Part shown: positions 1 to 64,000 of the stretch, in pieces
How positions within the stretch are numbered: position 1 is the first letter of the stretch
Layout of the letters: every line of letters starts with the position of its first letter
NCBI GenBank assembly: GCA_965368975.1
Contig: CBDUPA010000010.1
Span: 160,001 to 224,000 of the forward strand
Length of the DNA: 64,000 nt
Reading direction: 5' to 3'
Source: an uncultured bacterium
GTDB taxonomy: Bacteria > Acidobacteriota > Thermoanaerobaculia > Multivoradales > JAHZIX01
Program-made: the position numbers and the translations under genes
Notes under the pieces: model-generated
What the model was told of the DNA's origin: nothing
What the model saw: only the letters and a program-made list of their open reading frames with translations
Databases searched by the model: none

Positions 1-586
1 GCTGGTAGAGCCTCTGTCTCCTGATGCCAACCCGGACGTCCGCGAACTCGCAGAGTTCTTCAACGAGACTCTGGGCTTCTGCCCCAACAGCGTGCTGACC
101 ATGCAGCATCGCCCTGCCATCGCCCGCGCCTTCATCAACCTGAACATGGCCGTCATGGAGAATCACGGCCGGGTGACGAGCGCACTCAAGCGGCTGATCG
201 GCTTCGTCGCCAGCCATGCGGCCGGCTGTCGCTACTGCCAGGCGCACACGATCCGTGCCGCCGAACGCTACGGCGCCGAGCAGGATCAACTCGAACATAT
301 CTGGGAGTATCGTCATCATCCCGCCTTCAGTGAGGCAGAGCGAGCCGCCCTCGACCTGGCAGTGGCCGCCGCGACGGTACCGAATACGGTCGACGAGGCG
401 CTACAGACGCGGCTGCGCGAGCACTGGGACGAAGGTGAGATTGTCGAGATCTTGGGCGTCATCGCCCTCTTCGGCTACCTCAACCGCTGGAATGACAGCA
501 TGGCCACGACGCTCGAGGAAGGTGCTGTCGAGTCCGGCCAGCAATGGCTGACGCACGGTGGCTGGGAGCGCGGCAAGCACAGCTGA
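1..586 (+). CDS. Carboxymuconolactone decarboxylase / AhpD-like peroxidase-related protein (5' end outside window)
   Basis: Frame is open from the window edge (LVEPLSPDANPDVRELAEFFNETLGFCPNS...); CRYCQAH motif and 'LREHWDEGEIVEI...YLNRWN' are typical of the CMD/AhpD family. Confidence 0.8.
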   Translation, partial: LVEPLSPDANPDVRELAEFFNETLGFCPNSVLTMQHRPAIARAFINLNMAVMENHGRVTSALKRLIGFVASHAAGCRYCQAHTIRAAERYGAEQDQLEHIWEYRHHPAFSEAERAALDLAVAAATVPNTVDEALQTRLREHWDEGEIVEILGVIALFGYLNRWNDSMATTLEEGAVESGQQWLTHGGWERGKHS

Positions 587-772
587 AGCTCCTCATTTCG
601 CCCCGCCTCGAAACGGACTGCTGCCCTCACCGGCAGCAGTTTTTCCATTTTTTCGAGCCACAGGCGACATGGTCCGCTCCTCAATGTCGTCTATCTACAG
701 ACAGGCACACATCACCCGCGCCCTGGTGCGCTCCACGAGTGGAGAGAACGCACCGGAGAAAGGAGCCTGTCC

Positions 773-2332
773 ATGCTTGCCCGTGCCACGACCGCGACCC
801 CCTGGGGCATCGAAGCCCGCAGCGTCCACATCGAAGTCGACGTCTACAACGGTCTACCGCAGACACAGATCGTCGGCCTTCCCGACACCGCCGTACGCGA
901 GAGCCGCGAGCGCGTGCGCTCCGCGGTCAAGAACTGCGGCTTCGACCTGCCACCGCGCGCCATTATCGTCAACCTGGCTCCCGCCGACCTGCGCAAGGAA
1001 GGCAACCACCTCGACCTCGCCATCGCACTCGCCCTACTGGTGGGCTACGGCCACCTGCCACAGAACCTGCTCGACCAGCGTCTGGTCTGCGGCGAGTTGG
1101 GCCTCGATGGCACCGTCCGGCCCGTGCGCGGTGGACTCGCCCTCGCCGAGTTGGGCCAGCAGCTTGGCGTGCGCGAAGTCCTCCTGCCCGCCGACAGCGC
1201 GCCCGAAGCCGCGGCACTCGGCGGCACCCCGGTCATTCCCGTGCACACCCTCGGTGAAGTCGTCGCTCACCTGCGCGGAGAGGCTACCCTCCCAGCGACC
1301 AACAGCCACGATCGTCCCCCTCGCTGCATCCCCGAACACGGCATTCCCGACCTCGGCGAAGTGCGTGCACAGGAAGGCGCCAAGCGCGCCCTCGAAATTG
1401 CCGCCGCTGGCGCTCACAACTTGCTCCTGGTAGGCCCTCCCGGCTCCGGCAAGACCATGCTCGCCCGCCGCCTGCCGAGCCTGCTGCCACCCCTCGAACA
1501 AAGCGAGGCGATCGAGGTCACCAAGGTCTACTCCGTCGTCGCCGACCAACCTCCCGCCGGCCTCGTCCAGCAACGCCCCTTCCGCAGCCCCCATCCCGGC
1601 ATCAGTACTGCCGGCCTGATCGGCGGTGGCTCGATCCCGCGTCCCGGGGAGGTCAGCCTGGCGCATCACGGTGTGCTGTTCCTCGATGAGTTCCCCGAGT
1701 TCCGGCGCGATACGCTGGAATCTCTGCGCCAGCCCCTGGAAGAAGGTCGTGTCACCGTCGTACGTGCGGCGGCTCGCCTGACGTTCCCGGCACGATTCGC
1801 CTTGGTAGCCGCCATGAATCCATGTCCATGCGGCCATCAGGGAGATCCGCGCTCGAGCTGCCGCTGCCAACCGCAGCAGATCGAACGCTACCGCAGCCGC
1901 ATCAGCGGCCCCCTGTTGGACCGCATCGACCTGCATGTCGAGGTACCCGCGGTCACCCTGAACGATCTGCGCTCCAAAGCCGGCGAACCCTCCGCCACCG
2001 TCGCGGCCCGCGTGCGCGAGGCCCGCCAGCGTCAGCTCGCGCGTTTCCGCGCGACTTCACGCACCGTCGAAGGCAAGATCTCCCTGTCCACGACCGTCAA
2101 CGCGGCGATGGGACCCGCCGACGTGCGTCGCTGGTGCAGTGTCGACGCCGAGACCCACAGCTTGCTCGACCGCGCCTTCGAAAAGCTGGGGCTTTCCGCC
2201 CGCGCACTCGAACGCGTCTTGAAAGTCGCCCGCACCATCGCCGACCTGGCCGGTGAGGAAGCCATCCGTTCCGGGCACGTCCTGGAAGCCGTCCAGTACC
2301 GCACTCTCGATCGGCGCGTCCCGGGAACCTGA
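773..2332 (+). CDS. comM: YifB/ComM Mg-chelatase-like AAA+ ATPase
   Basis: IVGLPDTAVRESRERV, NLAPADLRKEG, Walker A GPPGSGKT, PGEVSLAHHGVLFLDE, MNPCPCG, SGPLLDRID. Confidence 0.93.
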   Translation: MLARATTATPWGIEARSVHIEVDVYNGLPQTQIVGLPDTAVRESRERVRSAVKNCGFDLPPRAIIVNLAPADLRKEGNHLDLAIALALLVGYGHLPQNLLDQRLVCGELGLDGTVRPVRGGLALAELGQQLGVREVLLPADSAPEAAALGGTPVIPVHTLGEVVAHLRGEATLPATNSHDRPPRCIPEHGIPDLGEVRAQEGAKRALEIAAAGAHNLLLVGPPGSGKTMLARRLPSLLPPLEQSEAIEVTKVYSVVADQPPAGLVQQRPFRSPHPGISTAGLIGGGSIPRPGEVSLAHHGVLFLDEFPEFRRDTLESLRQPLEEGRVTVVRAAARLTFPARFALVAAMNPCPCGHQGDPRSSCRCQPQQIERYRSRISGPLLDRIDLHVEVPAVTLNDLRSKAGEPSATVAARVREARQRQLARFRATSRTVEGKISLSTTVNAAMGPADVRRWCSVDAETHSLLDRAFEKLGLSARALERVLKVARTIADLAGEEAIRSGHVLEAVQYRTLDRRVPGT

Positions 2333-3520
2333 GATGGGCCGTGCTCTGCGCTACGTACCCCCTGGCGGCGCGCTGGTCGAAGTCACCACGCGCACGGTCC
2401 ACAGCCGTTACCTGCTGCGTCCTACCAGCTGGGTCAACGAATCCATCGTCGGAGTTCTCGGGCGGGGCCGGCGTCGCGTCCCGGATCTTCGGCTATGCAG
2501 TCTCGTCTTCCTGTCGAACCACTACCACCTGCTCCTCTGGGTACCCAATGCGAAAGCGCTACGCACGTTCATGGAGTTCGTCAACTCCAACCTGGCACGC
2601 GAGGTCGGAAGGATCGTGGGGTGGCGCGAGAAATTCTGGTCGCGTCGCTATCAGCACGTCGTCGTCAGCCAGGAACCGCAGGCACAGGTCGAACGCCTAC
2701 GCTACATCCTGTCGCACGGCGTCAAAGAGGACCTCGTCCACAAAGCCGAAGACTGGCCGGGCGTCCACGGCATTCGCAACCTGCTATATGGCGAGGCTTT
2801 GCTCGGCTATTGGTTCGACCGCAGCCAGGAGTACGCGGCTCGGCAACGTGGAGAATCCTACGAGCGTCTCACCCACGCCACGCCTGAGACTCTGCACTTG
2901 GATCCGCTCCCCTGCTGGCGTCATCTGAGCGTCGAGGAACGTCGCGAGCAGGTGCGGCAGCTGTTGGCGGAGATCGAGATCGAGCACCGGGAGCGTCGAG
3001 TCCGCGAGCGCAATAGAGTTTTGGGCGTCAATGGCGTCAAGGCACAGCATGTCCACGAGCGTCCCCGCAAGACCAAGAAGTCCCTGGCACCTCGTTGTCA
3101 CGCAGTGAGTAGGTCGGCGCGGCGGGAGTTGAAGCAGGCGTACGCCGCATTCCGCGCCGCATTCCGGGATGCGGCGCAAGCCTTGCTCGCGGGCGATCGT
3201 ACTGCCAAGTTCCCTGAAGGCAGCTTTCCGCCAGCGCTTCCGTTCATCGTCCCGAATCTGCTGGCTCGCCCGCAGCCGACCTGATCATAGAAACCTGCAA
3301 GGCAACCCCGAGCAAGACGTGCTGGCCCGGTAGGACAGCGCGACAGATGAGGTGCGCTCGGAATCCCCGATTTCTATGGTCACAGACCACGGGAAGGTCG
3401 AGGGTGCGTTGCCTTGCCTTGAACCCGGTACCCCAGAACCTTCGAAAGGTCAGGGTCTTGGCCTTCCCTCCGCTCTCCGACGACCAGCAAGGTTGGATTC
3501 CCTCGATGTCCCTGGCACCT
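2318..3520 (+). mobile_element. Putative RAYT-type element bounded by 13-bp imperfect repeats
   Basis: GTCCCGGGAACCT (2318-2330) and GTCCCTGGCACCT (3508-3520), 11/13 identical, bracket the transposase. Confidence 0.4.
2334..3284 (+). CDS. HUH/Y1 tyrosine transposase (REP-associated RAYT / IS200-like)
   Basis: ATG 1 nt after the comM stop; N-terminal 'EVTTRT', HUH motif 'LSNHYHLL', 'FWSRRY', 'LRYILSH', 'LVHKAEDWP'. Confidence 0.8.
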   Translation: MGRALRYVPPGGALVEVTTRTVHSRYLLRPTSWVNESIVGVLGRGRRRVPDLRLCSLVFLSNHYHLLLWVPNAKALRTFMEFVNSNLAREVGRIVGWREKFWSRRYQHVVVSQEPQAQVERLRYILSHGVKEDLVHKAEDWPGVHGIRNLLYGEALLGYWFDRSQEYAARQRGESYERLTHATPETLHLDPLPCWRHLSVEERREQVRQLLAEIEIEHRERRVRERNRVLGVNGVKAQHVHERPRKTKKSLAPRCHAVSRSARRELKQAYAAFRAAFRDAAQALLAGDRTAKFPEGSFPPALPFIVPNLLARPQPT

Positions 3521-3578
3521 TTTTGGACAGTCGGAACGCTGCCTGCGCAGCCAGCACAGGAGACCGTATAATGTGCCG

Positions 3579-3992
3579 ATGAAACAGATTCCCTTGCTCC
3601 TGCTGGGCCTGGCCCTGCTCCTGCCCCTCCCCGCCGGCACTCTCGCTGCCGACGACTCGACTCCCACGGACAGCCGAACGCTGACGGGAGAGTACTTCTG
3701 GCAAGATGCCGATTTGCATGGCGACCTCGAGGCCGTGTTCACGCCGACGGGCGAAAACGAGTGGAGCGTCGAGTTCCACTTCACCTTCCGCGATCGGCCA
3801 CGCACCTACTCTGGAACCGCGATGGGTAACCTGGAGACCGGTAGCCTTGATGGCACAGTGTATGGCGAGAGTCGCCGAGGCCAACGTGAATGGGTCTTCC
3901 GCGGAAGTTTCGAGGACGGCACCTTCCGAGGCGACCACGCCGAGATGGAAGATGGCGAGGAGATCCCCTCGGGCACTCTGACACTGCATTGA
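3579..3992 (+). CDS. Secreted hypothetical protein (beta-rich)
   Basis: Signal peptide MKQIPLLLLGLALLLPLPAGTLA; AGGAG upstream; hairpin downstream. Confidence 0.7.
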   Translation: MKQIPLLLLGLALLLPLPAGTLAADDSTPTDSRTLTGEYFWQDADLHGDLEAVFTPTGENEWSVEFHFTFRDRPRTYSGTAMGNLETGSLDGTVYGESRRGQREWVFRGSFEDGTFRGDHAEMEDGEEIPSGTLTLH

Positions 3993-4029
3993 CCCCCACC
4001 GCCTTGACGCGGCATCAACGCTCGGAAAC

Positions 4030-4055
4030 AACGGCCCCGCCTCCGGGGCCGTTTC
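4030..4055 (+). terminator. Probable intrinsic terminator
   Basis: aacggcccc-gcctcc-ggggccgtt stem followed by tccttt. Confidence 0.5.
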
Positions 4056-4484
4056 CTTTGGTCCCGTCTTGGCGCTGCCACCTCCACCACCCTCCCCAAG
4101 AGCTAGACGGTGCGGCAGCGCCGCCCTCCTCCATGCCCCATCCTGCTGAGTTTTCCAGCCCGCGACCGCCCCTCTTGCGGCCGTGCACCACGTTCTCCGC
4201 AACGCCCGGCCCAACCCTCCGCACCCCCGCCCCCTTCGCGCGAAAACGCGCACACTCCAGAGAAACACCACCAATTACTGCGCGATTTCGCGCAGCTCGT
4301 TTCTGCGCACTCCACGGGAAAGCCCTGAAACTGGCGTAATCAGGGCTCGATTGCAACCTGGCAGACAAATTGCAGTCACCCTATATCCGAAAGGATTTGT
4401 ACTCGACTCCCATGAAGCTAGCAGCCACTTTGCCTCGGAGTACATCACTTGAAGCAGCACACTGATTTCCAGAAAGGAAGCACG

Positions 4485-7370
4485 ATGAACGCCTCAACCC
4501 ATACCTTGCGCCTTGTTGTTTCCGCGTTTCTTCTCGCTGTCGTGCTCGCCGCGACCGCAACGCCTACTCAGGCAATGGCCCCAACGCAGCTTCCCGGCCT
4601 CGACCGGCCGGTGACCGTCATTGAGGACACGGAAGGCATTCCGCACATCTACGCCACGACCGAGCAGGACGCCTACTATCTGCTCGGCTACCTGCACGCC
4701 CGCGACCGCTACTTCGCCATGGATTTCTACCGTCACCTGTTCAGCGGCCGCCTGGCTGAACTCCTCGGGGCCGGAGCCCTGAGCTCCGACTTCCAGCTCC
4801 GCGCGTTCAACCTCAGCACGATCTCAGAGGCCAACGCCGACGCGCTTCCGCAGGTGACCCAGGATTGGCTGCAGGCCTACTCCGACGGAATCAACGCCTA
4901 CGTGCAGAACAATCCCCTGCCGATCGAGTACACGCTCTTCGAACTCACCCATTCCAGCATTTCTCCGTGGACGCCGGCCGACAGCATCATGATGTGGAAG
5001 GGCTTTGCGGCCGGTGCCTGGCTGGACTTGAAAGAACTCCAGAACACCCTGACGCTGTTCGACTACCAAGCAGCGTCGAGCCAGAACAAAGCCATCTCGT
5101 TCAATGGCAGCAGCCTGTACACCGACGATGTGCACCGTTCCGCGCCCTTCCTACCCGCGGTGATCGTTCCCGAAGGCGAAGGCTCTCGCCAGAGCTTGCG
5201 CACCGCCGAGACCACGACACCTCCGAACGCTCGCAGCCGCAGTCGCATCGACAGCAGCTACCTGCGCCCCGAAACGCTGGAGCTGGCCGCCGAGTACCGC
5301 CGGCAAGCCCTCGAGAATCAGGTCCTGCAAGAGGTCGTCATCGACACCAGCAAGGGCAGCAACTGGTGGCTGATCTCCGGCGACTTGACGGAAGACGGAC
5401 AGCCCCTGTTCGCAGGCGACCCGCACCAACCCGTCACCATGCCCACGATCCTCTATGAAGCTCATCTGCACGTGAACGGCAGGCCCACCGAGCGGCTCAA
5501 CGCCAGCGGCGGCACGTTCCCCGGAATCCCAGTCACCGTGGTGGGTTGCAGCGACCACCATTGCTGGAGCGCCACCAACAGCAGTCATGACGTCTCAGAC
5601 ATCTTCCAAGAGCTCGTAGTCTTCGACAACGGCGAACCGGTCGCCACGCTGTACCAAGGGCAGCAGGAACCACTCAATGCTGTCGACCACACGTTCGCGG
5701 CCAATGTCATCGGTGACGGCGTCCCTGACAATCCGTCGACCGTGACCCAGGCGCGCTTCTACTACGTACCTCGGCGCAGCAACGGACCTATGCTCTCGAT
5801 TGGCACACCAGTCGACGGAGTCGCCGTGGGTCTGTCCGTACAGTACGTCGGCTGGCAGCCCCATCTGGACCTCGAAGGTCTGCGCCGGCTCCCCCGGGTA
5901 GATAGCCCCGAAGCCTTCAACACTGCCATCGAGCACATCAAGGAGTGGATCCTCAACTTCGGGTACGTCGACACGGACGGCAACATCGCCTACCGCGTCA
6001 GCGGCTCGGTCCCCTTGCGTGACGACCTGCAGAACCTGGGGGCTCCGGAGGGTCTGCCTCCCTTCTTCCTGCGTGACGGCACGGGCAACCTGCGCCATGA
6101 GTGGCTGCCGGAACAGGAGTCGGCCGATCCTCTGAACCTACAGCCCTACGCCATCCTGCCTGCCCGCGAGATGCCGCAAGTGGCAAACCCGCGCCAAGGC
6201 TTCATCGTCAGCGCCAACAACGACCCGGTCGGCAACACGATCGACAACGATCCGATCAACCAGCTACGCGATGACGGCGGCATCTTCTACCTCGGCTACC
6301 AGTACGCTGGAATCCGCGCCGCCAAGATCCAACAGCAGCTGAGCCAGATGCTGGGAGACGACGGCTTCATCAGCCTGGAAGAAATCCGCCAGGTACAAGG
6401 GAACTCGCAGATGCTGGATGCCGAGGCTCTGCTCCCGTTCCTCCTGGAGGCGTACACCAATGCTTCCACTGGCGGGGCGGAACCGCAGCTGGCCGCCCTG
6501 GCCGCGGACCCACGCGTAGCCGAAGCCATGAGCCGCTTGGCGAGCTGGGATTTCTCGACACCGACTGGCTTGCAAGCCGGCTTCGATCAGGGCGACGACC
6601 CTTCGAACCTCGCGACTCCGAGCCACCAGGAGATCGCCAACAGCGTCGCGACCACGATCTACTCGGTGTGGCGCGGTCAAGCCGTACGCCAGATCATCGA
6701 TGCTCCCTTGCTCGCACTGGGCTTCGGACAACAGACCCTGCCGCAGGACCGTGTAGCTATGAACAGCCTGTTCAACCTGCTACAGAGCTTCGACCTGAAC
6801 GAGGGCTTCGGCGCCTCCGGCATCGACTTCTTCCCGATCGAAGGCATCGACCGCGACACGGCACGCGACTTGACGCTGCTGCGATCTCTGCGCGACGCGC
6901 TCGACTTGCTGGCTGGACCGGCCTTCGCTGACGCCTTCAGCAACTCGACTGATCAAGATGATTACCGCTGGGGCAAGCTGCATCGCATCACCTTTAACCA
7001 CTTGGTGCTCCCCACTTTCAGCGTGCCTCCAGCGGGCGGCTTCCAGAACGTGGCGACCAATCTGCCCGGAATCGCGGTGGATGGAGGCTACGCCACGATC
7101 GACCAGGCCAACCACAACGTCCGTGGCGACAATGCCGGTGCCTTCACCTTCAGCGTGCCTCCGGGCCGCAGGGGAATCGCCTCTCTGTCGCGCAACGGCG
7201 TCGAAGCACTGCAGATCCTGCCCGGTGGCAATGCCGGGGATCCGTCGAACCCCTACTTCACCAACCAGATGGGCCGGTACTTGACGAATCAGTACGCGCC
7301 AGTACCGCTGTCTGTCGGCGAGGTGATGAGCGTACGACAGAGCCAGAGTCTGTTCCTACCGGCCCATTGA
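4485..7370 (+). CDS. Penicillin acylase family (Ntn-hydrolase, peptidase S45) precursor
   Basis: Signal peptide; 'DTEGIPHIYA', 'GYLHARDR'; beta-chain start 'GSNWWLISG', 'AGDPH', 'SANN', 'RWGKLH', 'PGGNAG'. Confidence 0.88.
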   Translation: MNASTHTLRLVVSAFLLAVVLAATATPTQAMAPTQLPGLDRPVTVIEDTEGIPHIYATTEQDAYYLLGYLHARDRYFAMDFYRHLFSGRLAELLGAGALSSDFQLRAFNLSTISEANADALPQVTQDWLQAYSDGINAYVQNNPLPIEYTLFELTHSSISPWTPADSIMMWKGFAAGAWLDLKELQNTLTLFDYQAASSQNKAISFNGSSLYTDDVHRSAPFLPAVIVPEGEGSRQSLRTAETTTPPNARSRSRIDSSYLRPETLELAAEYRRQALENQVLQEVVIDTSKGSNWWLISGDLTEDGQPLFAGDPHQPVTMPTILYEAHLHVNGRPTERLNASGGTFPGIPVTVVGCSDHHCWSATNSSHDVSDIFQELVVFDNGEPVATLYQGQQEPLNAVDHTFAANVIGDGVPDNPSTVTQARFYYVPRRSNGPMLSIGTPVDGVAVGLSVQYVGWQPHLDLEGLRRLPRVDSPEAFNTAIEHIKEWILNFGYVDTDGNIAYRVSGSVPLRDDLQNLGAPEGLPPFFLRDGTGNLRHEWLPEQESADPLNLQPYAILPAREMPQVANPRQGFIVSANNDPVGNTIDNDPINQLRDDGGIFYLGYQYAGIRAAKIQQQLSQMLGDDGFISLEEIRQVQGNSQMLDAEALLPFLLEAYTNASTGGAEPQLAALAADPRVAEAMSRLASWDFSTPTGLQAGFDQGDDPSNLATPSHQEIANSVATTIYSVWRGQAVRQIIDAPLLALGFGQQTLPQDRVAMNSLFNLLQSFDLNEGFGASGIDFFPIEGIDRDTARDLTLLRSLRDALDLLAGPAFADAFSNSTDQDDYRWGKLHRITFNHLVLPTFSVPPAGGFQNVATNLPGIAVDGGYATIDQANHNVRGDNAGAFTFSVPPGRRGIASLSRNGVEALQILPGGNAGDPSNPYFTNQMGRYLTNQYAPVPLSVGEVMSVRQSQSLFLPAH

Positions 7371-7407
7371 GCCTGGGCTGCCTACCCTACCTACGACCCT
7401 CGGCAAG

Positions 7408-7438
7408 ACGCCCTCGTCCGCACAGCGGGCGAGGGCGT
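7408..7438. terminator. Hairpin between convergent genes
   Basis: acgccctcgtccgc-aca-gcgggcgagggcgt. Confidence 0.55.
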
Positions 7439-7470
7439 TCCTCATTGTAGGCCGCTGAACTCCGCAGCCC

Positions 7471-8022
7471 TCAGGGATTGTTGCGCAGCAGACCGAAGCC
7501 GCGTTGGATGTTGACGTTGATCAAGCTCCACTCGCCAGCCGGACGGTAGTAGAAGAACTCCCACATGATCGGAGCCTGCTGGTACTTCGCCACGTAGAGC
7601 AAGCGCAGCAGGGACTCGCCAAAGCGGTCTTCGCGCAGCCGCTCGAAGCCGACCGGCACGCCGAACAGCCCTTCCAGGGCCACCACCTGATCGCCGATCT
7701 TCTTGGCGGCCTCGCCATCACGCTGAGCGATCAGTGAACCCGCCATCAGGGTTTCCGCCGCGCCCGTGCGAACGGCTTCGTCGTCGCTGCGGAGGGCATC
7801 CAGGAACGTCTCGCTGTGTCCTCGCGGCTCGATCGGGGCCGCCGTAGCAGGAGACGCCGCTTCAGCATCTGCCGGAGCTGCGCCTTCGGCAACCTCCGCG
7901 ACCGGCTCTTGAGCCAGCAAGTTCGGGGGTGCCAGCAGCACCGCCAAGCACCAACCTAGTGCAATCATCCAGGACAAAGCCGATGTGCGGCGAGCGGCGG
8001 ACAAGCGTGATTCGATAGTCAT
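7471..8022 (-). CDS. Secreted hypothetical protein
   Basis: Hydrophobic N-terminus ending LLA-Q, Ala/Pro/Glu linker, globular C-terminus (WEFFYYRPAGEW). Confidence 0.65.
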   Translation of the reverse strand: MTIESRLSAARRTSALSWMIALGWCLAVLLAPPNLLAQEPVAEVAEGAAPADAEAASPATAAPIEPRGHSETFLDALRSDDEAVRTGAAETLMAGSLIAQRDGEAAKKIGDQVVALEGLFGVPVGFERLREDRFGESLLRLLYVAKYQQAPIMWEFFYYRPAGEWSLINVNIQRGFGLLRNNP

Positions 8023-8119
8023 CTGTGGGTCACCTCCATAGTCTCAGATTGCGGTCGGACACGGCATTCTACTCCGCATCGATCCTGAACGTGCCAGCCC
8101 TGCGGTATCCTGGAACGGC

Positions 8120-9955
8120 ATGTTCGACCGAACAACCCGGACCTTCGCGGGCCTGATCGCCGCACTCGTGGTGGTTCCGTACGCCACCCTCAGCCTCGAC
8201 TTGCAGACTGGCATGGTGGTGCAGGCAATCTTGCTGCTGACGTTGACCTCGAGCCTGCTCGCCTGGGGCCTGGTCTGCCGACGCCCCGAGCAAGCCCGCC
8301 CCCGAGCATGGAGTGGCCTGAGGTCTATCGTTTGGCAACGCCTGGCCCCGCGTGACCTAGCCAATTCCGGGCTCTGGCTGTACAGCGGAGCGATCGCCTG
8401 GGGAGCTAGCGTCGCCCTGCTGCTTGGCAACGACATCATCCTGCTCAGTGGTCAGGTCGTCGCCATGGGACTCTTACCCCTCGGTTTCGTTGCCGGCCGT
8501 CTACACCCGCGCGGCACCCTGGCCCGCGGCCTGATCCTGGGAACTGGCGTAGCGGTCTCCGCCGCGGTGGTGTTGCACTTGGTGGCATGGTTGGCTGCCG
8601 CCGCTGCCGGCCGGCCGGTGGTGCGCCTGTTCCTGGCCAAGTCCGTGGGCGTGGTGGGCTTGATCCCAATGGTGTTCCTGCTGCTGCTCAGCGTCCGCAA
8701 CGCGCGCTCCGTGGCGCCGAAACTACGGTGGCTGTGCGACACGGCACTCATCCTGTCAGCGATCTACCTCCTGGGTTCCGGAGTGCGTGGAGCTTGGTTG
8801 AGCCTCGGGTTCGCCACCCTGCTGTGGAGCGGGCTTTTCCTCCTCCGGGCTGCGGCACAACAGCGCCTGCGCCTGTTACGCCGTGCGGGCTTGTGTGTGC
8901 TGGCGGCAACGCTGCTCGGCGCCCTTGTGCTCGGCCTGCCCGCTTGGTGGTTGCAGCAGCCGCACGACAATCTGCTCCCCCAAGGCGAGCACCCAGCGAC
9001 CTGGCTGCTGGCTTCCGAGGTCGGCTTCCACGCGACCTCGCCCCATGTCGAGCCCCCATCGCGCATCGACTGGGACGAATCGATCCACGACCAAGAGGTA
9101 CCGCTTGCCTTGGATCTGGACCTCGACCGTACTTACCGCCTGCGCGCCTGGGTGCACGGCCATCCTTCCAGCCTCGCCTACGTTGCGCTGCGCTGGCGGG
9201 ACAGCGAAGGGCACCTACTGCACCACCCGCTGGACGCGCGCGCGCAGCCGTGGCCCCAGCTACAAGTCGTAACCGCGATTGACCGCCCACCCACGCAAAG
9301 CCGAAGCGCCTCGCTGCATTTTGGAGTTCCGAAGTACCGCTCGGATCATCGTGACCCACCCAAGGGGGTATGGATGCTGGAGCGAGTCGAGCTGCACGAC
9401 CTCGGCCCTGCCTGGGCAGCCCCTTTCTGGCGTCAAGTCGACTACACGCTCGCACGCTTGAAGACCCTGCTCCCAGGTGCACAGCCAAGCGCGAGACCCT
9501 CGATCGACTATCGCTGGCTGGAAACGCGCACCCTGCTGCACCGCTTCACTGCCGCCTCCTGGCCACTGCAGCTCGCCGGCCATGGCCTCGGTGCCACCTA
9601 CGAATTGAAGAGCGATCCAGATTCCGAGTTGCCGGTCGAACATCTCACCGGACGTCTCGATGCTGCGCAGCTGAACTACATCCACAACTTTTACGCCTTC
9701 TTGCTCTACAAGCTCGGCGCCGTCGGCACGCTGCTGGTCATCGCCGCGCTGACCTTGTGGATCGGCCGTGCGATCTGGCCGTTCCGGCGTCGGCAGACCA
9801 AGGACGACCTGCTTGAACACCTACCGGCGGCAGTACTTTCGATTCTCGTGGCCTACCTCGTATGGGCCGTGAGTTCGCCAGAACTGATCAACTTCCGGAT
9901 TGCGCCACTGCTCGGCCTCCTCCTCGCATCGACGCTATCCCTGCGCAACGGGTGA
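8120..9955 (+). CDS. O-antigen ligase/Wzy-like multi-pass membrane protein with a large periplasmic insert
   Basis: Many TM segments; 'SGVRGAWL', 'YRWLE', 'GHGLG', 'YIHNFY...KLG' resemble Wzy_C motifs. Confidence 0.65.
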   Translation: MFDRTTRTFAGLIAALVVVPYATLSLDLQTGMVVQAILLLTLTSSLLAWGLVCRRPEQARPRAWSGLRSIVWQRLAPRDLANSGLWLYSGAIAWGASVALLLGNDIILLSGQVVAMGLLPLGFVAGRLHPRGTLARGLILGTGVAVSAAVVLHLVAWLAAAAAGRPVVRLFLAKSVGVVGLIPMVFLLLLSVRNARSVAPKLRWLCDTALILSAIYLLGSGVRGAWLSLGFATLLWSGLFLLRAAAQQRLRLLRRAGLCVLAATLLGALVLGLPAWWLQQPHDNLLPQGEHPATWLLASEVGFHATSPHVEPPSRIDWDESIHDQEVPLALDLDLDRTYRLRAWVHGHPSSLAYVALRWRDSEGHLLHHPLDARAQPWPQLQVVTAIDRPPTQSRSASLHFGVPKYRSDHRDPPKGVWMLERVELHDLGPAWAAPFWRQVDYTLARLKTLLPGAQPSARPSIDYRWLETRTLLHRFTAASWPLQLAGHGLGATYELKSDPDSELPVEHLTGRLDAAQLNYIHNFYAFLLYKLGAVGTLLVIAALTLWIGRAIWPFRRRQTKDDLLEHLPAAVLSILVAYLVWAVSSPELINFRIAPLLGLLLASTLSLRNG

Positions 9956-10288
9956 GCACTTCTTATCACTTTACCTGCGCACTCGATTACCAAGGCGGAA
10001 AACCTTGACAGTACGGAACAGTTTCTGTCCCGCTTTCCCTCCGGCACCACACCACACCCTATAGACAAGCTCTATCAGGGGCGGTAGCCTGTCTCCGAAG
10101 TCATGGACCTACTTGGAGTACTCTCGTCTTGAACATTCGCCCACAAGCTTGGTACGGCAGATCCTTACGAGACGAGTCTCCGTGCTTCTCACTACCCCGT
10201 TGATAGATCAGAAAATCAAACAATATCGATCTAATCAATGTTACACCCGAACAACACCGAAACTGAAAACCACGAAGGAGCTATGCCC

Positions 10289-12007
10289 ATGAAGATGACA
10301 TCTCGCTGTACTTCTACGCTCTTGATGCTGGCCGCGCTGGCCATGCTCACCCTCCCCGCCATCGCCAACGACCAAGTCATGGACGTCAAGGCCGAGGGTT
10401 CGATGCTGATCTTCACTCCGCTGATGGAGTACGAGAGCATCGAGCTGGTGGTCACCGGCCCCAAGCGCACCTTGACCCGCAACATCTACGCCAACGGCAA
10501 GCAATTCGCCTGGGACGTATTCGACCAGAGCGGCAAGGCACGCCCGGACGGTCCCTACACCTTCCAGCTGCGCGTCACCCCGATCATCGATGCCGAAGCC
10601 AAGGAGATGCTGCAGGCTGCCCGCTTCAAGGGCAACGAAGACGAGACCTTCGTCCAGCTGTGCGAGGAAGGCCGCATCCCAGATGGCCCGATCACCCAGA
10701 ACGGCTACTTCCTGATCATCAAGTCCGAGCTGGTCATGGGTGGGGAAACCGAGAAGACCGCCGCCGAGCAGCGCCAGGCGCGCAGTGAAGATGCCGACAA
10801 GGGCCTCGAGGTTTCTCCCGAAGCCGACTTCGTGATCAACGACGACCTGATCGTCGATGGCTCGGCTTGCATCGGTTTCGACTGCGTCAACGGTGAGAGC
10901 TTCGGCTTCGACACCATCCGACTCAAGGAAAACAACCTGCGCATCAAGTTCGAAGACACCTCCGTCGCCGCTTCCTTCCCGACCACCGACTGGCAGCTGA
11001 CCGCCAACGCCAGCGCCAACGGCGGCGCCAGCAAGTTCTCGATCGACGACATCAGCGGTGGTCGCACGCCGTTTACCGTCGAGGCCAACGCGCCCAGCCA
11101 CTCGCTGTACGTTGACGATGGCGGCCGCATCGGCAACGGCACCTCGACTCCGTCGGTGGAGATCCACACCGTCGACGGCGACACCCCGACCCTGCGTTTG
11201 CAGCAGGACGGGTCCTCCGGCTTCGCGCCCCAGACCTGGGACGTGGCCGGTAACGAGACCAACTTCTTCATCCGCGACGTGACCAACGGCTCGACGCTCC
11301 CCTTCCGTATCCGTCCGGGCGCGTCGACGAGTGCCATCTTCATCGACGTCGACAGCGACATCGGCTTCGGCACCGCCTCGCCGGACGAAGACCTCCACAT
11401 CGTGCGCAGCGCGGTGCCGATCGGTGTCAAGCTAGAGAACAGCGCCGATAACCGCAACTGGACCTTCAAGATGAGCGGCAGCGGTTTCGCCGTCAACGAA
11501 GATGCCGAAGCCTCGACCTTGCTGCTGCGCGACAGCGGCGAGATGCGCGTCGGTAACGATGGCGCCGAGGAATTCGTCGTGCGCTCGAACGGTGACACCG
11601 AGATCGACGGCAACCTCGATGTCGATGGCGACATCACCGCCACCGGCACGATCTCCGACCGTGACCGCAAGCAGCAGATCGTCAACGTTGACGGCGCCGA
11701 CGTGCTGTCCAAGGTGCTGGCCCTGCCGGTCTCCACGTGGGTCTACAACCACCAGACCGAGGTTCGCCACATCGGCCCGATGGCGCAGGACTTCCACGCC
11801 GCCTTCGGTCTCGGTACCGAGCGTTCGATCGGCCTGACCGACCTCGGCGGCCTGTCGCTGGCTGCGATCCAGGAACTGCACCAGCAGTTCGAGTCGCAGC
11901 TCGAGAACAAGGACGCTGAGCTCGAGCAACTTCGTACCGAGAGCGCCGAGATGCAGCAGCGCCTGGAGGCCCTCGAGGCCGCCCTGCTGGCCCTACAGCA
12001 GAACTGA
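10289..12007 (+). CDS. Secreted fibre-like protein with C-terminal S74 intramolecular chaperone domain, copy 1
   Basis: AAGGAG RBS, signal peptide, 'IGxGTxxP' repeats, 'SDRDRK' cleavage motif, 'RHIGPMAQDF', C-terminal coiled coil. Confidence 0.8.
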   Translation: MKMTSRCTSTLLMLAALAMLTLPAIANDQVMDVKAEGSMLIFTPLMEYESIELVVTGPKRTLTRNIYANGKQFAWDVFDQSGKARPDGPYTFQLRVTPIIDAEAKEMLQAARFKGNEDETFVQLCEEGRIPDGPITQNGYFLIIKSELVMGGETEKTAAEQRQARSEDADKGLEVSPEADFVINDDLIVDGSACIGFDCVNGESFGFDTIRLKENNLRIKFEDTSVAASFPTTDWQLTANASANGGASKFSIDDISGGRTPFTVEANAPSHSLYVDDGGRIGNGTSTPSVEIHTVDGDTPTLRLQQDGSSGFAPQTWDVAGNETNFFIRDVTNGSTLPFRIRPGASTSAIFIDVDSDIGFGTASPDEDLHIVRSAVPIGVKLENSADNRNWTFKMSGSGFAVNEDAEASTLLLRDSGEMRVGNDGAEEFVVRSNGDTEIDGNLDVDGDITATGTISDRDRKQQIVNVDGADVLSKVLALPVSTWVYNHQTEVRHIGPMAQDFHAAFGLGTERSIGLTDLGGLSLAAIQELHQQFESQLENKDAELEQLRTESAEMQQRLEALEAALLALQQN

Positions 12008-12055
12008 TCCGAAGCACCCGAGTTCAACTGAACTCGCGGAGAGCTTGTAAAGATC

Positions 12056-12094
12056 AAGGCCGGCCAGATCGTTGGATCTGCCGGCCTTCTCTTT
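12056..12094 (+). terminator. Intrinsic terminator after copy 1
   Basis: aaggccggccagatc-gttg-gatctgccggcctt then ctcttt. Confidence 0.65.
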
Positions 12095-12245
12095 GCCTCG
12101 GCCCCTCCTGGCAGTCAGATCTGCCACCAGTGGTGCGAAGTTCTTCTATAGCTACCCCCGGGGCGCTCGGCCCCTCCTAGCTTTCGCCGTGAGCTATCCA
12201 GCTCTCGCGGAGGAGCCATCTTGATCTATAAGGAGACCCTTTACC

Positions 12246-13967
12246 ATGCAGCTACAACCCGTCCCCTCATCGCGCCAAAGCGTCTTACCCCTGACTCTCT
12301 GCGCTCTTCTCGCGCTGGCGATCTTCGCCACCCCAGTCTCCGCGGCTGAAACGATCGCTGAATTCAACGCCGAGGGCTCCATGCTGATCTTCGAGCCGGC
12401 AATGGAGTACGAAAGCGTCACGCTCAGCGTACGCGGCCCCAAGCTCACATTCACCGAAGACGCCTACGCCAGCGGTAAGAGCTTCGCCTGGGATGCCTTC
12501 GATGCCGAAGGTCGTGCACGGCCTGACGGCGCCTATACCTTCGAACTCCGCGTCACCCCGATCATCGACCCCGAAGCCAAGGACATGCTCGCTGACGCCC
12601 GAGCCAAGGGAAACGAAGCGGAGGTCTTCGTGGCCCTGTGCGAGGAAGGCCGCGTGCCGGAAGGCCCCATCACCCAGAACGGGTACTTCCAGCTCAGCCG
12701 CGGCAACGTGATTCTCAGCTTCGATACCGAGAAGAACAGTGACCTGGACGATCCCCAAAGCCGCGTCGATCGCGAGGCCCGGCAAGGTATCACGGACTCA
12801 CCCGACAAGCAGTTGATCACTGGCGACCTGACGGTGCGCAACAGCCTGTGCATCGGCTTCGACTGCCTACACCCCGAGAGCTTCAGTTTCGACACCGTAC
12901 GCCTGAAGGAGAACAACCTGCGTATCCACTTCGACGATACGTCCACCGTAGGCTCCTTCCCCAGGACTGACTGGCGCATCCAGATCAACGACAGCGCCAA
13001 TGGCGGCGGCTCTTACTTCGGAGTCGTCGACGCCTCGGCAAACCGGCGCTCGTTCTCCATCGAGGCCAACGCTCCGTCCCACTCGCTGTACGTCGACGAC
13101 GGCGGCCGCCTCGGTCTTGGCACCTCGACACCAGTGGTCGACATCCACGCCGTGTCCGGCAATACGCCAACCTTGCGCCTGGAGCAGAACGGTTCGTCCG
13201 GGTTCGCACCGCAAACCTGGGACGTGGCGGGTAACGAAACCAGTTTCTTCATTCGCGACGCCACCAACGGCTCAACGCTGCCTTTCCGCATCCGCCCAGG
13301 CGCTGGTAGCCAGTCCCTGGTCATCGACCAGGATGGAGACATCGGCGTCGGCACTCTGTCGCCCAGCGAGGACATCCACGTCCGGCGTAGCGGCGTACCG
13401 ATCGGCGTCAAGCTAGAGAACAGCGCCGATGGACGAGACTGGTCATTCAAACTCAGCGGCAGCGGCTTTGCCATCAACGAGGAGGCCGAAGCCTCGACGC
13501 TGCTGCTGCGCGACAGTGGCGAGATGCGGGTTGGCAACAACGGCGCCGAAGAATTCGTGGTGCGTGCCAACGGCGACACGGAGATCGACGGCAACCTGGA
13601 TGTCGATGGTGACATCACCGCCACCGGTACCATCTCCGACCGCAACCGCAAGCAGCAGATCGTCGAGGTCGATGGTGCCGACGTACTGGCCAAGGTGCTG
13701 GCCCTGCCCGTATCCACCTGGGTCTACAACCACCAAACCGAAGTCCGCCACATCGGCCCGATGGCCCAGGACTTCCACGCCGCCTTCGGACTCGGCACCG
13801 AGCGCTCGATCGGCCTGACCGATCTCGGTGGCCTGTCCCTGGCCGCGATCCAGGAGCTGAACGAGCAGTTCGAGCAGAGGCTCGAAGCCAAGGACGCACA
13901 GATCGACGAGATGCAGCAGCGCCTCGAAGTGCTGGAAGCGGCCTTGCTGCAACTACAACAACAGTAA
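12246..13967 (+). CDS. Secreted fibre-like protein with S74 chaperone domain, copy 2
   Basis: Paralog of copy 1; signal peptide; 'SDRNRK', 'RHIGPMAQDF'. Confidence 0.8.
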   Translation: MQLQPVPSSRQSVLPLTLCALLALAIFATPVSAAETIAEFNAEGSMLIFEPAMEYESVTLSVRGPKLTFTEDAYASGKSFAWDAFDAEGRARPDGAYTFELRVTPIIDPEAKDMLADARAKGNEAEVFVALCEEGRVPEGPITQNGYFQLSRGNVILSFDTEKNSDLDDPQSRVDREARQGITDSPDKQLITGDLTVRNSLCIGFDCLHPESFSFDTVRLKENNLRIHFDDTSTVGSFPRTDWRIQINDSANGGGSYFGVVDASANRRSFSIEANAPSHSLYVDDGGRLGLGTSTPVVDIHAVSGNTPTLRLEQNGSSGFAPQTWDVAGNETSFFIRDATNGSTLPFRIRPGAGSQSLVIDQDGDIGVGTLSPSEDIHVRRSGVPIGVKLENSADGRDWSFKLSGSGFAINEEAEASTLLLRDSGEMRVGNNGAEEFVVRANGDTEIDGNLDVDGDITATGTISDRNRKQQIVEVDGADVLAKVLALPVSTWVYNHQTEVRHIGPMAQDFHAAFGLGTERSIGLTDLGGLSLAAIQELNEQFEQRLEAKDAQIDEMQQRLEVLEAALLQLQQQ

Positions 13968-14008
13968 GGAAACTCATCCTTCCACACGGCGGCGAAAGCC
14001 GTACGAGC

Positions 14009-14045
14009 AAGGCCGGCTCGATCTTCGGATCCAGCCGGCTTTTTC
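14009..14045 (+). terminator. Intrinsic terminator after copy 2
   Basis: ggccggctcgatc-ttcg-gatccagccggc then ttttt. Confidence 0.7.
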
Positions 14046-14137
14046 TTGGCTCGTCGGCTGTCAGAGCTGTGACCTCAGGAGCGAACTCCAAGCGTCTGTA
14101 CATCTCTCTACACCTCACCTCAATGGAGGATCTTCCT

Positions 14138-15907
14138 ATGCAGCCGACTTGTTTCCGTACCTGGCAGCGCACCTGCACGCCCCTGCTGGCGCTCGCCCTC
14201 GCCGTACTCCCCTGGGCCACGTCTCCTGCCCTCGCCGACGACGATGTGGCCCGCGTCACCGCCGAGAGTTCCGTACTGGTCTTCGAGCCAAGCATGAGCT
14301 ACGACAGCGTCGTGCTCAGCGTCAGTGGCCCCAAACTCACCCGCACCGAGACTATGGTCGCCGGCGGCAAGGGCTTCATCTGGGACGTCTTCGACACCCA
14401 GGGCCAGCCCCGCCCCGATGGCATCTACACCTATGAACTCCGCGTCAATCCCGTGATCGACGCGGAAGCACGCAACATGCTCGCCGACGCCCGCGTCAAG
14501 GGCAACGAGGAAGAGGTCTTCCTGGCTCTCTGTGCTGAAGGACGCGTGCCCGACGGTGCCATCTCGCAGAGCGGCTATTTCCTGGTCTCCAAGAGCGCAA
14601 TCGTGCTCGACGCCGAGAGCGAGGAAAAGAGCGCCGATGCCGACAGCAACGACGAACGAATCGCTCGCGGTGATGCCGGCTTCGAGACCTCACCCGCGAA
14701 CCCAGACAAGCAGCTGATCACGGGTGATTTGACTGTGCGCCACAGCCTGTGCGTGGGCACTGACTGCCTGCATCCCGAGGCCTTCGGTTTCGACACCGTG
14801 CGCCTCAAAGAGAACAATCTGCGTATCCACTTCGACGATACGTCCGCCAACAACTTCCCGAGCAACGACTGGCGTGTTCAGATCAATGATAGTGCCAACG
14901 GTGGCGGCTCCTACTACTCGGTGGTCGACGCCACCGCCGGTCGTCGCAACTTCACCATCGAGGCCGGCGCTCCCAGCCACGCCCTCTACGTAGACAGCAG
15001 CGGCGACGCGGGCTTCGGCACCTCGACACCGGTCGTGGATCTCCACGTCGTCGACGGCGATTCGCCGACGCTGCGCTTGGAGCAGAACGCCTCGTCCGGC
15101 TTCCAGCCGCAAACCTGGGACCTGGCCGGGAACGAGACCAGCTTCTTCATTCGCGACGCCACCAACGGCTCGACCCTGCCCTTCCGGATTCGGCCGGGCG
15201 CGGCCAGCCAGGCCTTGGTCATCGATACCGACAGCGACATCGGCCTCGGAACCCTGTCTCCCAGCGAAGACCTCCACATCGTGCGCAGCGCGGTGCCAAT
15301 CGGCGTCAAGCTGGAAAACAGTGCCGATGGCCGAGACTGGTCTTTCAAGCTCAGCGGCAGCGGCTTCGCGATCAACGAAGAGGCTGAAGCTTCCACCCTG
15401 CTTCTGCGGGATAGTGGTGAGATGCGCGTCGGCAACAACGGCGCCGAGGAGTTCGTGGTGCGCGCCAATGGCGACACCGAAATCGATGGCGACCTCGATG
15501 TCGACGGCAACATCTCGGCCACCGGCATGATCTCCGACCGCCACCGCAAGGCCGAGTTCGCCGAAGTCGACGGCAGCGAAGTCCTGGAGCAGGTGCTGGC
15601 TCTGCCGGTCACCACCTGGATCTACAAGGATCGCGAGGGTGTACGCCACATCGGCCCGATGGCGCAGGATCTCCACGCTACTTTCGGACTGGGCACTGAG
15701 GAATCGATCGGCCTGGGCGACTTGGGCGGCCTGTCGCTAGCGGCGATCCAGCAGCTCCATCGCGACTTCGAGCGCCAGCTCGAGAACAAGGACCAAGAAC
15801 TCCAGCAGCTGCGCGCCGAGAGCGACCAGCTGCGGGCCGAGAGCACCGCCATGCAGACGCGTCTGGCAGCGCTCGAGGCAGCTCTGCTGTCTCTGCAGCA
15901 GAACTGA
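14138..15907 (+). CDS. Secreted fibre-like protein with S74 chaperone domain, copy 3
   Basis: GGAGGA RBS; signal peptide; 'SDRHRK', 'RHIGPMAQDL'. Confidence 0.8.
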   Translation: MQPTCFRTWQRTCTPLLALALAVLPWATSPALADDDVARVTAESSVLVFEPSMSYDSVVLSVSGPKLTRTETMVAGGKGFIWDVFDTQGQPRPDGIYTYELRVNPVIDAEARNMLADARVKGNEEEVFLALCAEGRVPDGAISQSGYFLVSKSAIVLDAESEEKSADADSNDERIARGDAGFETSPANPDKQLITGDLTVRHSLCVGTDCLHPEAFGFDTVRLKENNLRIHFDDTSANNFPSNDWRVQINDSANGGGSYYSVVDATAGRRNFTIEAGAPSHALYVDSSGDAGFGTSTPVVDLHVVDGDSPTLRLEQNASSGFQPQTWDLAGNETSFFIRDATNGSTLPFRIRPGAASQALVIDTDSDIGLGTLSPSEDLHIVRSAVPIGVKLENSADGRDWSFKLSGSGFAINEEAEASTLLLRDSGEMRVGNNGAEEFVVRANGDTEIDGDLDVDGNISATGMISDRHRKAEFAEVDGSEVLEQVLALPVTTWIYKDREGVRHIGPMAQDLHATFGLGTEESIGLGDLGGLSLAAIQQLHRDFERQLENKDQELQQLRAESDQLRAESTAMQTRLAALEAALLSLQQN

Positions 15908-15955
15908 TCCACCCTACCTACCCGGGCACGGGCCTGGCTCGTGCACCGTCCCCTA

Positions 15956-15983
15956 GGCCGGGAGACCTTCGGGTCTTCCGGCC
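15956..15983. terminator. Hairpin between copy 3 and convergent glgC
   Basis: ggccgggagacc-ttcg-ggtcttccggcc. Confidence 0.6.
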
Positions 15984-16026
15984 CCTCCTTCCCTCTGATA
16001 CCTCGGGCGGGCTCAGAGCACGGGCG

Positions 16027-17295
16027 TCAGAGCACCGTCCCCGGTGGCACGACCGCCGCCCGCGGAATGACGATGACACCACCGCGGATGGCGTAGAAAT
16101 CGCCGTCCTCATCCTCCACCCCACGGTGGTTGACCAGCTCGCAGCCGTCTCCAATGCGGGCGTTGGTGTCAATGATGGCACCTTCGATCCTACAGCCGCG
16201 CCCGACGCCGACCGGCACGTCGCTGTCGGCGTGCTCGGCGTAAATGTCGTAGGAGTTGGCCCCCATCATCACCGTTCGCTGGAGCACCGAGCCCTCGCGG
16301 ATGCGCGAGCGAATCCCGATCACGCTCTCGTCGATACGACGGCCGGTAATGACACTGCCCTCGCACAGCACCGAGTGGTTGACTTCACAATGCTGCAGCT
16401 TGGTGCCGGGCAGGAAGCGGGGATGCGTAAAGATCGGGTGCAGGGCATCATAGAGGTTGAGCGGCGGCAGTGGCGCCGCCAGTTCCAAGTTCGCGTGGTG
16501 GAATGCCGGGATGGTTCCGATGTCGCGCCAGTAGCCAGTATAGCCGTAGGCGAAGACCCGGTAATCGTGGATCGCCCGCGGGATCACTTCCTTGCCGAAG
16601 TCAGTGGCGTCCGTACCGCGCAGCGACTCCTGCAGCGGCTCGGTATCGAAGATGTAGATCCCCATGCTAGCCAGCAACGAGGGCTCCTCGACCTCGTAGC
16701 CGAGACGCGCCAGTGCGTCCGGCTCCAGGGTCAGGGCATCCAGAACCTCGGGCTCCGTGGGTTTCTCGACGAACTCGATGATGCGACCGTCGGCCGCGAC
16801 CTTCATGATGCCGAGACCCGACGCTTCGGCGCGGCTCACGGGCTTGACGGCGATACTGATCTCGGCCTGGCGCTGCCGGTGCAAGTCGAGAAACTCGCGC
16901 AGGTCCATCGAGTACAGCTGGTCGCCGGAAAGCACCATCACTTGCTTGGCGTGCCAGTAGGTCAGGCGGTCCAGGTTCTGGCGCACGGCATCGGCAGTGC
17001 CCTGGTACCAATCGGTGCTGTCGAGGGTCTGCTCCGCCGCCAGAATATTGACGAAACCCTCGCGGAAGTGGTCGAAGCGGAAGGTCTGTGCGATGTGCCG
17101 GTGCAGACTCGCGCTGTTGAACTGGGTCAAGACGTAGATACGGTCGATGTTGGCGTGCAGGCTGTTGCTGATCGGGATGTCGATCAGCCGGAACTTGCCC
17201 CCCACGGGCACCGAGGGCTTGGCCCGCTCGCGGGTCAACGGCCACAACCGGGTCCCCTGACCACCACCCAAGACAGCTGTCACTACGTCATTCAT
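16027..17295 (-). CDS. glgC: Glucose-1-phosphate adenylyltransferase
   Basis: LGGGQGTRLWPLT..RAKPSVP, TQFNSASL, WYQGTADAV, LSGDQLY, FVEKP, ASMGIY, DFGKEVIP, YWRDIGT. Confidence 0.95.
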   Translation of the reverse strand: MNDVVTAVLGGGQGTRLWPLTRERAKPSVPVGGKFRLIDIPISNSLHANIDRIYVLTQFNSASLHRHIAQTFRFDHFREGFVNILAAEQTLDSTDWYQGTADAVRQNLDRLTYWHAKQVMVLSGDQLYSMDLREFLDLHRQRQAEISIAVKPVSRAEASGLGIMKVAADGRIIEFVEKPTEPEVLDALTLEPDALARLGYEVEEPSLLASMGIYIFDTEPLQESLRGTDATDFGKEVIPRAIHDYRVFAYGYTGYWRDIGTIPAFHHANLELAAPLPPLNLYDALHPIFTHPRFLPGTKLQHCEVNHSVLCEGSVITGRRIDESVIGIRSRIREGSVLQRTVMMGANSYDIYAEHADSDVPVGVGRGCRIEGAIIDTNARIGDGCELVNHRGVEDEDGDFYAIRGGVIVIPRAAVVPPGTVL

Positions 17296-17484
17296 ACCGT
17301 GCCGTCCCCCTCTGATCATGCCCACCTGCTCTCTGCCTCGCCGTTTATCTGTCCTTCTCTCGGCGCCGCCCTCTGTCGCTGCCGATCACGGTGTCGCTGC
17401 CACTACATGCCCCCGATCATACCGACTCTCGTGCCACCTGGGGACGCTTCCGCAACCACCCCCCTCAGCAAGACCGCTCCCTCT

Positions 17485-18486
17485 TCATGGATTCTTACCG
17501 CACAGGCTCCACGCCAGACCCAGCAGCGCCGGCGTCGGGTGCACGACGAGACGCACCGGCACGGATTCCAGGTAGCCGCGAAAACGCCCCTTGTCGGCGT
17601 AGCGCGTCCAGAACAGGTCTCGCCGGAAAGCCGCGCCCATGTGTGGCAGGACACCACCTCCAACGAACAAACCACCGCGTGCACCGAGTGTCAGCACTAG
17701 GTCACCGGCCACCGCGCCGAGCAGAGAGGCGAACACCTCGACCGCCTCGCGTGCCTGTTCCGACAAGCGGCTCCGCAGGGTCACCTCCACCGGCCGCATC
17801 GCCTCGGGCGCCGTGCCGTCGAGGTCGCAGATGGCCCGGTACAGACGGACCAGACCGGGGCCGGAGAGCACCCTCTCCGCCGAAACGGTGCCAAACTCCC
17901 GACGCAGCACCCCCAGGATCCGCCACTCGCGCTCACTGCCCGCCGCCAGATCGCGGTGACCGCCTTCGCTGGCCAGCGGCAACCAACCACCGGAACCATC
18001 AGGCACCAAGCCGGACACACCCAGGCCGGTACCCGGCCCCAACAGTGCAATCGGCGCCGCCGGCTCGGCGCTGACTTCGGCCTCTGGCGGACTGAGCAGC
18101 GTCGTCTCATTGTCTCTCAAGAGTGGCAAGGACAGCGCCAGGGCAGTGAAGTCGTTGATCACGACCAAGCGCTGCAGTTCCAAACAACGCTGCAACGCCG
18201 AGATCGAGAAACTCCAGCTCGGGCGGTTGGTGAGTGCGACCTCATCACCAAGGATCGGGGTTGCCAGCGCCACGGCCGCGCGCGTCGGCGGCTCGGTCAG
18301 GGTCAGGCTGGCGAGATAAGCCTTGGCGGCATCGGTCAAGCTCGCATAGTCGTCACAGCTCAGGATGCGTTGGGCGTGCAGCCGGCCATCGCGCGTCACC
18401 ACCGCGAAACGCGCGTTACTAGCTCCAACGTCCGCCACCCACCACCGAGGTTCTTCTGGCGCCGGTTCACGGAGCCCAGTAGACAC
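17485..18486 (-). CDS. glk: Glucokinase
   Basis: VADVGASNARF, INDFTA, GPGTGLG, SEGGH, SAERVLSGPGL, GGLFVGGG. Confidence 0.92.
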   Translation of the reverse strand: MSTGLREPAPEEPRWWVADVGASNARFAVVTRDGRLHAQRILSCDDYASLTDAAKAYLASLTLTEPPTRAAVALATPILGDEVALTNRPSWSFSISALQRCLELQRLVVINDFTALALSLPLLRDNETTLLSPPEAEVSAEPAAPIALLGPGTGLGVSGLVPDGSGGWLPLASEGGHRDLAAGSEREWRILGVLRREFGTVSAERVLSGPGLVRLYRAICDLDGTAPEAMRPVEVTLRSRLSEQAREAVEVFASLLGAVAGDLVLTLGARGGLFVGGGVLPHMGAAFRRDLFWTRYADKGRFRGYLESVPVRLVVHPTPALLGLAWSLCGKNP

Positions 18487-19177
18487 GGACGGTCACCTCT
18501 GGATCGTGCAGCAGCGCACGGATCGGGCGCTCCTCGACCGAGCCACGTCCGAGTGCCTGATGGTACGAGTACCACTTCTCCTGACCGAGGATCAGCAGAT
18601 ACACACGGCGGGCTGCACGAAGAGCTGGCAGGGTCAAGCTGATACGAGCCGCCGGCTGATCCGGCGGGTGTACGGGATGGCACAGGTGGCCACTCTCCAG
18701 ATCCATGGCCGCCGACAGTTCCGGTGCCCCGGGAAACAGCGACGCGATGTGACCGTCGTTGCCCATACCCAGCACCGCAACATCGAACGGCTGCGGAATC
18801 TGTGCCAGGCGAGCCTCACAGGCTGACCACCCGTCCTCGGGCGTCGCACCGGGCGTCTTGAGCCCCACGAACTTGCTCCGCGCCGCCTCATGAATCAAGA
18901 AGCGTCGCGCCGCCAAACCTTCGTGGCTCTCGGGATCGTCGACCGGCAGCCACCATTCGTCAGACAGGGTGACCCAGATCATCTCCCAGCTCATCATTTT
19001 GTGACTCAGCACCTCGAACAAGGGCGCCGGCGTCGAACCGCCGGGTAACACCAGGCTGCCGCACCCGCGCTCGACGATCGCCAGATCGAGCTGGTCGATG
19101 ATGTCGACCGCCAGATCACGGAACAAGAATCGGTGCTCCTCGTAGCGCTGCTCGATGATCATGATCGGCGCGAGCAT
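18467..19177 (-). CDS. pgl: 6-phosphogluconolactonase
   Basis: LPGGSTP, SDEWW, LGMGNDGHIASLFP, RISLT. Confidence 0.9.
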   Translation of the reverse strand: MLAPIMIIEQRYEEHRFLFRDLAVDIIDQLDLAIVERGCGSLVLPGGSTPAPLFEVLSHKMMSWEMIWVTLSDEWWLPVDDPESHEGLAARRFLIHEAARSKFVGLKTPGATPEDGWSACEARLAQIPQPFDVAVLGMGNDGHIASLFPGAPELSAAMDLESGHLCHPVHPPDQPAARISLTLPALRAARRVYLLILGQEKWYSYHQALGRGSVEERPIRALLHDPEVTVRVYWAP

Positions 19178-19283
19178 ACCTTAGATCGTCGTTCGAGTAG
19201 CGCTGCTGCGAAGACGTAGCCGACGCTCCCGCACACGTCGGGCTCCACTTGGGCGCCGACACGGGGCAGGATAGACTGAAGGC

Positions 19284-20372
19284 ATGGAAGGTCACCCTCT
19301 CCGAGAGCTCACTGTCCGTGGCTTCAAGTCGCTGCGCGATCAGAAGATCGAATTCCACCCCTTGAACATCCTGATCGGCGCCAACGGTTCCGGCAAGTCG
19401 AACTTCATCGAAGTCTTCCGACTTTTGCATGCCCTAGAGCAGAATCGACTCCGGAGCTACACGCGCGAAGCGGGAGGCGCAGATTCGCTCTTGCACCATG
19501 GCGGCAAGGTCACCGAACAGATCGAGATCGCGGCATGGTTTGGTCCCAATGGCTACGCATGCACGCTGCAACCAGACCCGGACGATCTATTCTTCTTCTC
19601 GGAGGAAGTGACCTTCTTCCACGATACGAGTTACCTCGAGCCCTACGACAACTATCTAGGCAGCGCGCACCAAGAAAGCCGCCTCGGCACCACAGGAATC
19701 GACAAGTACATCCGCTCTTCCTTCAAGAGCTGGCAGCTCTACCACTTCCACGATGTCGGGCGCACCGCGCACGTCAAGAAGACCTGCAACGTCAACGACA
19801 ACCAGTTTCTGCGTCCGGATGCCGCCAATCTCGCGGCCTTCCTACTCGCCCTGCGCGAGAACTTCCCGGACGAATATCGCAACATCGTCGACACCATCCG
19901 CTTGGCTGCCCCCTTCTTCGACGACTTCATACTGGAACCGGTGCGGGAAAAGCCGGACACGCTGCGACTGGAGTGGCGCGAACGCGATTCCGAGAAGTAC
20001 TTCAACGCTCACGATCTCTCTGACGGTACGCTGCGCTTCATTTGCATCGCTACATTACTGATGCAGCCACGTGAGCTGCTGCCATCCATGATCTTGCTCG
20101 ACGAGCCCGAACTCGGTCTACATCCGTACGCCATCGCACTGCTCGCCGACTTACTGAGTAGTGCCTCTGAGAGTACAAGGGTCCTTGCCGCGACACAGAG
20201 CGTCAACCTGATCGACCACCTGGAGTTGGAGCACCTCATCGTGGCAGACCGCGAAGGCGGCGAGACAAGTCTCCATCGTCCGGATCCCGACTTCCTTCGC
20301 ACCTGGCTGAGCGAGTATTCGCTGGGCCAGGTATGGGAAAAGAATCTGATGGGTGGGCGACCGGGGCGATGA
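19284..20372 (+). CDS. ABC-type (AAA_21-like) ATPase
   Basis: GFKS, Walker A GANGSGKSN, signature LSDGTLR, Walker B LLDEPELGLHP, ATQS. Confidence 0.88.
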   Translation: MEGHPLRELTVRGFKSLRDQKIEFHPLNILIGANGSGKSNFIEVFRLLHALEQNRLRSYTREAGGADSLLHHGGKVTEQIEIAAWFGPNGYACTLQPDPDDLFFFSEEVTFFHDTSYLEPYDNYLGSAHQESRLGTTGIDKYIRSSFKSWQLYHFHDVGRTAHVKKTCNVNDNQFLRPDAANLAAFLLALRENFPDEYRNIVDTIRLAAPFFDDFILEPVREKPDTLRLEWRERDSEKYFNAHDLSDGTLRFICIATLLMQPRELLPSMILLDEPELGLHPYAIALLADLLSSASESTRVLAATQSVNLIDHLELEHLIVADREGGETSLHRPDPDFLRTWLSEYSLGQVWEKNLMGGRPGR

Positions 20373-21028
20373 AGCGCGGCTACATCCTGGTCGAGGGACA
20401 GACCGAGGAAGCCTTCGTCAAGGAACTCCTTTCGCCCAGCCTCCTTCCGCAACTGTCCCTGCAACCGATCGTCATCACCACTAGCCGCGATCGAAAGGGT
20501 CTCAAATACCGCGGTGGCTCGACGAGTTTCGCCAAGATCAAGAGCCAGGTACACGCACTGCTAGGAGATCGGGCAGCTGCCGTGGTGACGACGATGATCG
20601 ACCTTTACGCCCTCCCCGAGGACTTTCCACAACTAGCTCAGGCTCCCAACAAGGCTTACGAGCGGGTCGAGTTCCTGGAAGCACAGTTCACGGCTTCGAT
20701 CAGCGATCATAGATTCGTGCCGTTCCTCATGCTGCACGAATTCGAAGCCCTGCTCCTCGCTTCACCTCAGCACCTGCAACAGAGGTTTCCCGAGCGCTCA
20801 GTGGAGCGCACAACTCAGACCTGGCTACAAAACGTAGAGTCCCCGGAAGAGATCAACGGTGGTCGGGATACACATCCTTCTGCCCGACTGCAAGACCTCG
20901 TACCAGAGTTTCGCAAGACACGTGATGGTCCTCTGATCGTGCAGCGAGTCGGCTTGAGAAAGCTACGGCAAAGCTGCCCTCACCTCGAACGCCGGCTCAC
21001 ACAGCTGGAAGCCCTCGGCGAGAAATAG
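20369..21028 (+). CDS. DUF4276-like (TOPRIM-fold) protein
   Basis: ATGA overlap with the ATPase; 'ILVEGQTEE', 'TTMIDLY', 'HEFEALL', 'PEEIN...HPS', 'CPH'. Confidence 0.75.
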   Translation: MKRGYILVEGQTEEAFVKELLSPSLLPQLSLQPIVITTSRDRKGLKYRGGSTSFAKIKSQVHALLGDRAAAVVTTMIDLYALPEDFPQLAQAPNKAYERVEFLEAQFTASISDHRFVPFLMLHEFEALLLASPQHLQQRFPERSVERTTQTWLQNVESPEEINGGRDTHPSARLQDLVPEFRKTRDGPLIVQRVGLRKLRQSCPHLERRLTQLEALGEK

Positions 21029-21034
21029 GCGGCC

Positions 21035-21430
21035 TCACTCAGCAGCCGCCAAGTCAGCGCTGAAGGCTCCGGCACCGCTCCAGGCCACCTGCAAGACGGC
21101 ACCGAGGACCGCGATCGGCAGCAGGATCGTGGGCTCGTCGCTCCAGTCGTGCACCATGTGCGCGTGGATGGCGACGGCCATGATGGCCAGCGACACGACG
21201 GCTCCGACGCGAGCGAAGAGCCCTAGCAGCAGCGACAGGCCGGCCAGCACCTCGAGTACCGGCACGACCGTGCCGAGAAGCTCAGGGAACGGAATGCCGG
21301 CACCTTCGAGAATGGGCTGCATCGGGGCCATGCCCAGCAGGTGCTGGGCGCCGATACCGATCAACGGCAACGACGCGATGACGCGAATGGCAGTCAAATG
21401 ACGAGCGGAACTGGTGGTGCGAAGACCCAT
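21035..21430 (-). CDS. DoxX family membrane protein
   Basis: 4 TM helices, 'EVLAGLSLLLGLFAR', 'GAGAFSAD'. Confidence 0.8.
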   Translation of the reverse strand: MGLRTTSSARHLTAIRVIASLPLIGIGAQHLLGMAPMQPILEGAGIPFPELLGTVVPVLEVLAGLSLLLGLFARVGAVVSLAIMAVAIHAHMVHDWSDEPTILLPIAVLGAVLQVAWSGAGAFSADLAAAE

Positions 21431-21495
21431 GGCAGGCTCCTTGGCGGGCGCTTGGACAGAAATGGAAGAGCGCGACGCAGCGGATGGCAGGAATT

Positions 21496-23889
21496 CTAGA
21501 TCAAGCGCGGGCGGAAGCCGTCGATGGTCTCCTCCACCAGCAGGAGATGGAAACCGCGGCGGGCCCCGAGCCTCACGAATCCCTGGTACCCCATGGACTT
21601 GTCGAGACCCAGCAGGCGGTTGCCCAAGCCCTGGTGCAGCTGGCCGCGATAGGCCTCGACGACCTCGGTGTCGAAGCTCGGAGCGATCAGAAAGGCTCCT
21701 CCGACGTCCCCGCGCTGCGTACGGGCTTGTTTGGCTTGCTTGATCGTCTCGAGCTCCGCGTGGAAGGTCGCGGTATCCATGCGCGGCAGGCGCCGAGCGA
21801 CGTGCAGCAGCTTGCCCTCTTCGTCTTGGGTCGCCAGGTCGAAGTAGTCACGCTCGGCACTGCCGGGGCGCTCCAGCTGGGTGTACAGACGCGCTTGTCG
21901 CACCAGCAACAGCCAGTCACCGAGATACTTCCAGCCGTCGGCTTGCTGACGCTCCACCAGTAGCCGCGGCAAGTCTTCGAGCATCCAGCGCAGGAACCGC
22001 GCCATGGGCCCTTGCTCGACTCCGGCCGGCCCGACGCTCGCCCGCCGTGGCGGCTGGAAGGCGAGGCGAAACAGCGGTGACGCCTCGGAGGTGAGACCGC
22101 CGGTCGCCTCGAAGGTACCGGTGAGCGTCGACGACGAGCCACTACCGCTACCGGACATCGCGGCGGCGGCGCGCTCGGGGGTCGCAACGACGTCCAGATC
22201 TGCGAAGGCCAGGGGATACCACGACGCCGGCGGCTCGAAACGCGGCGGCGTGACGCACGCGGTGATTCCCGGGGTGCGCAGCCAAGACGCCAGATTGTCC
22301 GGCTGCGATGCTGTCTGAGCTGTTGTTGTCAGAGTTGTTGCCGTCGGAGTCGGCATCGTCGGCCAGGCGCCGCTGAGCAGTACCATCTCGGTGCGCGCAC
22401 CGTCGAGCAGGATCAACCCGAAGGCGTCCTTGGCCAGCTGACCTCCGTTCAAGTGCACGACACCGCGAAAGCCCTGTCTCTGCAACTTACCAGCAAAGGC
22501 GGCCAGGTTGACCACCTCTGAATCCAGGTCTCGGTGCAGCGGCTCAGCCGGACGAAGCGCGCTGGCCAGCAAGCACACGAAAGCCTCGCCGTGGTCTGGC
22601 GGCGCCGCGTGCAGGCGCACCTCGCCGCGGTCCGGCAGCTCACCCTCGGGCTGAGCCTGGCCGCTCTCGACATCGACGACAGTCAACAAGACGCCTCTCT
22701 CGACCAGCAACAGGTACTTGTCGAAACGGGCAGCACCAGCGAAGGCAGGCGCGTGAAGAGGGGCTTCCAGGAGCTTCTTCAGGAAGTCGTCGCGCTCTTG
22801 GACGCCGGCAACCTGCACCGGCCACGATTCGACAAGGGCGCGAACCGCCTGGAAGCGGTTGCGTGCCTGTGGCGCCGAGAAGAAGTCAACCGGTACCGCC
22901 AGCACACGCGAAGGACTCGCCCCGTCCACCTCGGCAGAGCCCACCAGGCTGCCCTCAGCAACAGGACCTGCAGCCCCCGTGCGCGGCACCGCCCCAGCCA
23001 CGGAGGTGTCGTGATCTTGGCGGTCAAACCCCACGAGCCCCAAGCGCTGGCGCAGGTCGAAGGCCATCTCGCGCGCGGTGGCAAAGCGTGCCTCCCGGTC
23101 CTTGGCCAGGGCCTTGTGGACCCACGGGTCGAGCGCGGCCGGCAGGCGCGGGTCCCGCTCGGTCACCGGCACCGGTGGCCGAGCGAACATGGCGTTGATC
23201 AACTGTGCCAGGTTGTCGCCATCCCAAGGAAGCTGGCGGGAGACCAGCTGGTAGAAGACGACCGCCGCCGCGAATAAATCCGCGCGCCCGTCGACCGGCT
23301 CGCCCTGCAATTGCTCGGGCGAAGCGTAGCGCGGTGTCGCCAGGACCGAACCGGCCACGGTCTCGACCAGCGATCGGCCCTGCAGCCGAGCAATGCCAAA
23401 GTCGGTGACCTTGAGCTGCCCGCTGTCGAGCAGCATCAGGTTGGAGGGCTTGATATCCCGGTGCACCACACCCGCTGTATGCGCCGCCTCCAAGACGTCC
23501 AGGAGATCGAACAGGTGAGCCGCGGCGCGTGCCGGCGGCAAGGGCGCGTCGGCGTCGATCAGGGCTTCGAACGTGCGGCCTTCCAGCCACTCCATGACGA
23601 TGTAGAGCTGCCCGCTCACCTTGTCGACACGGTGGATCGTCGCTACCCCCGGATGGGATAGAGCTGCCGCCGCGCGCGCCTCCTGCAGGAAGCGCTTCGA
23701 GGCCTCGTCATCGCCGCCACCGCTGCTGCCTTGCTCGGCATCCGGCTTCAGGAACTTGATCGCCACCGGCCGATCGAGATTGATGTCGATCGCCCGGTAC
23801 ACCACTCCCATCGCTCCGGCGCCGGCCTGGCGTTCGATGCGATAGGGAAATTCCCGGCTGGCGCTGGGAAGCGAAGCTGCGGACGTCAT
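21496..23889 (-). CDS. Hanks-type Ser/Thr protein kinase with a long cytoplasmic C-terminal region
   Basis: GAGAMGVVY, VAIK, HRDIKPSN, DFGIA, YASPEQ, RADLF; no TM segment. Confidence 0.9.
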   Translation of the reverse strand: MTSAASLPSASREFPYRIERQAGAGAMGVVYRAIDINLDRPVAIKFLKPDAEQGSSGGGDDEASKRFLQEARAAAALSHPGVATIHRVDKVSGQLYIVMEWLEGRTFEALIDADAPLPPARAAAHLFDLLDVLEAAHTAGVVHRDIKPSNLMLLDSGQLKVTDFGIARLQGRSLVETVAGSVLATPRYASPEQLQGEPVDGRADLFAAAVVFYQLVSRQLPWDGDNLAQLINAMFARPPVPVTERDPRLPAALDPWVHKALAKDREARFATAREMAFDLRQRLGLVGFDRQDHDTSVAGAVPRTGAAGPVAEGSLVGSAEVDGASPSRVLAVPVDFFSAPQARNRFQAVRALVESWPVQVAGVQERDDFLKKLLEAPLHAPAFAGAARFDKYLLLVERGVLLTVVDVESGQAQPEGELPDRGEVRLHAAPPDHGEAFVCLLASALRPAEPLHRDLDSEVVNLAAFAGKLQRQGFRGVVHLNGGQLAKDAFGLILLDGARTEMVLLSGAWPTMPTPTATTLTTTAQTASQPDNLASWLRTPGITACVTPPRFEPPASWYPLAFADLDVVATPERAAAAMSGSGSGSSSTLTGTFEATGGLTSEASPLFRLAFQPPRRASVGPAGVEQGPMARFLRWMLEDLPRLLVERQQADGWKYLGDWLLLVRQARLYTQLERPGSAERDYFDLATQDEEGKLLHVARRLPRMDTATFHAELETIKQAKQARTQRGDVGGAFLIAPSFDTEVVEAYRGQLHQGLGNRLLGLDKSMGYQGFVRLGARRGFHLLLVEETIDGFRPRLI

Positions 23890-24125
23890 ACTCTGGGCTC
23901 CTGTTGGGCTCTTGAACTCGGCGTTCGAGGGTCTAGGGTCAACCGGACCCTCGCACAGCGAGGATTGTAGCGGGTTCCGCCCTAGGTACAATACGCGGCT
24001 AGTGCAGCAAAGGATGTGCTGCCATCTTCCCCTCTAACGAGTTTCTCGGCTATACTCCAGAGGTCTTTCGAGACACATTTTATGTTTGGGTTGTTTGAAC
24101 CCGCCGGATTTCTAGAGGACATGCC

Positions 24126-24788
24126 ATGCCCGACTCGGTCGACCCGACCGGGGAAGCGGTCGTTCGTCCACATTCCGGTGGACCCTCCCCCAGCGAGAAT
24201 CCGGCACGCCGCAGCGCGCTGACCTGGCTTTCGAGCCTCGGTCTGATCGCGGCCCTGGCGGCTGCCTACGGCACCTTCGCAGCTTTCCTGGCACGCTTCG
24301 TCTACCCCGCGCGGCCTCCGGCGAAAGGCTGGATGTACGTCACGCGCGCCTCCCGGCTCGAGAGTGGCACGTCGCTTCTCTACCGTACTCCCGCGGGCGC
24401 CACCGTCACGCTAGCGCGCAAGAAGGTAGACGCCGGCACGTTCAGCGAAAGCACCGACGACGCCTTTATCGCACTCTCCAGCACCTGCCCGCACCTCGGC
24501 TGTCAGGTCCACTGGCAACCGGTGCACGACCGCTTCTTCTGCCCCTGCCACAACGGCATCTTCGATCCGCAGGGAACCGCGATCTCCGGTCCGCCGGCGG
24601 AAGCCGGGCAATCTCTGCCACGCTATGCGCTGAAGGTCGAGGACGACCTGCTGTACATCGAAGTGCCGATGGACGAGCTGGCCATGGGGCCGGGCGAGAT
24701 CCTGGAGCCACCGCCGATGTGCCCGGGGCCGGGGCACGATCCGTGCTTGCAGCCACCGACGCTGCGCCCCCGGGTCGAGGAAGCCTGA
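24126..24788 (+). CDS. Rieske 2Fe-2S subunit of a Rieske/cytochrome b complex
   Basis: Tat-like 'RRSALTW' plus TM helix; CPHLGC and CPCHNG boxes; 'SGPP...LPRY'. Confidence 0.92.
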   Translation: MPDSVDPTGEAVVRPHSGGPSPSENPARRSALTWLSSLGLIAALAAAYGTFAAFLARFVYPARPPAKGWMYVTRASRLESGTSLLYRTPAGATVTLARKKVDAGTFSESTDDAFIALSSTCPHLGCQVHWQPVHDRFFCPCHNGIFDPQGTAISGPPAEAGQSLPRYALKVEDDLLYIEVPMDELAMGPGEILEPPPMCPGPGHDPCLQPPTLRPRVEEA

Positions 24789-24792
24789 AGCC

Positions 24793-25839
24793 ATGAAGGT
24801 CCTGACCTGGTTCCAAGATCGCCTGCCGATCTCCGGCGAACAACTGCGCGAGCTGACCAACGAACCTGTCCCCAACCACATGAAGCGCTGGTGGTTCGCG
24901 CTCGGCGGCACACCGGCCTATCTGTTCGTTGTCCAGGTCGTTACCGGCATCCTGCTCGCCATCTACTACAAGCCATCGCCGGAAACAGCCTACGAGTCGG
25001 TGCGCTACATCACCGAAGAAGCTTCTTACGGCTGGTTGCTTCGCGGCATCCACAAGTGGGGCGCGACGCTGATGATCGCAGCGGTGATCCTGCACCAGAT
25101 GCGGGTCTTCTTCACCGGCGCCTACCGCAAGCCGCGCGAGATCAACTGGATCATCGGCATGAGCTTGCTGTCGTGCACACTGGTTCTCGGCTTCACCGGC
25201 TACTGCCTGGTGTACGAACAGCTGAGTTACTGGGGCGCGGCCGTGGGCGCCAACATCGCCGGCAGCGTGCCGTTCGTCGGCGAACTGGCCAAGGAACTCC
25301 TGCTCGGCGGTGAGGTCTACAACGCCAACACCCTGCCGCGCTTCTTCGTGCTACACGCGGCCGTGCTGCCCGGCATCCTGGTGCTCTTGATCCTGATCCA
25401 CATCGCGATCATCCGCATGCAGGGCGTCAGTGAGCTGCGCTTCGCTGACCAGCCCGAGGACAAGCCGAAGCACTTCAACTTCTTCCCCGATCACATGATG
25501 AGCGAGCTGATGATCGGCCTGGTGCTGATGATCCTGCTCACGTTCTTGGCGACCGTCGCGCCGCCCATCCTGGGCCCCCGCGCCGATCCACTGACCACGC
25601 CCGAGATCATCAAGCCGGAGTGGTTCTTCTACGTCACCTTCCGCTGGCTGAAACTGTTCTCCGGCACCGTGGCCATCCTCTCGACCGGCTTCATCGTCTT
25701 CGTCATGTTCGCCTGGCCCTTCATCGACCAGCAGATCCGCCGCCGTACGCGCTATCAGGAAGCCAGCGTGTGGATCGGCATCCTGGCTGTCCTGACACTC
25801 ATCGGCCTGACCCTATGGGAGGCCATCGCGGCCCACTGA
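24793..25839 (+). CDS. Cytochrome b (b6-like N-part fused to a subunit IV-like part)
   Basis: Four heme-b His (IHKW, LHQM, LHAA, IHIA), GAYRKPREINW, Qo motif KPEWF. Confidence 0.92.
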   Translation: MKVLTWFQDRLPISGEQLRELTNEPVPNHMKRWWFALGGTPAYLFVVQVVTGILLAIYYKPSPETAYESVRYITEEASYGWLLRGIHKWGATLMIAAVILHQMRVFFTGAYRKPREINWIIGMSLLSCTLVLGFTGYCLVYEQLSYWGAAVGANIAGSVPFVGELAKELLLGGEVYNANTLPRFFVLHAAVLPGILVLLILIHIAIIRMQGVSELRFADQPEDKPKHFNFFPDHMMSELMIGLVLMILLTFLATVAPPILGPRADPLTTPEIIKPEWFFYVTFRWLKLFSGTVAILSTGFIVFVMFAWPFIDQQIRRRTRYQEASVWIGILAVLTLIGLTLWEAIAAH

Positions 25840-25857
25840 GGCCCGTGAGGAAAACTC

Positions 25858-27495
25858 ATGACCCTAGAGCAAAAGCGTTGGATTCTCATTGCCCTGTCCC
25901 TGCTGTTTCTAGTCTCGCTGCTGATCGTCCAGAAACTGGAGGTCGAGCGGCGGCTGGCCGAGGCAGGAGTGACGTCTCATGCGGTAGCCGTTCCTGCTTC
26001 GTCGCGTCAGTGCGTCGACTGCCACGCTAAGTCGAACCCCGGCATCGCCGACCACTGGCGCGGTAGCCCGCACGCGGTGGCCGGCGTCGCCTGCGTCGAG
26101 TGTCACCAAGCCCAGACCGGGGACGCCGATGGCTTCGACCATTACGGAGTGCACATCGCCACCGTCGTGACGCCGCGCGACTGCGCCACCTGCCACGTCG
26201 ACGTCGGTGCCGAGTTCGAGCGCAGCCATCACGCGGCCGCTGGCAACATCCTGGCCTCGCTGGACAACTTCCTGGCCGAGACGGTCGAGGGCGCGCGCGC
26301 GCCGTTCAACCCACACAGTCCGACGCCAGGCATGGTCGTCGACCAGGTCAACGGCTTGGCCAGTGCCTTCTCGGGCTGCCAACAGTGCCACGGCAGCAAG
26401 GTCGCGCTGGTCGCCGTCGACGGTGAACCGATCACTGTCGACGACCTGCAGCCGGGACCGGACGGTCAGCCGACCAACCTCGACGCCGTCGGACGCATCG
26501 CACGAGACGACAGTGGACGCCCCCGGTTCCATCCGGGAACCTGGCCCAACACCGGTATCGGCCGGCTCAACCTGGATGGCTCGCGCGGCTCCTGCAGCGC
26601 CTGCCACAGTCGTCACGACTTCTCGCCGCGGCGCGCCCGCCAGCCCGAGAACTGCGGCAAGTGTCACCTGGGTCCGGACCATCCACAGAAGGAAATCTAC
26701 GAAGAATCCAAGCATGGCGTCGCCTATCGTGATCTGCGCGAGCACATGAATTTGGACGCCCCGGACTGGGTGCTGGGCGAGGACTACAGTCAGGCACCGA
26801 CCTGCGCCACCTGCCACATGTCCGGCCACAGCCGCAACGGCGGCAAGGTGACCCACGATCCCGGCGAGCGCATCTCGTGGACCAACCGGCCACCGATCAG
26901 CCTGGTCATGGACACCGACGTCAACGGCAGCATCGTCACCAGCCTGGACCCGGCCGAGCGGCAAGCGCTGATCGTAGATACAGCCCAGCAGAAGCGTCAG
27001 CGCATGAAGGACGTCTGCTCACACTGCCACACGCCGGACTACGTCAACTCCTTCTATCGCCAGTACGACGACCTGGTGGTGCTGTACAACGAGAAGTTCG
27101 CCAAGTCGGGACAGGCGATCATCAACGCGCTCAAGAACGAGGGCCTGCTGACACCGACCCAGTTCGACGAAGAGATCGAGTGGACCTGGTTCTACCTATG
27201 GCATCACGAGGGGCGCAGGGCACGCCACGGTGCCTCGATGATGGCACCGGACTACACCCACTGGCACGGCATGTTCGAGGTCGCCGAACGCTTCTACATG
27301 GAGCTGATTCCACAGGCGCGCGAGCTGATCTCGCACGGACGCGACCACGGTCAGGCCGCTGCTGCGGCGCGCGTCGAGACGGTGGTCAACGGCATCCTCG
27401 CTCGTCCCGAGCACACCTGGTTCGAAGAGGGTGCGGCCGAGCAAATGGCAGCCATTCGGGCCGCCATGGAAGAACGTTACGGGCAGGGAGACTGA
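25858..27495 (+). CDS. Membrane-anchored octaheme cytochrome c, hydroxylamine oxidoreductase (HAO) family
   Basis: N-terminal TM; 8 CxxCH (CVDCH, CVECH, CATCH, CQQCH, CSACH, CGKCH, CATCH, CSHCH); 'WPNTGIGRLNLDG', 'HLGPDHPQ..IY.ESKHG', 'WHHEGRRAR..MMAPDYTHWHG'. Confidence 0.87.
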   Translation: MTLEQKRWILIALSLLFLVSLLIVQKLEVERRLAEAGVTSHAVAVPASSRQCVDCHAKSNPGIADHWRGSPHAVAGVACVECHQAQTGDADGFDHYGVHIATVVTPRDCATCHVDVGAEFERSHHAAAGNILASLDNFLAETVEGARAPFNPHSPTPGMVVDQVNGLASAFSGCQQCHGSKVALVAVDGEPITVDDLQPGPDGQPTNLDAVGRIARDDSGRPRFHPGTWPNTGIGRLNLDGSRGSCSACHSRHDFSPRRARQPENCGKCHLGPDHPQKEIYEESKHGVAYRDLREHMNLDAPDWVLGEDYSQAPTCATCHMSGHSRNGGKVTHDPGERISWTNRPPISLVMDTDVNGSIVTSLDPAERQALIVDTAQQKRQRMKDVCSHCHTPDYVNSFYRQYDDLVVLYNEKFAKSGQAIINALKNEGLLTPTQFDEEIEWTWFYLWHHEGRRARHGASMMAPDYTHWHGMFEVAERFYMELIPQARELISHGRDHGQAAAAARVETVVNGILARPEHTWFEEGAAEQMAAIRAAMEERYGQGD

Positions 27496-27504
27496 GGTGA
27501 GATC

Positions 27505-29862
27505 ATGAGTATCGATCGACGTAGCTTCCTGAAAGTCTTGGGATCCGCCGTCCCGGTTGCCGCACTCTCGTGCCGCGACCAGGAAGAAGTCGAACGGCTG
27601 GCAGCGCAAGACGGCAGCGCGCAAATCTCCGGCGACGGCGTCACCTGGGGCAAGGCACCGTGCCGCTACTGCGGTACCGGCTGTGGTGTCGAAGTGGCGG
27701 TCAAGGACCAACGCGTAGTCGCCGTGCGCGGCGACGAGAAGAGCCCGGTCAACCGCGGCTTGCTGTGCGTCAAGGGCTATCACTTGCCAGGCTTCCTCTA
27801 CGGCGAAGACCGCTTGCTCTACCCCATGCGCCGTCTCCCAGGCGGCAAGACCGAGCGCTTGAGCTGGGAGCAGGCCCTGGACCTGATCGCCGACAAGTTC
27901 CAAGGCGCCCTCGACCAGCACGGTCCGGACTCCGTGGCGGTCTACGGCTCCGGCCAGTGGACGGTCTTCGACGGCTATGCCGCCCTCAAGTGGGTCAAGG
28001 GCGGCATGCGCAGCAACAATCTCGACCCCAATGCCCGCCTGTGTATGGCCAGCGCCGTCATGGGCTTCGTCACACAGTTCCAGAGCGACGAGCCAATGGG
28101 CTGCTACGACGATTTCGAGCATGGTGACGACTTCGTGCTCTGGGGCAACAACATGGCCGAGATGCACCCGGTCCTGTTCAGCCGCATCCTCGACACGCAG
28201 CGCAAGCGCCCGGGCGTGCGCATCATCGACATCGCGACGCGGCGCACACCGACCAGCCAGTACGCGGACCTCTACGTCGAATTCCGTCCCGGCACCGACC
28301 TGGCCCTGGCCAACGGCATCCTGCACTTGCTGATCGCCAATGGCAAAGTCGACCAGGCGTTCGTGCGTGAGAACCTGGTTTTCCGCCGGGGCATCGAGGA
28401 TCTCGACGAGATCGGGTACGGCTGCTACGGCGACAACGCCGATCGCTACACCTTCAAGGACCGTGCTGAGGAAGCCTCCTTCGACGAGTTGAAGGCCTTC
28501 CTGGACGACTACACCCCGGCACGCGTGGCCGAGATCAGCGGCGTTCCCGAGGCACAGATCCGTGCCCTGGCCGACCTGTACGGCGACCGCGGGCGCGGCA
28601 CCGTCAGCCTTTGGTGCATGGGAGTCAACCAGCACACCCGTGGCACCTGGATGAACAATCTGATCACCGACCTGCATCTGGTGACCGGCAAGATCAGCCG
28701 TCCGGGGAACAACCCCTTCAGCCTCACGGGTCAGCCCTCGGCCTGCGGCACGGTGCGCGAGGTCGGCACCCTGGCCAACCGCCTACCGGCCGACATGGTC
28801 GTCAACAAGCCCGAGCACCGTGCCGAAGTGGAGAAGGCCTGGGGCCTCGAACCCGGCAGCCTGAATCCGACTCCCGGCTACCACGCCGTCGACATGTTCC
28901 GGGCCCTCCAACGCGGCGACGTCAAAGCGATGTGGATCCAGACCACCAACCCCTGGGTCAGCCTGCCCAACCTGCACCGCTTCGACCGTCAGCCCGGCGA
29001 CGGTCGCTTCGTCGTCGTCAGCGACATCTACCCGACGCCCACCACCGCCGTCGCCGATCTGGTGCTGCCATCCGCCGCTTGGGTCGAGCGCGAAGGCGTC
29101 TTCGGCAACAGTGAGCGGCGCACACAGCAGTGGAACCAGCTGGTGCCGCCGCCGGGGGAAGCCACGGAAGACGCCTGGCAGATGATCGAGGTCGCCAAGC
29201 GCATGGGCATGGGGCACCTGTTCCCGTGGTCCGAAGACGAGTGGCACGAGAAGATGTGGGAAGAGTACCGGGGCTTCACCGTCAACAAGGGCAAGGATCT
29301 GGCCACCTACACGCAGCTGCGCGAATCGCGGGGGCTGCGCTGGCCGGTGGTCGATGGCCAGGAAACCCTCTACCGCTACGGTGCCGGCTACGACCCCTAT
29401 GTCGAAAAGGACGAGGGCGTGCACTTCTACAAAGCCAAAGGCTACGGCCAGCGCGCCGCCGTCTGGCTGCGCCCGTACCACCCACCAGCCGAAGTGCCCG
29501 ACGACGAGTACCCCTTCTGGCTGTGCACCGGCCGCATCCTCGAGCACTGGCACACGGGCTCGATGACTCGCCGCGTGCCGCAGTTGCATCGCGCCGCGCC
29601 GGAAGCCTACGCCGAACTCAACCGCGCCGACGCCATTGAGCTCGGCGTCCAGCACGGTGGTCGCATTCGCCTGGTCAGCCGCCGCGGCTCCATGGAGCTA
29701 CGCGCCCACATCGACCAGCGTGGCCAGCCCCCCCGTGGCAGCGTCTTCGTGCCGTTCTTCGACGAGAGTCTGAAGATCAACGAGCTGACCCTTGACGCCA
29801 TGGACAACATCAGCAAGGAGCCGGACTACAAGAAGTGCGCCGTCCGGGTAGAAAGAGCATGA
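27505..29862 (+). CDS. napA: Periplasmic nitrate reductase catalytic subunit
   Basis: Tat signal DRRSFLK; CRYCGTGC...C 4Fe-4S motif; NARLCMASA; DEPMGCYDD; NMAEMHP; GQPSACG; EHWH; PDYKKCAV. Confidence 0.93.
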   Translation: MSIDRRSFLKVLGSAVPVAALSCRDQEEVERLAAQDGSAQISGDGVTWGKAPCRYCGTGCGVEVAVKDQRVVAVRGDEKSPVNRGLLCVKGYHLPGFLYGEDRLLYPMRRLPGGKTERLSWEQALDLIADKFQGALDQHGPDSVAVYGSGQWTVFDGYAALKWVKGGMRSNNLDPNARLCMASAVMGFVTQFQSDEPMGCYDDFEHGDDFVLWGNNMAEMHPVLFSRILDTQRKRPGVRIIDIATRRTPTSQYADLYVEFRPGTDLALANGILHLLIANGKVDQAFVRENLVFRRGIEDLDEIGYGCYGDNADRYTFKDRAEEASFDELKAFLDDYTPARVAEISGVPEAQIRALADLYGDRGRGTVSLWCMGVNQHTRGTWMNNLITDLHLVTGKISRPGNNPFSLTGQPSACGTVREVGTLANRLPADMVVNKPEHRAEVEKAWGLEPGSLNPTPGYHAVDMFRALQRGDVKAMWIQTTNPWVSLPNLHRFDRQPGDGRFVVVSDIYPTPTTAVADLVLPSAAWVEREGVFGNSERRTQQWNQLVPPPGEATEDAWQMIEVAKRMGMGHLFPWSEDEWHEKMWEEYRGFTVNKGKDLATYTQLRESRGLRWPVVDGQETLYRYGAGYDPYVEKDEGVHFYKAKGYGQRAAVWLRPYHPPAEVPDDEYPFWLCTGRILEHWHTGSMTRRVPQLHRAAPEAYAELNRADAIELGVQHGGRIRLVSRRGSMELRAHIDQRGQPPRGSVFVPFFDESLKINELTLDAMDNISKEPDYKKCAVRVERA

Positions 29863-30473
29863 AGATCCAGCCGGCGCGTCGCGTCGTGCTCGTGGTCGCC
29901 CTGGCCGGCCTTTTCGGTTGCGACGCCGGCTCCGAATGGGTAGCGGTACCCGGCGGCGACGGAGTCGTCAAGTCGGCCAGCGACGTGCGCGACGCCCGTC
30001 GCGCCTATGACGGAGCACCACCGGTGATCCCGCACGAACCCCTCGGTGCTCCCTGCACCTCCTGCCACAACCAGGAAGGTCTGGCCGTCGTCGATCTCGG
30101 CTACGCCCCGCCGTCGCCCCACGGCCAGACCGCGGGCATGGGCGAGTTCGCGCGCTGCCAGCAATGCCACGTCTTCCAAGCCGAAGTCGGTCCGTGGCGC
30201 GGAAGTCGTTTCGCCAGTCTGCCGGTGCATACGACTCCGCGTGCCGGTACCCGAGCCTATGCCGGTGCCCCCCCCACCCTGCCACACCCGGCCTTCGGCC
30301 ACGAGAACTGCCTGGCCTGCCACAGTGGACCGGCGGCGCGGGAAGAGATCCGCACCACCCACCCGGAGCGTCGACGCTGCCAGCAGTGTCACGTCCCCCA
30401 GGCCTCGACGGCCACCGTCTCCATGACCCCCTTCACCACTGCCGCTGAACCTTCAGGAGCCTCCGCGCTATGA
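29859..30473 (+). CDS. napB: NapB-like cytochrome c lipoprotein with two tandem NapB modules (4 hemes)
   Basis: Lipobox LFGC; RAYDGAPPVIPH...CTSCH...CQQCHV followed by RAYAGAPPTLPH...CLACH...CQQCHVPQ. Confidence 0.75.
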   Translation: MKIQPARRVVLVVALAGLFGCDAGSEWVAVPGGDGVVKSASDVRDARRAYDGAPPVIPHEPLGAPCTSCHNQEGLAVVDLGYAPPSPHGQTAGMGEFARCQQCHVFQAEVGPWRGSRFASLPVHTTPRAGTRAYAGAPPTLPHPAFGHENCLACHSGPAAREEIRTTHPERRRCQQCHVPQASTATVSMTPFTTAAEPSGASAL

Positions 30474-31696
30474 GCCGCATCGCTTGCCTCTGCACCCTGC
30501 TCTCTGCTTCTCTGCTCCTCGCCCTCCTGCTCCACGCTCCGTCCGCGGCCGCCCAGGACGCTCCGCGCTTCTTCCAGGACGGCAAGGTCTCCCTCGACCT
30601 GCGCTACCGCGTCGAGTCGGTCGACGATGATCGCCAGGCCAAAGACGCCTTCGCCTCCACGTTGCGCACCGCTCTCGGTCTGCGCAGTGCCGAAGTGAAT
30701 GGCTTCAGCGTCTACCTGGAAGCCGAGAATGTCACGGCCCTAGGAAATGAAGACGGTTATCGCAATGCTGGTGCCGGCAGCCTGAACAATGGCGTCAGCG
30801 GCCGGCCCGTCGTGGCCGATCCGGAATTGACCGAGGTCAACCAAGCGTACGGCCGCTATCAACGCGAGGGCCTGCAACTGACTCTGGGCCGCCAGGAGAT
30901 CTTGCTCGGCGATCAACGCTATGTCGGCGCGGTCGGCTGGCGTCAGAACCACCAGAGCTTCGACGCTCTACGTCTCGAGTGGAAGGCCAGTGATCGGTTC
31001 CGTCTCGACTACAGCTTCGTCGACAACACCAATCGCATCTTCGGCGACAACAAGCAGATGGCCAGCCACCTGCTCTACCTTCCCGTGCAACTGACAGCTG
31101 ACGTTCAACTCACCGCCTATTCTTTTCTCCTCGACTACGATCGGCCCGCTGACGCGCACCTCTCCACGGCCACCTTCGGGGCCGAGTTGAGCGGCAAGCT
31201 GGCTGCTGGTCAGCTACGTTTCGAGGCCGAGTATGCCAGCCAGCAGGACCACGCCGACAACCCGAATCGCGTGCGGGCGGACTACCTGAAACTGAGCGCC
31301 GGCACATCGCTGGGCTCAGGAACTGGAGGAGTCAACCTCGACGTCGCCTACGAAGTCCTGGAGGGTAGCTTCGAAGACGGTCGTTTCCTGACACCCTTGG
31401 CGACCTTACACAAGTTCAACGGCTGGGCCGACCTCTTCCTGGTGACACCACCCCAGGGCCTGGAAGACCTCAGCATCAGTCTGGCCGGTAAGCAGGGACA
31501 AGTCGCCTGGAGACTCACCTGGCACGATTTCCAGGCCGAGAGCACCAGCATCGACTACGGCCAGGAAATCGACGTCCTGCTCACCTACAAAGCGCCATGG
31601 GGACAGACCTTCGGCGTCAAGGGAATGTTCTACGACGCCGACGATTTCGCGGCGGACATCGCGAAGGTAGCGGTGTGGTCAGGGTTCCGGTTCTGA
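30470..31696 (+). CDS. Outer-membrane beta-barrel, alginate-export (AlgE-like) family
   Basis: Signal peptide; 'LRYRVE', 'NQAY', 'GRQEI...QRYVG..GWRQN.QSFD', 'LATLHKFNGWAD'; C-terminal Phe. Confidence 0.75.
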   Translation: MSRIACLCTLLSASLLLALLLHAPSAAAQDAPRFFQDGKVSLDLRYRVESVDDDRQAKDAFASTLRTALGLRSAEVNGFSVYLEAENVTALGNEDGYRNAGAGSLNNGVSGRPVVADPELTEVNQAYGRYQREGLQLTLGRQEILLGDQRYVGAVGWRQNHQSFDALRLEWKASDRFRLDYSFVDNTNRIFGDNKQMASHLLYLPVQLTADVQLTAYSFLLDYDRPADAHLSTATFGAELSGKLAAGQLRFEAEYASQQDHADNPNRVRADYLKLSAGTSLGSGTGGVNLDVAYEVLEGSFEDGRFLTPLATLHKFNGWADLFLVTPPQGLEDLSISLAGKQGQVAWRLTWHDFQAESTSIDYGQEIDVLLTYKAPWGQTFGVKGMFYDADDFAADIAKVAVWSGFRF

Positions 31697-31887
31697 GGCA
31701 GAGCGAGCTCTGACTGATTGGCCGTGCTTTCGTCGAGGTAGAACTTCGGCCTTCCAGCGGCGTACAGAAAGCAGATGACTTCGCCGTTGACGTCAACGAA
31801 GTACCGGTTGGACCGGGGCTTCGGCCAACGTTGACTACCCTGAGCCTACAAGCTCGACCTTCGACTCACTCTGCTCTGGAGACCACA

Positions 31888-32058
31888 ATGAAGAAATCCT
31901 ATCGACACACGCGCAAGAAGCTCAGCCTGCACCGGGAAACGCTGCACGAGCTGGCTTTGATCGAGGTGGAGGGTGGCACCGGCACGACCACAACCACCCT
32001 GACCCTGACGACCATCTATACCCGTTCGGACATCTTCCCCGAGTGCATTGTGGTCTGA
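31888..32058 (+). CDS. Putative RiPP (lanthipeptide-like) precursor 1, 56 aa
   Basis: GGAG RBS, ATG at 31888; MKKSYRHTRKKLSLHRETLHELALIEVEGG|TGTTTTTLTLTTIYTRSDIFPECIVV; own terminator; leader shared with 40894..41127. Confidence 0.72.
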   Translation: MKKSYRHTRKKLSLHRETLHELALIEVEGGTGTTTTTLTLTTIYTRSDIFPECIVV

Positions 32059-32078
32059 AACCTGCCGCTAGAACAGGA

Positions 32079-32113
32079 AACCCCGCCGAGCAGGAGCCTC
32101 GTTTGGCGGGGTT
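32079..32113. terminator. Hairpin between precursor 1 and the convergent amylase gene
   Basis: aaccccgccgagc...gtttggcggggtt. Confidence 0.6.
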
Positions 32114-32166
32114 CTCTCGTCTGGGACCGAAGGCCTGGTTTTTCAGGCGAGTTCGTGCTTCCGCCG

Positions 32167-35100
32167 TCAGAGTGAGCCATCCAAGACCTGCAGGGCGTCC
32201 GCCAGCTCCAGCACTCGGTAGCCTGAAAGTTGCTCCGCCGCGGCCAAGCCCTCGATAATCGCAGCCGCATGCTGCAACTCCGAATCATCCCTTTCCGTCT
32301 CGTCTTCGACTGCGGCCAGTTGAACAGCCGCCGTGGCAGCCAACCACCAGAGCAGCTCGGCGAACTCCTCCTGGCCGAACCAGTCGACCTCATCGAAACG
32401 GTTGATGCCGAGGAAGCGGCGGACGTCAGGGTCCTGAAGCCAGATAGCGGCGTCGAAGCTGCGCCACCAACGTGGACGACCGGCGAGCAAAGAAACGGCA
32501 CCAGCCTGGATCTCGGCAGTCTCCGGCGCGACACCGAGGTCGAGCAGAGTGTCACGAACGACGCGATCGAGCAGCCACGTGTCGAAGAGCTCGCGGCTGG
32601 TCAAGCCACTATCGTCGGGGTCCAAGAGACGTCCTAGCGGATGCAGGACTATCCAAGCAGCCAGAGAAAAACGGCCAGCGGGCGCCGGAGCAAATCGCAG
32701 CAAGGTGTCGAGTGGGGTCTCGGTAGCGCTCCCTTGGGAAATCTTCGCAGAGGATGCTGGTGCACCAAGCACCGGCACCGTCGCTGCCGGCTCGTCGCGG
32801 TCTGCCATGATCCCAGGCAACGGAGTCCCAGGCGACGGAGTCCCAGGCGACGGAGTCCCGGGTACCGTGTGCTCCGGCAGAGTGTGCAGACGTCGCAGTA
32901 GTGTCAGGATCTCTTCGACCATCGACTCCACCTCGGTGGCCTCTTCCCCGGGCGTCTCAGCGTCGAGCGCTTCAGCGTCGCGAGTCTGAGCATCACGCGC
33001 CTGAACATCTACAGCAGCCTCTGGGACCACCTGCGCAGTAGCGTCGTCCGCTTCTCGCAGTAAACGCCGCACCGCGGCTAACGCCTGGTTCAGTTCGGTG
33101 CGCACCGCCTGGAGTACCTCGACTTCACTCTTCTCTGGCGCCTCTAGAGGACCCAACCACAACCGTCGCAAGGGCTCCGCGCCCAGCAGGCGGCGCAGCG
33201 GCTCCTGCACCGGTGCGGCACGCAGTTCGGCCAACGCGTCGTCCAGACTGGGCACGCCTCGAATACCAATCATCTGCCAGAGGCGCTGATAGCGGCCGGC
33301 GGCGTCATCCGTGACCTCGTGTAGGTCGACCAGGACGCGACGCTCGTAAGGGCCGAGGCGTAGGGAAAAGCCTCGCATCACGACTTCGCTACTGGGGCGC
33401 AGGTATTCGCGGCCTTCGATCAGATCGCGGGCCAGCAAGAAGCGTCGGCCTGGCCCCTCCACACTTCCGGCTCCGGGGCGCAACTGCAGCGCTTCGCCGA
33501 GCGTCGAGTGCACCAGGACCCCTTCTCCACCGTCCACCTTCGCGCGCCAGGCGACCGAGTGGTGTGCGTACCCTTCGGTAAACGCCGGTGTGTTGTGCAC
33601 GAAGACCAGCGCTGCCTCCTCGTCGTAGCGATTGGAGAGCGCATAGACATCTTCGTTCACGCTGCCGTCCGTGCTCTGGAAATTGTAGAGCCGGAAGTGC
33701 GTGACCTCCGCGAAAATCCGGCGCAACAGTAGCAGCGGTACGATCTCATGCTCATGGCGTTCGATCAACTCCGTGTCGACAGCCTCGTCGTGGTAGGCAC
33801 GGGCGTACTCCATGCCGTACTTCTCGCGCAGCCCCTCGAACTGGCCATGGCCGAACATCGGTAGTCCGGGCAGAGTCGCCATCAGCGTGCAGACGCAGAA
33901 GTACTTCTCGCTCGTACCGACCTGCACCGCCGCCGGCTCTTCGTCCGGTGTTGTCAAATAGTTGACGAATCGCTTGAGCACTTCCGGATCGAATTCCAAC
34001 GTGTTGCGCAGAGTTTGACGGAACTTGGCGTTTTCCTCGTCGCGCAGCATGTGCATGAAGGCACTGTTGTACACCCGGTGCATGCCCAGCGTGCGCACAA
34101 AGTACCCCTCCATCAGCCAGAAGGCCTCGGCCAGCAGCAGGGTGTCCGGCACCTCAGCCGCAACACGGTCGACTACCTCACGCCAGAACTCCTCTGGGAT
34201 GCACCGTTGGAAGGCCTCCTCCGAGATGGCATGCTCGGCGCGCGACGGGATCGCCCCTCCCTGACCGGGCTTGGGATACCACAGGCGCTGGATGTGCCGC
34301 TTGGCCAAGGTCATGGCGGCGTCGAAGCGGATCACCGAGAAGCGGCGCGCAACATTCAGGATAGTCTGAATCACCGCTTCGCGGGCGTCCGGGTCGAGGT
34401 AGTCCAGCTGGGCAGTATCGTTCCAAGGGATCGAGGTGCCGTCGTTGCCGTGGTAGACGTAGCGCACCTCGTCCGTACTGACGTCCCGGCGCTGGAAGAC
34501 GACCGCAGCGTCGGTACGGTCGAAGTAGTGGTCCTCTAGCCGTACCTCGACGCGTGCATCGTCGCACAGGTCCTCACCGGTGAAGCGATAGTTGGGATAG
34601 GGACTGTACGGCAGGGACAGGAACCGCTCTGGATGCTTGACGATCCACTCCGAGTCAATACCGGTGTGATTGGGCACCATGTCGCACGCCAAGCGGATGC
34701 CCAGCGCCTCGGCGCGCCGGCGCAGATCGTCCCAGGCATCATCCCCGCCCAGCGTCTCGGCGACGCGGTAGGACCGTAGCGAATACGCCGACGATGCCGC
34801 CTCTGGGTTGCCACACAGCTGCTTGACTCGCTGCGACGCTGGACTCCGTTCCCAGATCCCGATCAACCACAAAGAGTTGAAACCACGGCGGGCCAAGCGG
34901 TCGAGTTCGGCGTCGGGGATCTGGTCGAGGCGCTCTATGTCGGTGCCGTACTCGACGCTCAGCTGATGCAGCCAGACATACGTGTTCTTGGCCAGCAGCA
35001 CGACTTCGGGCATCCAGTCTCGATCCTGACTGAAATGCTCCTCGTCGTCGTCCTGGCCAGCGTAGTCATTGACCGGCGGAGGTCCCGGCGGTGGCCCCGG

Positions 35101-35967
35101 AGCCGCTCCCGCCGACCGAAACGAGGGCTTGGACTCCTCCTTGATCACGTCCATGGCCACCAGCAAGCGATCGCTTTGCCGCTCGGACCAACCGCTCCCT
35201 AGCCAGCCACTATCCAGGAGCCAACGGAGCTGTTCGGTCAATGACTCCGGAGCCTGCTGGATCGGCTCCAGCAGGGCGTCGAAGAGGCTCAGGGTCGGGG
35301 CACGGTCGCTTCTTGACACTGCACCAGCGTCCGGACCCGTTTCTATAGCTGGCGGCATGCCTTCGAAGAACTCGCCCAGACTCCCTACGATCTCCCGGTA
35401 GCCCACATCAGCTTCCAGCTCCGCATCGTCGAACAGTTCAGCTAGCGGGTCGAAGGCCGGATTCTGGTTGGCCAGCCACAGCATCAGCAACTCTTCGAGC
35501 ACGATCTGCCGGTGAGATACTCCGGCCGTCTCCTGCTCCAAGTACTCCGCGACCGTCAACTCACCCCGAACCACCGGCATCGAGGGAAAGAGTTCCAAGA
35601 ACCGCCGCAGAGCATGCTCGACCCGATGCTCGCCGAAACGAAGCTCTAGCCAGGACAGCGCCTCGCCCACGACGTCGCCGTCATGCCGCTGCCGGTACTG
35701 GGCGAACAGATGGTGCCAGAGTTCGTCGATCAAGCCGGCCGCATTGAGCGCGCCCGCACTGATCCCCCGCTCCGGATGGCGCAGGACATCCCGCTCTTGG
35801 TTGATTCGCTGCACCAACTCCCGCGCCGCACCCAGGTTGGCAACGACGATATTGCCGTGAAGCGAGAACAACAGCTCATCGACGCCATAGCGCTCTCGGG
35901 CACCTTTGGAGATGTGCAACTCCCTCACCACCTGCCCATAGGCTCTGGGCTGCCACCTCTCTACCAT
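32167..35967 (-). CDS. Large alpha-amylase family (GH13) protein
   Basis: DMVPNH (region I), RFDAAM (nucleophile), LAEAFW (acid/base), TTPDE, LPGLPMFGHGQ. Confidence 0.85.
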   Translation of the reverse strand: MVERWQPRAYGQVVRELHISKGARERYGVDELLFSLHGNIVVANLGAARELVQRINQERDVLRHPERGISAGALNAAGLIDELWHHLFAQYRQRHDGDVVGEALSWLELRFGEHRVEHALRRFLELFPSMPVVRGELTVAEYLEQETAGVSHRQIVLEELLMLWLANQNPAFDPLAELFDDAELEADVGYREIVGSLGEFFEGMPPAIETGPDAGAVSRSDRAPTLSLFDALLEPIQQAPESLTEQLRWLLDSGWLGSGWSERQSDRLLVAMDVIKEESKPSFRSAGAAPGPPPGPPPVNDYAGQDDDEEHFSQDRDWMPEVVLLAKNTYVWLHQLSVEYGTDIERLDQIPDAELDRLARRGFNSLWLIGIWERSPASQRVKQLCGNPEAASSAYSLRSYRVAETLGGDDAWDDLRRRAEALGIRLACDMVPNHTGIDSEWIVKHPERFLSLPYSPYPNYRFTGEDLCDDARVEVRLEDHYFDRTDAAVVFQRRDVSTDEVRYVYHGNDGTSIPWNDTAQLDYLDPDAREAVIQTILNVARRFSVIRFDAAMTLAKRHIQRLWYPKPGQGGAIPSRAEHAISEEAFQRCIPEEFWREVVDRVAAEVPDTLLLAEAFWLMEGYFVRTLGMHRVYNSAFMHMLRDEENAKFRQTLRNTLEFDPEVLKRFVNYLTTPDEEPAAVQVGTSEKYFCVCTLMATLPGLPMFGHGQFEGLREKYGMEYARAYHDEAVDTELIERHEHEIVPLLLLRRIFAEVTHFRLYNFQSTDGSVNEDVYALSNRYDEEAALVFVHNTPAFTEGYAHHSVAWRAKVDGGEGVLVHSTLGEALQLRPGAGSVEGPGRRFLLARDLIEGREYLRPSSEVVMRGFSLRLGPYERRVLVDLHEVTDDAAGRYQRLWQMIGIRGVPSLDDALAELRAAPVQEPLRRLLGAEPLRRLWLGPLEAPEKSEVEVLQAVRTELNQALAAVRRLLREADDATAQVVPEAAVDVQARDAQTRDAEALDAETPGEEATEVESMVEEILTLLRRLHTLPEHTVPGTPSPGTPSPGTPLPGIMADRDEPAATVPVLGAPASSAKISQGSATETPLDTLLRFAPAPAGRFSLAAWIVLHPLGRLLDPDDSGLTSRELFDTWLLDRVVRDTLLDLGVAPETAEIQAGAVSLLAGRPRWWRSFDAAIWLQDPDVRRFLGINRFDEVDWFGQEEFAELLWWLAATAAVQLAAVEDETERDDSELQHAAAIIEGLAAAEQLSGYRVLELADALQVLDGSL
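32811..32860. repeat. 15-bp tandem repeat x3 within the amylase CDS (PGTPS repeats)
   Basis: tcccaggcaacggag / tcccaggcgacggag / tcccaggcgacggag. Confidence 0.85.
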
Positions 35968-36047
35968 GTGCTATTTTCTTGGCTCCGCATTCCGTGCCCA
36001 CATTAGCAGAGACCCCGAACCCGGCAAAGCCGACAAGACGTAGAAGC

Positions 36048-38348
36048 ATGAAGCAATTTCGATCCCTTCTCTTGACAGCTATGAGTAGCTTCTTCTGCCT
36101 CTGGCCCTTGCAGTCGGCAGCTCAGGAGGTCATGACCTTCACCGCGTCAGATCCTCTCCGTGAGCAGCAAGTCAATCAGTTCTTCCAGCACCATCTGCTT
36201 GGCGGAGCAGGAATCTCGCTGCTCGACCCGACTGCTTTCACTTGGCGCGAATGGAGCGCACTCACCCTTGGACCTGTGGGTTGGATCGGTTCTAGTCAGA
36301 ATGTATTGTCCAGCCTCGGAACCTCTCTGATCGAGAACTCGATGACCGATTCTGGCTATGTCTGGAGGTCCGGTGCCGAACCTGGTGGTTGGAACTTCCC
36401 TAACTACACGATGGCCCCCGAGTACCTCACGGGCTACACGTTCGACCAAAACGGTAATACAGAGGGCTGGAGCCTTGTGAACATCCCCAGCAGTACACCT
36501 CAAGGTGGCATCTGGCAACTCTCGGTCCCGGATCCGGATCCCTGGATGGTCTCTCCTACCGTCAGCGTGGATCCCTTCCACGCTCAGTTCCTGAGAGTTG
36601 ACATGGCGTCCAACTCGGCCAGCGACGTTGGACAAGTCTTCTGGAAGAGAACGACGGACTCGGGGTTCAGTCAGGAACGTTCTCTGCCTTTGACCGTCCG
36701 CAACGACGGCGCAATGCATCGCTACTACGTGCCTATGCACGAACATCCTCTCTGGACGGGCACTATCCGGCAGATTCGTATCGATCCGACATCGTCGGGT
36801 GCGAGTGGAGAAACCATCTCGATAGATCGAATCTCATTCGAATACGACGGCCGCATGGCCACCACTAGCGCTATCTATGCGTTGGCAGCTTGGCGCTACT
36901 ACAGTTGGACTGGAAACCAGTGGATCTTCACTTCCACTAACCAGACGCCCCAAGGCAGTATCTTCGACCGAGCCAGACTCGCCGTACAATTCTTGATGTC
37001 TCAGCTCGACGGCTCGGTCAGTAGCAGTGACTTAGCAAAGGCTCACATCATTCTCGTTCCCTGGGCCGGACACGACGGCCGACCAGGAAAGATCAACGGA
37101 ACTCTCAACAAGGGACACGGCCTCCAATCACAGCATTGGATCGACAATCTACCCATCGGGCACGAGAGTGCCCACGCTACTGTCTTCTACTATGCCGCCG
37201 TTCGAGCTCTAGCCGAGCTCGAGAGAGTTCGAGAAGCGCATCCCGGCTGGGGAGTTGCTGCCAACCCGTTCGGCTACACCGCTGCTTCGCTCGAAGCGAA
37301 GGCTTCTGCGATCCAAGACAGCCTGCGCAACAACTTCTGGTTGGGAGGCAAGGGGCGCCTGATGGCATGCCGAGATATTGACAATGTCATCAGGGACCCG
37401 GGCTTGATTCCACTGAATCTGGAGGCCATCTTCTACGAGGCGATCGATGACTTCCGAGCAGACCGGGTTCTGGAGTGGCTGAACGGTGAAAGGCAGGTCA
37501 GCACAGACACCTCTCAGGGAAGCGATCTCTACGCTTGGAGACTGGCACCCAGAGTCACGACAGTTCCGGTGGACGACTGGTACATCTGGCCCATGTACCA
37601 CTGGTTCGGCCTGAACACAGCTCCGGGATTTGGCCAGCAGCTCGCCAACGGAGGAAGTTCTCTGCACCTAACGTTCTTCGACATTTGGAGCCGGATTCGG
37701 CATCGAGGAGCAGACAACGCCTGGAGCCGGTTCGTTGCAGTACTCGACTGGTTTCAGGAGACCCAGAACGCGGGTGGTTACGACGCCTACTACAATGTGC
37801 ATCCAGGAACCCCTCAATGCACCCTCGACCCGAGCGAAGGTATCGGAACCCTCGGCGTGAACTGTGAGTTTCCCGAGTCCGTGCTCGCACCTCTGAGCTT
37901 TCTCTACGGCTTCCTCGGAATCACAGCGACGGCTGAGAACCTGACGATCGATCCGGCGCTACCGGCAGACCTGACCTACGCGGGAGTCCAGAGACTCTTC
38001 TTCCGCCAGCATTTCTACGACGTAACCGTATTTCGTGATGCGATGTCACCCGTACGCATTGCGACACACGCCGGTCCGGACTTGCCTCTCCCCAATGCTC
38101 CTCACGCTCTCCCGATTCGAATTGGTGGCCTGCAACCGAACTCGTCCTATTCGTTGGAGGTCACGAACCTGGACCTTGGTTCGACGACAGTTGGCAGTGT
38201 CGCCTCAAGCATCGACGGTTTTCTCGAGCTAGCAATCTCGATGCCCGCAAATGCACAGTTCGTTCTCCGCAAGGGGCAGGAAAACGCCATTTTCTCGGAC
38301 GACTTCGAGTCCGGAGATCTCTTTGCTTGGGCGTTGGTATCGAACTAG
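36048..38348 (+). CDS. Secreted glycoside-hydrolase-like protein (probable (alpha/alpha)6 fold with CBM-like insert) with C-terminal IFSDDFESGD motif
   Basis: Signal peptide; beta-sandwich-like block (WTGTIRQIRIDP); helical block (FWLGGKGRL..CRD; FPESVLAP..FLYGFLGI..LTIDPALP). Confidence 0.55.
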   Translation: MKQFRSLLLTAMSSFFCLWPLQSAAQEVMTFTASDPLREQQVNQFFQHHLLGGAGISLLDPTAFTWREWSALTLGPVGWIGSSQNVLSSLGTSLIENSMTDSGYVWRSGAEPGGWNFPNYTMAPEYLTGYTFDQNGNTEGWSLVNIPSSTPQGGIWQLSVPDPDPWMVSPTVSVDPFHAQFLRVDMASNSASDVGQVFWKRTTDSGFSQERSLPLTVRNDGAMHRYYVPMHEHPLWTGTIRQIRIDPTSSGASGETISIDRISFEYDGRMATTSAIYALAAWRYYSWTGNQWIFTSTNQTPQGSIFDRARLAVQFLMSQLDGSVSSSDLAKAHIILVPWAGHDGRPGKINGTLNKGHGLQSQHWIDNLPIGHESAHATVFYYAAVRALAELERVREAHPGWGVAANPFGYTAASLEAKASAIQDSLRNNFWLGGKGRLMACRDIDNVIRDPGLIPLNLEAIFYEAIDDFRADRVLEWLNGERQVSTDTSQGSDLYAWRLAPRVTTVPVDDWYIWPMYHWFGLNTAPGFGQQLANGGSSLHLTFFDIWSRIRHRGADNAWSRFVAVLDWFQETQNAGGYDAYYNVHPGTPQCTLDPSEGIGTLGVNCEFPESVLAPLSFLYGFLGITATAENLTIDPALPADLTYAGVQRLFFRQHFYDVTVFRDAMSPVRIATHAGPDLPLPNAPHALPIRIGGLQPNSSYSLEVTNLDLGSTTVGSVASSIDGFLELAISMPANAQFVLRKGQENAIFSDDFESGDLFAWALVSN

Positions 38349-39742
38349 CTCAGCAAATAAGTGCTGCGAATCCAGGCCAGACAGCACACATTCACCAAGA
38401 TCATCACTACCGCAATGGCAAGCGACCAACGCCAGGAACTCTCCCTGGTCGTCAGCTTCGATTCTTGCAGTCCCCAGCTGGCAAACACTGCGAAGACTCC
38501 CACTGACGGCAAGAGAAAGCGACCTTGTGGTTGGAAGTCCACGCGTAGCAGGAAAAGCAGCAACAAGAGTCCGTTCATTGCCAACGCGGAAAACAGCAAT
38601 GGTCCCAGCACCTGCGGCTTGGCTCGATCCTGTCGAGTCTCCTCGCCGGCCGTGGTCGACCTGGGGGATAGTTCTCGCACCCAACGCACCAGTCCAAAGG
38701 CGATTGCAGTGGTCGGAACGAGGAAGATGAGATAAGACTGCCAGGGCAAGGGCAGATTGAACCAGCCGAACTTGGCCCAGAAGCTCAACCAGACCGAAGC
38801 CAACCAGCGCAGCTCCACGACTCTCTCCAAGGACTCGGCTAGACCTCCGGCATAGCCGGTCGGAGGCGGAGGCCAGAGCGCTCCAAAGCGCCACCAGCAA
38901 AGGCCAAACCAAGCAGCTAGGCCCGCACCAACCGGTAGTGACAACGCAGCGGCCAGTTTCCACCAGCTCTTGCGAAGCCAAACCAGCAACAGCAGCGCGG
39001 TGGGCGCCAAGAGAAAGAAAGCTGTCGCCTTGGCGAAAGGGCCCAGTGCCACCAACAAGCCTGCACCCATCGCGAGCAGCAACGGTGGATCCGAAGCAGC
39101 AACGGTTGCTTCCGAATCGGTTGCCGCCCGTGCCAGGGCGGCGAGAGCAGCTAGAGCGGCGGTTGACAGAGCAATGGCGGCGCTGTCGTTGTTGACAGTG
39201 GCACAGACAAAGAGAAGCTGCGGTACCAGCGCAAAGGTCCACAAGGCCCCGCCGAAGGTGGCAGAGTCAGCGCAAGCGGTCTCCAAGAGCCACATGAGGG
39301 ACGCCACGGTCACCAACCCCCACATCAAGGACAGCAAGCGCAGTACCAGCAGGGGACTTCGCTCTGCCGGCGTCCACGTCATGGGCAAGAAAGCCCGAGA
39401 GCCAGTATTGTCGAAGCGCAGGTCCGGATTGGGCTGTGCTGGAAAGGTGACGCGCTGGAGTCCCACTGTGCGCAGGAGCGTGACACCTAGCCAGTACTGC
39501 AGAGGCGGGTGATGCGCCTGGTAGTTGAAGGCGTCAGGCTGGCCCGGAGGCGCCGGTAGCGTCCCATGGTCGAGCAGGTAACCGGCATAGAAGATGTGAG
39601 CCGCCTCGTCCGGCGCCTCTCCGAGCGGAACGGTGAGAACGTAGCCGACACCGAGAAGCGCGAAGACCGTGAGGATTAGCCAGCGCGGAGGCGATGCGGC
39701 TCGCTCCGCGAGGGTCGGCTCAGGATGCTGCGCGCCGGGCAT
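38345..39742 (-). CDS. GT-C superfamily (DUF2142/PMT-like) membrane glycosyltransferase
   Basis: 'PDEAAH', 'YQAHHPPL', 'LRLLSL', 'VNND', 'FWAKFGW', 'QGRFLLP'; about 11-13 TM segments. Confidence 0.7.
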   Translation of the reverse strand: MPGAQHPEPTLAERAASPPRWLILTVFALLGVGYVLTVPLGEAPDEAAHIFYAGYLLDHGTLPAPPGQPDAFNYQAHHPPLQYWLGVTLLRTVGLQRVTFPAQPNPDLRFDNTGSRAFLPMTWTPAERSPLLVLRLLSLMWGLVTVASLMWLLETACADSATFGGALWTFALVPQLLFVCATVNNDSAAIALSTAALAALAALARAATDSEATVAASDPPLLLAMGAGLLVALGPFAKATAFFLLAPTALLLLVWLRKSWWKLAAALSLPVGAGLAAWFGLCWWRFGALWPPPPTGYAGGLAESLERVVELRWLASVWLSFWAKFGWFNLPLPWQSYLIFLVPTTAIAFGLVRWVRELSPRSTTAGEETRQDRAKPQVLGPLLFSALAMNGLLLLLFLLRVDFQPQGRFLLPSVGVFAVFASWGLQESKLTTRESSWRWSLAIAVVMILVNVCCLAWIRSTYLLS

Positions 39743-40736
39743 CTTCGGCCGTAGAACCACCCTCGGGTACGTGTTCGTGCGCGTGGTAGGAACTGCGCAC
39801 CAGCGGACCGGATTCGCAGTAGGCGAAACCGATCTCCAGCGCGTAGCTCTTGTAGTCCGCGAATTCTTCCGGCGTCACCCAGCGGTCGACCGGCAGGTGC
39901 TTGGAGGTCGGCTGCAGGTACTGGCCGATGGTCAGCACTTCCACCCCAGCATCCTGAATGTCGCGCATGGTGGCGAAGAGTTCGTCTTGGGTCTCGCCGA
40001 TGCCCACCATCACGCTTGTCTTGATGCGCCCCGCGGCGGTCTGTCCCGGCGCGTCGGTCACCACGTAGTCGCCCGCGTCGCGACGCCGGGCGGCTTCGGC
40101 AAGCAGCGCCAGGCTGCGCTCGTAGCGGCTACCCGGCCGAGCCTTGCGGTACATGCGCGGCACGGTCTCCATGTTGTGCGAAAAGATCTCCGGCTGCGCA
40201 CCGAGTACGAGATCCAGCGCTTCCGGAACGCCGCGAAAGTCCGGCGTCAGCACCTCGACGGCACAATGCGGGTTCTCGGTGTGGATCGCTTCGATCACCT
40301 GGGCAAAGTGGCGCGCGCCGCCGTCGGGCAGGTCGTCACGGTCCACTGAGGTGATTACCGCGTGTTGCAGCCCCATCACCCGCACCGCCTCCGCCACGTG
40401 TACCGGCTCGTCGACGTCGACGCCCGCATTGGGACGGCCAGAGGTCACCGCGCAGAAACCACAGCGCCGGGTGCAGATGTCACCCAGAATCATGAACGTG
40501 GCGGTGCCATGCTGGCCCCAGCATTCGTAGATGTTGGGGCAGCGAGCCTCCTCACAGACGGTGTTCAGCTTTAGGTTGCCGATCAGGCGTTTGATCTCGT
40601 GATAGCGCTTCGGTGTCTTGAGCCGAATGCGCAGCCAGTCGGGACGATTGTGGCGTTTCAGAGCCTGGGAGACAGCTGGCGGGTCGGTGTTCGGCGAGGT
40701 GCGGGGAGCACCGATCTGGACGAGGTTCTCGCTCAT
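39720..40736 (-). CDS. lipA: Lipoyl synthase
   Basis: CEEARCPNIYEC, CTRRCGFC, ITSVDRDDL, GQYLQP, VRSSYHA. Confidence 0.96.
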   Translation of the reverse strand: MSENLVQIGAPRTSPNTDPPAVSQALKRHNRPDWLRIRLKTPKRYHEIKRLIGNLKLNTVCEEARCPNIYECWGQHGTATFMILGDICTRRCGFCAVTSGRPNAGVDVDEPVHVAEAVRVMGLQHAVITSVDRDDLPDGGARHFAQVIEAIHTENPHCAVEVLTPDFRGVPEALDLVLGAQPEIFSHNMETVPRMYRKARPGSRYERSLALLAEAARRRDAGDYVVTDAPGQTAAGRIKTSVMVGIGETQDELFATMRDIQDAGVEVLTIGQYLQPTSKHLPVDRWVTPEEFADYKSYALEIGFAYCESGPLVRSSYHAHEHVPEGGSTAEDARRAAS

Positions 40737-40893
40737 GCCGCCAAGTCTACGCTAGGGGTGGGTGGGGGTCTAGTCGCTACGGGAGCTACGGGAACGTCGA
40801 CGGGGCGGAAAGGCGACATGACGTATCATAGGTTATCAATGTGGAGATCACACGGATCTCTACATCTGCAATCTCGCCCCAAAGGAGATCCTG

Positions 40894-41127
40894 ATGAAGA
40901 AACGCAATCGCAAACTCAACCTGCACCGCGAAACCCTCCGTCAGCTCAACGGCACTGCCATCCAAGAAGTTGCAGGTGGGACGCAAGGAACCTGCGCCAC
41001 CTACAACACCTGGGCTATCTGTGGACAACAGTGCGGTAGTGCGAACTGCAGCCTGAACTGCCCAGGCACAGGCGGTGCCTACTCTTACTGCTTCTGTCCG
41101 GAGACCGACACCGTCGACTTCTGCTAA
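40894..41127 (+). CDS. Putative RiPP (lanthipeptide-like) precursor 2, 77 aa
   Basis: AGGAG RBS; MKKRNRKLNLHRETLRQLNGTAIQEVAGG|TQGTCATYNTWAICGQQCGSANCSLNCPGTGGAYSYCFCPETDTVDFC (8 Cys, 10 Ser/Thr); own terminator. Confidence 0.8.
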   Translation: MKKRNRKLNLHRETLRQLNGTAIQEVAGGTQGTCATYNTWAICGQQCGSANCSLNCPGTGGAYSYCFCPETDTVDFC

Positions 41128-41136
41128 AGCTGGTTG

Positions 41137-41171
41137 ATCAATCCCGCCCTGCCATTCAGGGCGGGACTGAT
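41137..41171. terminator. Hairpin after precursor 2
   Basis: atcaatcccgccctg-ccatt-cagggcgggactgat. Confidence 0.65.
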
Positions 41172-41206
41172 GTCTTGCCGTTGATCCCGCTAGGCCTCGT
41201 GGCGGC

Positions 41207-41773
41207 TCAGGTGGCAGCAGCTGGCCAGAGCCAGCCGAAGGTACCGGCAGTGAGCAGGCCGTACACGATGCCGTCGATGATCATACGGAAGACGTTGCCC
41301 CACTTGCGGCCCATCCAGATCGCCTCCGGTGCGATACCTCCGGCGAAGCCGAGGATAGCCGCGGTGCCTACGACCTGGAAGACCTTCAGATAGTCGACAC
41401 CTCGAGGTAGCACCTGGCCCGCCAGGTAGGCGACGAAAACCTGGATCACCAGGATGAAGACGATCCACTGCACCATCGTCTTCCCCATCTGCGGCATGCC
41501 CTTGGGCACGATGGTCAGGAAGCCGACCGGCCCCTCCTTCATGCGGTTCTGCCAGTCTTCACTCTTCCACTCGTCCGGCGACGCAGCAAACGGGAAGCTG
41601 TATTCACCCGGTGGCGTGTCGGCTCCGATGCCAGCACATGCTGCGTCTTCATCTGGCAGCTTGGCCCAATCCCTCTTGTGGAACTGGATCACCATCCAGA
41701 TCAGGTTGCTGGCGATGAACACGAAGACCGTCGAGACGACGATCGGCAGCCAGAGTTCGGTCAACGGAACCAT
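41207..41773 (-). CDS. Hypothetical membrane protein (about 4 TM)
   Basis: GAGGAGG RBS; hydrophobic segments; coding-like codon usage. Confidence 0.75.
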   Translation of the reverse strand: MVPLTELWLPIVVSTVFVFIASNLIWMVIQFHKRDWAKLPDEDAACAGIGADTPPGEYSFPFAASPDEWKSEDWQNRMKEGPVGFLTIVPKGMPQMGKTMVQWIVFILVIQVFVAYLAGQVLPRGVDYLKVFQVVGTAAILGFAGGIAPEAIWMGRKWGNVFRMIIDGIVYGLLTAGTFGWLWPAAAT

Positions 41774-41910
41774 AGGGGGCCTCCTCTGCGTGGGTCCGGA
41801 TATCCGGAGGGATGGGACGAGCCAGCCCCTCTAGGGAGGAACAGAGCTCGCGGTGATCGATCAGAATTGATCGAAGTGTAGCAGATCGATCACCATGAGC
41901 CGCAGACGCA

Positions 41911-41947
41911 AATCAGCCCGGCGACGCCGAAGCGTCCCGGGCTGATT
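41911..41947 (-). terminator. Terminator downstream of rpoC
   Basis: aatcagcccgg...ccgggctgatt inverted repeat. Confidence 0.65.
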
Positions 41948-41973
41948 CTCTGAATAGCAGCGGAAGGCGAAAG

Positions 41974-46152
<4,179 letters not shown>

Positions 46153-46164
46153 CGGGCCACCTCC

Positions 46165-50415
<4,251 letters not shown>

Positions 50416-50833
50416 AGAGCGTCCCTAGTCTGGAAAGGTCCGTTCGTGAACGCACCCGGAGGGCTGGAGAACCCAGGCCTTTGGGAGGCGCCCAGTGCCG
50501 CCGCGGAAGCGGCCGGACCGGTGCGGAAGTCGGGGCAAGGCCGTCCGTGGTAGCGAACGGCACGGCCGGCGGGAGTAGTGGCAGGGAAGAGCGAATGGGT
50601 TGGTTCGAGTGGGCCGGAGCCACAGAACGACACCACGCCCCTACCGTTGTCACCGAGGCGGTGGCCAACGTCAGGGGCATGGCGGCTGTGGGTACGATCC
50701 CAAGTTGGATGAATCTCGCTCGATCCAGGTCGAAGATCTCTCGTTCGATTGCGGAAGACGCGGTGAGGCGCAGCGGACCAAAGGCCACAGACCAGAGTCC
50801 AGACTCAGGACCCGCTGCTCGTGCAGACAACTC

Positions 50834-51217
50834 TTACTTGAGTTCGGCTTTGGCGCCAGCTTCCTCGAACTTCTTGACGATCTCTCCAGCCTCCTCCTTG
50901 GAGACACCTTCCTTGACCTTGGTCGGCGCGGACTCGACCAGATCCTTGGCCTCCTTGAGGCCCAGGCTGGTCACTTCACGCACCACCTTGATGACGTTGA
51001 TCTTCTTGGCGCCGACGTCCGTCAGCTGAATGTCGAACTCGGTCTTTTCTTCCTCGGCCTCACCACCACCGGCAGCGCCGCCAGCGGCCGGAGCCGCCAC
51101 AGCGGCCGCGGCTGCGGAGACACCGAAGTGATCTTCCAGAGCCTTGACCAGGTTGTTGAGTTCGAGCACCGTCATCGACTCGACTTGCTTGATGAATTCT
51201 TCAGTTGCTACCGCCAT
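50834..51217 (-). CDS. rplL: 50S ribosomal protein L7/L12
   Basis: MAVATEE start; [27 protein letters not shown]. Confidence 0.97.
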
Positions 51218-51339
51218 CTCACCTTCTCCTTGGGACCTTCCCGAGCGTCGCCGCGCCCGGGGGAGTTGACTCTTTCGAGGCTTGCCTCGTTCCAATTCTT
51301 TCGGCCCAGCCCACGGCTGGCACCGCTAGTTTTCTCGGC

Positions 51340-51864
51340 TCAGGCACCCTTGCTCTGGGCCACCTGGTCCAGCACCACCACGAAGCGCTGCTGCAGCTGG
51401 TTGAGGTCGCGAACCAGGCGCGTCACCGGCGACTGCAGCAGGAAGAGCAACTTCGCAATCAGCTCTTCGCGGCTCGGCAGCTTGGCGATGTCCTGGATCT
51501 GGTCCGGCTCGACCATCTTGCCTTCCACGACGCCGGCCTTGAATTCAACAGCCGGAGCCGTCTTGACGAATTCGGTCAGCGCCTTGGCGAGGGCCACCGC
51601 ATCACCTTCGCTATACGCGACGGCGGTCGGGCCGGTAAAGATTTCTGGACGCTCGCCCAGCGGCTTGCCCTGAATGGCCCGCAGCGCCAGCGTATTCTTG
51701 ACCACCTGATACTGCGCACCGCTCTCACGGATCTTGGCACGCAGCTCGGTGTCCTGGGGCACGGAAATCCCCTGGTAGCTGAGCACGAAAGCGTGCGGAG
51801 CAGCTGCCAGGCCTTCCTCGTAGTTGGCCACCATATTGTGCTTGTCAGACTTTTTCAACGGCAT
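51340..51864 (-). CDS. rplJ: 50S ribosomal protein L10
   Basis: VVKNTL, FTGPTAVA, LPSREEL; lies between rplA and rplL. Confidence 0.96.
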   Translation of the reverse strand: MPLKKSDKHNMVANYEEGLAAAPHAFVLSYQGISVPQDTELRAKIRESGAQYQVVKNTLALRAIQGKPLGERPEIFTGPTAVAYSEGDAVALAKALTEFVKTAPAVEFKAGVVEGKMVEPDQIQDIAKLPSREELIAKLLFLLQSPVTRLVRDLNQLQQRFVVVLDQVAQSKGA

Positions 51865-51902
51865 GATCGTCGCCTCCCGCGGGTGCAGTGCCTCTTCAGA
51901 AG

Positions 51903-52604
51903 TTAGGCCTCGGCCGCGCCGAGGGTCGACTCATCCAGGCGAATGCCCGGCCCCATGGTCGACGAAAGGTTCACGGTCTTCAGGTACTTGCCCTTCGCTG
52001 CCGCCGGCTTCGCCTTGACGACAGCACCGATGAAGGCTTCAGCGTTCTCCTTCAGCTGTTCGGAGGAGAAAGAGAGCTTGCCGAGCGGACCGTGAATGAT
52101 CCCGGTCTTGTCCACCCGGAACTCCACCTTACCAGCCTTGATGTCCTGAATCGCCTTGGCGACCTCGAAGGTCACTGTACCGGCCTTCGGGTTGGGCATC
52201 AGACCGCGCGGACCGAGCACACGGCCGAGCTTACCGACCACGCGCATCATGTCCGGGGTCGCGACGACGGCATCGAAATCCGTCCAGCCACCCTGAATCT
52301 TGTCCGCCAGCTCGTCGCCACCGACGTGATCGGCTCCGGCATCCTCGGCTTCCTTGATCTTCTCGCCCGCCGCGAACACCAACACTCGCACCGTCCGACC
52401 GGTCCCGTGCGGCAGCACTACCGTGCCGCGCACCATCTGATCGGCGTGCTTCGGATCGACCCCCAACCGCATCGCGATCTCGAGGGTCTCATCGAACTTG
52501 GTGAACGTCATATCCTTTGCCAGGGAAACCGCCTCACCCAGCTGGTAGGGGCGATCTTCGACCTTGCCAGCTGCCGCCTTGAAATTCTTGCCTTGCTTTG
52601 CCAC
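51903..52604 (-). CDS. rplA: 50S ribosomal protein L1
   Basis: [34 protein letters not shown]. Confidence 0.98.
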
Positions 52605-52640
52605 GACTCTTGTTCCTCCAGGCCTCTCTCGACGACGGCC

Positions 52641-53063
52641 TTACTCCACGATCAGGCCCATCGAGCGGGCGGTACCTTCGACAGTGCGCATCGCCGCCTC
52701 GACGCTTGCAGCGTTGAGGTCCGACATCTTGGTCTTGGCGATCTCTTCGACCTGGGCCTTGGTCACCTTACCCACCTTGGTCTTGTTCGGCTCGCCGGAC
52801 CCCTTGGGCAGGCCTGCGGCCTGCAGCAGCAGCACCGCGGCCGGCGGCGTCTTGGTAATGAAGGTGTAACTGCGATCGGCGTAGACGGTGATCACCACCG
52901 GAATCACGGTGCCCTGGTTCTGCTGCGTGCGCGCGTTGAACGCCTTGCAGAAGTCCATGATATTGACGCCCGCCTGACCGAGGGCTGGACCCACTGGCGG
53001 CGCTGGCGTCGCCTGCCCGCCCTTGATCTGCAATTTGATCTGCGAAATGACTTTCTTGGCCAT
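52641..53063 (-). CDS. rplK: 50S ribosomal protein L11
   Basis: [27 protein letters not shown]. Confidence 0.98.
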
Positions 53064-53226
53064 CCTGTTCCGCCCTTATTGCCTTGCTTGGCGCCTTGGT
53101 TCTCGACCCGGCCCTGATTCTTGACTGTTGATGCCCTAAGCCCCGGACTGCGAACGGGCTTCGAGTTCGTGACGAACTGCCGGCAACCCTAGGGACCGCC
53201 GCCAGACGTCGTTTCGCGACTTGTCT

Positions 53227-53823
53227 TCAGACCTTCTGCACCTGGGAGAAGTCCAGTTCCACCGGCGTTTGCCGACCGAAGATGGTCACCATCACCTTGA
53301 GAGTGCTGCGGTCGAGATTGATTTCCTCCACCGTACCGGTGAAGTTGCTGAACGGCCCGTCGATAATCTTGACCAACTCGGCCTTCTCGAACATCACCTT
53401 CGGCTTTGGCTTCTCCTTGGCCGACACGACTTGCTCGAGGATCTGATCCACCTCGCTCTGTGACAGCGGCGTGGGATTCTTACCCGTACCCACGAAACCG
53501 GTCACCTTGGGCGTATTCTTCACCACGTGCCAGGCCGCGTCGGACATCGCCATCTCGACCAGAATGTAGCCGGGGAAGAACTTGCGCTGGCTCTCCTTCT
53601 TCTTGCCGCTCTTGTACTCCACCACGGTCTCGGTCGGGATGCGGATATCACCAAAGGCATCGCCCATCCCAAGAGCCTCTGCGCGCTGCGCCAAGCTCTC
53701 CTTGACGCGCTCCTCAAAGCCCGAGTAGGTATGAACGATGTACCATTTCCGCGGGGGCGGCGCCTTCGTCTCCGACGCCTCGGCGGCACCGGGAACGAGA
53801 TGGTCTGGAGCCGACTCGGTCAT
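53227..53823 (-). CDS. nusG: Transcription termination/antitermination factor NusG
   Basis: WYIVHTYSGFE, FPGYILV, DGPF, IFGRQTPVEL. Confidence 0.97.
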   Translation of the reverse strand: MTESAPDHLVPGAAEASETKAPPPRKWYIVHTYSGFEERVKESLAQRAEALGMGDAFGDIRIPTETVVEYKSGKKKESQRKFFPGYILVEMAMSDAAWHVVKNTPKVTGFVGTGKNPTPLSQSEVDQILEQVVSAKEKPKPKVMFEKAELVKIIDGPFSNFTGTVEEINLDRSTLKVMVTIFGRQTPVELDFSQVQKV

Positions 53824-54014
53824 CGATCAATCACCCAGAAGAGTGCCTTGCTGATCACTTGATCCGACAGCCACAGGTAAGCGGCGAAAACGACACTGGT
53901 GACGAGCACCACCACAGTGGTGTTGATCAGCTCCTGGCGCCCCGGGAAGGTCGCCTTCCGGGTCTCGATAATCACCTCTTTGGTGAAGTTGCGCGTCTTG
54001 TCGATCCAGCTCAT
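53820..54014 (-). CDS. secE: Preprotein translocase subunit SecE
   Basis: ETRKATFP.RQE plus one TM; lies between tRNA-Trp and nusG. Confidence 0.9.
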   Translation of the reverse strand: MSWIDKTRNFTKEVIIETRKATFPGRQELINTTVVVLVTSVVFAAYLWLSDQVISKALFWVIDR

Positions 54015-54126
54015 ATCGCCGCCTCGCTCCCGCTTACTACTTGTCCAGATAGAGCATCCGGAGGGTGGGTACCCGGAGCCGGCCGCCGAAGGCGCCCCGC
54101 AACCGAGAAGTCGTTGTCAAAGTCGG

Positions 54127-54203
54127 TGGCAGGCCAGGAGGGATTCGAACCCCCAACCCGCGGTTTTGGAGACCGCTGCTCTACCAATTGGAGCTACTGG
54201 CCT
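54127..54203 (-). tRNA. tRNA-Trp(CCA)
   Basis: AGGCCAGTAGCTCCAATTGGTAGAGC...CTCCAAA...GTTCGAATC...CCA. Confidence 0.96.
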
Positions 54204-54328
54204 TCGTATCTTGTTGATTTTTCTACCAGCGACTCAGCGAGAACACCCCCTCCGAGGGAGGGGGCATCCCGGCTCGCTGATTTCGGAACTCCCGAGCCAC
54301 GACGACCCCGGACTCCCTGGAGTCGCGC

Positions 54329-55522
54329 TTACTCGATCACGTCGGTGACGGTTCCGGCACCTACGGTGCGGCCGCCTTCCCGAATGGCGAAGCGCACGCC
54401 CTTCTCCATGGCGATAGGAGCGATCAGCTCCACCTCCAAGGTAACGTTGTCGCCGGGCATCACCATCTCGACACCTTCAGGCAGGGTAGCGGAACCGGTG
54501 ACGTCAGTCGTACGGAAGTAGAACTGCGGGCGGTACCCCTTGAAGAACGGCGTGTGACGACCGCCCTCATCCTTGGTCAGAACGTAGATCTCACCCTTGA
54601 ACTTGGTATGGGGAGTGATCGAGCCGGGCTTGGCCAGAACCTGACCACGCTCCACCTGATCCTTCTTGGTTCCGCGCAGCAACACGCCGACGTTATCGCC
54701 CGCCTCGCCGCGATCCAGCAGCTTGCGGAACATCTCGACGCCGGTAACCGTGGTCTTCTGGGTATCGCGGATACCGATGATCTCGATGGTGTCACCGACG
54801 TTGACGACACCGCGCTCGATACGACCCGTCACCACGGTGCCACGACCCGGAATCGAGAAGATGTCCTCGATCGGCATCAGGAAGTCCTTGTCGATGTCGC
54901 GCTCGGGCTGCGGAATGTAGTCGTCGACGGTACTGATCAGCTCGATGATCTTCGAACCCCACTGACTCTCCGGGTCACCGCTGTTCAGCGCCTCGAGCGC
55001 GGAACCACGAATGATCGGGATGTCGTCACCCGGGAATTCGTACTGGCTCAGCAGCTCGCGCAACTCCAGCTCGACCAAGTCGAGCAACTCTTCGTCGTCG
55101 ACCATGTCGCACTTGTTCATGAACACGACGATCGCCGGAACACCGACCTGACGGGCGAGCAGGATGTGCTCACGAGTCTGCGGCATCGGGCCATCGGCCG
55201 CTGACACCACCAGAATCGCACCGTCCATCTGCGCCGCACCGGTGATCATGTTCTTCACGTAGTCGGCGTGACCCGGACAGTCGACGTGCGCGTAGTGACG
55301 GGCCTCCGACTCGTACTCGACGTGAGCGGTCGCGATGGTGATACCGCGCTCGCGCTCCTCGGGCGCCTTGTCGATGTTGTCGAAGGCGGTGAACTCGGCC
55401 AACCCCTTGGACGCCAGGACCCGGGTAATGGCAGCCGTCAGCGTCGTCTTGCCGTGGTCGACGTGACCAATGGTCCCGATGTTGACGTGGGGCTTAGTGC
55501 GCTCAAACTTCTCCTTGGCCAT
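54329..55522 (-). CDS. tuf: Elongation factor Tu
   Basis: [26 protein letters not shown]. Confidence 0.99.
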
Positions 55523-55671
55523 GGCTGCTCAGACGCCTCCTCAAGCTTGGAACCCCACGGTTGTCAGGGGTTTTTGTTTGGAATCTTGCTCGGTTGCGAG
55601 CTCTGCTCTGATGGTAACTAGCTATGCGGCGAGCTTACTACTAGCTCAATCTGCTTGTCTTGCTCAGCTCG

Positions 55672-55746
55672 TGGAGCCCACGACCGGATTTGAACCGGTG
55701 ACCTCTTCCTTACCAAGGAAGCGCTCTACCCCTGAGCCACGTGGGC
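55672..55746 (-). tRNA. tRNA-Thr(GGT)
   Basis: GCCCACGTGGCTCAGGGGTAGAGC...TTGGTAA...GTTCAAATC...CCA. Confidence 0.96.
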
Positions 55747-55876
55747 CTGATCTGTATCTACGCCGGGCATTGCGCGTCCCGGTTTCCTGCTTGTTTATGA
55801 CCCCGCCCGTGGGTCGGGCACTGCCTCGGAGTGCCCGGCGGTGACCTAGACGGCGCACCAGCGGCGGGAAGTGGGG

Positions 55877-55905
55877 ATTGTTCCAGACCTCGGCACGGTT
55901 GTCAA
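55877..55905 (-). promoter_or_regulatory. Sigma70-like promoter for tRNA-Thr/tuf
   Basis: TTGACA-17 bp-AACAAT on the minus strand. Confidence 0.55.
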
Positions 55906-56083
55906 CCCCCGCCCGGTCCCGGTCGACCGCATCGCCCCGGACCGCATTTCACCTGTTTTTTTCTCGTATCTGCCGCTGCCAGGACTCTGCTTCGTCGACA
56001 CCGCTCCAGAGAGAGTTATCGTGCCCTACCGAGGTGCTTGCTTGGCGGCAGTCATCGCTGTGCGGAGGTTGCTCTAGAGAAGT

Positions 56084-56158
56084 TGGAGCGGGAGACGGGA
56101 ATCGAACCCGCGACCAACGGCTTGGAAGGCCGAGGCTCTACCACTGAGCTACTCCCGC
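56084..56158 (-). tRNA. tRNA-Gly(TCC)
   Basis: GCGGGAGTAGCTCAGTGGTAGAGC...CTTCCAA...GTTCGATTC...CCA. Confidence 0.96.
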
Positions 56159-56169
56159 CCGAAGAGATC

Positions 56170-56256
56170 TGGTGGAGGCGGATGGATTCGAACCACCGTA
56201 GGGCTTAGCCCAACAGATTTACAGTCTGTCGCCTTTGACCGCTCGGCCACGCCTCC
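56170..56256 (-). tRNA. tRNA-Tyr(GTA)
   Basis: GGAGGCGTGGCCGAGCGG...CTGTAAA, long variable arm, GTTCGAATC...CCA. Confidence 0.96.
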
Positions 56257-56307
56257 TTTGTAATCTTGTCAATGTGGCTAGGATCCGGCTTGCCATCGCC
56301 GCCAGCC

Positions 56308-56382
56308 TGGGGCCGGCACGCGGGATCGAACCGCGGACCTACTGTTTACAAGACAGTTGCTCTACCACTGAGCTATGCCGGC
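56308..56382 (-). tRNA. tRNA-Thr(TGT)
   Basis: GCCGGCATAGCTCAGTGGTAGAGC...CTTGTAA...GTTCGATCC...CCA. Confidence 0.96.
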
Positions 56383-56419
56383 TCGAATCCCGAAGCGGTT
56401 CCCGCGTCCGGGATTGCGG

Positions 56420-56449
56420 ATGTTACCGCGGCTCTGCCCCCCCTGGCAA
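56420..56449 (-). promoter_or_regulatory. Sigma70-like promoter for the Thr-Tyr-Gly tRNA cluster
   Basis: TTGCCA-18 bp-TAACAT on the minus strand. Confidence 0.45.
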
Positions 56450-56478
56450 GCCCTGAATCCATCTTTTTCTGTCAGTGG

Positions 56479-57222
56479 TCACTGCGCCCTCTTCTTGGTG
56501 CCCTGCATCACGCGGCTGCGCTGGCGCACTGCTTCGTACAGTACGGCAGCCGCGGCGGTCGCCACGTTGAGCGACTCGATGCGGCCGCGCATCGGTAGAC
56601 CAACCAGGGCATCGCAGACCTTTCGCGTGCGCGCCCGGAGTCCGCGCTCTTCGCCGCCGAAACAGAGCACCACCTTCCCCGTGAGATCCAAATCCCACGG
56701 CGGCACTCCGTCAGCATCGGCACCGTAGACCCAGTAGCCCTGATTCTTGTACTCCTCGATGGTACGGGCACTGTTGACCACACGCTCAACGGCGAGCCAG
56801 TCAGCAGCGCCAGCCGAAGTCTTGATGGCGGCTGGCGACAGCGGAGCACTGCCACGATCGCGCACGACCACGCTAGCAACTCCAGCACCCTCGCAGACAC
56901 GCAACAATGCCCCCAGGTTGCGTGGGTCCTGGATGTCCTCCAGCAGGACCGCAAGGTGGGGATCGGCGGGATCTGCACTGACGCTCGCCTCCGGCTCGTC
57001 GCGCAGGCGAGCGACGAAGCCGTTGTGCACCGCGCCGCGCTCGAGGCCGGCAACCACTTCCGGTGGCGCCGGCTCGCACACCACCCCGGCTCGCTTCGCT
57101 TGGGCCTCGATCTCCTCGCGTCGGCGATCTGGACGGCGACCGACCAACCACACTTGCGCGACCTGCCGGGGCCGGTGGCGCAGCGCTTCCCGTACGGGGT
57201 GAAAACCGTAAATGAGAGGCAG
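56479..57222 (-). CDS. rlmB: 23S rRNA (Gm2251) 2'-O-methyltransferase
   Basis: IYGFHPVREAL, DPRNLGALLR, TSAGA, GGEERGL, ESLNV; probable CTG start. Confidence 0.9.
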   Translation of the reverse strand: MPLIYGFHPVREALRHRPRQVAQVWLVGRRPDRRREEIEAQAKRAGVVCEPAPPEVVAGLERGAVHNGFVARLRDEPEASVSADPADPHLAVLLEDIQDPRNLGALLRVCEGAGVASVVVRDRGSAPLSPAAIKTSAGAADWLAVERVVNSARTIEEYKNQGYWVYGADADGVPPWDLDLTGKVVLCFGGEERGLRARTRKVCDALVGLPMRGRIESLNVATAAAAVLYEAVRQRSRVMQGTKKRAQ

Positions 57223-57223
57223 G

Positions 57224-57778
57224 TCACACCTCCATGATCTGCTTCTCTTTGGTTGCCATGGACTGCGCGACCTCTTCGATGAATTTGTCGTGCAATTTCT
57301 GCATTTCATCGTGGCCGCGGCGCTCGTCGTCCTGGCTGATCTCCTTCTCCTTCTCTTTCTTCTTGAGCGCATCGTTGCCATCGCGGCGCGCCTGGCGCAC
57401 GGCGTTGCGCGTGGCCTCGGCCATATCGTGGGCCTTTCGCACGATCTCTTTGCGCCGCTCTTCGGTGAGCGGCGGCACCGGCAGGCGAATGATCTTGCCG
57501 TCATTCGACGGATTGAGACCCAGATCGGCCACCATGATCGCTTTCTCGATCACACTGATCTGGGAGCCATCGAAGGGCTGCACCACGATCATGCTTGGCT
57601 CCGGCACGCTCAAGTTGGCGACCTGGTTGATTGGCACCGGACTGCCGTAATAGTCGACGCTGACGTGCTCCAACAGGCTCAGGGAGGCGCGGCCGGTGCG
57701 CAGCGTTTTCAGCTCGCTATGGAAGTGATCCAGTGCGTGCTTCATCTTGCCCTCGATCTCTCGATACAGTTCCTTCAT
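57224..57778 (-). CDS. frr: Ribosome recycling factor
   Basis: LRTGRA, VDYYG, LGLNP, PPLTEERRK. Confidence 0.97.
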   Translation of the reverse strand: MKELYREIEGKMKHALDHFHSELKTLRTGRASLSLLEHVSVDYYGSPVPINQVANLSVPEPSMIVVQPFDGSQISVIEKAIMVADLGLNPSNDGKIIRLPVPPLTEERRKEIVRKAHDMAEATRNAVRQARRDGNDALKKKEKEKEISQDDERRGHDEMQKLHDKFIEEVAQSMATKEKQIMEV

Positions 57779-57838
57779 AGCCTGGTCTCCTGTTGACTGT
57801 TACCCCTGTCGCCCATCCAGTACGCCGTGCATCCGGCA

Positions 57839-58600
57839 CTAGCCGCGGACGATCGAACCGATCTTCTCGCCGCACACGACTCGGCGAATGTTACCGCTCT
57901 TGAGCAGGTCGAAGACGACGATCGGGATGTGATTATCGCGACATAGACTGACCGCCGCCGTATCCATGACGCGAAGGTCACGCTCCAACACTTCGCGAAA
58001 GGTCAACTCCGGTAGCCGCTTTGCTCCCGGGTCCTTGCGAGGATCGGCACTGTAGACACCATCCACGTTCGTGGCCTTGAGCAACACACCGGCGTGGATC
58101 TCATTGGCGCGCAGCGCCGCTGCGCTGTCGGTGGTGAAATACGGATTGCCGGTGCCGGCACCAAAGATCACGACACGCTTCTTCTCCAGGTGGCGAATGG
58201 CTCGGCGGCGAATGAACGGCTCGGCGACCTCACGGATCTCGATCGCCGTCTGCACACGGGTCTCGACCTGACGCTTCTCCAGCGCATCCTGCAAGGCCAG
58301 CGCGTTGATCACGGTGGCGAGCATTCCCATGTGATCGCCCGCAACGCGGTCGATTCCGCGATGACTGGCAGCCATGCCGCGAATGATGTTGCCACCGCCC
58401 ACCACCACTGCCACTTCGACCAGTTCCTGCACCTCGGCGATCTCATCAGCGATCTTGCCAACCACCGTCTCGTCGAGGCCGAATTCCTTCTGGCCCATCA
58501 AGGCCTCACCGGAAAGCTTGAGCAGGATGCGCCGAGCAATCGGCTCGGCACATCCGTCTTTGACGGCCTCATTGGCGCCGACATGCGGCGTCTCAGCCAT
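57839..58600 (-). CDS. pyrH: UMP kinase
   Basis: [32 protein letters not shown]. Confidence 0.97.
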
Positions 58601-58607
58601 CAGCCCC

Positions 58608-59270
58608 TCAGCCCTGCGCCGCGGCAGCAGCCTGAGCAGCGACTTCGGCAGCGAAATCGTCGACGCGCTTCTCGATACCCTCGCCTACCTTGAATCGAGC
58701 GAAGCGGCGCACGCGGATGTTCTCCCCGATCTTCGCCACCTTCTCGGCAATGTAGTCGGCGACCGTCTGATCCGGATTCTTGATGAACTTCTGTTCGGTC
58801 AGCACGTTCTCGCTGAAGAACTTCTCCATCTTGCCATTGACGATCTTGTCGACGATCTTCTCCGGCTTGCCTTCGGCGAGGACCTGCTCACGGTAGATCT
58901 CCCGCTCGCGCGCCAGCACGTCTTCGGTGACCTCCTCGCGCAGCGCGAAGCGCGGTTCGGACGCCGCAATATGCATGGCGATCTCGCGCGCCAGCTCCTG
59001 GAAGTCGTCGGTGCGTGCCACGAAATCCGTCTCGCAGTTCAACTCCACCAGCACGCCGATCTGACCACCAGCATGGATGTAGGAACCCACCACACCCTCG
59101 GCCGCGGTGCGCGAAGCCTTCTTCTTCGCCGCCGCCAAGCCCTTCTTGCGAAGGTAGTCGATAGCCTTCTCGATATCGCCGTCGGTCTCGGTCAGCGCCT
59201 TCTTGCAGTCCAGCATGGGGGCCGCGGTCTTCTCACGCAGCTCTTTGACCATTGCAGCGGTGATCTTCAT
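58608..59270 (-). CDS. tsf: Elongation factor Ts (short form)
   Basis: VKELREKT...[16 protein letters not shown]. Confidence 0.96.
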
Positions 59271-59476
59271 GGGGGAAATCTCCTGAGAATGGGCCGGTCC
59301 CTGAGGGCAGCCAGTTGCCGCCCGAGGGGCCCGGGGTTCGCGACTCTGACGCGTGCGGCATCGGAGTCGGAAATATGCTTGGTGGATACACACAAACGGA
59401 GACCGCGGGCTCTCTAACCCCGTCGGTCTCCGGCGTTCAGTCTCTGATACACCGCCCATAGAGGCGGCCAGAAAGG

Positions 59477-60457
59477 TCAGCTCGCCTTGGCGCCCTCAGC
59501 CGACTTCTCGTCGGCTGGCTTGTCTTCAGCTGGCGTGTCTTCAGCTGGCTTCTCCTCGGCGGGCTTCTCCGCTGCGGCAGCCACCTCGGCAGGCTTGCTC
59601 TCCGCCTTGGTGTCCTCTGCCTTGGCAGGCGCGGGCGCCTCAACCTTCGCAGACGCCTCGGCCTTCGCAGGCACCTCTGCCGCCGCAGCCGCAGGCGCCT
59701 CGGCCTTCACCTCGGCAGCAGGCGCTTCCTCGGCAGGAACCTCCTGCTTCTTGCGCGCCACCATCATTCGCTCCTCCAGAGTCTTGGAGCCAGCGATGTA
59801 GGCATCGGCAATCTTGGAAGTGAAGAGGCGGATCGAGCGAATGGCGTCGTCGTTGCCCGGAATGGGAAAATCGACCAAGCTCGGGTCACAGTTGGTGTCG
59901 ACCACGGCGATCACCGGGACTCCCAGCTTGTTGGCCTCGGCCACCGCGATCGACTCCTTCTTGGGATCGATCACGAACAGCGCGTCCGGCAGATCGCTCA
60001 TATCGCGGATGCCGTCGAGGTTCTTGGCCATCTTCTCGCGCTCACGATTGAGACGCAGGCGCTCTTTCTTGGTCAGCGCCGATTCGGCATCACTCAACCG
60101 CTCCTCGACCTCCTTGAGGCGCTTGATCGAGGCCCGAATGGTGACGAAGTTGGTCAAGGTGCCACCCAGCCAGCGGTGCGTCATATGGAACTCTCCGCAG
60201 CGCGAAGCTTCCTCAATGATGGCCGACTGCGCTTGACGTTTGGTACCGACGAACAGCAGTCGCTTGCCAGCGGCCGCCAGATCGTGCACGAACTCGGCAG
60301 CGTAGGCGAACTGACGCACAGTACGCTGCAAGTCGATGATGTAGATACCGTTGCGCTTGCCAAAGATGAACTGCTTCATCTTTGGGTTCCAACGGCGTGT
60401 CTGGTGGCCGAAGTGGACACCACCCTCCAGCAACTGCTTCATGCTTACCTGGGTCAC
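59477..60457 (-). CDS. rpsB: 30S ribosomal protein S2 with an Ala/Glu/Lys/Pro-rich tail
   Basis: [35 protein letters not shown]. Confidence 0.98.
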
Positions 60458-60468
60458 GGGTCGCCTCC

Positions 60469-60867
60469 TTAGCGCTTACTGAACTGGTAGCGGGCCCGAG
60501 CACCCTTCTGACCATACTTCTTGCGCTCTTTGGCGCGCGGATCACGGGTCAGCAAGCCGGCGGCCTTCAACTTCGGCCGGAGCTCTGCATTGAATTCGAT
60601 CAGCGCACGGCTGATGCCGTGACGCAGCGCACCGGCTTGACCGGCGCTGCCGCCGCCTACCACCGTGGCGTAGATATCGAACTTCTCCGTGGTCTCGGTC
60701 AGGGTCAGGGGCTGCTTGACCACCATCTTCAGTGCCTCGTTCGGGATGAAATCATCCAGCGTGCGACCGTTGATGGAAATCGCCCCGGTTCCTGGCCTCA
60801 GGAACACGCGCGCGGCGGCCTTCTTGCGACGACCGGTGCCGTAGTACTGCAGTTGACTCAACGTCAT
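60469..60867 (-). CDS. rpsI: 30S ribosomal protein S9
   Basis: [30 protein letters not shown]. Confidence 0.98.
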
Positions 60868-60928
60868 CTCCTAATTTGTTCGTGCAGCCGTTCAGCTCAA
60901 TGGCCCAATTCCCTGAGACTCTAGAGTC

Positions 60929-61384
60929 TCAGGCGGACTGGACGTCGAACGGCTTCGGCTGCTGGGCACCATGCGGATGCTCGGTACCAGCGTAAACTTT
61001 GAGTTTGCGAATCTGGCGCCGCCCCATCTTGGTCTTCGGCAGCATGCCCCACACCGCAAGCTCGATCATCTTTTCCGGGCGACGCTTCCGCATCCGCTCG
61101 GCCGTCTCTTCTTTCAGCCCACCCAAGTAGCCGGTGTGCCGGTAGTACACCTTCTGCTGTTCCTTGCGTCCGGTGAGCACCGTCTGCTCCGCGTTGATCA
61201 CAACCACGAAGTCACCGACGTCCAGGTTCGGGGCCCACACCGGCTTGTGCTTGCCGGTCAGCAGACGAGCCACCGCCGTCGACAGACGGCCCAGAGGAAT
61301 GTTCGCGGCATCCACCACGATCCACTCCCGCTGAATCGTGCCGTCTTCGAGCTCCTTACGCGTCGGGCTGTAGGTCTTGTTCAT
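60929..61384 (-). CDS. rplM: 50S ribosomal protein L13
   Basis: WIVVDA...LGRL, GKHKP, GDFVVVINA, GMLPK. Confidence 0.97.
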   Translation of the reverse strand: MNKTYSPTRKELEDGTIQREWIVVDAANIPLGRLSTAVARLLTGKHKPVWAPNLDVGDFVVVINAEQTVLTGRKEQQKVYYRHTGYLGGLKEETAERMRKRRPEKMIELAVWGMLPKTKMGRRQIRKLKVYAGTEHPHGAQQPKPFDVQSA

Positions 61385-61466
61385 CTCTCGCTCCAAAGTT
61401 TCGAAATCTGCCAAACCTGTGCGGCGCGAACCCGGCCTTCGGACAGACTCCGCACAGAGGATCGAG

Positions 61467-61495
61467 AGGATAGGACACCGAGACCTGCCTGTCAA
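61467..61495 (-). promoter_or_regulatory. Sigma70-like promoter for the rplM operon
   Basis: TTGACA-17 bp-TATCCT on the minus strand. Confidence 0.6.
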
Positions 61496-61589
61496 CCCCG
61501 CCGCGGGCGTCGCTCGCGCGATGGCGTCACGGTACAATCGGGACAGGCAACTTACCACGAGTGACACCCATACGGAGATTTCCAGCAGC

Positions 61590-62582
61590 ATGAGCAATCC
61601 AGACGGTCCCATGACTCCAAACGGCCCCCTTACCTTGGACGGCAAGGCGACCGCCCAGCAAATTCGCGACGAAGTCAAGACCCAGGTCGCCGCACTGGTG
61701 GCCCAAGGGCACCGCCCACCTGGCTTGGCAGCCGTACTGGTCGGCGATGACCCCGCGTCGAAGGTCTACGTGGGCAGCAAGACCCGGGCGTGCGAAGAAG
61801 CAGGCCTCGTCGGCCGGACCGTGATTCGCCCGGCCAGCACTCGGGAAGACGAGCTGATGGCGCTGATCGACGACCTCAATGCCGACGACGCGATCGACGG
61901 CATCCTCGTCCAGCTGCCCTTGCCCAAGCATATCGACCCACGCCGCGCGCTCGAACGTGTCGATCCGAGCAAGGATGTCGACGGTTTTCACTCCGCCAAC
62001 GTCGGCGCCATGTGGCTCGACCAGCCCGGCTTCCTCCCCGCGACGCCGTCCGGCGTGATGGAGATGCTGCACCGGTACGACATCCCACTGAAGGGCAAGA
62101 ACGCCGTCGTCCTCGGCCGTAGCTTCATCGTCGGCAAGCCCATGGCCGCGTTGTTGCTGCGCGAGAACGCCACCGTCACCATCTGTCACTCGCGCACCCA
62201 CGACCTGCCGGCCGTCTGCCGCCAAGCCGACATCCTGGTAGCTGCCGTCGGCCGCCCCGGCATGGTCGACGCCAGCTACGTCAAGGACGGCGCCGTGGTG
62301 ATCGACGTCGGCATCAACCAGCTCACCGACGAAGCCGAGGTCCAGCGTCTGTTTGGTGAAGGCAACGGCGGCGCGGTCCACGAGCGCAAGCTGCGGGCCT
62401 TCGCCAAGAAGGGCTCCGTCCTGGTGGGTGACGTGCACTACCAGCAGGTCAAGCCCAAAGCCAGCGCCATCACCCCCGTCCCCGGCGGCGTCGGCCCGCT
62501 GACCGTCGCGATGCTGCTGGTCAACACCCTCAAAGCCTGCCGCCGGCACCTGGGCCTGCCGGAAGCTCCAGAGTCGACTTGA
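61590..62582 (+). CDS. folD: Methylene-THF dehydrogenase/cyclohydrolase
   Basis: VGDDPAS..Y..K, GILVQLPLP, KDVDGFH, IDVGIN, TPVPGGVGPLT. Confidence 0.96.
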   Translation: MSNPDGPMTPNGPLTLDGKATAQQIRDEVKTQVAALVAQGHRPPGLAAVLVGDDPASKVYVGSKTRACEEAGLVGRTVIRPASTREDELMALIDDLNADDAIDGILVQLPLPKHIDPRRALERVDPSKDVDGFHSANVGAMWLDQPGFLPATPSGVMEMLHRYDIPLKGKNAVVLGRSFIVGKPMAALLLRENATVTICHSRTHDLPAVCRQADILVAAVGRPGMVDASYVKDGAVVIDVGINQLTDEAEVQRLFGEGNGGAVHERKLRAFAKKGSVLVGDVHYQQVKPKASAITPVPGGVGPLTVAMLLVNTLKACRRHLGLPEAPEST

Positions 62583-63763
62583 TGCGACGCCTGCTCGTCG
62601 GTCTCACCGGTGGCCTGGCCAGCGGCAAATCCACCGTCGCCCGCCTGTGCCACGAAGCGGGGTGTACCGTCATCGACGCTGACCAGGTCGTCGCCGAGCT
62701 GTACCGGCCCGGCGGTGCAGGCGCGGCAGCCGTGCGGGAGCTGTTCGGCGACAAAGTCCTGACACCGGACGGCGCCGTCGATCGCCCCAAGGTCGCCGAG
62801 CAGGTCTTCGGCGATGCCAGTGCTCGGAAGCGGCTGGAAGAAGCGGTCCACCCCTTGGTCAAGGCACGGACTGAAGAACTGCTGCAAGCGTCGGAAGGGC
62901 TGGTTGTCTACGAGGCAACCTTGTTGGTCGAAGCCGGTCGCGCCGACCGCTTCGACGTCGTCGTGAGCGTCGAGGCGGATCCCGAGCTGCGGCTGCGGCG
63001 AGCCGTCGAGCGCGGCATGGACGAAGCCGGCGCGCGGGCGAGATTGGAAGCGCAGGGCGATGGCGCGGCCCGGCGGGCAAGAGCGGATCACGTGCTGCAC
63101 AATGACGGCGACCTGGCGGACCTGGCCGCAAGCGTCGAGGCGTTGCTCGCGCAGCTCGTCGAGCAGCTGCATACCGTGCCGGCGAGCGTCGCCGAGATAC
63201 TGCGTCGAGCCGTGCTGGTGACCGGGAATCGCAACAAGGCGATCGAAGCGGCACGTCTACTGGGGGGCGTCGAACTGGAAACGGTGGCCGTCGACTTGCC
63301 GGAGGTCCAGGGATTGGACGCGGTCGAGGTGCTACAAGCCAAAGCCGACGTCGCGTGGGAGCGGCTGCAACGGCCGATCATCGTCGAGGACACGGGCCTA
63401 GAGCTGGATGCCATGAACGGCTTTCCGGGGCCGCTGGTCAAGTGGATGCTCCAAGCGATGGGCAAGGAGGGGATCGCACGGACGGGACTGGCGCTGGGCA
63501 ACGCCGACGTCTGGGCGCACTGCGCGCTGTACTACCGGGATGGGGAGAAAAGCGTCGTGGCGCATGGGCGAACCGGTGGAACCTTGGTGCTACCGGCGCG
63601 GGGGGAGTCGGGCTTTGGGTGGGATGGGGTGTTTCAGCCCGCCGGGCGCGAGAGGACGTATGCGGAGATGCCGGCGAGCGTCAAGGACTTGCTGGGGCAC
63701 CGGGGGCGGGCTTGGCGGGGGCTGGTGGAAGAGCTGCAACCCAGAATTCACAACCACTTCTAG
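62582..63763 (+). CDS. coaE: Dephospho-CoA kinase fused to a Ham1/RdgB-family non-canonical purine NTP pyrophosphatase
   Basis: N-terminal GLTGGLASGKST, IDAD, VHP; C-terminal LVTGNRNK, VEDTGL, GFPGP, GFGWD, HRG.A; one uninterrupted frame. Confidence 0.85.
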   Translation: MRRLLVGLTGGLASGKSTVARLCHEAGCTVIDADQVVAELYRPGGAGAAAVRELFGDKVLTPDGAVDRPKVAEQVFGDASARKRLEEAVHPLVKARTEELLQASEGLVVYEATLLVEAGRADRFDVVVSVEADPELRLRRAVERGMDEAGARARLEAQGDGAARRARADHVLHNDGDLADLAASVEALLAQLVEQLHTVPASVAEILRRAVLVTGNRNKAIEAARLLGGVELETVAVDLPEVQGLDAVEVLQAKADVAWERLQRPIIVEDTGLELDAMNGFPGPLVKWMLQAMGKEGIARTGLALGNADVWAHCALYYRDGEKSVVAHGRTGGTLVLPARGESGFGWDGVFQPAGRERTYAEMPASVKDLLGHRGRAWRGLVEELQPRIHNHF

Positions 63764-64000
63764 GTCCGATTAGGTGGACATATAGCAACACGAAAGCCCA
63801 GGTGCTTGGCCTGAATATTCGGAGGCCCCAAAGTGCGAACCGAACAGCGCAGATCAGGGCGCGGGTAGAACCATGCACTACTACGGACCACTCGAGACTC
63901 CCTGAGTTTTGATTCCACAGTTTCTCGACACGCCCGCTCTTTCTCGTCTGACGGATATGGTGGGTCAGCTGCCAAACTACGGGTCCATTCCAAGATGGAC
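63760..64000 (-). CDS. 3' end of an FGE/SUMF1 (formylglycine-generating enzyme-like) domain protein, truncated by the window edge
   Basis: 'SILEWT...RVVRSSAW...LRCSVR...LGFRVA' matches the EW / RVxRGGSW / GFR pattern. Confidence 0.6.
   Translation of the reverse strand, partial: SILEWTRSLAADPPYPSDEKERACRETVESKLRESRVVRSSAWFYPRPDLRCSVRTLGPPNIQAKHLGFRVAICPPNRT

Follow-up and report, generated by a model that had tools for sequence, protein, structure and literature searches.

Classical DNRA, in which NapAB is combined with NapC or NapGH and NrfA with NrfH or NrfBCD, takes nitrate through nitrite to ammonium in the periplasm, and the same chemistry is expected of the locus analyzed here. The quinol dehydrogenases of the classical pathway are regarded as non-electrogenic in one account, which also describes genetic evidence that Nap of Campylobacter jejuni is fed by the Rieske/cytochrome bc complex QcrABC with an H+/2e- ratio of 2 (PMC6195509). 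According to these descriptions, the Campylobacterota share with the present proposal a Nap that draws electrons through a Rieske/cytochrome bc complex without NapC, electrogenic nitrate reduction (PMC6195509), and Tyr-less HAOs, theirs reducing nitrite and hydroxylamine (PMC8042395). Their Qcr is described as having its own c-type cytochrome subunit, serving oxygen respiration as well, and being encoded apart from nap and hao, whereas the complex proposed here would be dedicated and the HAO-type protein would itself be the c subunit.

For one cultured bacterium, Caldithrix abyssi, a comparable proposal has been published; the organism is described as growing by nitrate reduction (PMC5317091). 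Its nap cluster (Cabys_2564-2556) is reported to contain napM, napA, napG, napH, Rieske, cytochrome b, and epsilon-Hao genes, and the 2017 report proposed that the Rieske/cytochrome b proteins feed Nap and/or Hao, possibly in a proton-motive manner (PMC5317091). Both organisms combine in one locus Nap, a Rieske/cytochrome b pair without c1, and an octaheme Tyr-less Hao, and C. abyssi is described as lacking NrfA and NapC, just as NrfA and a typical NapC were not found in the host studied here. The C. abyssi description alone includes napGH, a tetraheme NapM in place of NapB, nap genes in first position, and a Hao called periplasmic. In the present locus, napGH and napM are missing, the gene directly after cytochrome b encodes an anchored Hao-type protein, a tandem NapB-like lipoprotein serves as the partner of Nap, and the locus includes a porin gene. 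In anammox bacteria, the HAO-like protein Kuste4574 is a component of the Rieske/cytochrome b complex R/b-3, which thus also contains an HAO-family octaheme thought to reduce nitrite (PMC12485887). The R/b-3 operon is described with extra subunits (kuste4569-4574), without Nap, and with NO as the expected product, and the same source calls the activity of Kuste4574 unproven (PMC12485887). R/b-3 belongs to anammox bacteria, and the organisms considered here are not anammox.

As described, C. abyssi, R/b-3, and Qcr-dependent Nap are precedents for the module. The first-pass annotation of this DNA had presented an energy-conserving, NrfA-independent route as new; this novelty was overstated, since the descriptions of C. 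abyssi and C. jejuni had respectively proposed an NrfA-free, possibly proton-motive route and shown Nap to be fed by a Rieske/cytochrome bc complex. Trichlorobacter ammonificans, reportedly an ammonifier without NrfA, is said to encode the octaheme nitrite reductase of its Nap-TaNiR system directly after napA; this octaheme reportedly belongs to the NrfA/ONR lineage and not to HAO, with NapGH and not Rieske/cytochrome b as its presumed electron source.

The locus lies at positions 24126..31696 of the window, the whole 64,000-nucleotide stretch of DNA that was analyzed. The ORF listing gives six tightly packed plus-strand frames there, and their first three junctions are gaps of 4, 18, and 9 nt, while the last two are ATGA overlaps read directly from the sequence, as expected from the initial description of six tightly coupled genes with gaps of 4-18 nt or ATGA overlaps. 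Within the operon, napC, napGH, napD, and nrfA were not found, in agreement with that description. The Pfam and flank survey revealed only unrelated genes on either side, of housekeeping or other kinds, and the six-gene cluster therefore stands alone. Its genes are as follows:

24126-24788, + strand, Rieske gene, 220 aa
24793-25839, + strand, cytochrome b gene, 348 aa
25858-27495, + strand, octaheme HAO-family gene (OHC), 545 aa
27505-29862, + strand, napA, 785 aa
29835-30473, + strand, ORF of the NapB-like gene, 212 aa, with the ATG at 29859 as its probable start codon
30470-31696, + strand, Alginate_exp porin gene, 408 aa

We propose, with a probability of roughly 0.55, that the operon encodes one membrane-bound, proton-motive nitrate/nitrite ammonification module that operates without NrfA, NapC, or NapGH. 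The proposal rests directly on gene content, motifs, conserved synteny, absent alternative enzymes, cross-genome distribution, and a complex model; from these we infer which substrate is used and which product is formed, how electrons reach Nap, that a Q-cycle provides the coupling, and what the porin does. A low-potential Rieske/cytochrome b complex would oxidize (mena)quinol by a Q-cycle, with charge separation at this step. The octaheme enzyme would replace cytochrome c1 as the c-type subunit, held on cytochrome b by its N-terminal helix, and electrons would pass from the Rieske cluster along its eight hemes. One branch would lead to the catalytic heme of OHC, where nitrite would be reduced, most likely fully to ammonium; the other would lead through a membrane-tethered tetraheme NapB-like protein to NapA, which would convert nitrate to nitrite. 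The porin would allow nitrate and nitrite to cross the outer membrane.

The Rieske [2Fe-2S] subunit (PF00355, 40.5 bits) carries RR in its N-terminal region and has a single TM helix, and its cluster motifs, CPHLGC and CPCH-N-G-I-F, are invariant in 29/29 aligned orthologs. Gly and Phe stand at the positions of Ser and Tyr in bc1/b6f proteins, which we take to be a mark of the low-potential type. The cytochrome b matched Cytochrome_B (170 bits) and Cytochrom_B_C (38.7 bits) in Pfam, and the cytochrome b6 (224 bits) and ExtP (228 bits) models in NCBIfam, the latter two under their cut-offs. Its N-terminal part is b6-like, and the C-terminal part fused to it resembles subunit IV. The protein has approximately seven hydrophobic segments, a PEWF motif, and His pairs at H87/H101 and H188/H203, and it is the sole PF00033 match of the genome. 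The single heme-copper oxidase, of the caa3 type, is encoded in a COX2/COX3/COX4 operon with ACIII directly upstream; because of this separate ACIII-caa3 chain, the single cytochrome b of the operon is not needed for aerobic respiration.

The only HAO-family gene of the genome is OHC (Multi-haem_cyto, PF13447, 82.2 bits), which occupies the slot usual for cytochrome c1. Its translation contains an N-terminal TM anchor at residues ~9-27 and eight CxxCH motifs, all eight of which are kept in 80/81 orthologs, so the description of a membrane-anchored octaheme HAO in the c1 slot was borne out. The nearest solved relatives by profile E were IhOCC of Ignicoccus hospitalis (4qo5, 5.5e-106, across almost the entire length), NeHAO (1.6e-49), and Kustc0458 (6h5l, 2.6e-45), and IhOCC was also ranked first by Foldseek. 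IhOCC has been reported to reduce nitrite and hydroxylamine. NeHAO Asp267-His268 corresponds to OHC Asp274-His275, a pair kept in 81/81 orthologs, whereas IhOCC has Asp-Val there, and its aligned chain is without the N-terminal anchor helix. At the position of Tyr467, the cross-linking residue of NeHAO, OHC has His468 and IhOCC has Thr. Since Tyr466, two residues ahead of this position, is conserved in 80/81 orthologs, a cross-link in OHC is excluded by alignment only; the AlphaFold model, which is heme-free and superposed poorly (TM 0.19-0.34), cannot decide this point. Tyr-less epsilon-HAOs are described as reducing nitrite and hydroxylamine in vitro (PMC8042395). As judged from the alignment, OHC is probably a reductive HAO without the cross-link, as the proposed module assumes.

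Public names of the OHC cluster members are 'hydroxylamine dehydrogenase/oxidoreductase', and HAO active sites are described as working in both directions in vitro (PMC8042395). OHC might on these grounds act on another substrate or in reverse, in hydroxylamine or NO detoxification or in oxidation. We consider this highly improbable: OHC has no Tyr at the aligned cross-link position, its surroundings showed nothing of ammonia oxidation, and it shares its operon with a nitrate reductase. Moreover, it is established that a Rieske/cytochrome b complex passes electrons to its c subunit and does not take them from it.

Kustc0458, which ranks second or third among the solved relatives, is a Tyr-less HAO with the same Asp-His pair as OHC, and its product in Kuenenia is described as NO (PMC8042395). 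OHC may likewise stop at NO; the module would then be, instead of an ammonifier, an NO-forming quinol:nitrite reductase to which Nap is joined. NO formation is similarly suspected, in the source cited, for Kuste4574 in its Rieske/cytochrome b complex (PMC12485887). Four closely related loci (L002, L005, L009, and L019) carry downstream a divergent COX1-like gene (299 bits to PF00115, but far under cut-off for the NCBIfam oxidase models) that could encode an NO reductase, and Rrf2-family regulators lie near the module in 5/80 loci. In the genome studied here, however, the only heme-copper-superfamily gene is the one in the COX2/COX3/COX4 operon, so no NorB-type enzyme was found, and Hcp was not found either. 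The distribution of NrfA, the ammonifying enzyme, also fits its replacement better than it fits NO formation. In a 301-genome phylum sample, NrfA occurred in 2/70 genomes with an HAO-like gene versus 81/231 without, counts that span related genomes, which overstates their independence, and that pool several HAO-like subfamilies. OHC orthologs were present in 16 of these 70 genomes, and NrfA in 2/16. In one genome of the sample (G209), the same short NapA type adjoins NrfA instead. We therefore regard the formation of NO as unlikely, although it is the strongest of the alternatives considered.

The synteny search revealed OHC relatives in at least 597 species genomes from seven or more phyla, with the HAO core 63-79% identical across phyla. 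The closest relatives carry Acidobacteriota labels, which fits the initial suggestion of a probable acidobacterium. Of the best 80 OHC loci, 79 have a cytochrome b gene and 74 a Rieske gene upstream in the same orientation; among the 6 loci without Rieske, 4 sit at contig ends. The gene napA was 3' of the triad in 31 of the 75 loci with at least 1 kb downstream, and a NapB-like gene followed it in 26/26 loci extending that far. The napAB linkage was scattered over the OHC tree, with at least eight changes forced by well-supported branches, and occurred in Acidobacteriota, Gemmatimonadota, Planctomycetota, Eiseniibacteriota, and one Myxococcota-labelled MAG. The triad stood without napAB in 44/75 loci, a further respect in which the claimed novelty was too strong, and 6/16 OHC-bearing genomes had neither NapA nor NarG detected; the module is therefore not tied to nitrate.

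These observations bear on whether OHC is a mere electron wire in the place of c1, serving the NapB-like protein, NapA, and other periplasmic acceptors while nitrite is excreted. Its gene slot, the model of its anchor helix on cytochrome b, and the multiheme c subunits described in other Rieske/cytochrome b complexes (PMC5317091) would all suit such a wire. A wire would account poorly for the invariant Asp-His pair, the conserved core, the many triads without napAB, the genomes without NapA or NarG, and the near-exclusion with NrfA, and we judge it rather improbable.

The self-sufficient triad of most relatives would also be compatible with NapAB being a bystander fed by another quinol dehydrogenase, with Rieske/cytochrome b and the octaheme acting alone on nitrite. 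In the 99.3% complete genome, NrfA, NapD, NirK, NirS, NarG, siroheme nitrite reductase (NIR_SIR), Hcp, full-length NirB, and the NapC-like and NapH-like equivalogs were not found. The sole Cytochrom_D1 match was rejected as NirS; it is a 355-aa YNCE-like propeller. The genome search for napC, napGH, and nrfA called for by the first-pass annotation returned one candidate, on contig C5, a 507-aa pentaheme protein with three hydrophobic TM segments and a NapC/NirT domain above the cut-off (PF03264, 31.8-34.7 bits vs 24.1), which could be an alternative feeder of Nap. Its gene adjoins a pyruvate:ferredoxin-oxidoreductase-like gene and not nap, whereas the nap genes of the operon are joined to OHC and to each other by the 9-nt and ATGA junctions, and in 29/31 loci napA starts within ~80 nt of the OHC stop, a linkage that recurs on many tree branches and under five phylum labels. 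A bystander role for NapAB is thus improbable.

NapA is the periplasmic catalytic subunit in its short type (785 aa), with a twin-arginine N-terminus, SIDRRSFLK; it scored 952.4 bits against NF010055 in NCBIfam (cut-off 904) and 912.3 bits against TIGR01706 (cut-off 930.55), and its best PDB match was C. necator NapA (3ml1_A, E 1.6e-242). The annotated succession of napA and napB stood for napA. The second gene encodes not a plain NapB but a tetraheme lipoprotein (NapB4) of two NapB-like halves in tandem (38% identity, E 3e-9), with a weak match to NapB (3ml1_B, E 3.9e-4), four CxxCH motifs (four in 17/17 aligned sequences), and a lipoprotein-type signal with lipobox LFGC and Asp at +2; its likely start codon overlaps the napA stop as ATGA. 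The last gene encodes an outer-membrane beta-barrel with a signal peptide (PF13372 Alginate_exp, 44.1 bits), whose atlas neighbours are all Alginate_exp clusters. Porins of this family adjoin the module in 17/80 related loci, and this one is a candidate entry pore for nitrate and nitrite.

We modelled cytochrome b together with OHC. The three runs gave ipSAE values of 0.81, 0.82, and 0.81, versus 0.01 for the best of three controls; the ipSAE mark was met by 116/157 solved complexes and 2/215 mismatched pairs, a calibration that holds only roughly because the model was built on self-made alignments. At least 90% of the contacts agreed between runs, and partner pLDDT was at least 84. The interface places OHC residues 1-36, the anchor helix, against the cytochrome b helices. 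HAO-family enzymes form trimers, whereas Rieske/cytochrome b complexes form dimers, a stoichiometry mismatch for a joint complex. The model, which passes its controls, suggests that the anchor helix of OHC docks on cytochrome b.

The initial reading of the operon as NrfA-independent, energy-conserving DNRA is thus supported in part, by gene content, the lack of other routes, synteny, near-exclusion with NrfA, and the complex model. If it is correct, this bacterium would conserve energy as it reduces nitrate to ammonium, and would do so free of NrfA.

Six ORFs on the + strand were identified within positions 24126-31696 of the window, separated by spacers of 4, 18, and 9 nt and then joined by two ATGA overlaps. 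The ORF listing, these spacers and overlaps, and the profile matches bore out the six tightly coupled genes that the first-pass annotation had described. In order, the genes are as follows:

Operon gene 1, + strand: Rieske protein, 220 aa (profile search)
Operon gene 2, + strand: cytochrome b, 348 aa, a b6-like part fused to a subunit-IV-like part (profile search)
Operon gene 3, 25858-27495, + strand: HAO octaheme family protein (OHC), 545 aa; PF13447, 82.2 bits; eight CxxCH motifs
Operon gene 4, + strand: NapA; NF010055; best PDB match 3ml1_A
Operon gene 5, + strand: NapB-like cytochrome; likely start ATG at 29859; four heme motifs
Operon gene 6, + strand: Alginate_exp outer-membrane barrel; PF13372

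The flanking genes encode a Ser/Thr kinase, a DoxX protein, a large amylase-like protein, and ribosomal and RNA polymerase proteins, and because of these flanks the cluster was regarded as a functional island. A promoter scan revealed no sigma-70-like sites, and terminator-like sites numbered 6 against 4.3 expected, with none convincing within the operon. The upstream region (23991-24125) contained a single short inverted repeat; an FNR-like box was not found there, and alignment of the region with seven relatives revealed no conserved block. A search for sequencing runs carrying the operon, RNA runs included, listed none. Other features of the window were recorded alongside the operon:

10238-15907, + strand: three paralogous ORFs in a row, 573-612 aa, each ending in a Peptidase_S74 (endosialidase chaperone) domain of the kind seen in the tail fibres or spikes of phages
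19284-21028, + strand: AAA_21/AAA_15 ATPase followed by a DUF4276 protein with a 40-nt overlap, resembling a defence-type two-gene module
21496-23991, - strand: 831-aa Ser/Thr protein kinase with a C-terminal DUF7527, divergent from the operon and 134 nt upstream of the Rieske gene

The octaheme protein was placed in the HAO family by its eight CxxCH motifs, which were kept in 80 of 81 orthologs, and by a PF13447 score of 82.2 bits, above the cut-off of 21.9. Its Asp274-His275 pair, invariant in all 81 orthologs, aligned with the catalytic-pocket pair Asp267-His268 of the Nitrosomonas enzyme (NeHAO). In oxidative HAO, a Tyr residue (NeHAO Tyr467) forms a cross-link with the catalytic heme in the adjacent subunit. 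The profile alignment placed His468 of OHC at this position (His in 79 of 81 orthologs), and Thr occupied it in the Ignicoccus octaheme protein (IhOCC). On this alignment, OHC would fall outside the oxidative P460 type, to which NeHAO and the anammox HOX and HDH belong, as the aligned cross-linking Tyr is missing. A conserved Tyr466 of OHC, which aligns with NeHAO Trp465, sits two residues upstream of the aligned site, and the reading without a cross-link therefore depends on the alignment.

The nearest solved relative of OHC by sequence was IhOCC (4qo5), matched over nearly the full length with an E value of 3.1e-41 for the single sequence and 5.5e-106 for the family profile; Nitrosomonas HAO (1.6e-49), the Kuenenia reductive HAO Kustc0458 (2.6e-45), and then the anammox HOX and HDH followed. 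By sequence comparison, the nearest solved relatives of OHC are of the reductive, Tyr-less HAO type, the class of epsilon-Hao, IhOCC, and Kustc0458, whose defining activity is the reduction of nitrite or hydroxylamine with negligible oxidation of hydroxylamine. A Foldseek search with the AlphaFold2 model of OHC returned HAO-family structures as all top 10 PDB matches, the same ten as in the sequence search. The monomer model (pLDDT 79.8) superposed poorly on solved HAOs, with TM values of 0.19-0.34 and an rmsd of about 19-22 Å, presumably because the hemes are missing in the model, and it served for family ranking only, not for residue geometry. According to the available part of PMC8042395, the Tyr-less HAOs found in Epsilonproteobacteria act as reductases of nitrite and hydroxylamine, and Kustc0458 takes nitrite to NO. 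Because the Tyr-less enzymes differ in this manner, family membership predicts a reductase and not its product; the product of OHC may be NH4+ or NO. Members of the OHC cluster are named "hydroxylamine dehydrogenase," "hydroxylamine oxidoreductase," or "multiheme c-type cytochrome" in public sources; the two hydroxylamine names suggest an oxidative enzyme, a type whose cross-linking Tyr is missing here from the aligned position.

The Rieske protein (PF00355, 40.5 bits) carried the motifs CPHLGC and CPCH, including the disulfide cysteines, invariantly in 29 of 29 sequences. All 29 also contained Gly and Phe where bc1 and b6f proteins carry Ser and Tyr, a replacement that we take to mark low-potential, menaquinol-type Rieske proteins. 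In cytochrome b, the four His ligands (H87/H101 and H188/H203) were invariant and spaced as H-x13-H and H-x14-H, the b6 pattern, and the invariant P275-E276-W277 was followed by F, yielding PEWF, a Qo motif of the PEWY type. Membership in these families suggests that the pair may translocate protons through a Q-cycle.

OHC has one strong N-terminal hydrophobic helix and no second, and this helix is kept in its relatives. The first-pass annotation had assigned the membrane-anchored octaheme protein to the slot of cytochrome c1, and complex modeling supported the docking of the anchor on cytochrome b as a prediction: the complex-model scores (ipSAE) of cytochrome b with OHC were 0.81, 0.82, and 0.81, and the best of the three controls reached 0.01. 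Of 157 solved complexes, 116 attained the mark applied to such models, as did 2 of 215 mismatched pairs, a calibration that is only approximate for a model built on our own alignments. The runs shared at least 90% of contacts, and the partner pLDDT was at least 84. In the modeled interface, the anchor helix (residues 1-36) lay on the cytochrome b helices around residues 92-108 and 323-345. These models support an arrangement in which OHC would bind cytochrome b through its anchor helix as the c-type subunit of the complex. HAO-family proteins form homotrimers, and Rieske/cytochrome b complexes are dimeric.

The product of operon gene 4 scored 952.4 bits against NF010055 (cut-off 904) and 912.3 bits against TIGR01706, just below the cut-off of 930.55. 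Its translation contained RRSFLK, a twin-arginine signal, and CRYCGTGC, the N-terminal 4Fe-4S Cys motif, and it matched the NapA chains of the PDB with E values of 1e-229 to 1.6e-242, the best being that of 3ml1_A (1.6e-242). The equivalog-level score, the signal, and the Cys motif together identify it as a predicted NapA. The gene that follows had been called NapB; it is NapB-like and lies downstream of napA, but it encodes four hemes in two copies instead of the canonical diheme protein. Its two halves were 38% identical (E 3e-9), and each was weakly similar to diheme NapB. The whole protein scored 34.9 bits against PF03892, with no single stretch over the cut-off, and 24.6 bits against NF008609, whose cut-off is 230; despite the resemblance and the position after napA, it is not a canonical NapB member. 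Four heme motifs were present in all 17 aligned sequences (16 relatives and the window). Translation probably begins with the ATG at 29859, in overlap with the napA stop codon, and the protein would then carry a lipoprotein-type signal, LFGC, followed by Asp at +2. This residue keeps E. coli lipoproteins in the inner membrane, a rule that may not hold in this phylum. The porin matched PF13372 with 44.1 bits (cut-off 25.2) over residues 96-260 only; all 30 of its Atlas feature matches belonged to Alginate_exp clusters, and a sequence search of the PDB returned no match.

We searched the window's genome (7.1 Mb, 99.3% complete) with profiles, and NrfA, NapD, NirK, NarG, full-length NirB, siroheme NIR_SIR, and Hcp were not found. 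A single Cytochrom_D1 match proved to be a 355-aa YNCE-like propeller and was rejected as NirS. The first-pass annotation had reported napC, napGH, and nrfA as absent from the operon; genome-wide, NrfA was not found, NapH (TIGR02163) remained under the cut-off (55.6 bits against 213), and the NapC/NirT matches (PF03264) were confined to two proteins, a pentaheme of 507 aa with three hydrophobic segments and a decaheme of 540 aa. As judged from these searches for NapC/NirT and NapH, the genome does not appear to encode a NapC- or NapGH-dependent Nap system. The 507-aa pentaheme protein is a possible alternative quinol dehydrogenase.

The genome contained one HAO-family gene and one cytochrome b, both within the operon. 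The possibility that the operon serves as the general complex III of the organism was rejected: the sole heme-copper oxidase is of the caa3 type and its genes are immediately preceded by ACIII, so that the aerobic chain needs no Rieske/cytochrome b pair from the operon. A NorB-type enzyme was not found in this genome. The other multihemes comprised 14 frames with at least three CxxCH motifs, which yielded only generic c7/c554/MtrC-type or TPR matches, and none of the 14 was NrfA-, ONR-, or Otr-like by Pfam. Because the other nitrite enzymes were not found, OHC is the only recognizable candidate in the genome for handling the nitrite that NapA would release.

Two additional loci in the assembly that is apparently this genome (G000) were recorded. 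A large multiheme cluster at C1:477364-487243 (- strand), with 10, 8, and 5 CxxCH motifs and c7/c554/MtrC-like domains, may be an extracellular electron-transfer set. A molybdopterin oxidoreductase frame at C2:52690-53934 (- strand; loci L087/L089) has one in-frame TGA and may encode a selenocysteine-containing enzyme, for example a formate dehydrogenase.

We examined the distribution of HAO-like genes (E at most 1e-30) and NrfA in 301 genomes of the window's phylum. An HAO-like gene was present in 70 genomes and NrfA in 83 (each tally including one genome flagged unpublished, G024 and G150, respectively), and both occurred together only in G091 and G242. NrfA was thus present in 2 of 70 HAO-like-bearing genomes vs 81 of 231 genomes without an HAO-like gene, a split that is a pattern and not a test because the sampled genomes are related. 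The split also held in f8, f28, and f30, which are all of the families with both genes among the 30 itemized (f2-f31). The 70 genomes pool several subfamilies; OHC orthologs (E below 1e-200) were present in 16 genomes, including the window's, and NrfA was present in 2 of these 16. Among the same 16, NapA was found in seven, and by coordinates napA adjoined the octaheme gene in five of these and in the window's genome; NarG was found in four, and Nap, Nar, or both in ten, with neither in six. NirK over the cut-off was found in none of 15 OHC-ortholog genomes. The same short NapA type (about 785 aa) as in the operon was encoded directly beside NrfA in G209 (C82:805-3967) and beside a paralogous HAO-like gene, 55% identical to the C-terminal half, in G273 (C26:46074-49493). 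These distributions support the view that NrfA and HAO-type enzymes occupy the same functional slot. In G260, approximately 3.4 kb downstream of the cassette napA, C3:551065-551802 encodes a multicopper protein whose NirK score of 126.9 bits fell below the cut-off of 296.3.

A scan of one genome per species revealed at least 597 confirmed OHC relatives. Among the best 80 of these loci, 79 had a cytochrome b gene immediately upstream in the same orientation and 74 had a Rieske gene; the six loci lacking Rieske comprised four at contig ends, L017, for which there was no explanation, and L035, which carried a divergent pair on the other strand. The triad of Rieske, cytochrome b, and OHC recurs in these loci, and napAB in part of them: among the 75 of these loci with at least 1 kb downstream, napA followed OHC in 31 and was missing from 44. 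It lay within about 80 nt in 29 of the 31 and further off or overlapping in 2, and a NapB-like gene followed napA in all 26 loci that extended far enough. Alginate_exp porins of two clusters adjoined the module in 17 of the best 80 loci, some of them without napAB. Recurring regulators near the module in these 80 loci were NarL-like proteins (7), NarQ/X-like kinases (4), and Rrf2 (5), all under equivalog cut-offs.

The phylum labels of the best 80 loci were Planctomycetota (33), Acidobacteriota (22), Gemmatimonadota (9), Binatota (4), Myxococcota (3), Chloroflexota (2), and Eiseniibacteriota (1), with 6 unlabelled, and napAB linkage occurred under five of these seven named labels. In a FastTree phylogeny of the octaheme family, the linkage required 14-15 changes, at least 8 of which were forced by well-supported branches. 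This tree points either to repeated gain or loss of the linkage or to movement of the cassette from lineage to lineage. The 160 listed records (two overlapping lists of 80) included no cultured carrier, all being titled MAG or uncultured, and sister-clade loci sought with P0005 gave no match. In four of the closest relatives (L002, 13272-15002; L005, 13447-15150; L009, 4512-6161; and L019, 14784-16505), a divergent heme-copper-oxidase-like gene adjoins the cassette; it scored 299 bits against PF00115 and 51-105 bits against NCBIfam oxidase models with cut-offs of at least 670. It may encode an unusual NO or O2 reductase and is absent from the window's genome. The octaheme gene of a Planctomyces-labelled MAG (L078, 6028-7632) contains one in-frame stop, for which a sequencing error, a pseudogene, or recoding is possible.

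On the proposed mechanism, quinol would be oxidized at the Qo site, the first electron passing through the low-potential Rieske cluster to the heme chain of the anchored octaheme subunit and the second recycling through the b hemes. From the heme chain, electrons would flow either to the catalytic heme, where nitrite would be reduced, or by way of the tethered tetraheme NapB-like protein to NapA, which would reduce nitrate. The available text of PMC6195509 describes a menaquinol-driven Qcr of C. jejuni that feeds periplasmic reductases with an H+/2e- of 2, and by analogy this ratio would hold for all eight electrons. The assignments of substrate, product, quinone, electron exit toward Nap, and porin function are inferences. 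We assign a probability of about 0.35 to a bolder reading, namely that the triad is a widespread, previously unrecognized proton-motive quinol:nitrite oxidoreductase that replaces NrfA in uncultured Acidobacteriota, Planctomycetota, Gemmatimonadota, and other phyla, and that in approximately two-fifths of the sampled lineages NapA is wired on through a membrane-tethered tetraheme NapB, creating a single membrane machine for all eight electrons of nitrate ammonification with energy conserved at every step.

The idea of an NrfA-free system of Rieske/cytochrome b, Hao, and Nap has already been put forward in print for Caldithrix abyssi, which is in culture, reduces nitrate, and lacks NrfA; its nap cluster, in the available text of PMC5317091, has Rieske and cytochrome b adjoining an epsilon-Hao. 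That cluster also has napGH and napM and another gene order, whereas the present operon lacks these genes. The anammox R/b-3 complex has an HAO-like subunit, Kuste4574, of unproven activity according to the available part of PMC12485887. The published nap-hao clusters of Deferribacter and Nautilia lack the Rieske/cytochrome b pair. For genomes among the OHC loci, the accessible portion of the paper on the Oslofjord tunnel MAGs records hao and napAB and does not discuss the operon. Within full-text literature of limited coverage, the arrangement was described for Caldithrix and anammox bacteria only, although supplements may bear on it, and no mention of a tetraheme NapB-like protein was found. 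New here are the minimal form without napC, napGH, napM, and napD; the predicted use of an HAO-type protein as an anchored c subunit; the putative tandem tetraheme NapB-like lipoprotein with a linked porin; and the breadth of the triad across phyla with its distribution complementary to that of NrfA.

DNRA retains nitrogen in soils and sediments, and its usual marker is nrfA. If the module is an ammonifier, many nrfA-less genomes would still retain nitrogen, with an energy yield above that of the NapC/NrfH route, on a scale indicated by the at least 597 species genomes with a relative and the seven named phylum labels among the best 80 loci. The compact six-gene form, without napGH, napC, and napD, provides a clean test case. 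The finding bears on how multiheme enzymes can stand in for cytochrome c1, on the role of the HAO-bearing Rieske/cytochrome b complex in anammox bacteria (PMC12485887, as far as its available text goes), and on how HAO-family enzymes are read in metagenomes. Should the proposed reading of the triad be true, environmental surveys would take these genes for nitrification markers and overlook a large part of the DNRA potential, because databases name the enzyme "hydroxylamine dehydrogenase."

What the first reader, a model, noticed from the sequence alone, without database searches (positions are those of the whole stretch)
31888..41127. Two dispersed orphan RiPP precursors with the same leader and unrelated cores: candidate genome-scattered lanthipeptide library
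Seen: two tiny monocistronic genes (31888-32058 and 40894-41127), each with an RBS and its own hairpin, inserted between unrelated genes 9 kb apart. Their leaders align: MKK..KL[S/N]LHRETLxxL...EVxGG. The cores after GG share nothing. Known: LxLxKx5L is a class I lanthipeptide leader motif (here LxLxRx5L), GG is a C39-peptidase cleavage site, and prochlorosins show that one promiscuous synthetase can process scattered precursors. Inference: a trans-acting LanB/C or LanM elsewhere in the genome matures a family of hypervariable peptides. No modifying enzyme or transporter lies in this 64 kb, so cluster-based mining would miss these genes. Two copies in one window suggests more genome-wide.
Basis: partly seen in the sequence, partly recalled or inferred. 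Interest (0 to 1): 0.85.

Follow-up and report, generated by a model that had tools for sequence, protein, structure and literature searches.

The report
Scattered class I lanthipeptide precursor library
The two tiny genes are real members of a family of about fifty small peptide genes scattered around this bacterial genome, which most likely feed a single distant enzyme set that turns them into many different ring-containing peptides.

Summary
Both ORFs exist as described. Each has an ATG start, a GGAG ribosome-binding site 6 nt upstream, a stable downstream hairpin and the leader MKK..KLxLHRETLxxL..GG. They belong to a family. A leader profile run over all six-frame ORFs of the 7.1 Mb genome finds 53 such peptides at 36 loci on 19 contigs. 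Leaders are about 50% identical; core identity equals that of shuffled cores. Cores hold 11.7% Cys (1.0% background), and 52 of 53 have Cys plus Ser/Thr. The leader is the known class I lanthipeptide leader NF038153 (peptide 2 passes the cut-off, peptide 1 does not). The genome has one full-length LanB, flanked by two precursors and two LanC, on another contig. It also has two more LanC genes beside lone precursors and three unlinked C39-ABC exporters. Peptide 2's core resembles the LanB-adjacent precursor most, and a complex model places its leader box on LanB (0.70 against 0.00 for controls). In a 401-genome phylum sample, 18 of 19 leader-bearing genomes have a LanB elimination domain. Four other genomes also carry scattered sets (15-37 matches). 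The trans-acting LanB/LanC reading is well supported but untested at the bench. I class it as a new variant of a known kind: a class I counterpart of the prochlorosins.

The parts
31878..31881 (+). Shine-Dalgarno GGAG of peptide 1, 6 nt before the ATG
   Evidence: Sequence read. 50 of 51 family members with an ATG start have such a site within -18..-3.
31888..31977 (+). Peptide 1 leader, 30 aa: MKKSYRHTRKKLSLHRETLHELALIEVEGG
   Evidence: Genome-specific leader HMM E 5e-8. NF038153 scores 13.2 bits, below the cut-off of 22.
31978..32058 (+). Peptide 1 core, 26 aa plus stop: Thr-rich with one Cys (TGTTTTTLTLTTIYTRSDIFPECIVV)
   Evidence: No homologue other than itself in the word-indexed search.
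32068..32124 (+). Hairpin after peptide 1 (strong stem about 32079-32113)
   Evidence: strand folding dG -32.1 kcal/mol, z -2.77. Not flagged by the consensus terminator scan.
40884..40887 (+). Shine-Dalgarno GGAG of peptide 2, 6 nt before the ATG
   Evidence: Sequence read; family-wide pattern.
40894..40980 (+). Peptide 2 leader, 29 aa: MKKRNRKLNLHRETLRQLNGTAIQEVAGG
   Evidence: NF038153 scores 23.7 bits against a cut-off of 22. It is the best hit of the genome-specific HMM. The complex model puts residues 3-5 and 7-20 on LanB residues 244-268 and 290-314.
40981..41127 (+). Peptide 2 core, 48 aa plus stop, with 9 Cys and 15 Ser/Thr. It carries CGSxxCSxxC ... CFCPETDTVD, shared with the LanB-adjacent precursor
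   Evidence: score 65, z 4.5, 0 of 300 shuffles. The 78%-identical homologue P0002 keeps all 9 Cys.
41142..41166 (+). Hairpin after peptide 2 (10-bp G+C-rich stem, 5-nt loop)
   Evidence: strand folding dG -28.1 kcal/mol, z -3.87, 0 of 200 shuffles as good. Not flagged by the consensus scan.

Best explanation
Both ORFs are real genes for class I lanthipeptide precursors (LanA) with the LxLx[K/R]x5L...GG leader. They are two of about 53 such genes scattered over the genome. Inferred mechanism: the leader box KLxLxRETLxxL docks on the N-terminal domain of the only full-length LanB, which lies on another contig (G000:C13:48.6-52.1 kb). LanB dehydrates Ser/Thr in the core by tRNA-Glu-dependent glutamylation and elimination. 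One of three zinc-site-intact LanC cyclases then adds the Cys thiols to form (methyl)lanthionine rings. An unlinked C39-ABC exporter with its HlyD partner cuts after GG and exports the product. Most likely this is C13:122159-124468 or C8:192185-194602. Shown here: the genes, the family, its composition, the enzyme inventory, co-occurrence across genomes, and a supportive complex model. Inferred: transcription, modification, cleavage, export and bioactivity.
For: (1) They are real genes. All 51 members with an identifiable start use ATG, and 50 of them have a GGAG-type SD. Both window genes are followed by a hairpin.
(2) The family is large. 53 distinct ORFs match among 119,434 six-frame ORFs, 51 of them at E<=4e-5. 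Leaders average 50% identity. Cores average 29.7%, against 29% for shuffled cores.
(3) Core chemistry fits lanthipeptides. Cys is 11.7% against 1.0% background, Thr 11.2% against 5.0%, Ser 8.4% against 5.5%. 52 of 53 cores have Cys and Ser/Thr. Ser+Thr is at least equal to Cys in 52 of 53. Cys counts are 26 even and 26 odd, so pairing into disulfides is not favoured.
(4) The leader is a curated family. NF038153 'class I lanthipeptide' gives 16 matches over the cut-off in the genome, peptide 2 among them. The motif plus GG is described for class I by Walker 2020.
(5) The enzymes are present. There is one LanB with both domains, flanked by 2 LanA and 2 LanC. Two further LanC genes each lie 205-260 bp downstream of a lone precursor with no LanB nearby, which implies LanB acts in trans.
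(6) Peptide 2's core best matches the LanB-adjacent LanA among the 52 other cores (z 4.5, 0 of 300 shuffles).
(7) The complex model of LanB(1-800) with peptide 2(1-45) scores ipSAE 0.70, and the best of 3 controls scores 0.00. That mark was reached by 58 of 80 solved complexes and 2 of 110 mismatched pairs. Runs agree in at least 36% of contacts; partner pLDDT is at least 44. The contacts are the leader box.
(8) Leader and LanB co-occur. In 401 genomes of the phylum, 18 of 19 leader-positive genomes have Lant_dehydr_C, against 25 of 382 leader-negative ones (my cross-tabulation, which includes the unpublished G179).
(9) In relatives the LanB orthologue (45-49% identity) sits in PCAT-LanA-LanC-LanB clusters. 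Those PCATs are 54-60% identical to two unlinked PCATs of this genome.
(10) The pattern recurs. G011, G030, G257 and G144 have 37, 30, 26 and 15 profile matches. All 15 in G144 were checked as leader plus Cys/Ser/Thr core, spread over a 3.48 Mb contig, with one near LanB.
Against: There are no expression, mass-spectrometry or activity data.
Peptide 1 fails the curated NF038153 cut-off (13.2 against 22 bits). It has only one Cys and no homologue was found, so it could be a silent or decaying copy.
The complex model may pass by likeness to a solved LanB-leader complex. It also used my own alignments, including paralogues.
The hairpins lack T-runs, and no shared upstream motif was found among the 50 upstream regions examined, so co-regulation is not shown.
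Other dehydratase-like genes exist: a split LanB on C12, a Lant_dehydr_N array on C9, and a LanM on C18.
One of the four LanC-like genes lacks the WCxG and CHG zinc-ligand motifs.
Genomes in the co-occurrence count are related, so that count overstates independence.
Confidence: 0.72

Rival explanations
1. The scattered peptides are matured by an enzyme other than the C13 LanB/LanC. Candidates are the class II LanM on C18, the split LanB on C12, or an unrecognised maturase that reads the same leader.
For: The genome has a 1191-aa LanM ORF at a contig edge. Two leader peptides lie at the very start of contig C16, so linkage across the assembly gap cannot be excluded. A split LanB (SpaB_C 367 aa plus Lant_dehydr_N 921 aa) has no precursor of its own in view. 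GG leaders are classically class II.
Against: 4 of 5 leader-rich relatives have no LanM, while all 5 have a full LanB. G011, G257 and G144 each have a single Lant_dehydr_C match, so no second elimination domain. Two precursors sit between LanB and LanC in this genome. No neighbour family recurs at more than 4 of 36 loci.
Confidence: 0.1
2. They are double-glycine secreted peptides (bacteriocin- or signal-like) that a C39-ABC exporter cuts and exports without dehydration. Their Cys residues form disulfides or stay free.
For: 39 of 53 leaders end in GG, the others in GA, AG or AA. Three PCAT systems with HlyD partners are present. One of them has acidic GG peptides of another leader type beside it.
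Against: Cys counts are odd as often as even (26 and 26). Peptide 1 has 1 Cys and peptide 2 has 9. Ser/Thr are enriched together with Cys. The N-terminal box, which a PCAT does not need (recalled knowledge), is the best conserved part and is the part modelled on LanB. The leader co-occurs with LanB across genomes.
Confidence: 0.08
3. Peptide 1 specifically is a decaying or silent copy that yields no product, even if the family as a whole is functional.
For: It scores below the curated family cut-off. It has a single Cys and an unusual Thr run. No homologue was found. At least one family member is clearly truncated, with core SVNK at C11:198921.
Against: It has an intact ATG, SD site, full leader box, GG and downstream hairpin. 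Single-Cys cores occur in 7 of 53 members. The homologue search depends on shared 5-residue words and has low reach for 56-aa peptides.
Confidence: 0.15

Closest known systems
Class I lanthipeptides with the LxLxKx5L/GG leader (NCBIfam NF038153 lant_leader_L1a), described for Bacteroidetes in Walker et al. 2020 (PMC7268733). The pinensin and Pedobacter lusitanus PedA systems are known to me only from reference lists and recall.
   Same: The leader box and GG end are the same. Cores are rich in Cys, Ser and Thr. The dehydratase is a full-length LanB and the cyclase is a LanC. A C39-type protease/exporter is expected to do the cleavage. Relatives of this genome have the canonical PCAT-LanA-LanC-LanB cluster.
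   Different: In this genome, 49 of 53 precursors have no Lan enzyme beside them. The exporters are unlinked. The host appears to be an acidobacterium, judged from the nearest named LanB relatives, not a Bacteroidetes member. Arg often replaces Lys in the box.
Prochlorosins and synechococcins: class II lanthipeptides made by ProcM or SyncM from Nif11-type leaders. 29 precursors are cited in the review PMC12328550 (passage) and 79 SyncA substrates in the abstract of PMC9872173 (listing).
   Same: One enzyme set serves dozens of precursors with a conserved leader and unrelated cores. Many of those precursors are encoded far from the synthetase, and cleavage is at a GG-type site.
   Different: The enzymology differs: separate LanB and LanC proteins (class I, tRNA-Glu dependent) replace a bifunctional LanM. 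The leader family differs: no Nif11/NHLP match was found. Several cyclase paralogues are present. The phylum and habitat differ.
Double-glycine leader peptides exported by peptidase-containing ABC transporters (PCAT)
   Same: The leader ends in GG or GA with hydrophobic residues upstream. PCAT, HlyD and an outer-membrane factor are present in the genome.
   Different: The leader carries an additional N-terminal LanB-type recognition box, and the cores have lanthipeptide composition.

Membership tests
Class I lanthipeptide precursor, L1a leader (NF038153) | Peptide 2 scores at or above the curated cut-off (22 bits) | tested here: met
   23.7 bits, E 4e-5, profile positions 1-32 of 32.
Class I lanthipeptide precursor, L1a leader (NF038153) | Peptide 1 scores at or above the curated cut-off (22 bits) | tested here: not met
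   13.2 bits, and only profile positions 1-20 are matched. It does match the genome-specific leader HMM (E 5e-8) and the A2 profile library-wide (E 6e-9), but it is itself a row of A2.
Class I lanthipeptide precursor, L1a leader (NF038153) | LxLx[K/R]x5L box followed by a GG cleavage motif | tested here: met
   LSLHRETLHEL...GG and LNLHRETLRQL...GG. The motif is as given in Walker 2020, with Arg in place of Lys.
Class I lanthipeptide precursor, L1a leader (NF038153) | Core contains both Cys and Ser/Thr | tested here: met
   Peptide 1 has 1 Cys and 13 Ser/Thr. Peptide 2 has 9 Cys and 15 Ser/Thr. The family figure is 52 of 53.
Class I lanthipeptide system | LanB with glutamylation and elimination domains, plus LanC with zinc ligands, in the genome | tested here: met
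   LanB of 1159 aa: PF04738 558 bits and PF14028 223 bits. Three LanC proteins keep WCxG and CHG.
Class I lanthipeptide system | Precursor encoded in the same cluster as LanB/LanC | tested here: not met
   There is no Lan or C39 match on contig C10. Only 4 of 53 precursors lie beside a Lan enzyme.
Class I lanthipeptide system | Dehydrated residues and thioether rings in the product | not testable with these tools
   Needs mass spectrometry of co-expressed or native peptide.
Prochlorosin-type library (class II) | Dozens of precursors with a conserved leader and unrelated cores, many far from the synthetase | tested here: met
   53 precursors at 36 loci. Leader identity is 0.50; core identity 0.297 against 0.29 for shuffled cores.
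Prochlorosin-type library (class II) | Nif11/NHLP leader and a LanM synthetase | tested here: not met
   No Nif11/NHLP Pfam match at E<=10. LanM is absent from 4 of 5 leader-rich relatives.
PCAT-exported double-glycine peptide | GG-type cleavage site, and a C39-ABC transporter with catalytic Cys and His in the genome | tested here: met
   Three PCATs carry C39, ABC_membrane and ABC_tran domains. The CG and HF motifs are aligned. Assigning these motifs as catalytic rests on recalled knowledge.

The most novel reading that the evidence does not exclude
This genome, and at least four others of the same phylum, run a natural class I combinatorial lanthipeptide library. A single LanB dehydratase and a few LanC cyclases work in trans on dozens of scattered precursors: 53 in this genome, and 15-37 profile matches in the other four genomes. 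The precursors share only a leader. This would be an independent, LanB/LanC-based counterpart of the prochlorosin strategy. It implies a naturally substrate-tolerant LanB/LanC pair, and it is invisible to cluster-window genome mining.
Probability: 0.55. Interest if true: 0.8.

Novelty: new variant of a known kind. Interest (0 to 1): 0.68.

Why it matters
Natural one-enzyme, many-substrate lanthipeptide libraries are documented for class II enzymes (ProcM, SyncM). If a class I counterpart is confirmed, three things follow:
- It would supply a naturally generalist LanB/LanC pair for peptide engineering.
- It would show that the library strategy evolved more than once.
- It would mean that mining limited to a few genes around LanC undercounts class I products. 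Walker 2020 used ±7 genes (PMC7268733). In this genome 49 of 53 precursors lie away from any Lan enzyme.

It also gives about 50 untested Cys-rich scaffolds from a poorly cultured phylum.

Tried and rejected
Chance ORFs or non-coding RNA: rejected. The SD and ATG pattern holds in 50 of 51 members. The regex nulls were 0 and 0. Rfam gave no match in 31000-42000.

Shared promoter or operator: exact 6-8-mers in 50 upstream regions did not exceed shuffles. The sigma-70 consensus scan found none. Nothing can be concluded from this.

Recurrent neighbouring maturase: all-against-all BLAST of 1,012 ORFs within ±5 kb of the 36 loci gave no family at more than 4 loci. The recurrent families are ABC ATPases, Ser/Thr kinase-TPR with ECF sigma, and MacB/FtsX permeases. 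These are large paralogue families and I did not follow them further.

Synteny test for insertion: I located lipoyl synthase in G001, G002, G003, G005 and G011. The loci had only 1.5 kb flanks and the neighbours were not conserved, so the test was uninformative.

Homologue search for peptide 1: it found only itself. That search needs shared 5-residue words.

Sequencing runs: none was listed, so no RNA holder is listed.

The 639-aa protein with no Pfam family upstream of LanB has no counterpart beside LanB in 6 relatives' loci. I do not treat it as part of the system.

Literature: searches gave no paper describing scattered class I precursor libraries. The library lacks most subscription journals. 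Bothwell 2021 (PMC9845027) was not held. Caetano 2020 and Mohr 2015 were seen only as references.

Full report
OBSERVATION

The window is G000:C10:160001-224000 of a 7.13 Mb, 59-contig genome with 65.4% G+C. Both ORFs exist on the + strand.
- Peptide 1 (31888-32058, 56 aa): MKKSYRHTRKKLSLHRETLHELALIEVEGG | TGTTTTTLTLTTIYTRSDIFPECIVV.
- Peptide 2 (40894-41127, 77 aa): MKKRNRKLNLHRETLRQLNGTAIQEVAGG | a 48-aa core with 9 Cys.

Each has GGAG 6 nt before its ATG. Each is followed by a hairpin more stable than shuffles: z -2.77 (2 of 200 shuffles as good) and z -3.87 (0 of 200). The consensus terminator scan did not flag them, because they lack T-runs.

The flanking genes are unrelated. Peptide 1 lies between an Alginate_exp-like porin and a 1266-aa alpha-amylase-family protein. 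Peptide 2 lies between lipoyl synthase (Radical_SAM plus LIAS_N) and a 188-aa protein with no Pfam family. Rfam finds nothing in 31000-42000. No LanB, LanC, LanM or C39 match lies on contig C10.

THE FAMILY

It hits 0 in the reversed genome, and the mirrored pattern hits 0.

NCBIfam NF038153 (lant_leader_L1a, 'class I lanthipeptide') gives 45 matches at E<=10, 16 of them over its cut-off. Peptide 2 passes (23.7 against 22 bits). Peptide 1 does not (13.2 bits).

I built a leader HMM from the 17 regex hits and iterated it three times over all 119,434 six-frame ORFs of 30 aa or more. It finds 53 distinct ORFs, 51 of them at E<=4e-5; the two weakest have plain leaders by eye. Of the 16 NF038153 matches over the cut-off, 15 are among these 53; C4:306704 is not.

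The 53 lie on 19 contigs at 36 loci when copies closer than 3 kb are merged. There are 24 solitary genes and 12 groups of 2-4.

Two members have no Met start in range and were left out of the start-site count. Of the other 51, all start with ATG and 50 have a GGAG-type SD within -18..-3.

Mean pairwise identity is 0.50 for leaders and 0.297 for cores; shuffled cores give 0.29.

Core composition against ORFs of 400 aa or more:
- Cys 11.7% against 1.0%
- Thr 11.2% against 5.0%
- Ser 8.4% against 5.5%

52 of 53 cores have Cys and Ser/Thr, and 45 have two or more Cys. The exception is a truncated copy with core SVNK. Ser+Thr is at least equal to Cys in 52 of 53. Cys counts are even in 26 and odd in 26. 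That argues against disulfide-only peptides. Leaders end in GG (39), GA (7), AG (4) or AA (3).

THE ENZYMES

The genome has one LanB with both domains: 1159 aa, PF04738 558 bits and PF14028 223 bits. It lies at C13:48.6-52.1 kb. Next to it come two precursors of the same leader type and two LanC genes. There is no protease or transporter in that cluster.

Two more LanC-family genes each lie 205-260 bp downstream of a lone precursor with no LanB nearby, at C13:186 kb and C1:561 kb. A cyclase needs dehydrated substrate, so this arrangement already implies a dehydratase acting in trans. Three of the four LanC proteins keep the WCxG and CHG zinc-ligand motifs. The one at C13:186394 lacks both.

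Only 4 of 53 precursors lie beside any Lan enzyme. No neighbour family recurs at more than 4 of 36 loci.

Three C39-ABC exporters are present, each with a HlyD-type partner, two of which carry GAF domains. One locus also has an outer-membrane factor. All three keep the aligned Cys and His motifs.

Other related genes are a LanM at the edge of C18, a split LanB on C12, an array of Lant_dehydr_N-only proteins on C9, and three long LanC-domain proteins.

LINKS BETWEEN THE WINDOW PEPTIDES AND LanB

Among the 52 other cores, peptide 2's core is most similar to the LanA next to LanB (C13:47889). The local score is 65, z 4.5, and 0 of 300 shuffles reach it. The shared pattern is CGSxxC[ST]xxC ... C[FI]CPxTDTV[DE]. 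Peptide 2 is therefore a dispersed paralogue of the cluster's structural gene.

Its single homologue in the 5.8-billion-protein index (P0002, 78% identity) keeps 43 of 48 core residues, including all 9 Cys, but only 18 of 29 leader residues. The core is thus under constraint.

A complex model of LanB residues 1-800 (alignment of 10 LanB sequences) with peptide 2 residues 1-45 (alignment of 19) scored ipSAE 0.70. The best of 3 controls scored 0.00. That mark was reached by 58 of 80 solved complexes and 2 of 110 mismatched pairs. Runs agree in at least 36% of contacts, and partner pLDDT is at least 44. The confident contacts are peptide residues 3-5 and 7-20, the conserved box, against LanB 244-268 and 290-314. 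The model supports binding but does not show it. A solved LanB-leader complex may be remembered by the model (this is my recollection, not a tool result), and my own alignments were used.

COMPARATIVE EVIDENCE

In 31 genomes (G000 and 30 relatives), 6 have NF038153 matches at E<=0.01, counting G000. None of the 5 same-family genomes does.

In a 401-genome sample of the phylum, 19 have matches. G000 is highest with 19-21, then G011 and G257 with 11 each. Lant_dehydr_C occurs in 43 of the 401. Cross-tabulating the two lists by hand gives 18 of 19 leader-positive genomes with the domain, against 25 of 382 leader-negative ones. The exception, G248, has one 20-bit match in a 32-aa frame. These counts include the unpublished G179. 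The genomes are related to one another, so this is not a formal test.

LanM is absent from G011, G257, G007 and G144 and present in G030. Lant_dehydr_N is present in all five.

The LanB orthologues (45-49% identity) sit in varied arrangements:
- G007: PCAT, six LanA, LanC, LanB.
- G418 and a second G007 locus: PCAT, LanA, LanC, LanB.
- G257 and G144: PCAT, LanC and LanB, with no leader within about 6 kb.
- G011: LanB alone.

The cluster-linked PCATs are 54-60% identical to this genome's PCATs at C13:122159 and C8:192185, and 35-36% identical to the third PCAT.

With the more sensitive profile A2, matches at E<=0.01 number 37 in G011, 30 in G030, 26 in G257, 15 in G144 and 7 in G007. Some of these lie in long frames or contain stops, so they are matches and not verified genes. 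I fetched all 15 of G144. Each is a leader followed by a Cys/Ser/Thr-rich core. They are spread over a 3.48 Mb contig, and only one lies within 10 kb of LanB.

The nearest named LanB relatives are Acidobacteria MAGs (44-55% identity), then Saprospiraceae (36%) and Pedobacter (30%). In two of them a leader peptide of the same type lies beside LanB. I infer, and have not verified, that the host is an acidobacterium.

Library-wide, the A2 profile matches 7,906 of 1.84 billion cluster representatives at E<=0.001. The leader family as such is therefore large and widespread.

MECHANISM

The best-supported reading has four steps:
1. The leader box docks on the N-terminal domain of LanB.
2. LanB dehydrates Ser/Thr.
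3. LanC closes thioether rings.
4. An unlinked PCAT with HlyD cuts after GG and exports the product.

The genes, family, composition, enzyme inventory, co-occurrence and docking model are shown. Transcription, modification, cleavage, export and activity are inferred. No RNA or DNA run was listed for the region.

COMPARISON AND NOVELTY

The leader type and its link to class I enzymes and C39 proteases are in print (Walker et al. 2020, PMC7268733, passages seen) and are encoded in NCBIfam. The two peptides are therefore new members of a known kind.

The architecture is what I did not find in print: one LanB, a few LanC, unlinked exporters and about 50 scattered precursors, recurring in several genomes. 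None of nine literature searches found it. The held library is limited and supplements were closed. Walker 2020 states that precursors far from the LanC domain fell outside their ±7-gene window.

The closest analogue by architecture is the class II prochlorosin/synechococcin system. The review PMC12328550 cites 29 precursors (passage). The abstract of PMC9872173 cites 79 SyncA substrates (listing). I rate this a new variant of a known kind.

VERDICT

- Confidence is about 0.9 that both are real precursor genes of this family, and about 0.7 that the C13 LanB/LanC set matures them in trans.
- Interest: 0.68.

Noticed in passing
L002:3395-4705 (+) = G000:C13:186394-187704: A LanC-family protein (PF05147, 93 bits) lacks both the WCxG and CHG zinc-ligand motifs that the other three LanC proteins keep. 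It lies 205 bp downstream of a lone precursor with a single Cys.
   Followed up: partly
L043:4538-14818 (-) = G000:C9:118.5-128.8 kb: An array of four consecutive 811-905 aa ORFs; the two I scanned match only Lant_dehydr_N, and one search places such matches across the array. No elimination domain is present. An ATP-grasp/CoA-ligase gene lies beside them. They may be peptide-aminoacyl-tRNA-ligase-like enzymes (recalled analogy).
   Followed up: partly
L042:7132-11004 (+) = G000:C12:117131-121003: A split LanB: a SpaB_C-only protein of 367 aa followed by a Lant_dehydr_N protein of 921 aa. It lies beside a transglutaminase-like gene. No LanC or precursor was seen nearby.
   Followed up: partly
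L015:3950-15778 (+) = G000:C13:93949-105777, and small ORFs at C13:106751-106918 (-) and C13:108999-109151 (+): An OEP-HlyD-PCAT operon with two extra ABC proteins of about 1035 aa. Beside it lie two peptides with a different, acidic double-glycine leader (...L(E/S)..(L/A)E(E/D)VAGG).
   Followed up: partly
L004:3235-5005 (+) = G000:C10:227235-229005, 3.2-5 kb beyond the window's end: Three more leader peptides lie in tandem. They sit next to a 1031-aa NACHT plus FGE-sulfatase-domain protein (L004:3-3095, -) whose frame is still open at the locus edge nearest the window's end.
   Followed up: partly
L016:5172-7157 (+) and L017:8619-10619 (-): The HlyD-type partners of the two PCATs most like the cluster-linked ones in relatives each carry a GAF domain. 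This suggests ligand-regulated export.
   Followed up: no
G000:C12:61198-62121, C1:497458-499002, C1:36371-37363, C8:152282-153061: ABC-transporter ATPase genes lie beside or near precursors at 4 of 36 loci. Two are direct neighbours. They might be immunity or export components, or chance members of a large paralogue family.
   Followed up: partly
G000:C16:153-615 and G000:C18:1-3760: Two leader peptides lie at the very start of contig C16, and the LanM lies at the very start of contig C18. The assembly gaps prevent telling whether they are neighbours.
   Followed up: partly
window 40894-41127 compared with P0002: In the only homologue found, the core (43 of 48 identical, all Cys kept) is better conserved than the leader (18 of 29). 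This is the reverse of the pattern among paralogues.
   Followed up: yes
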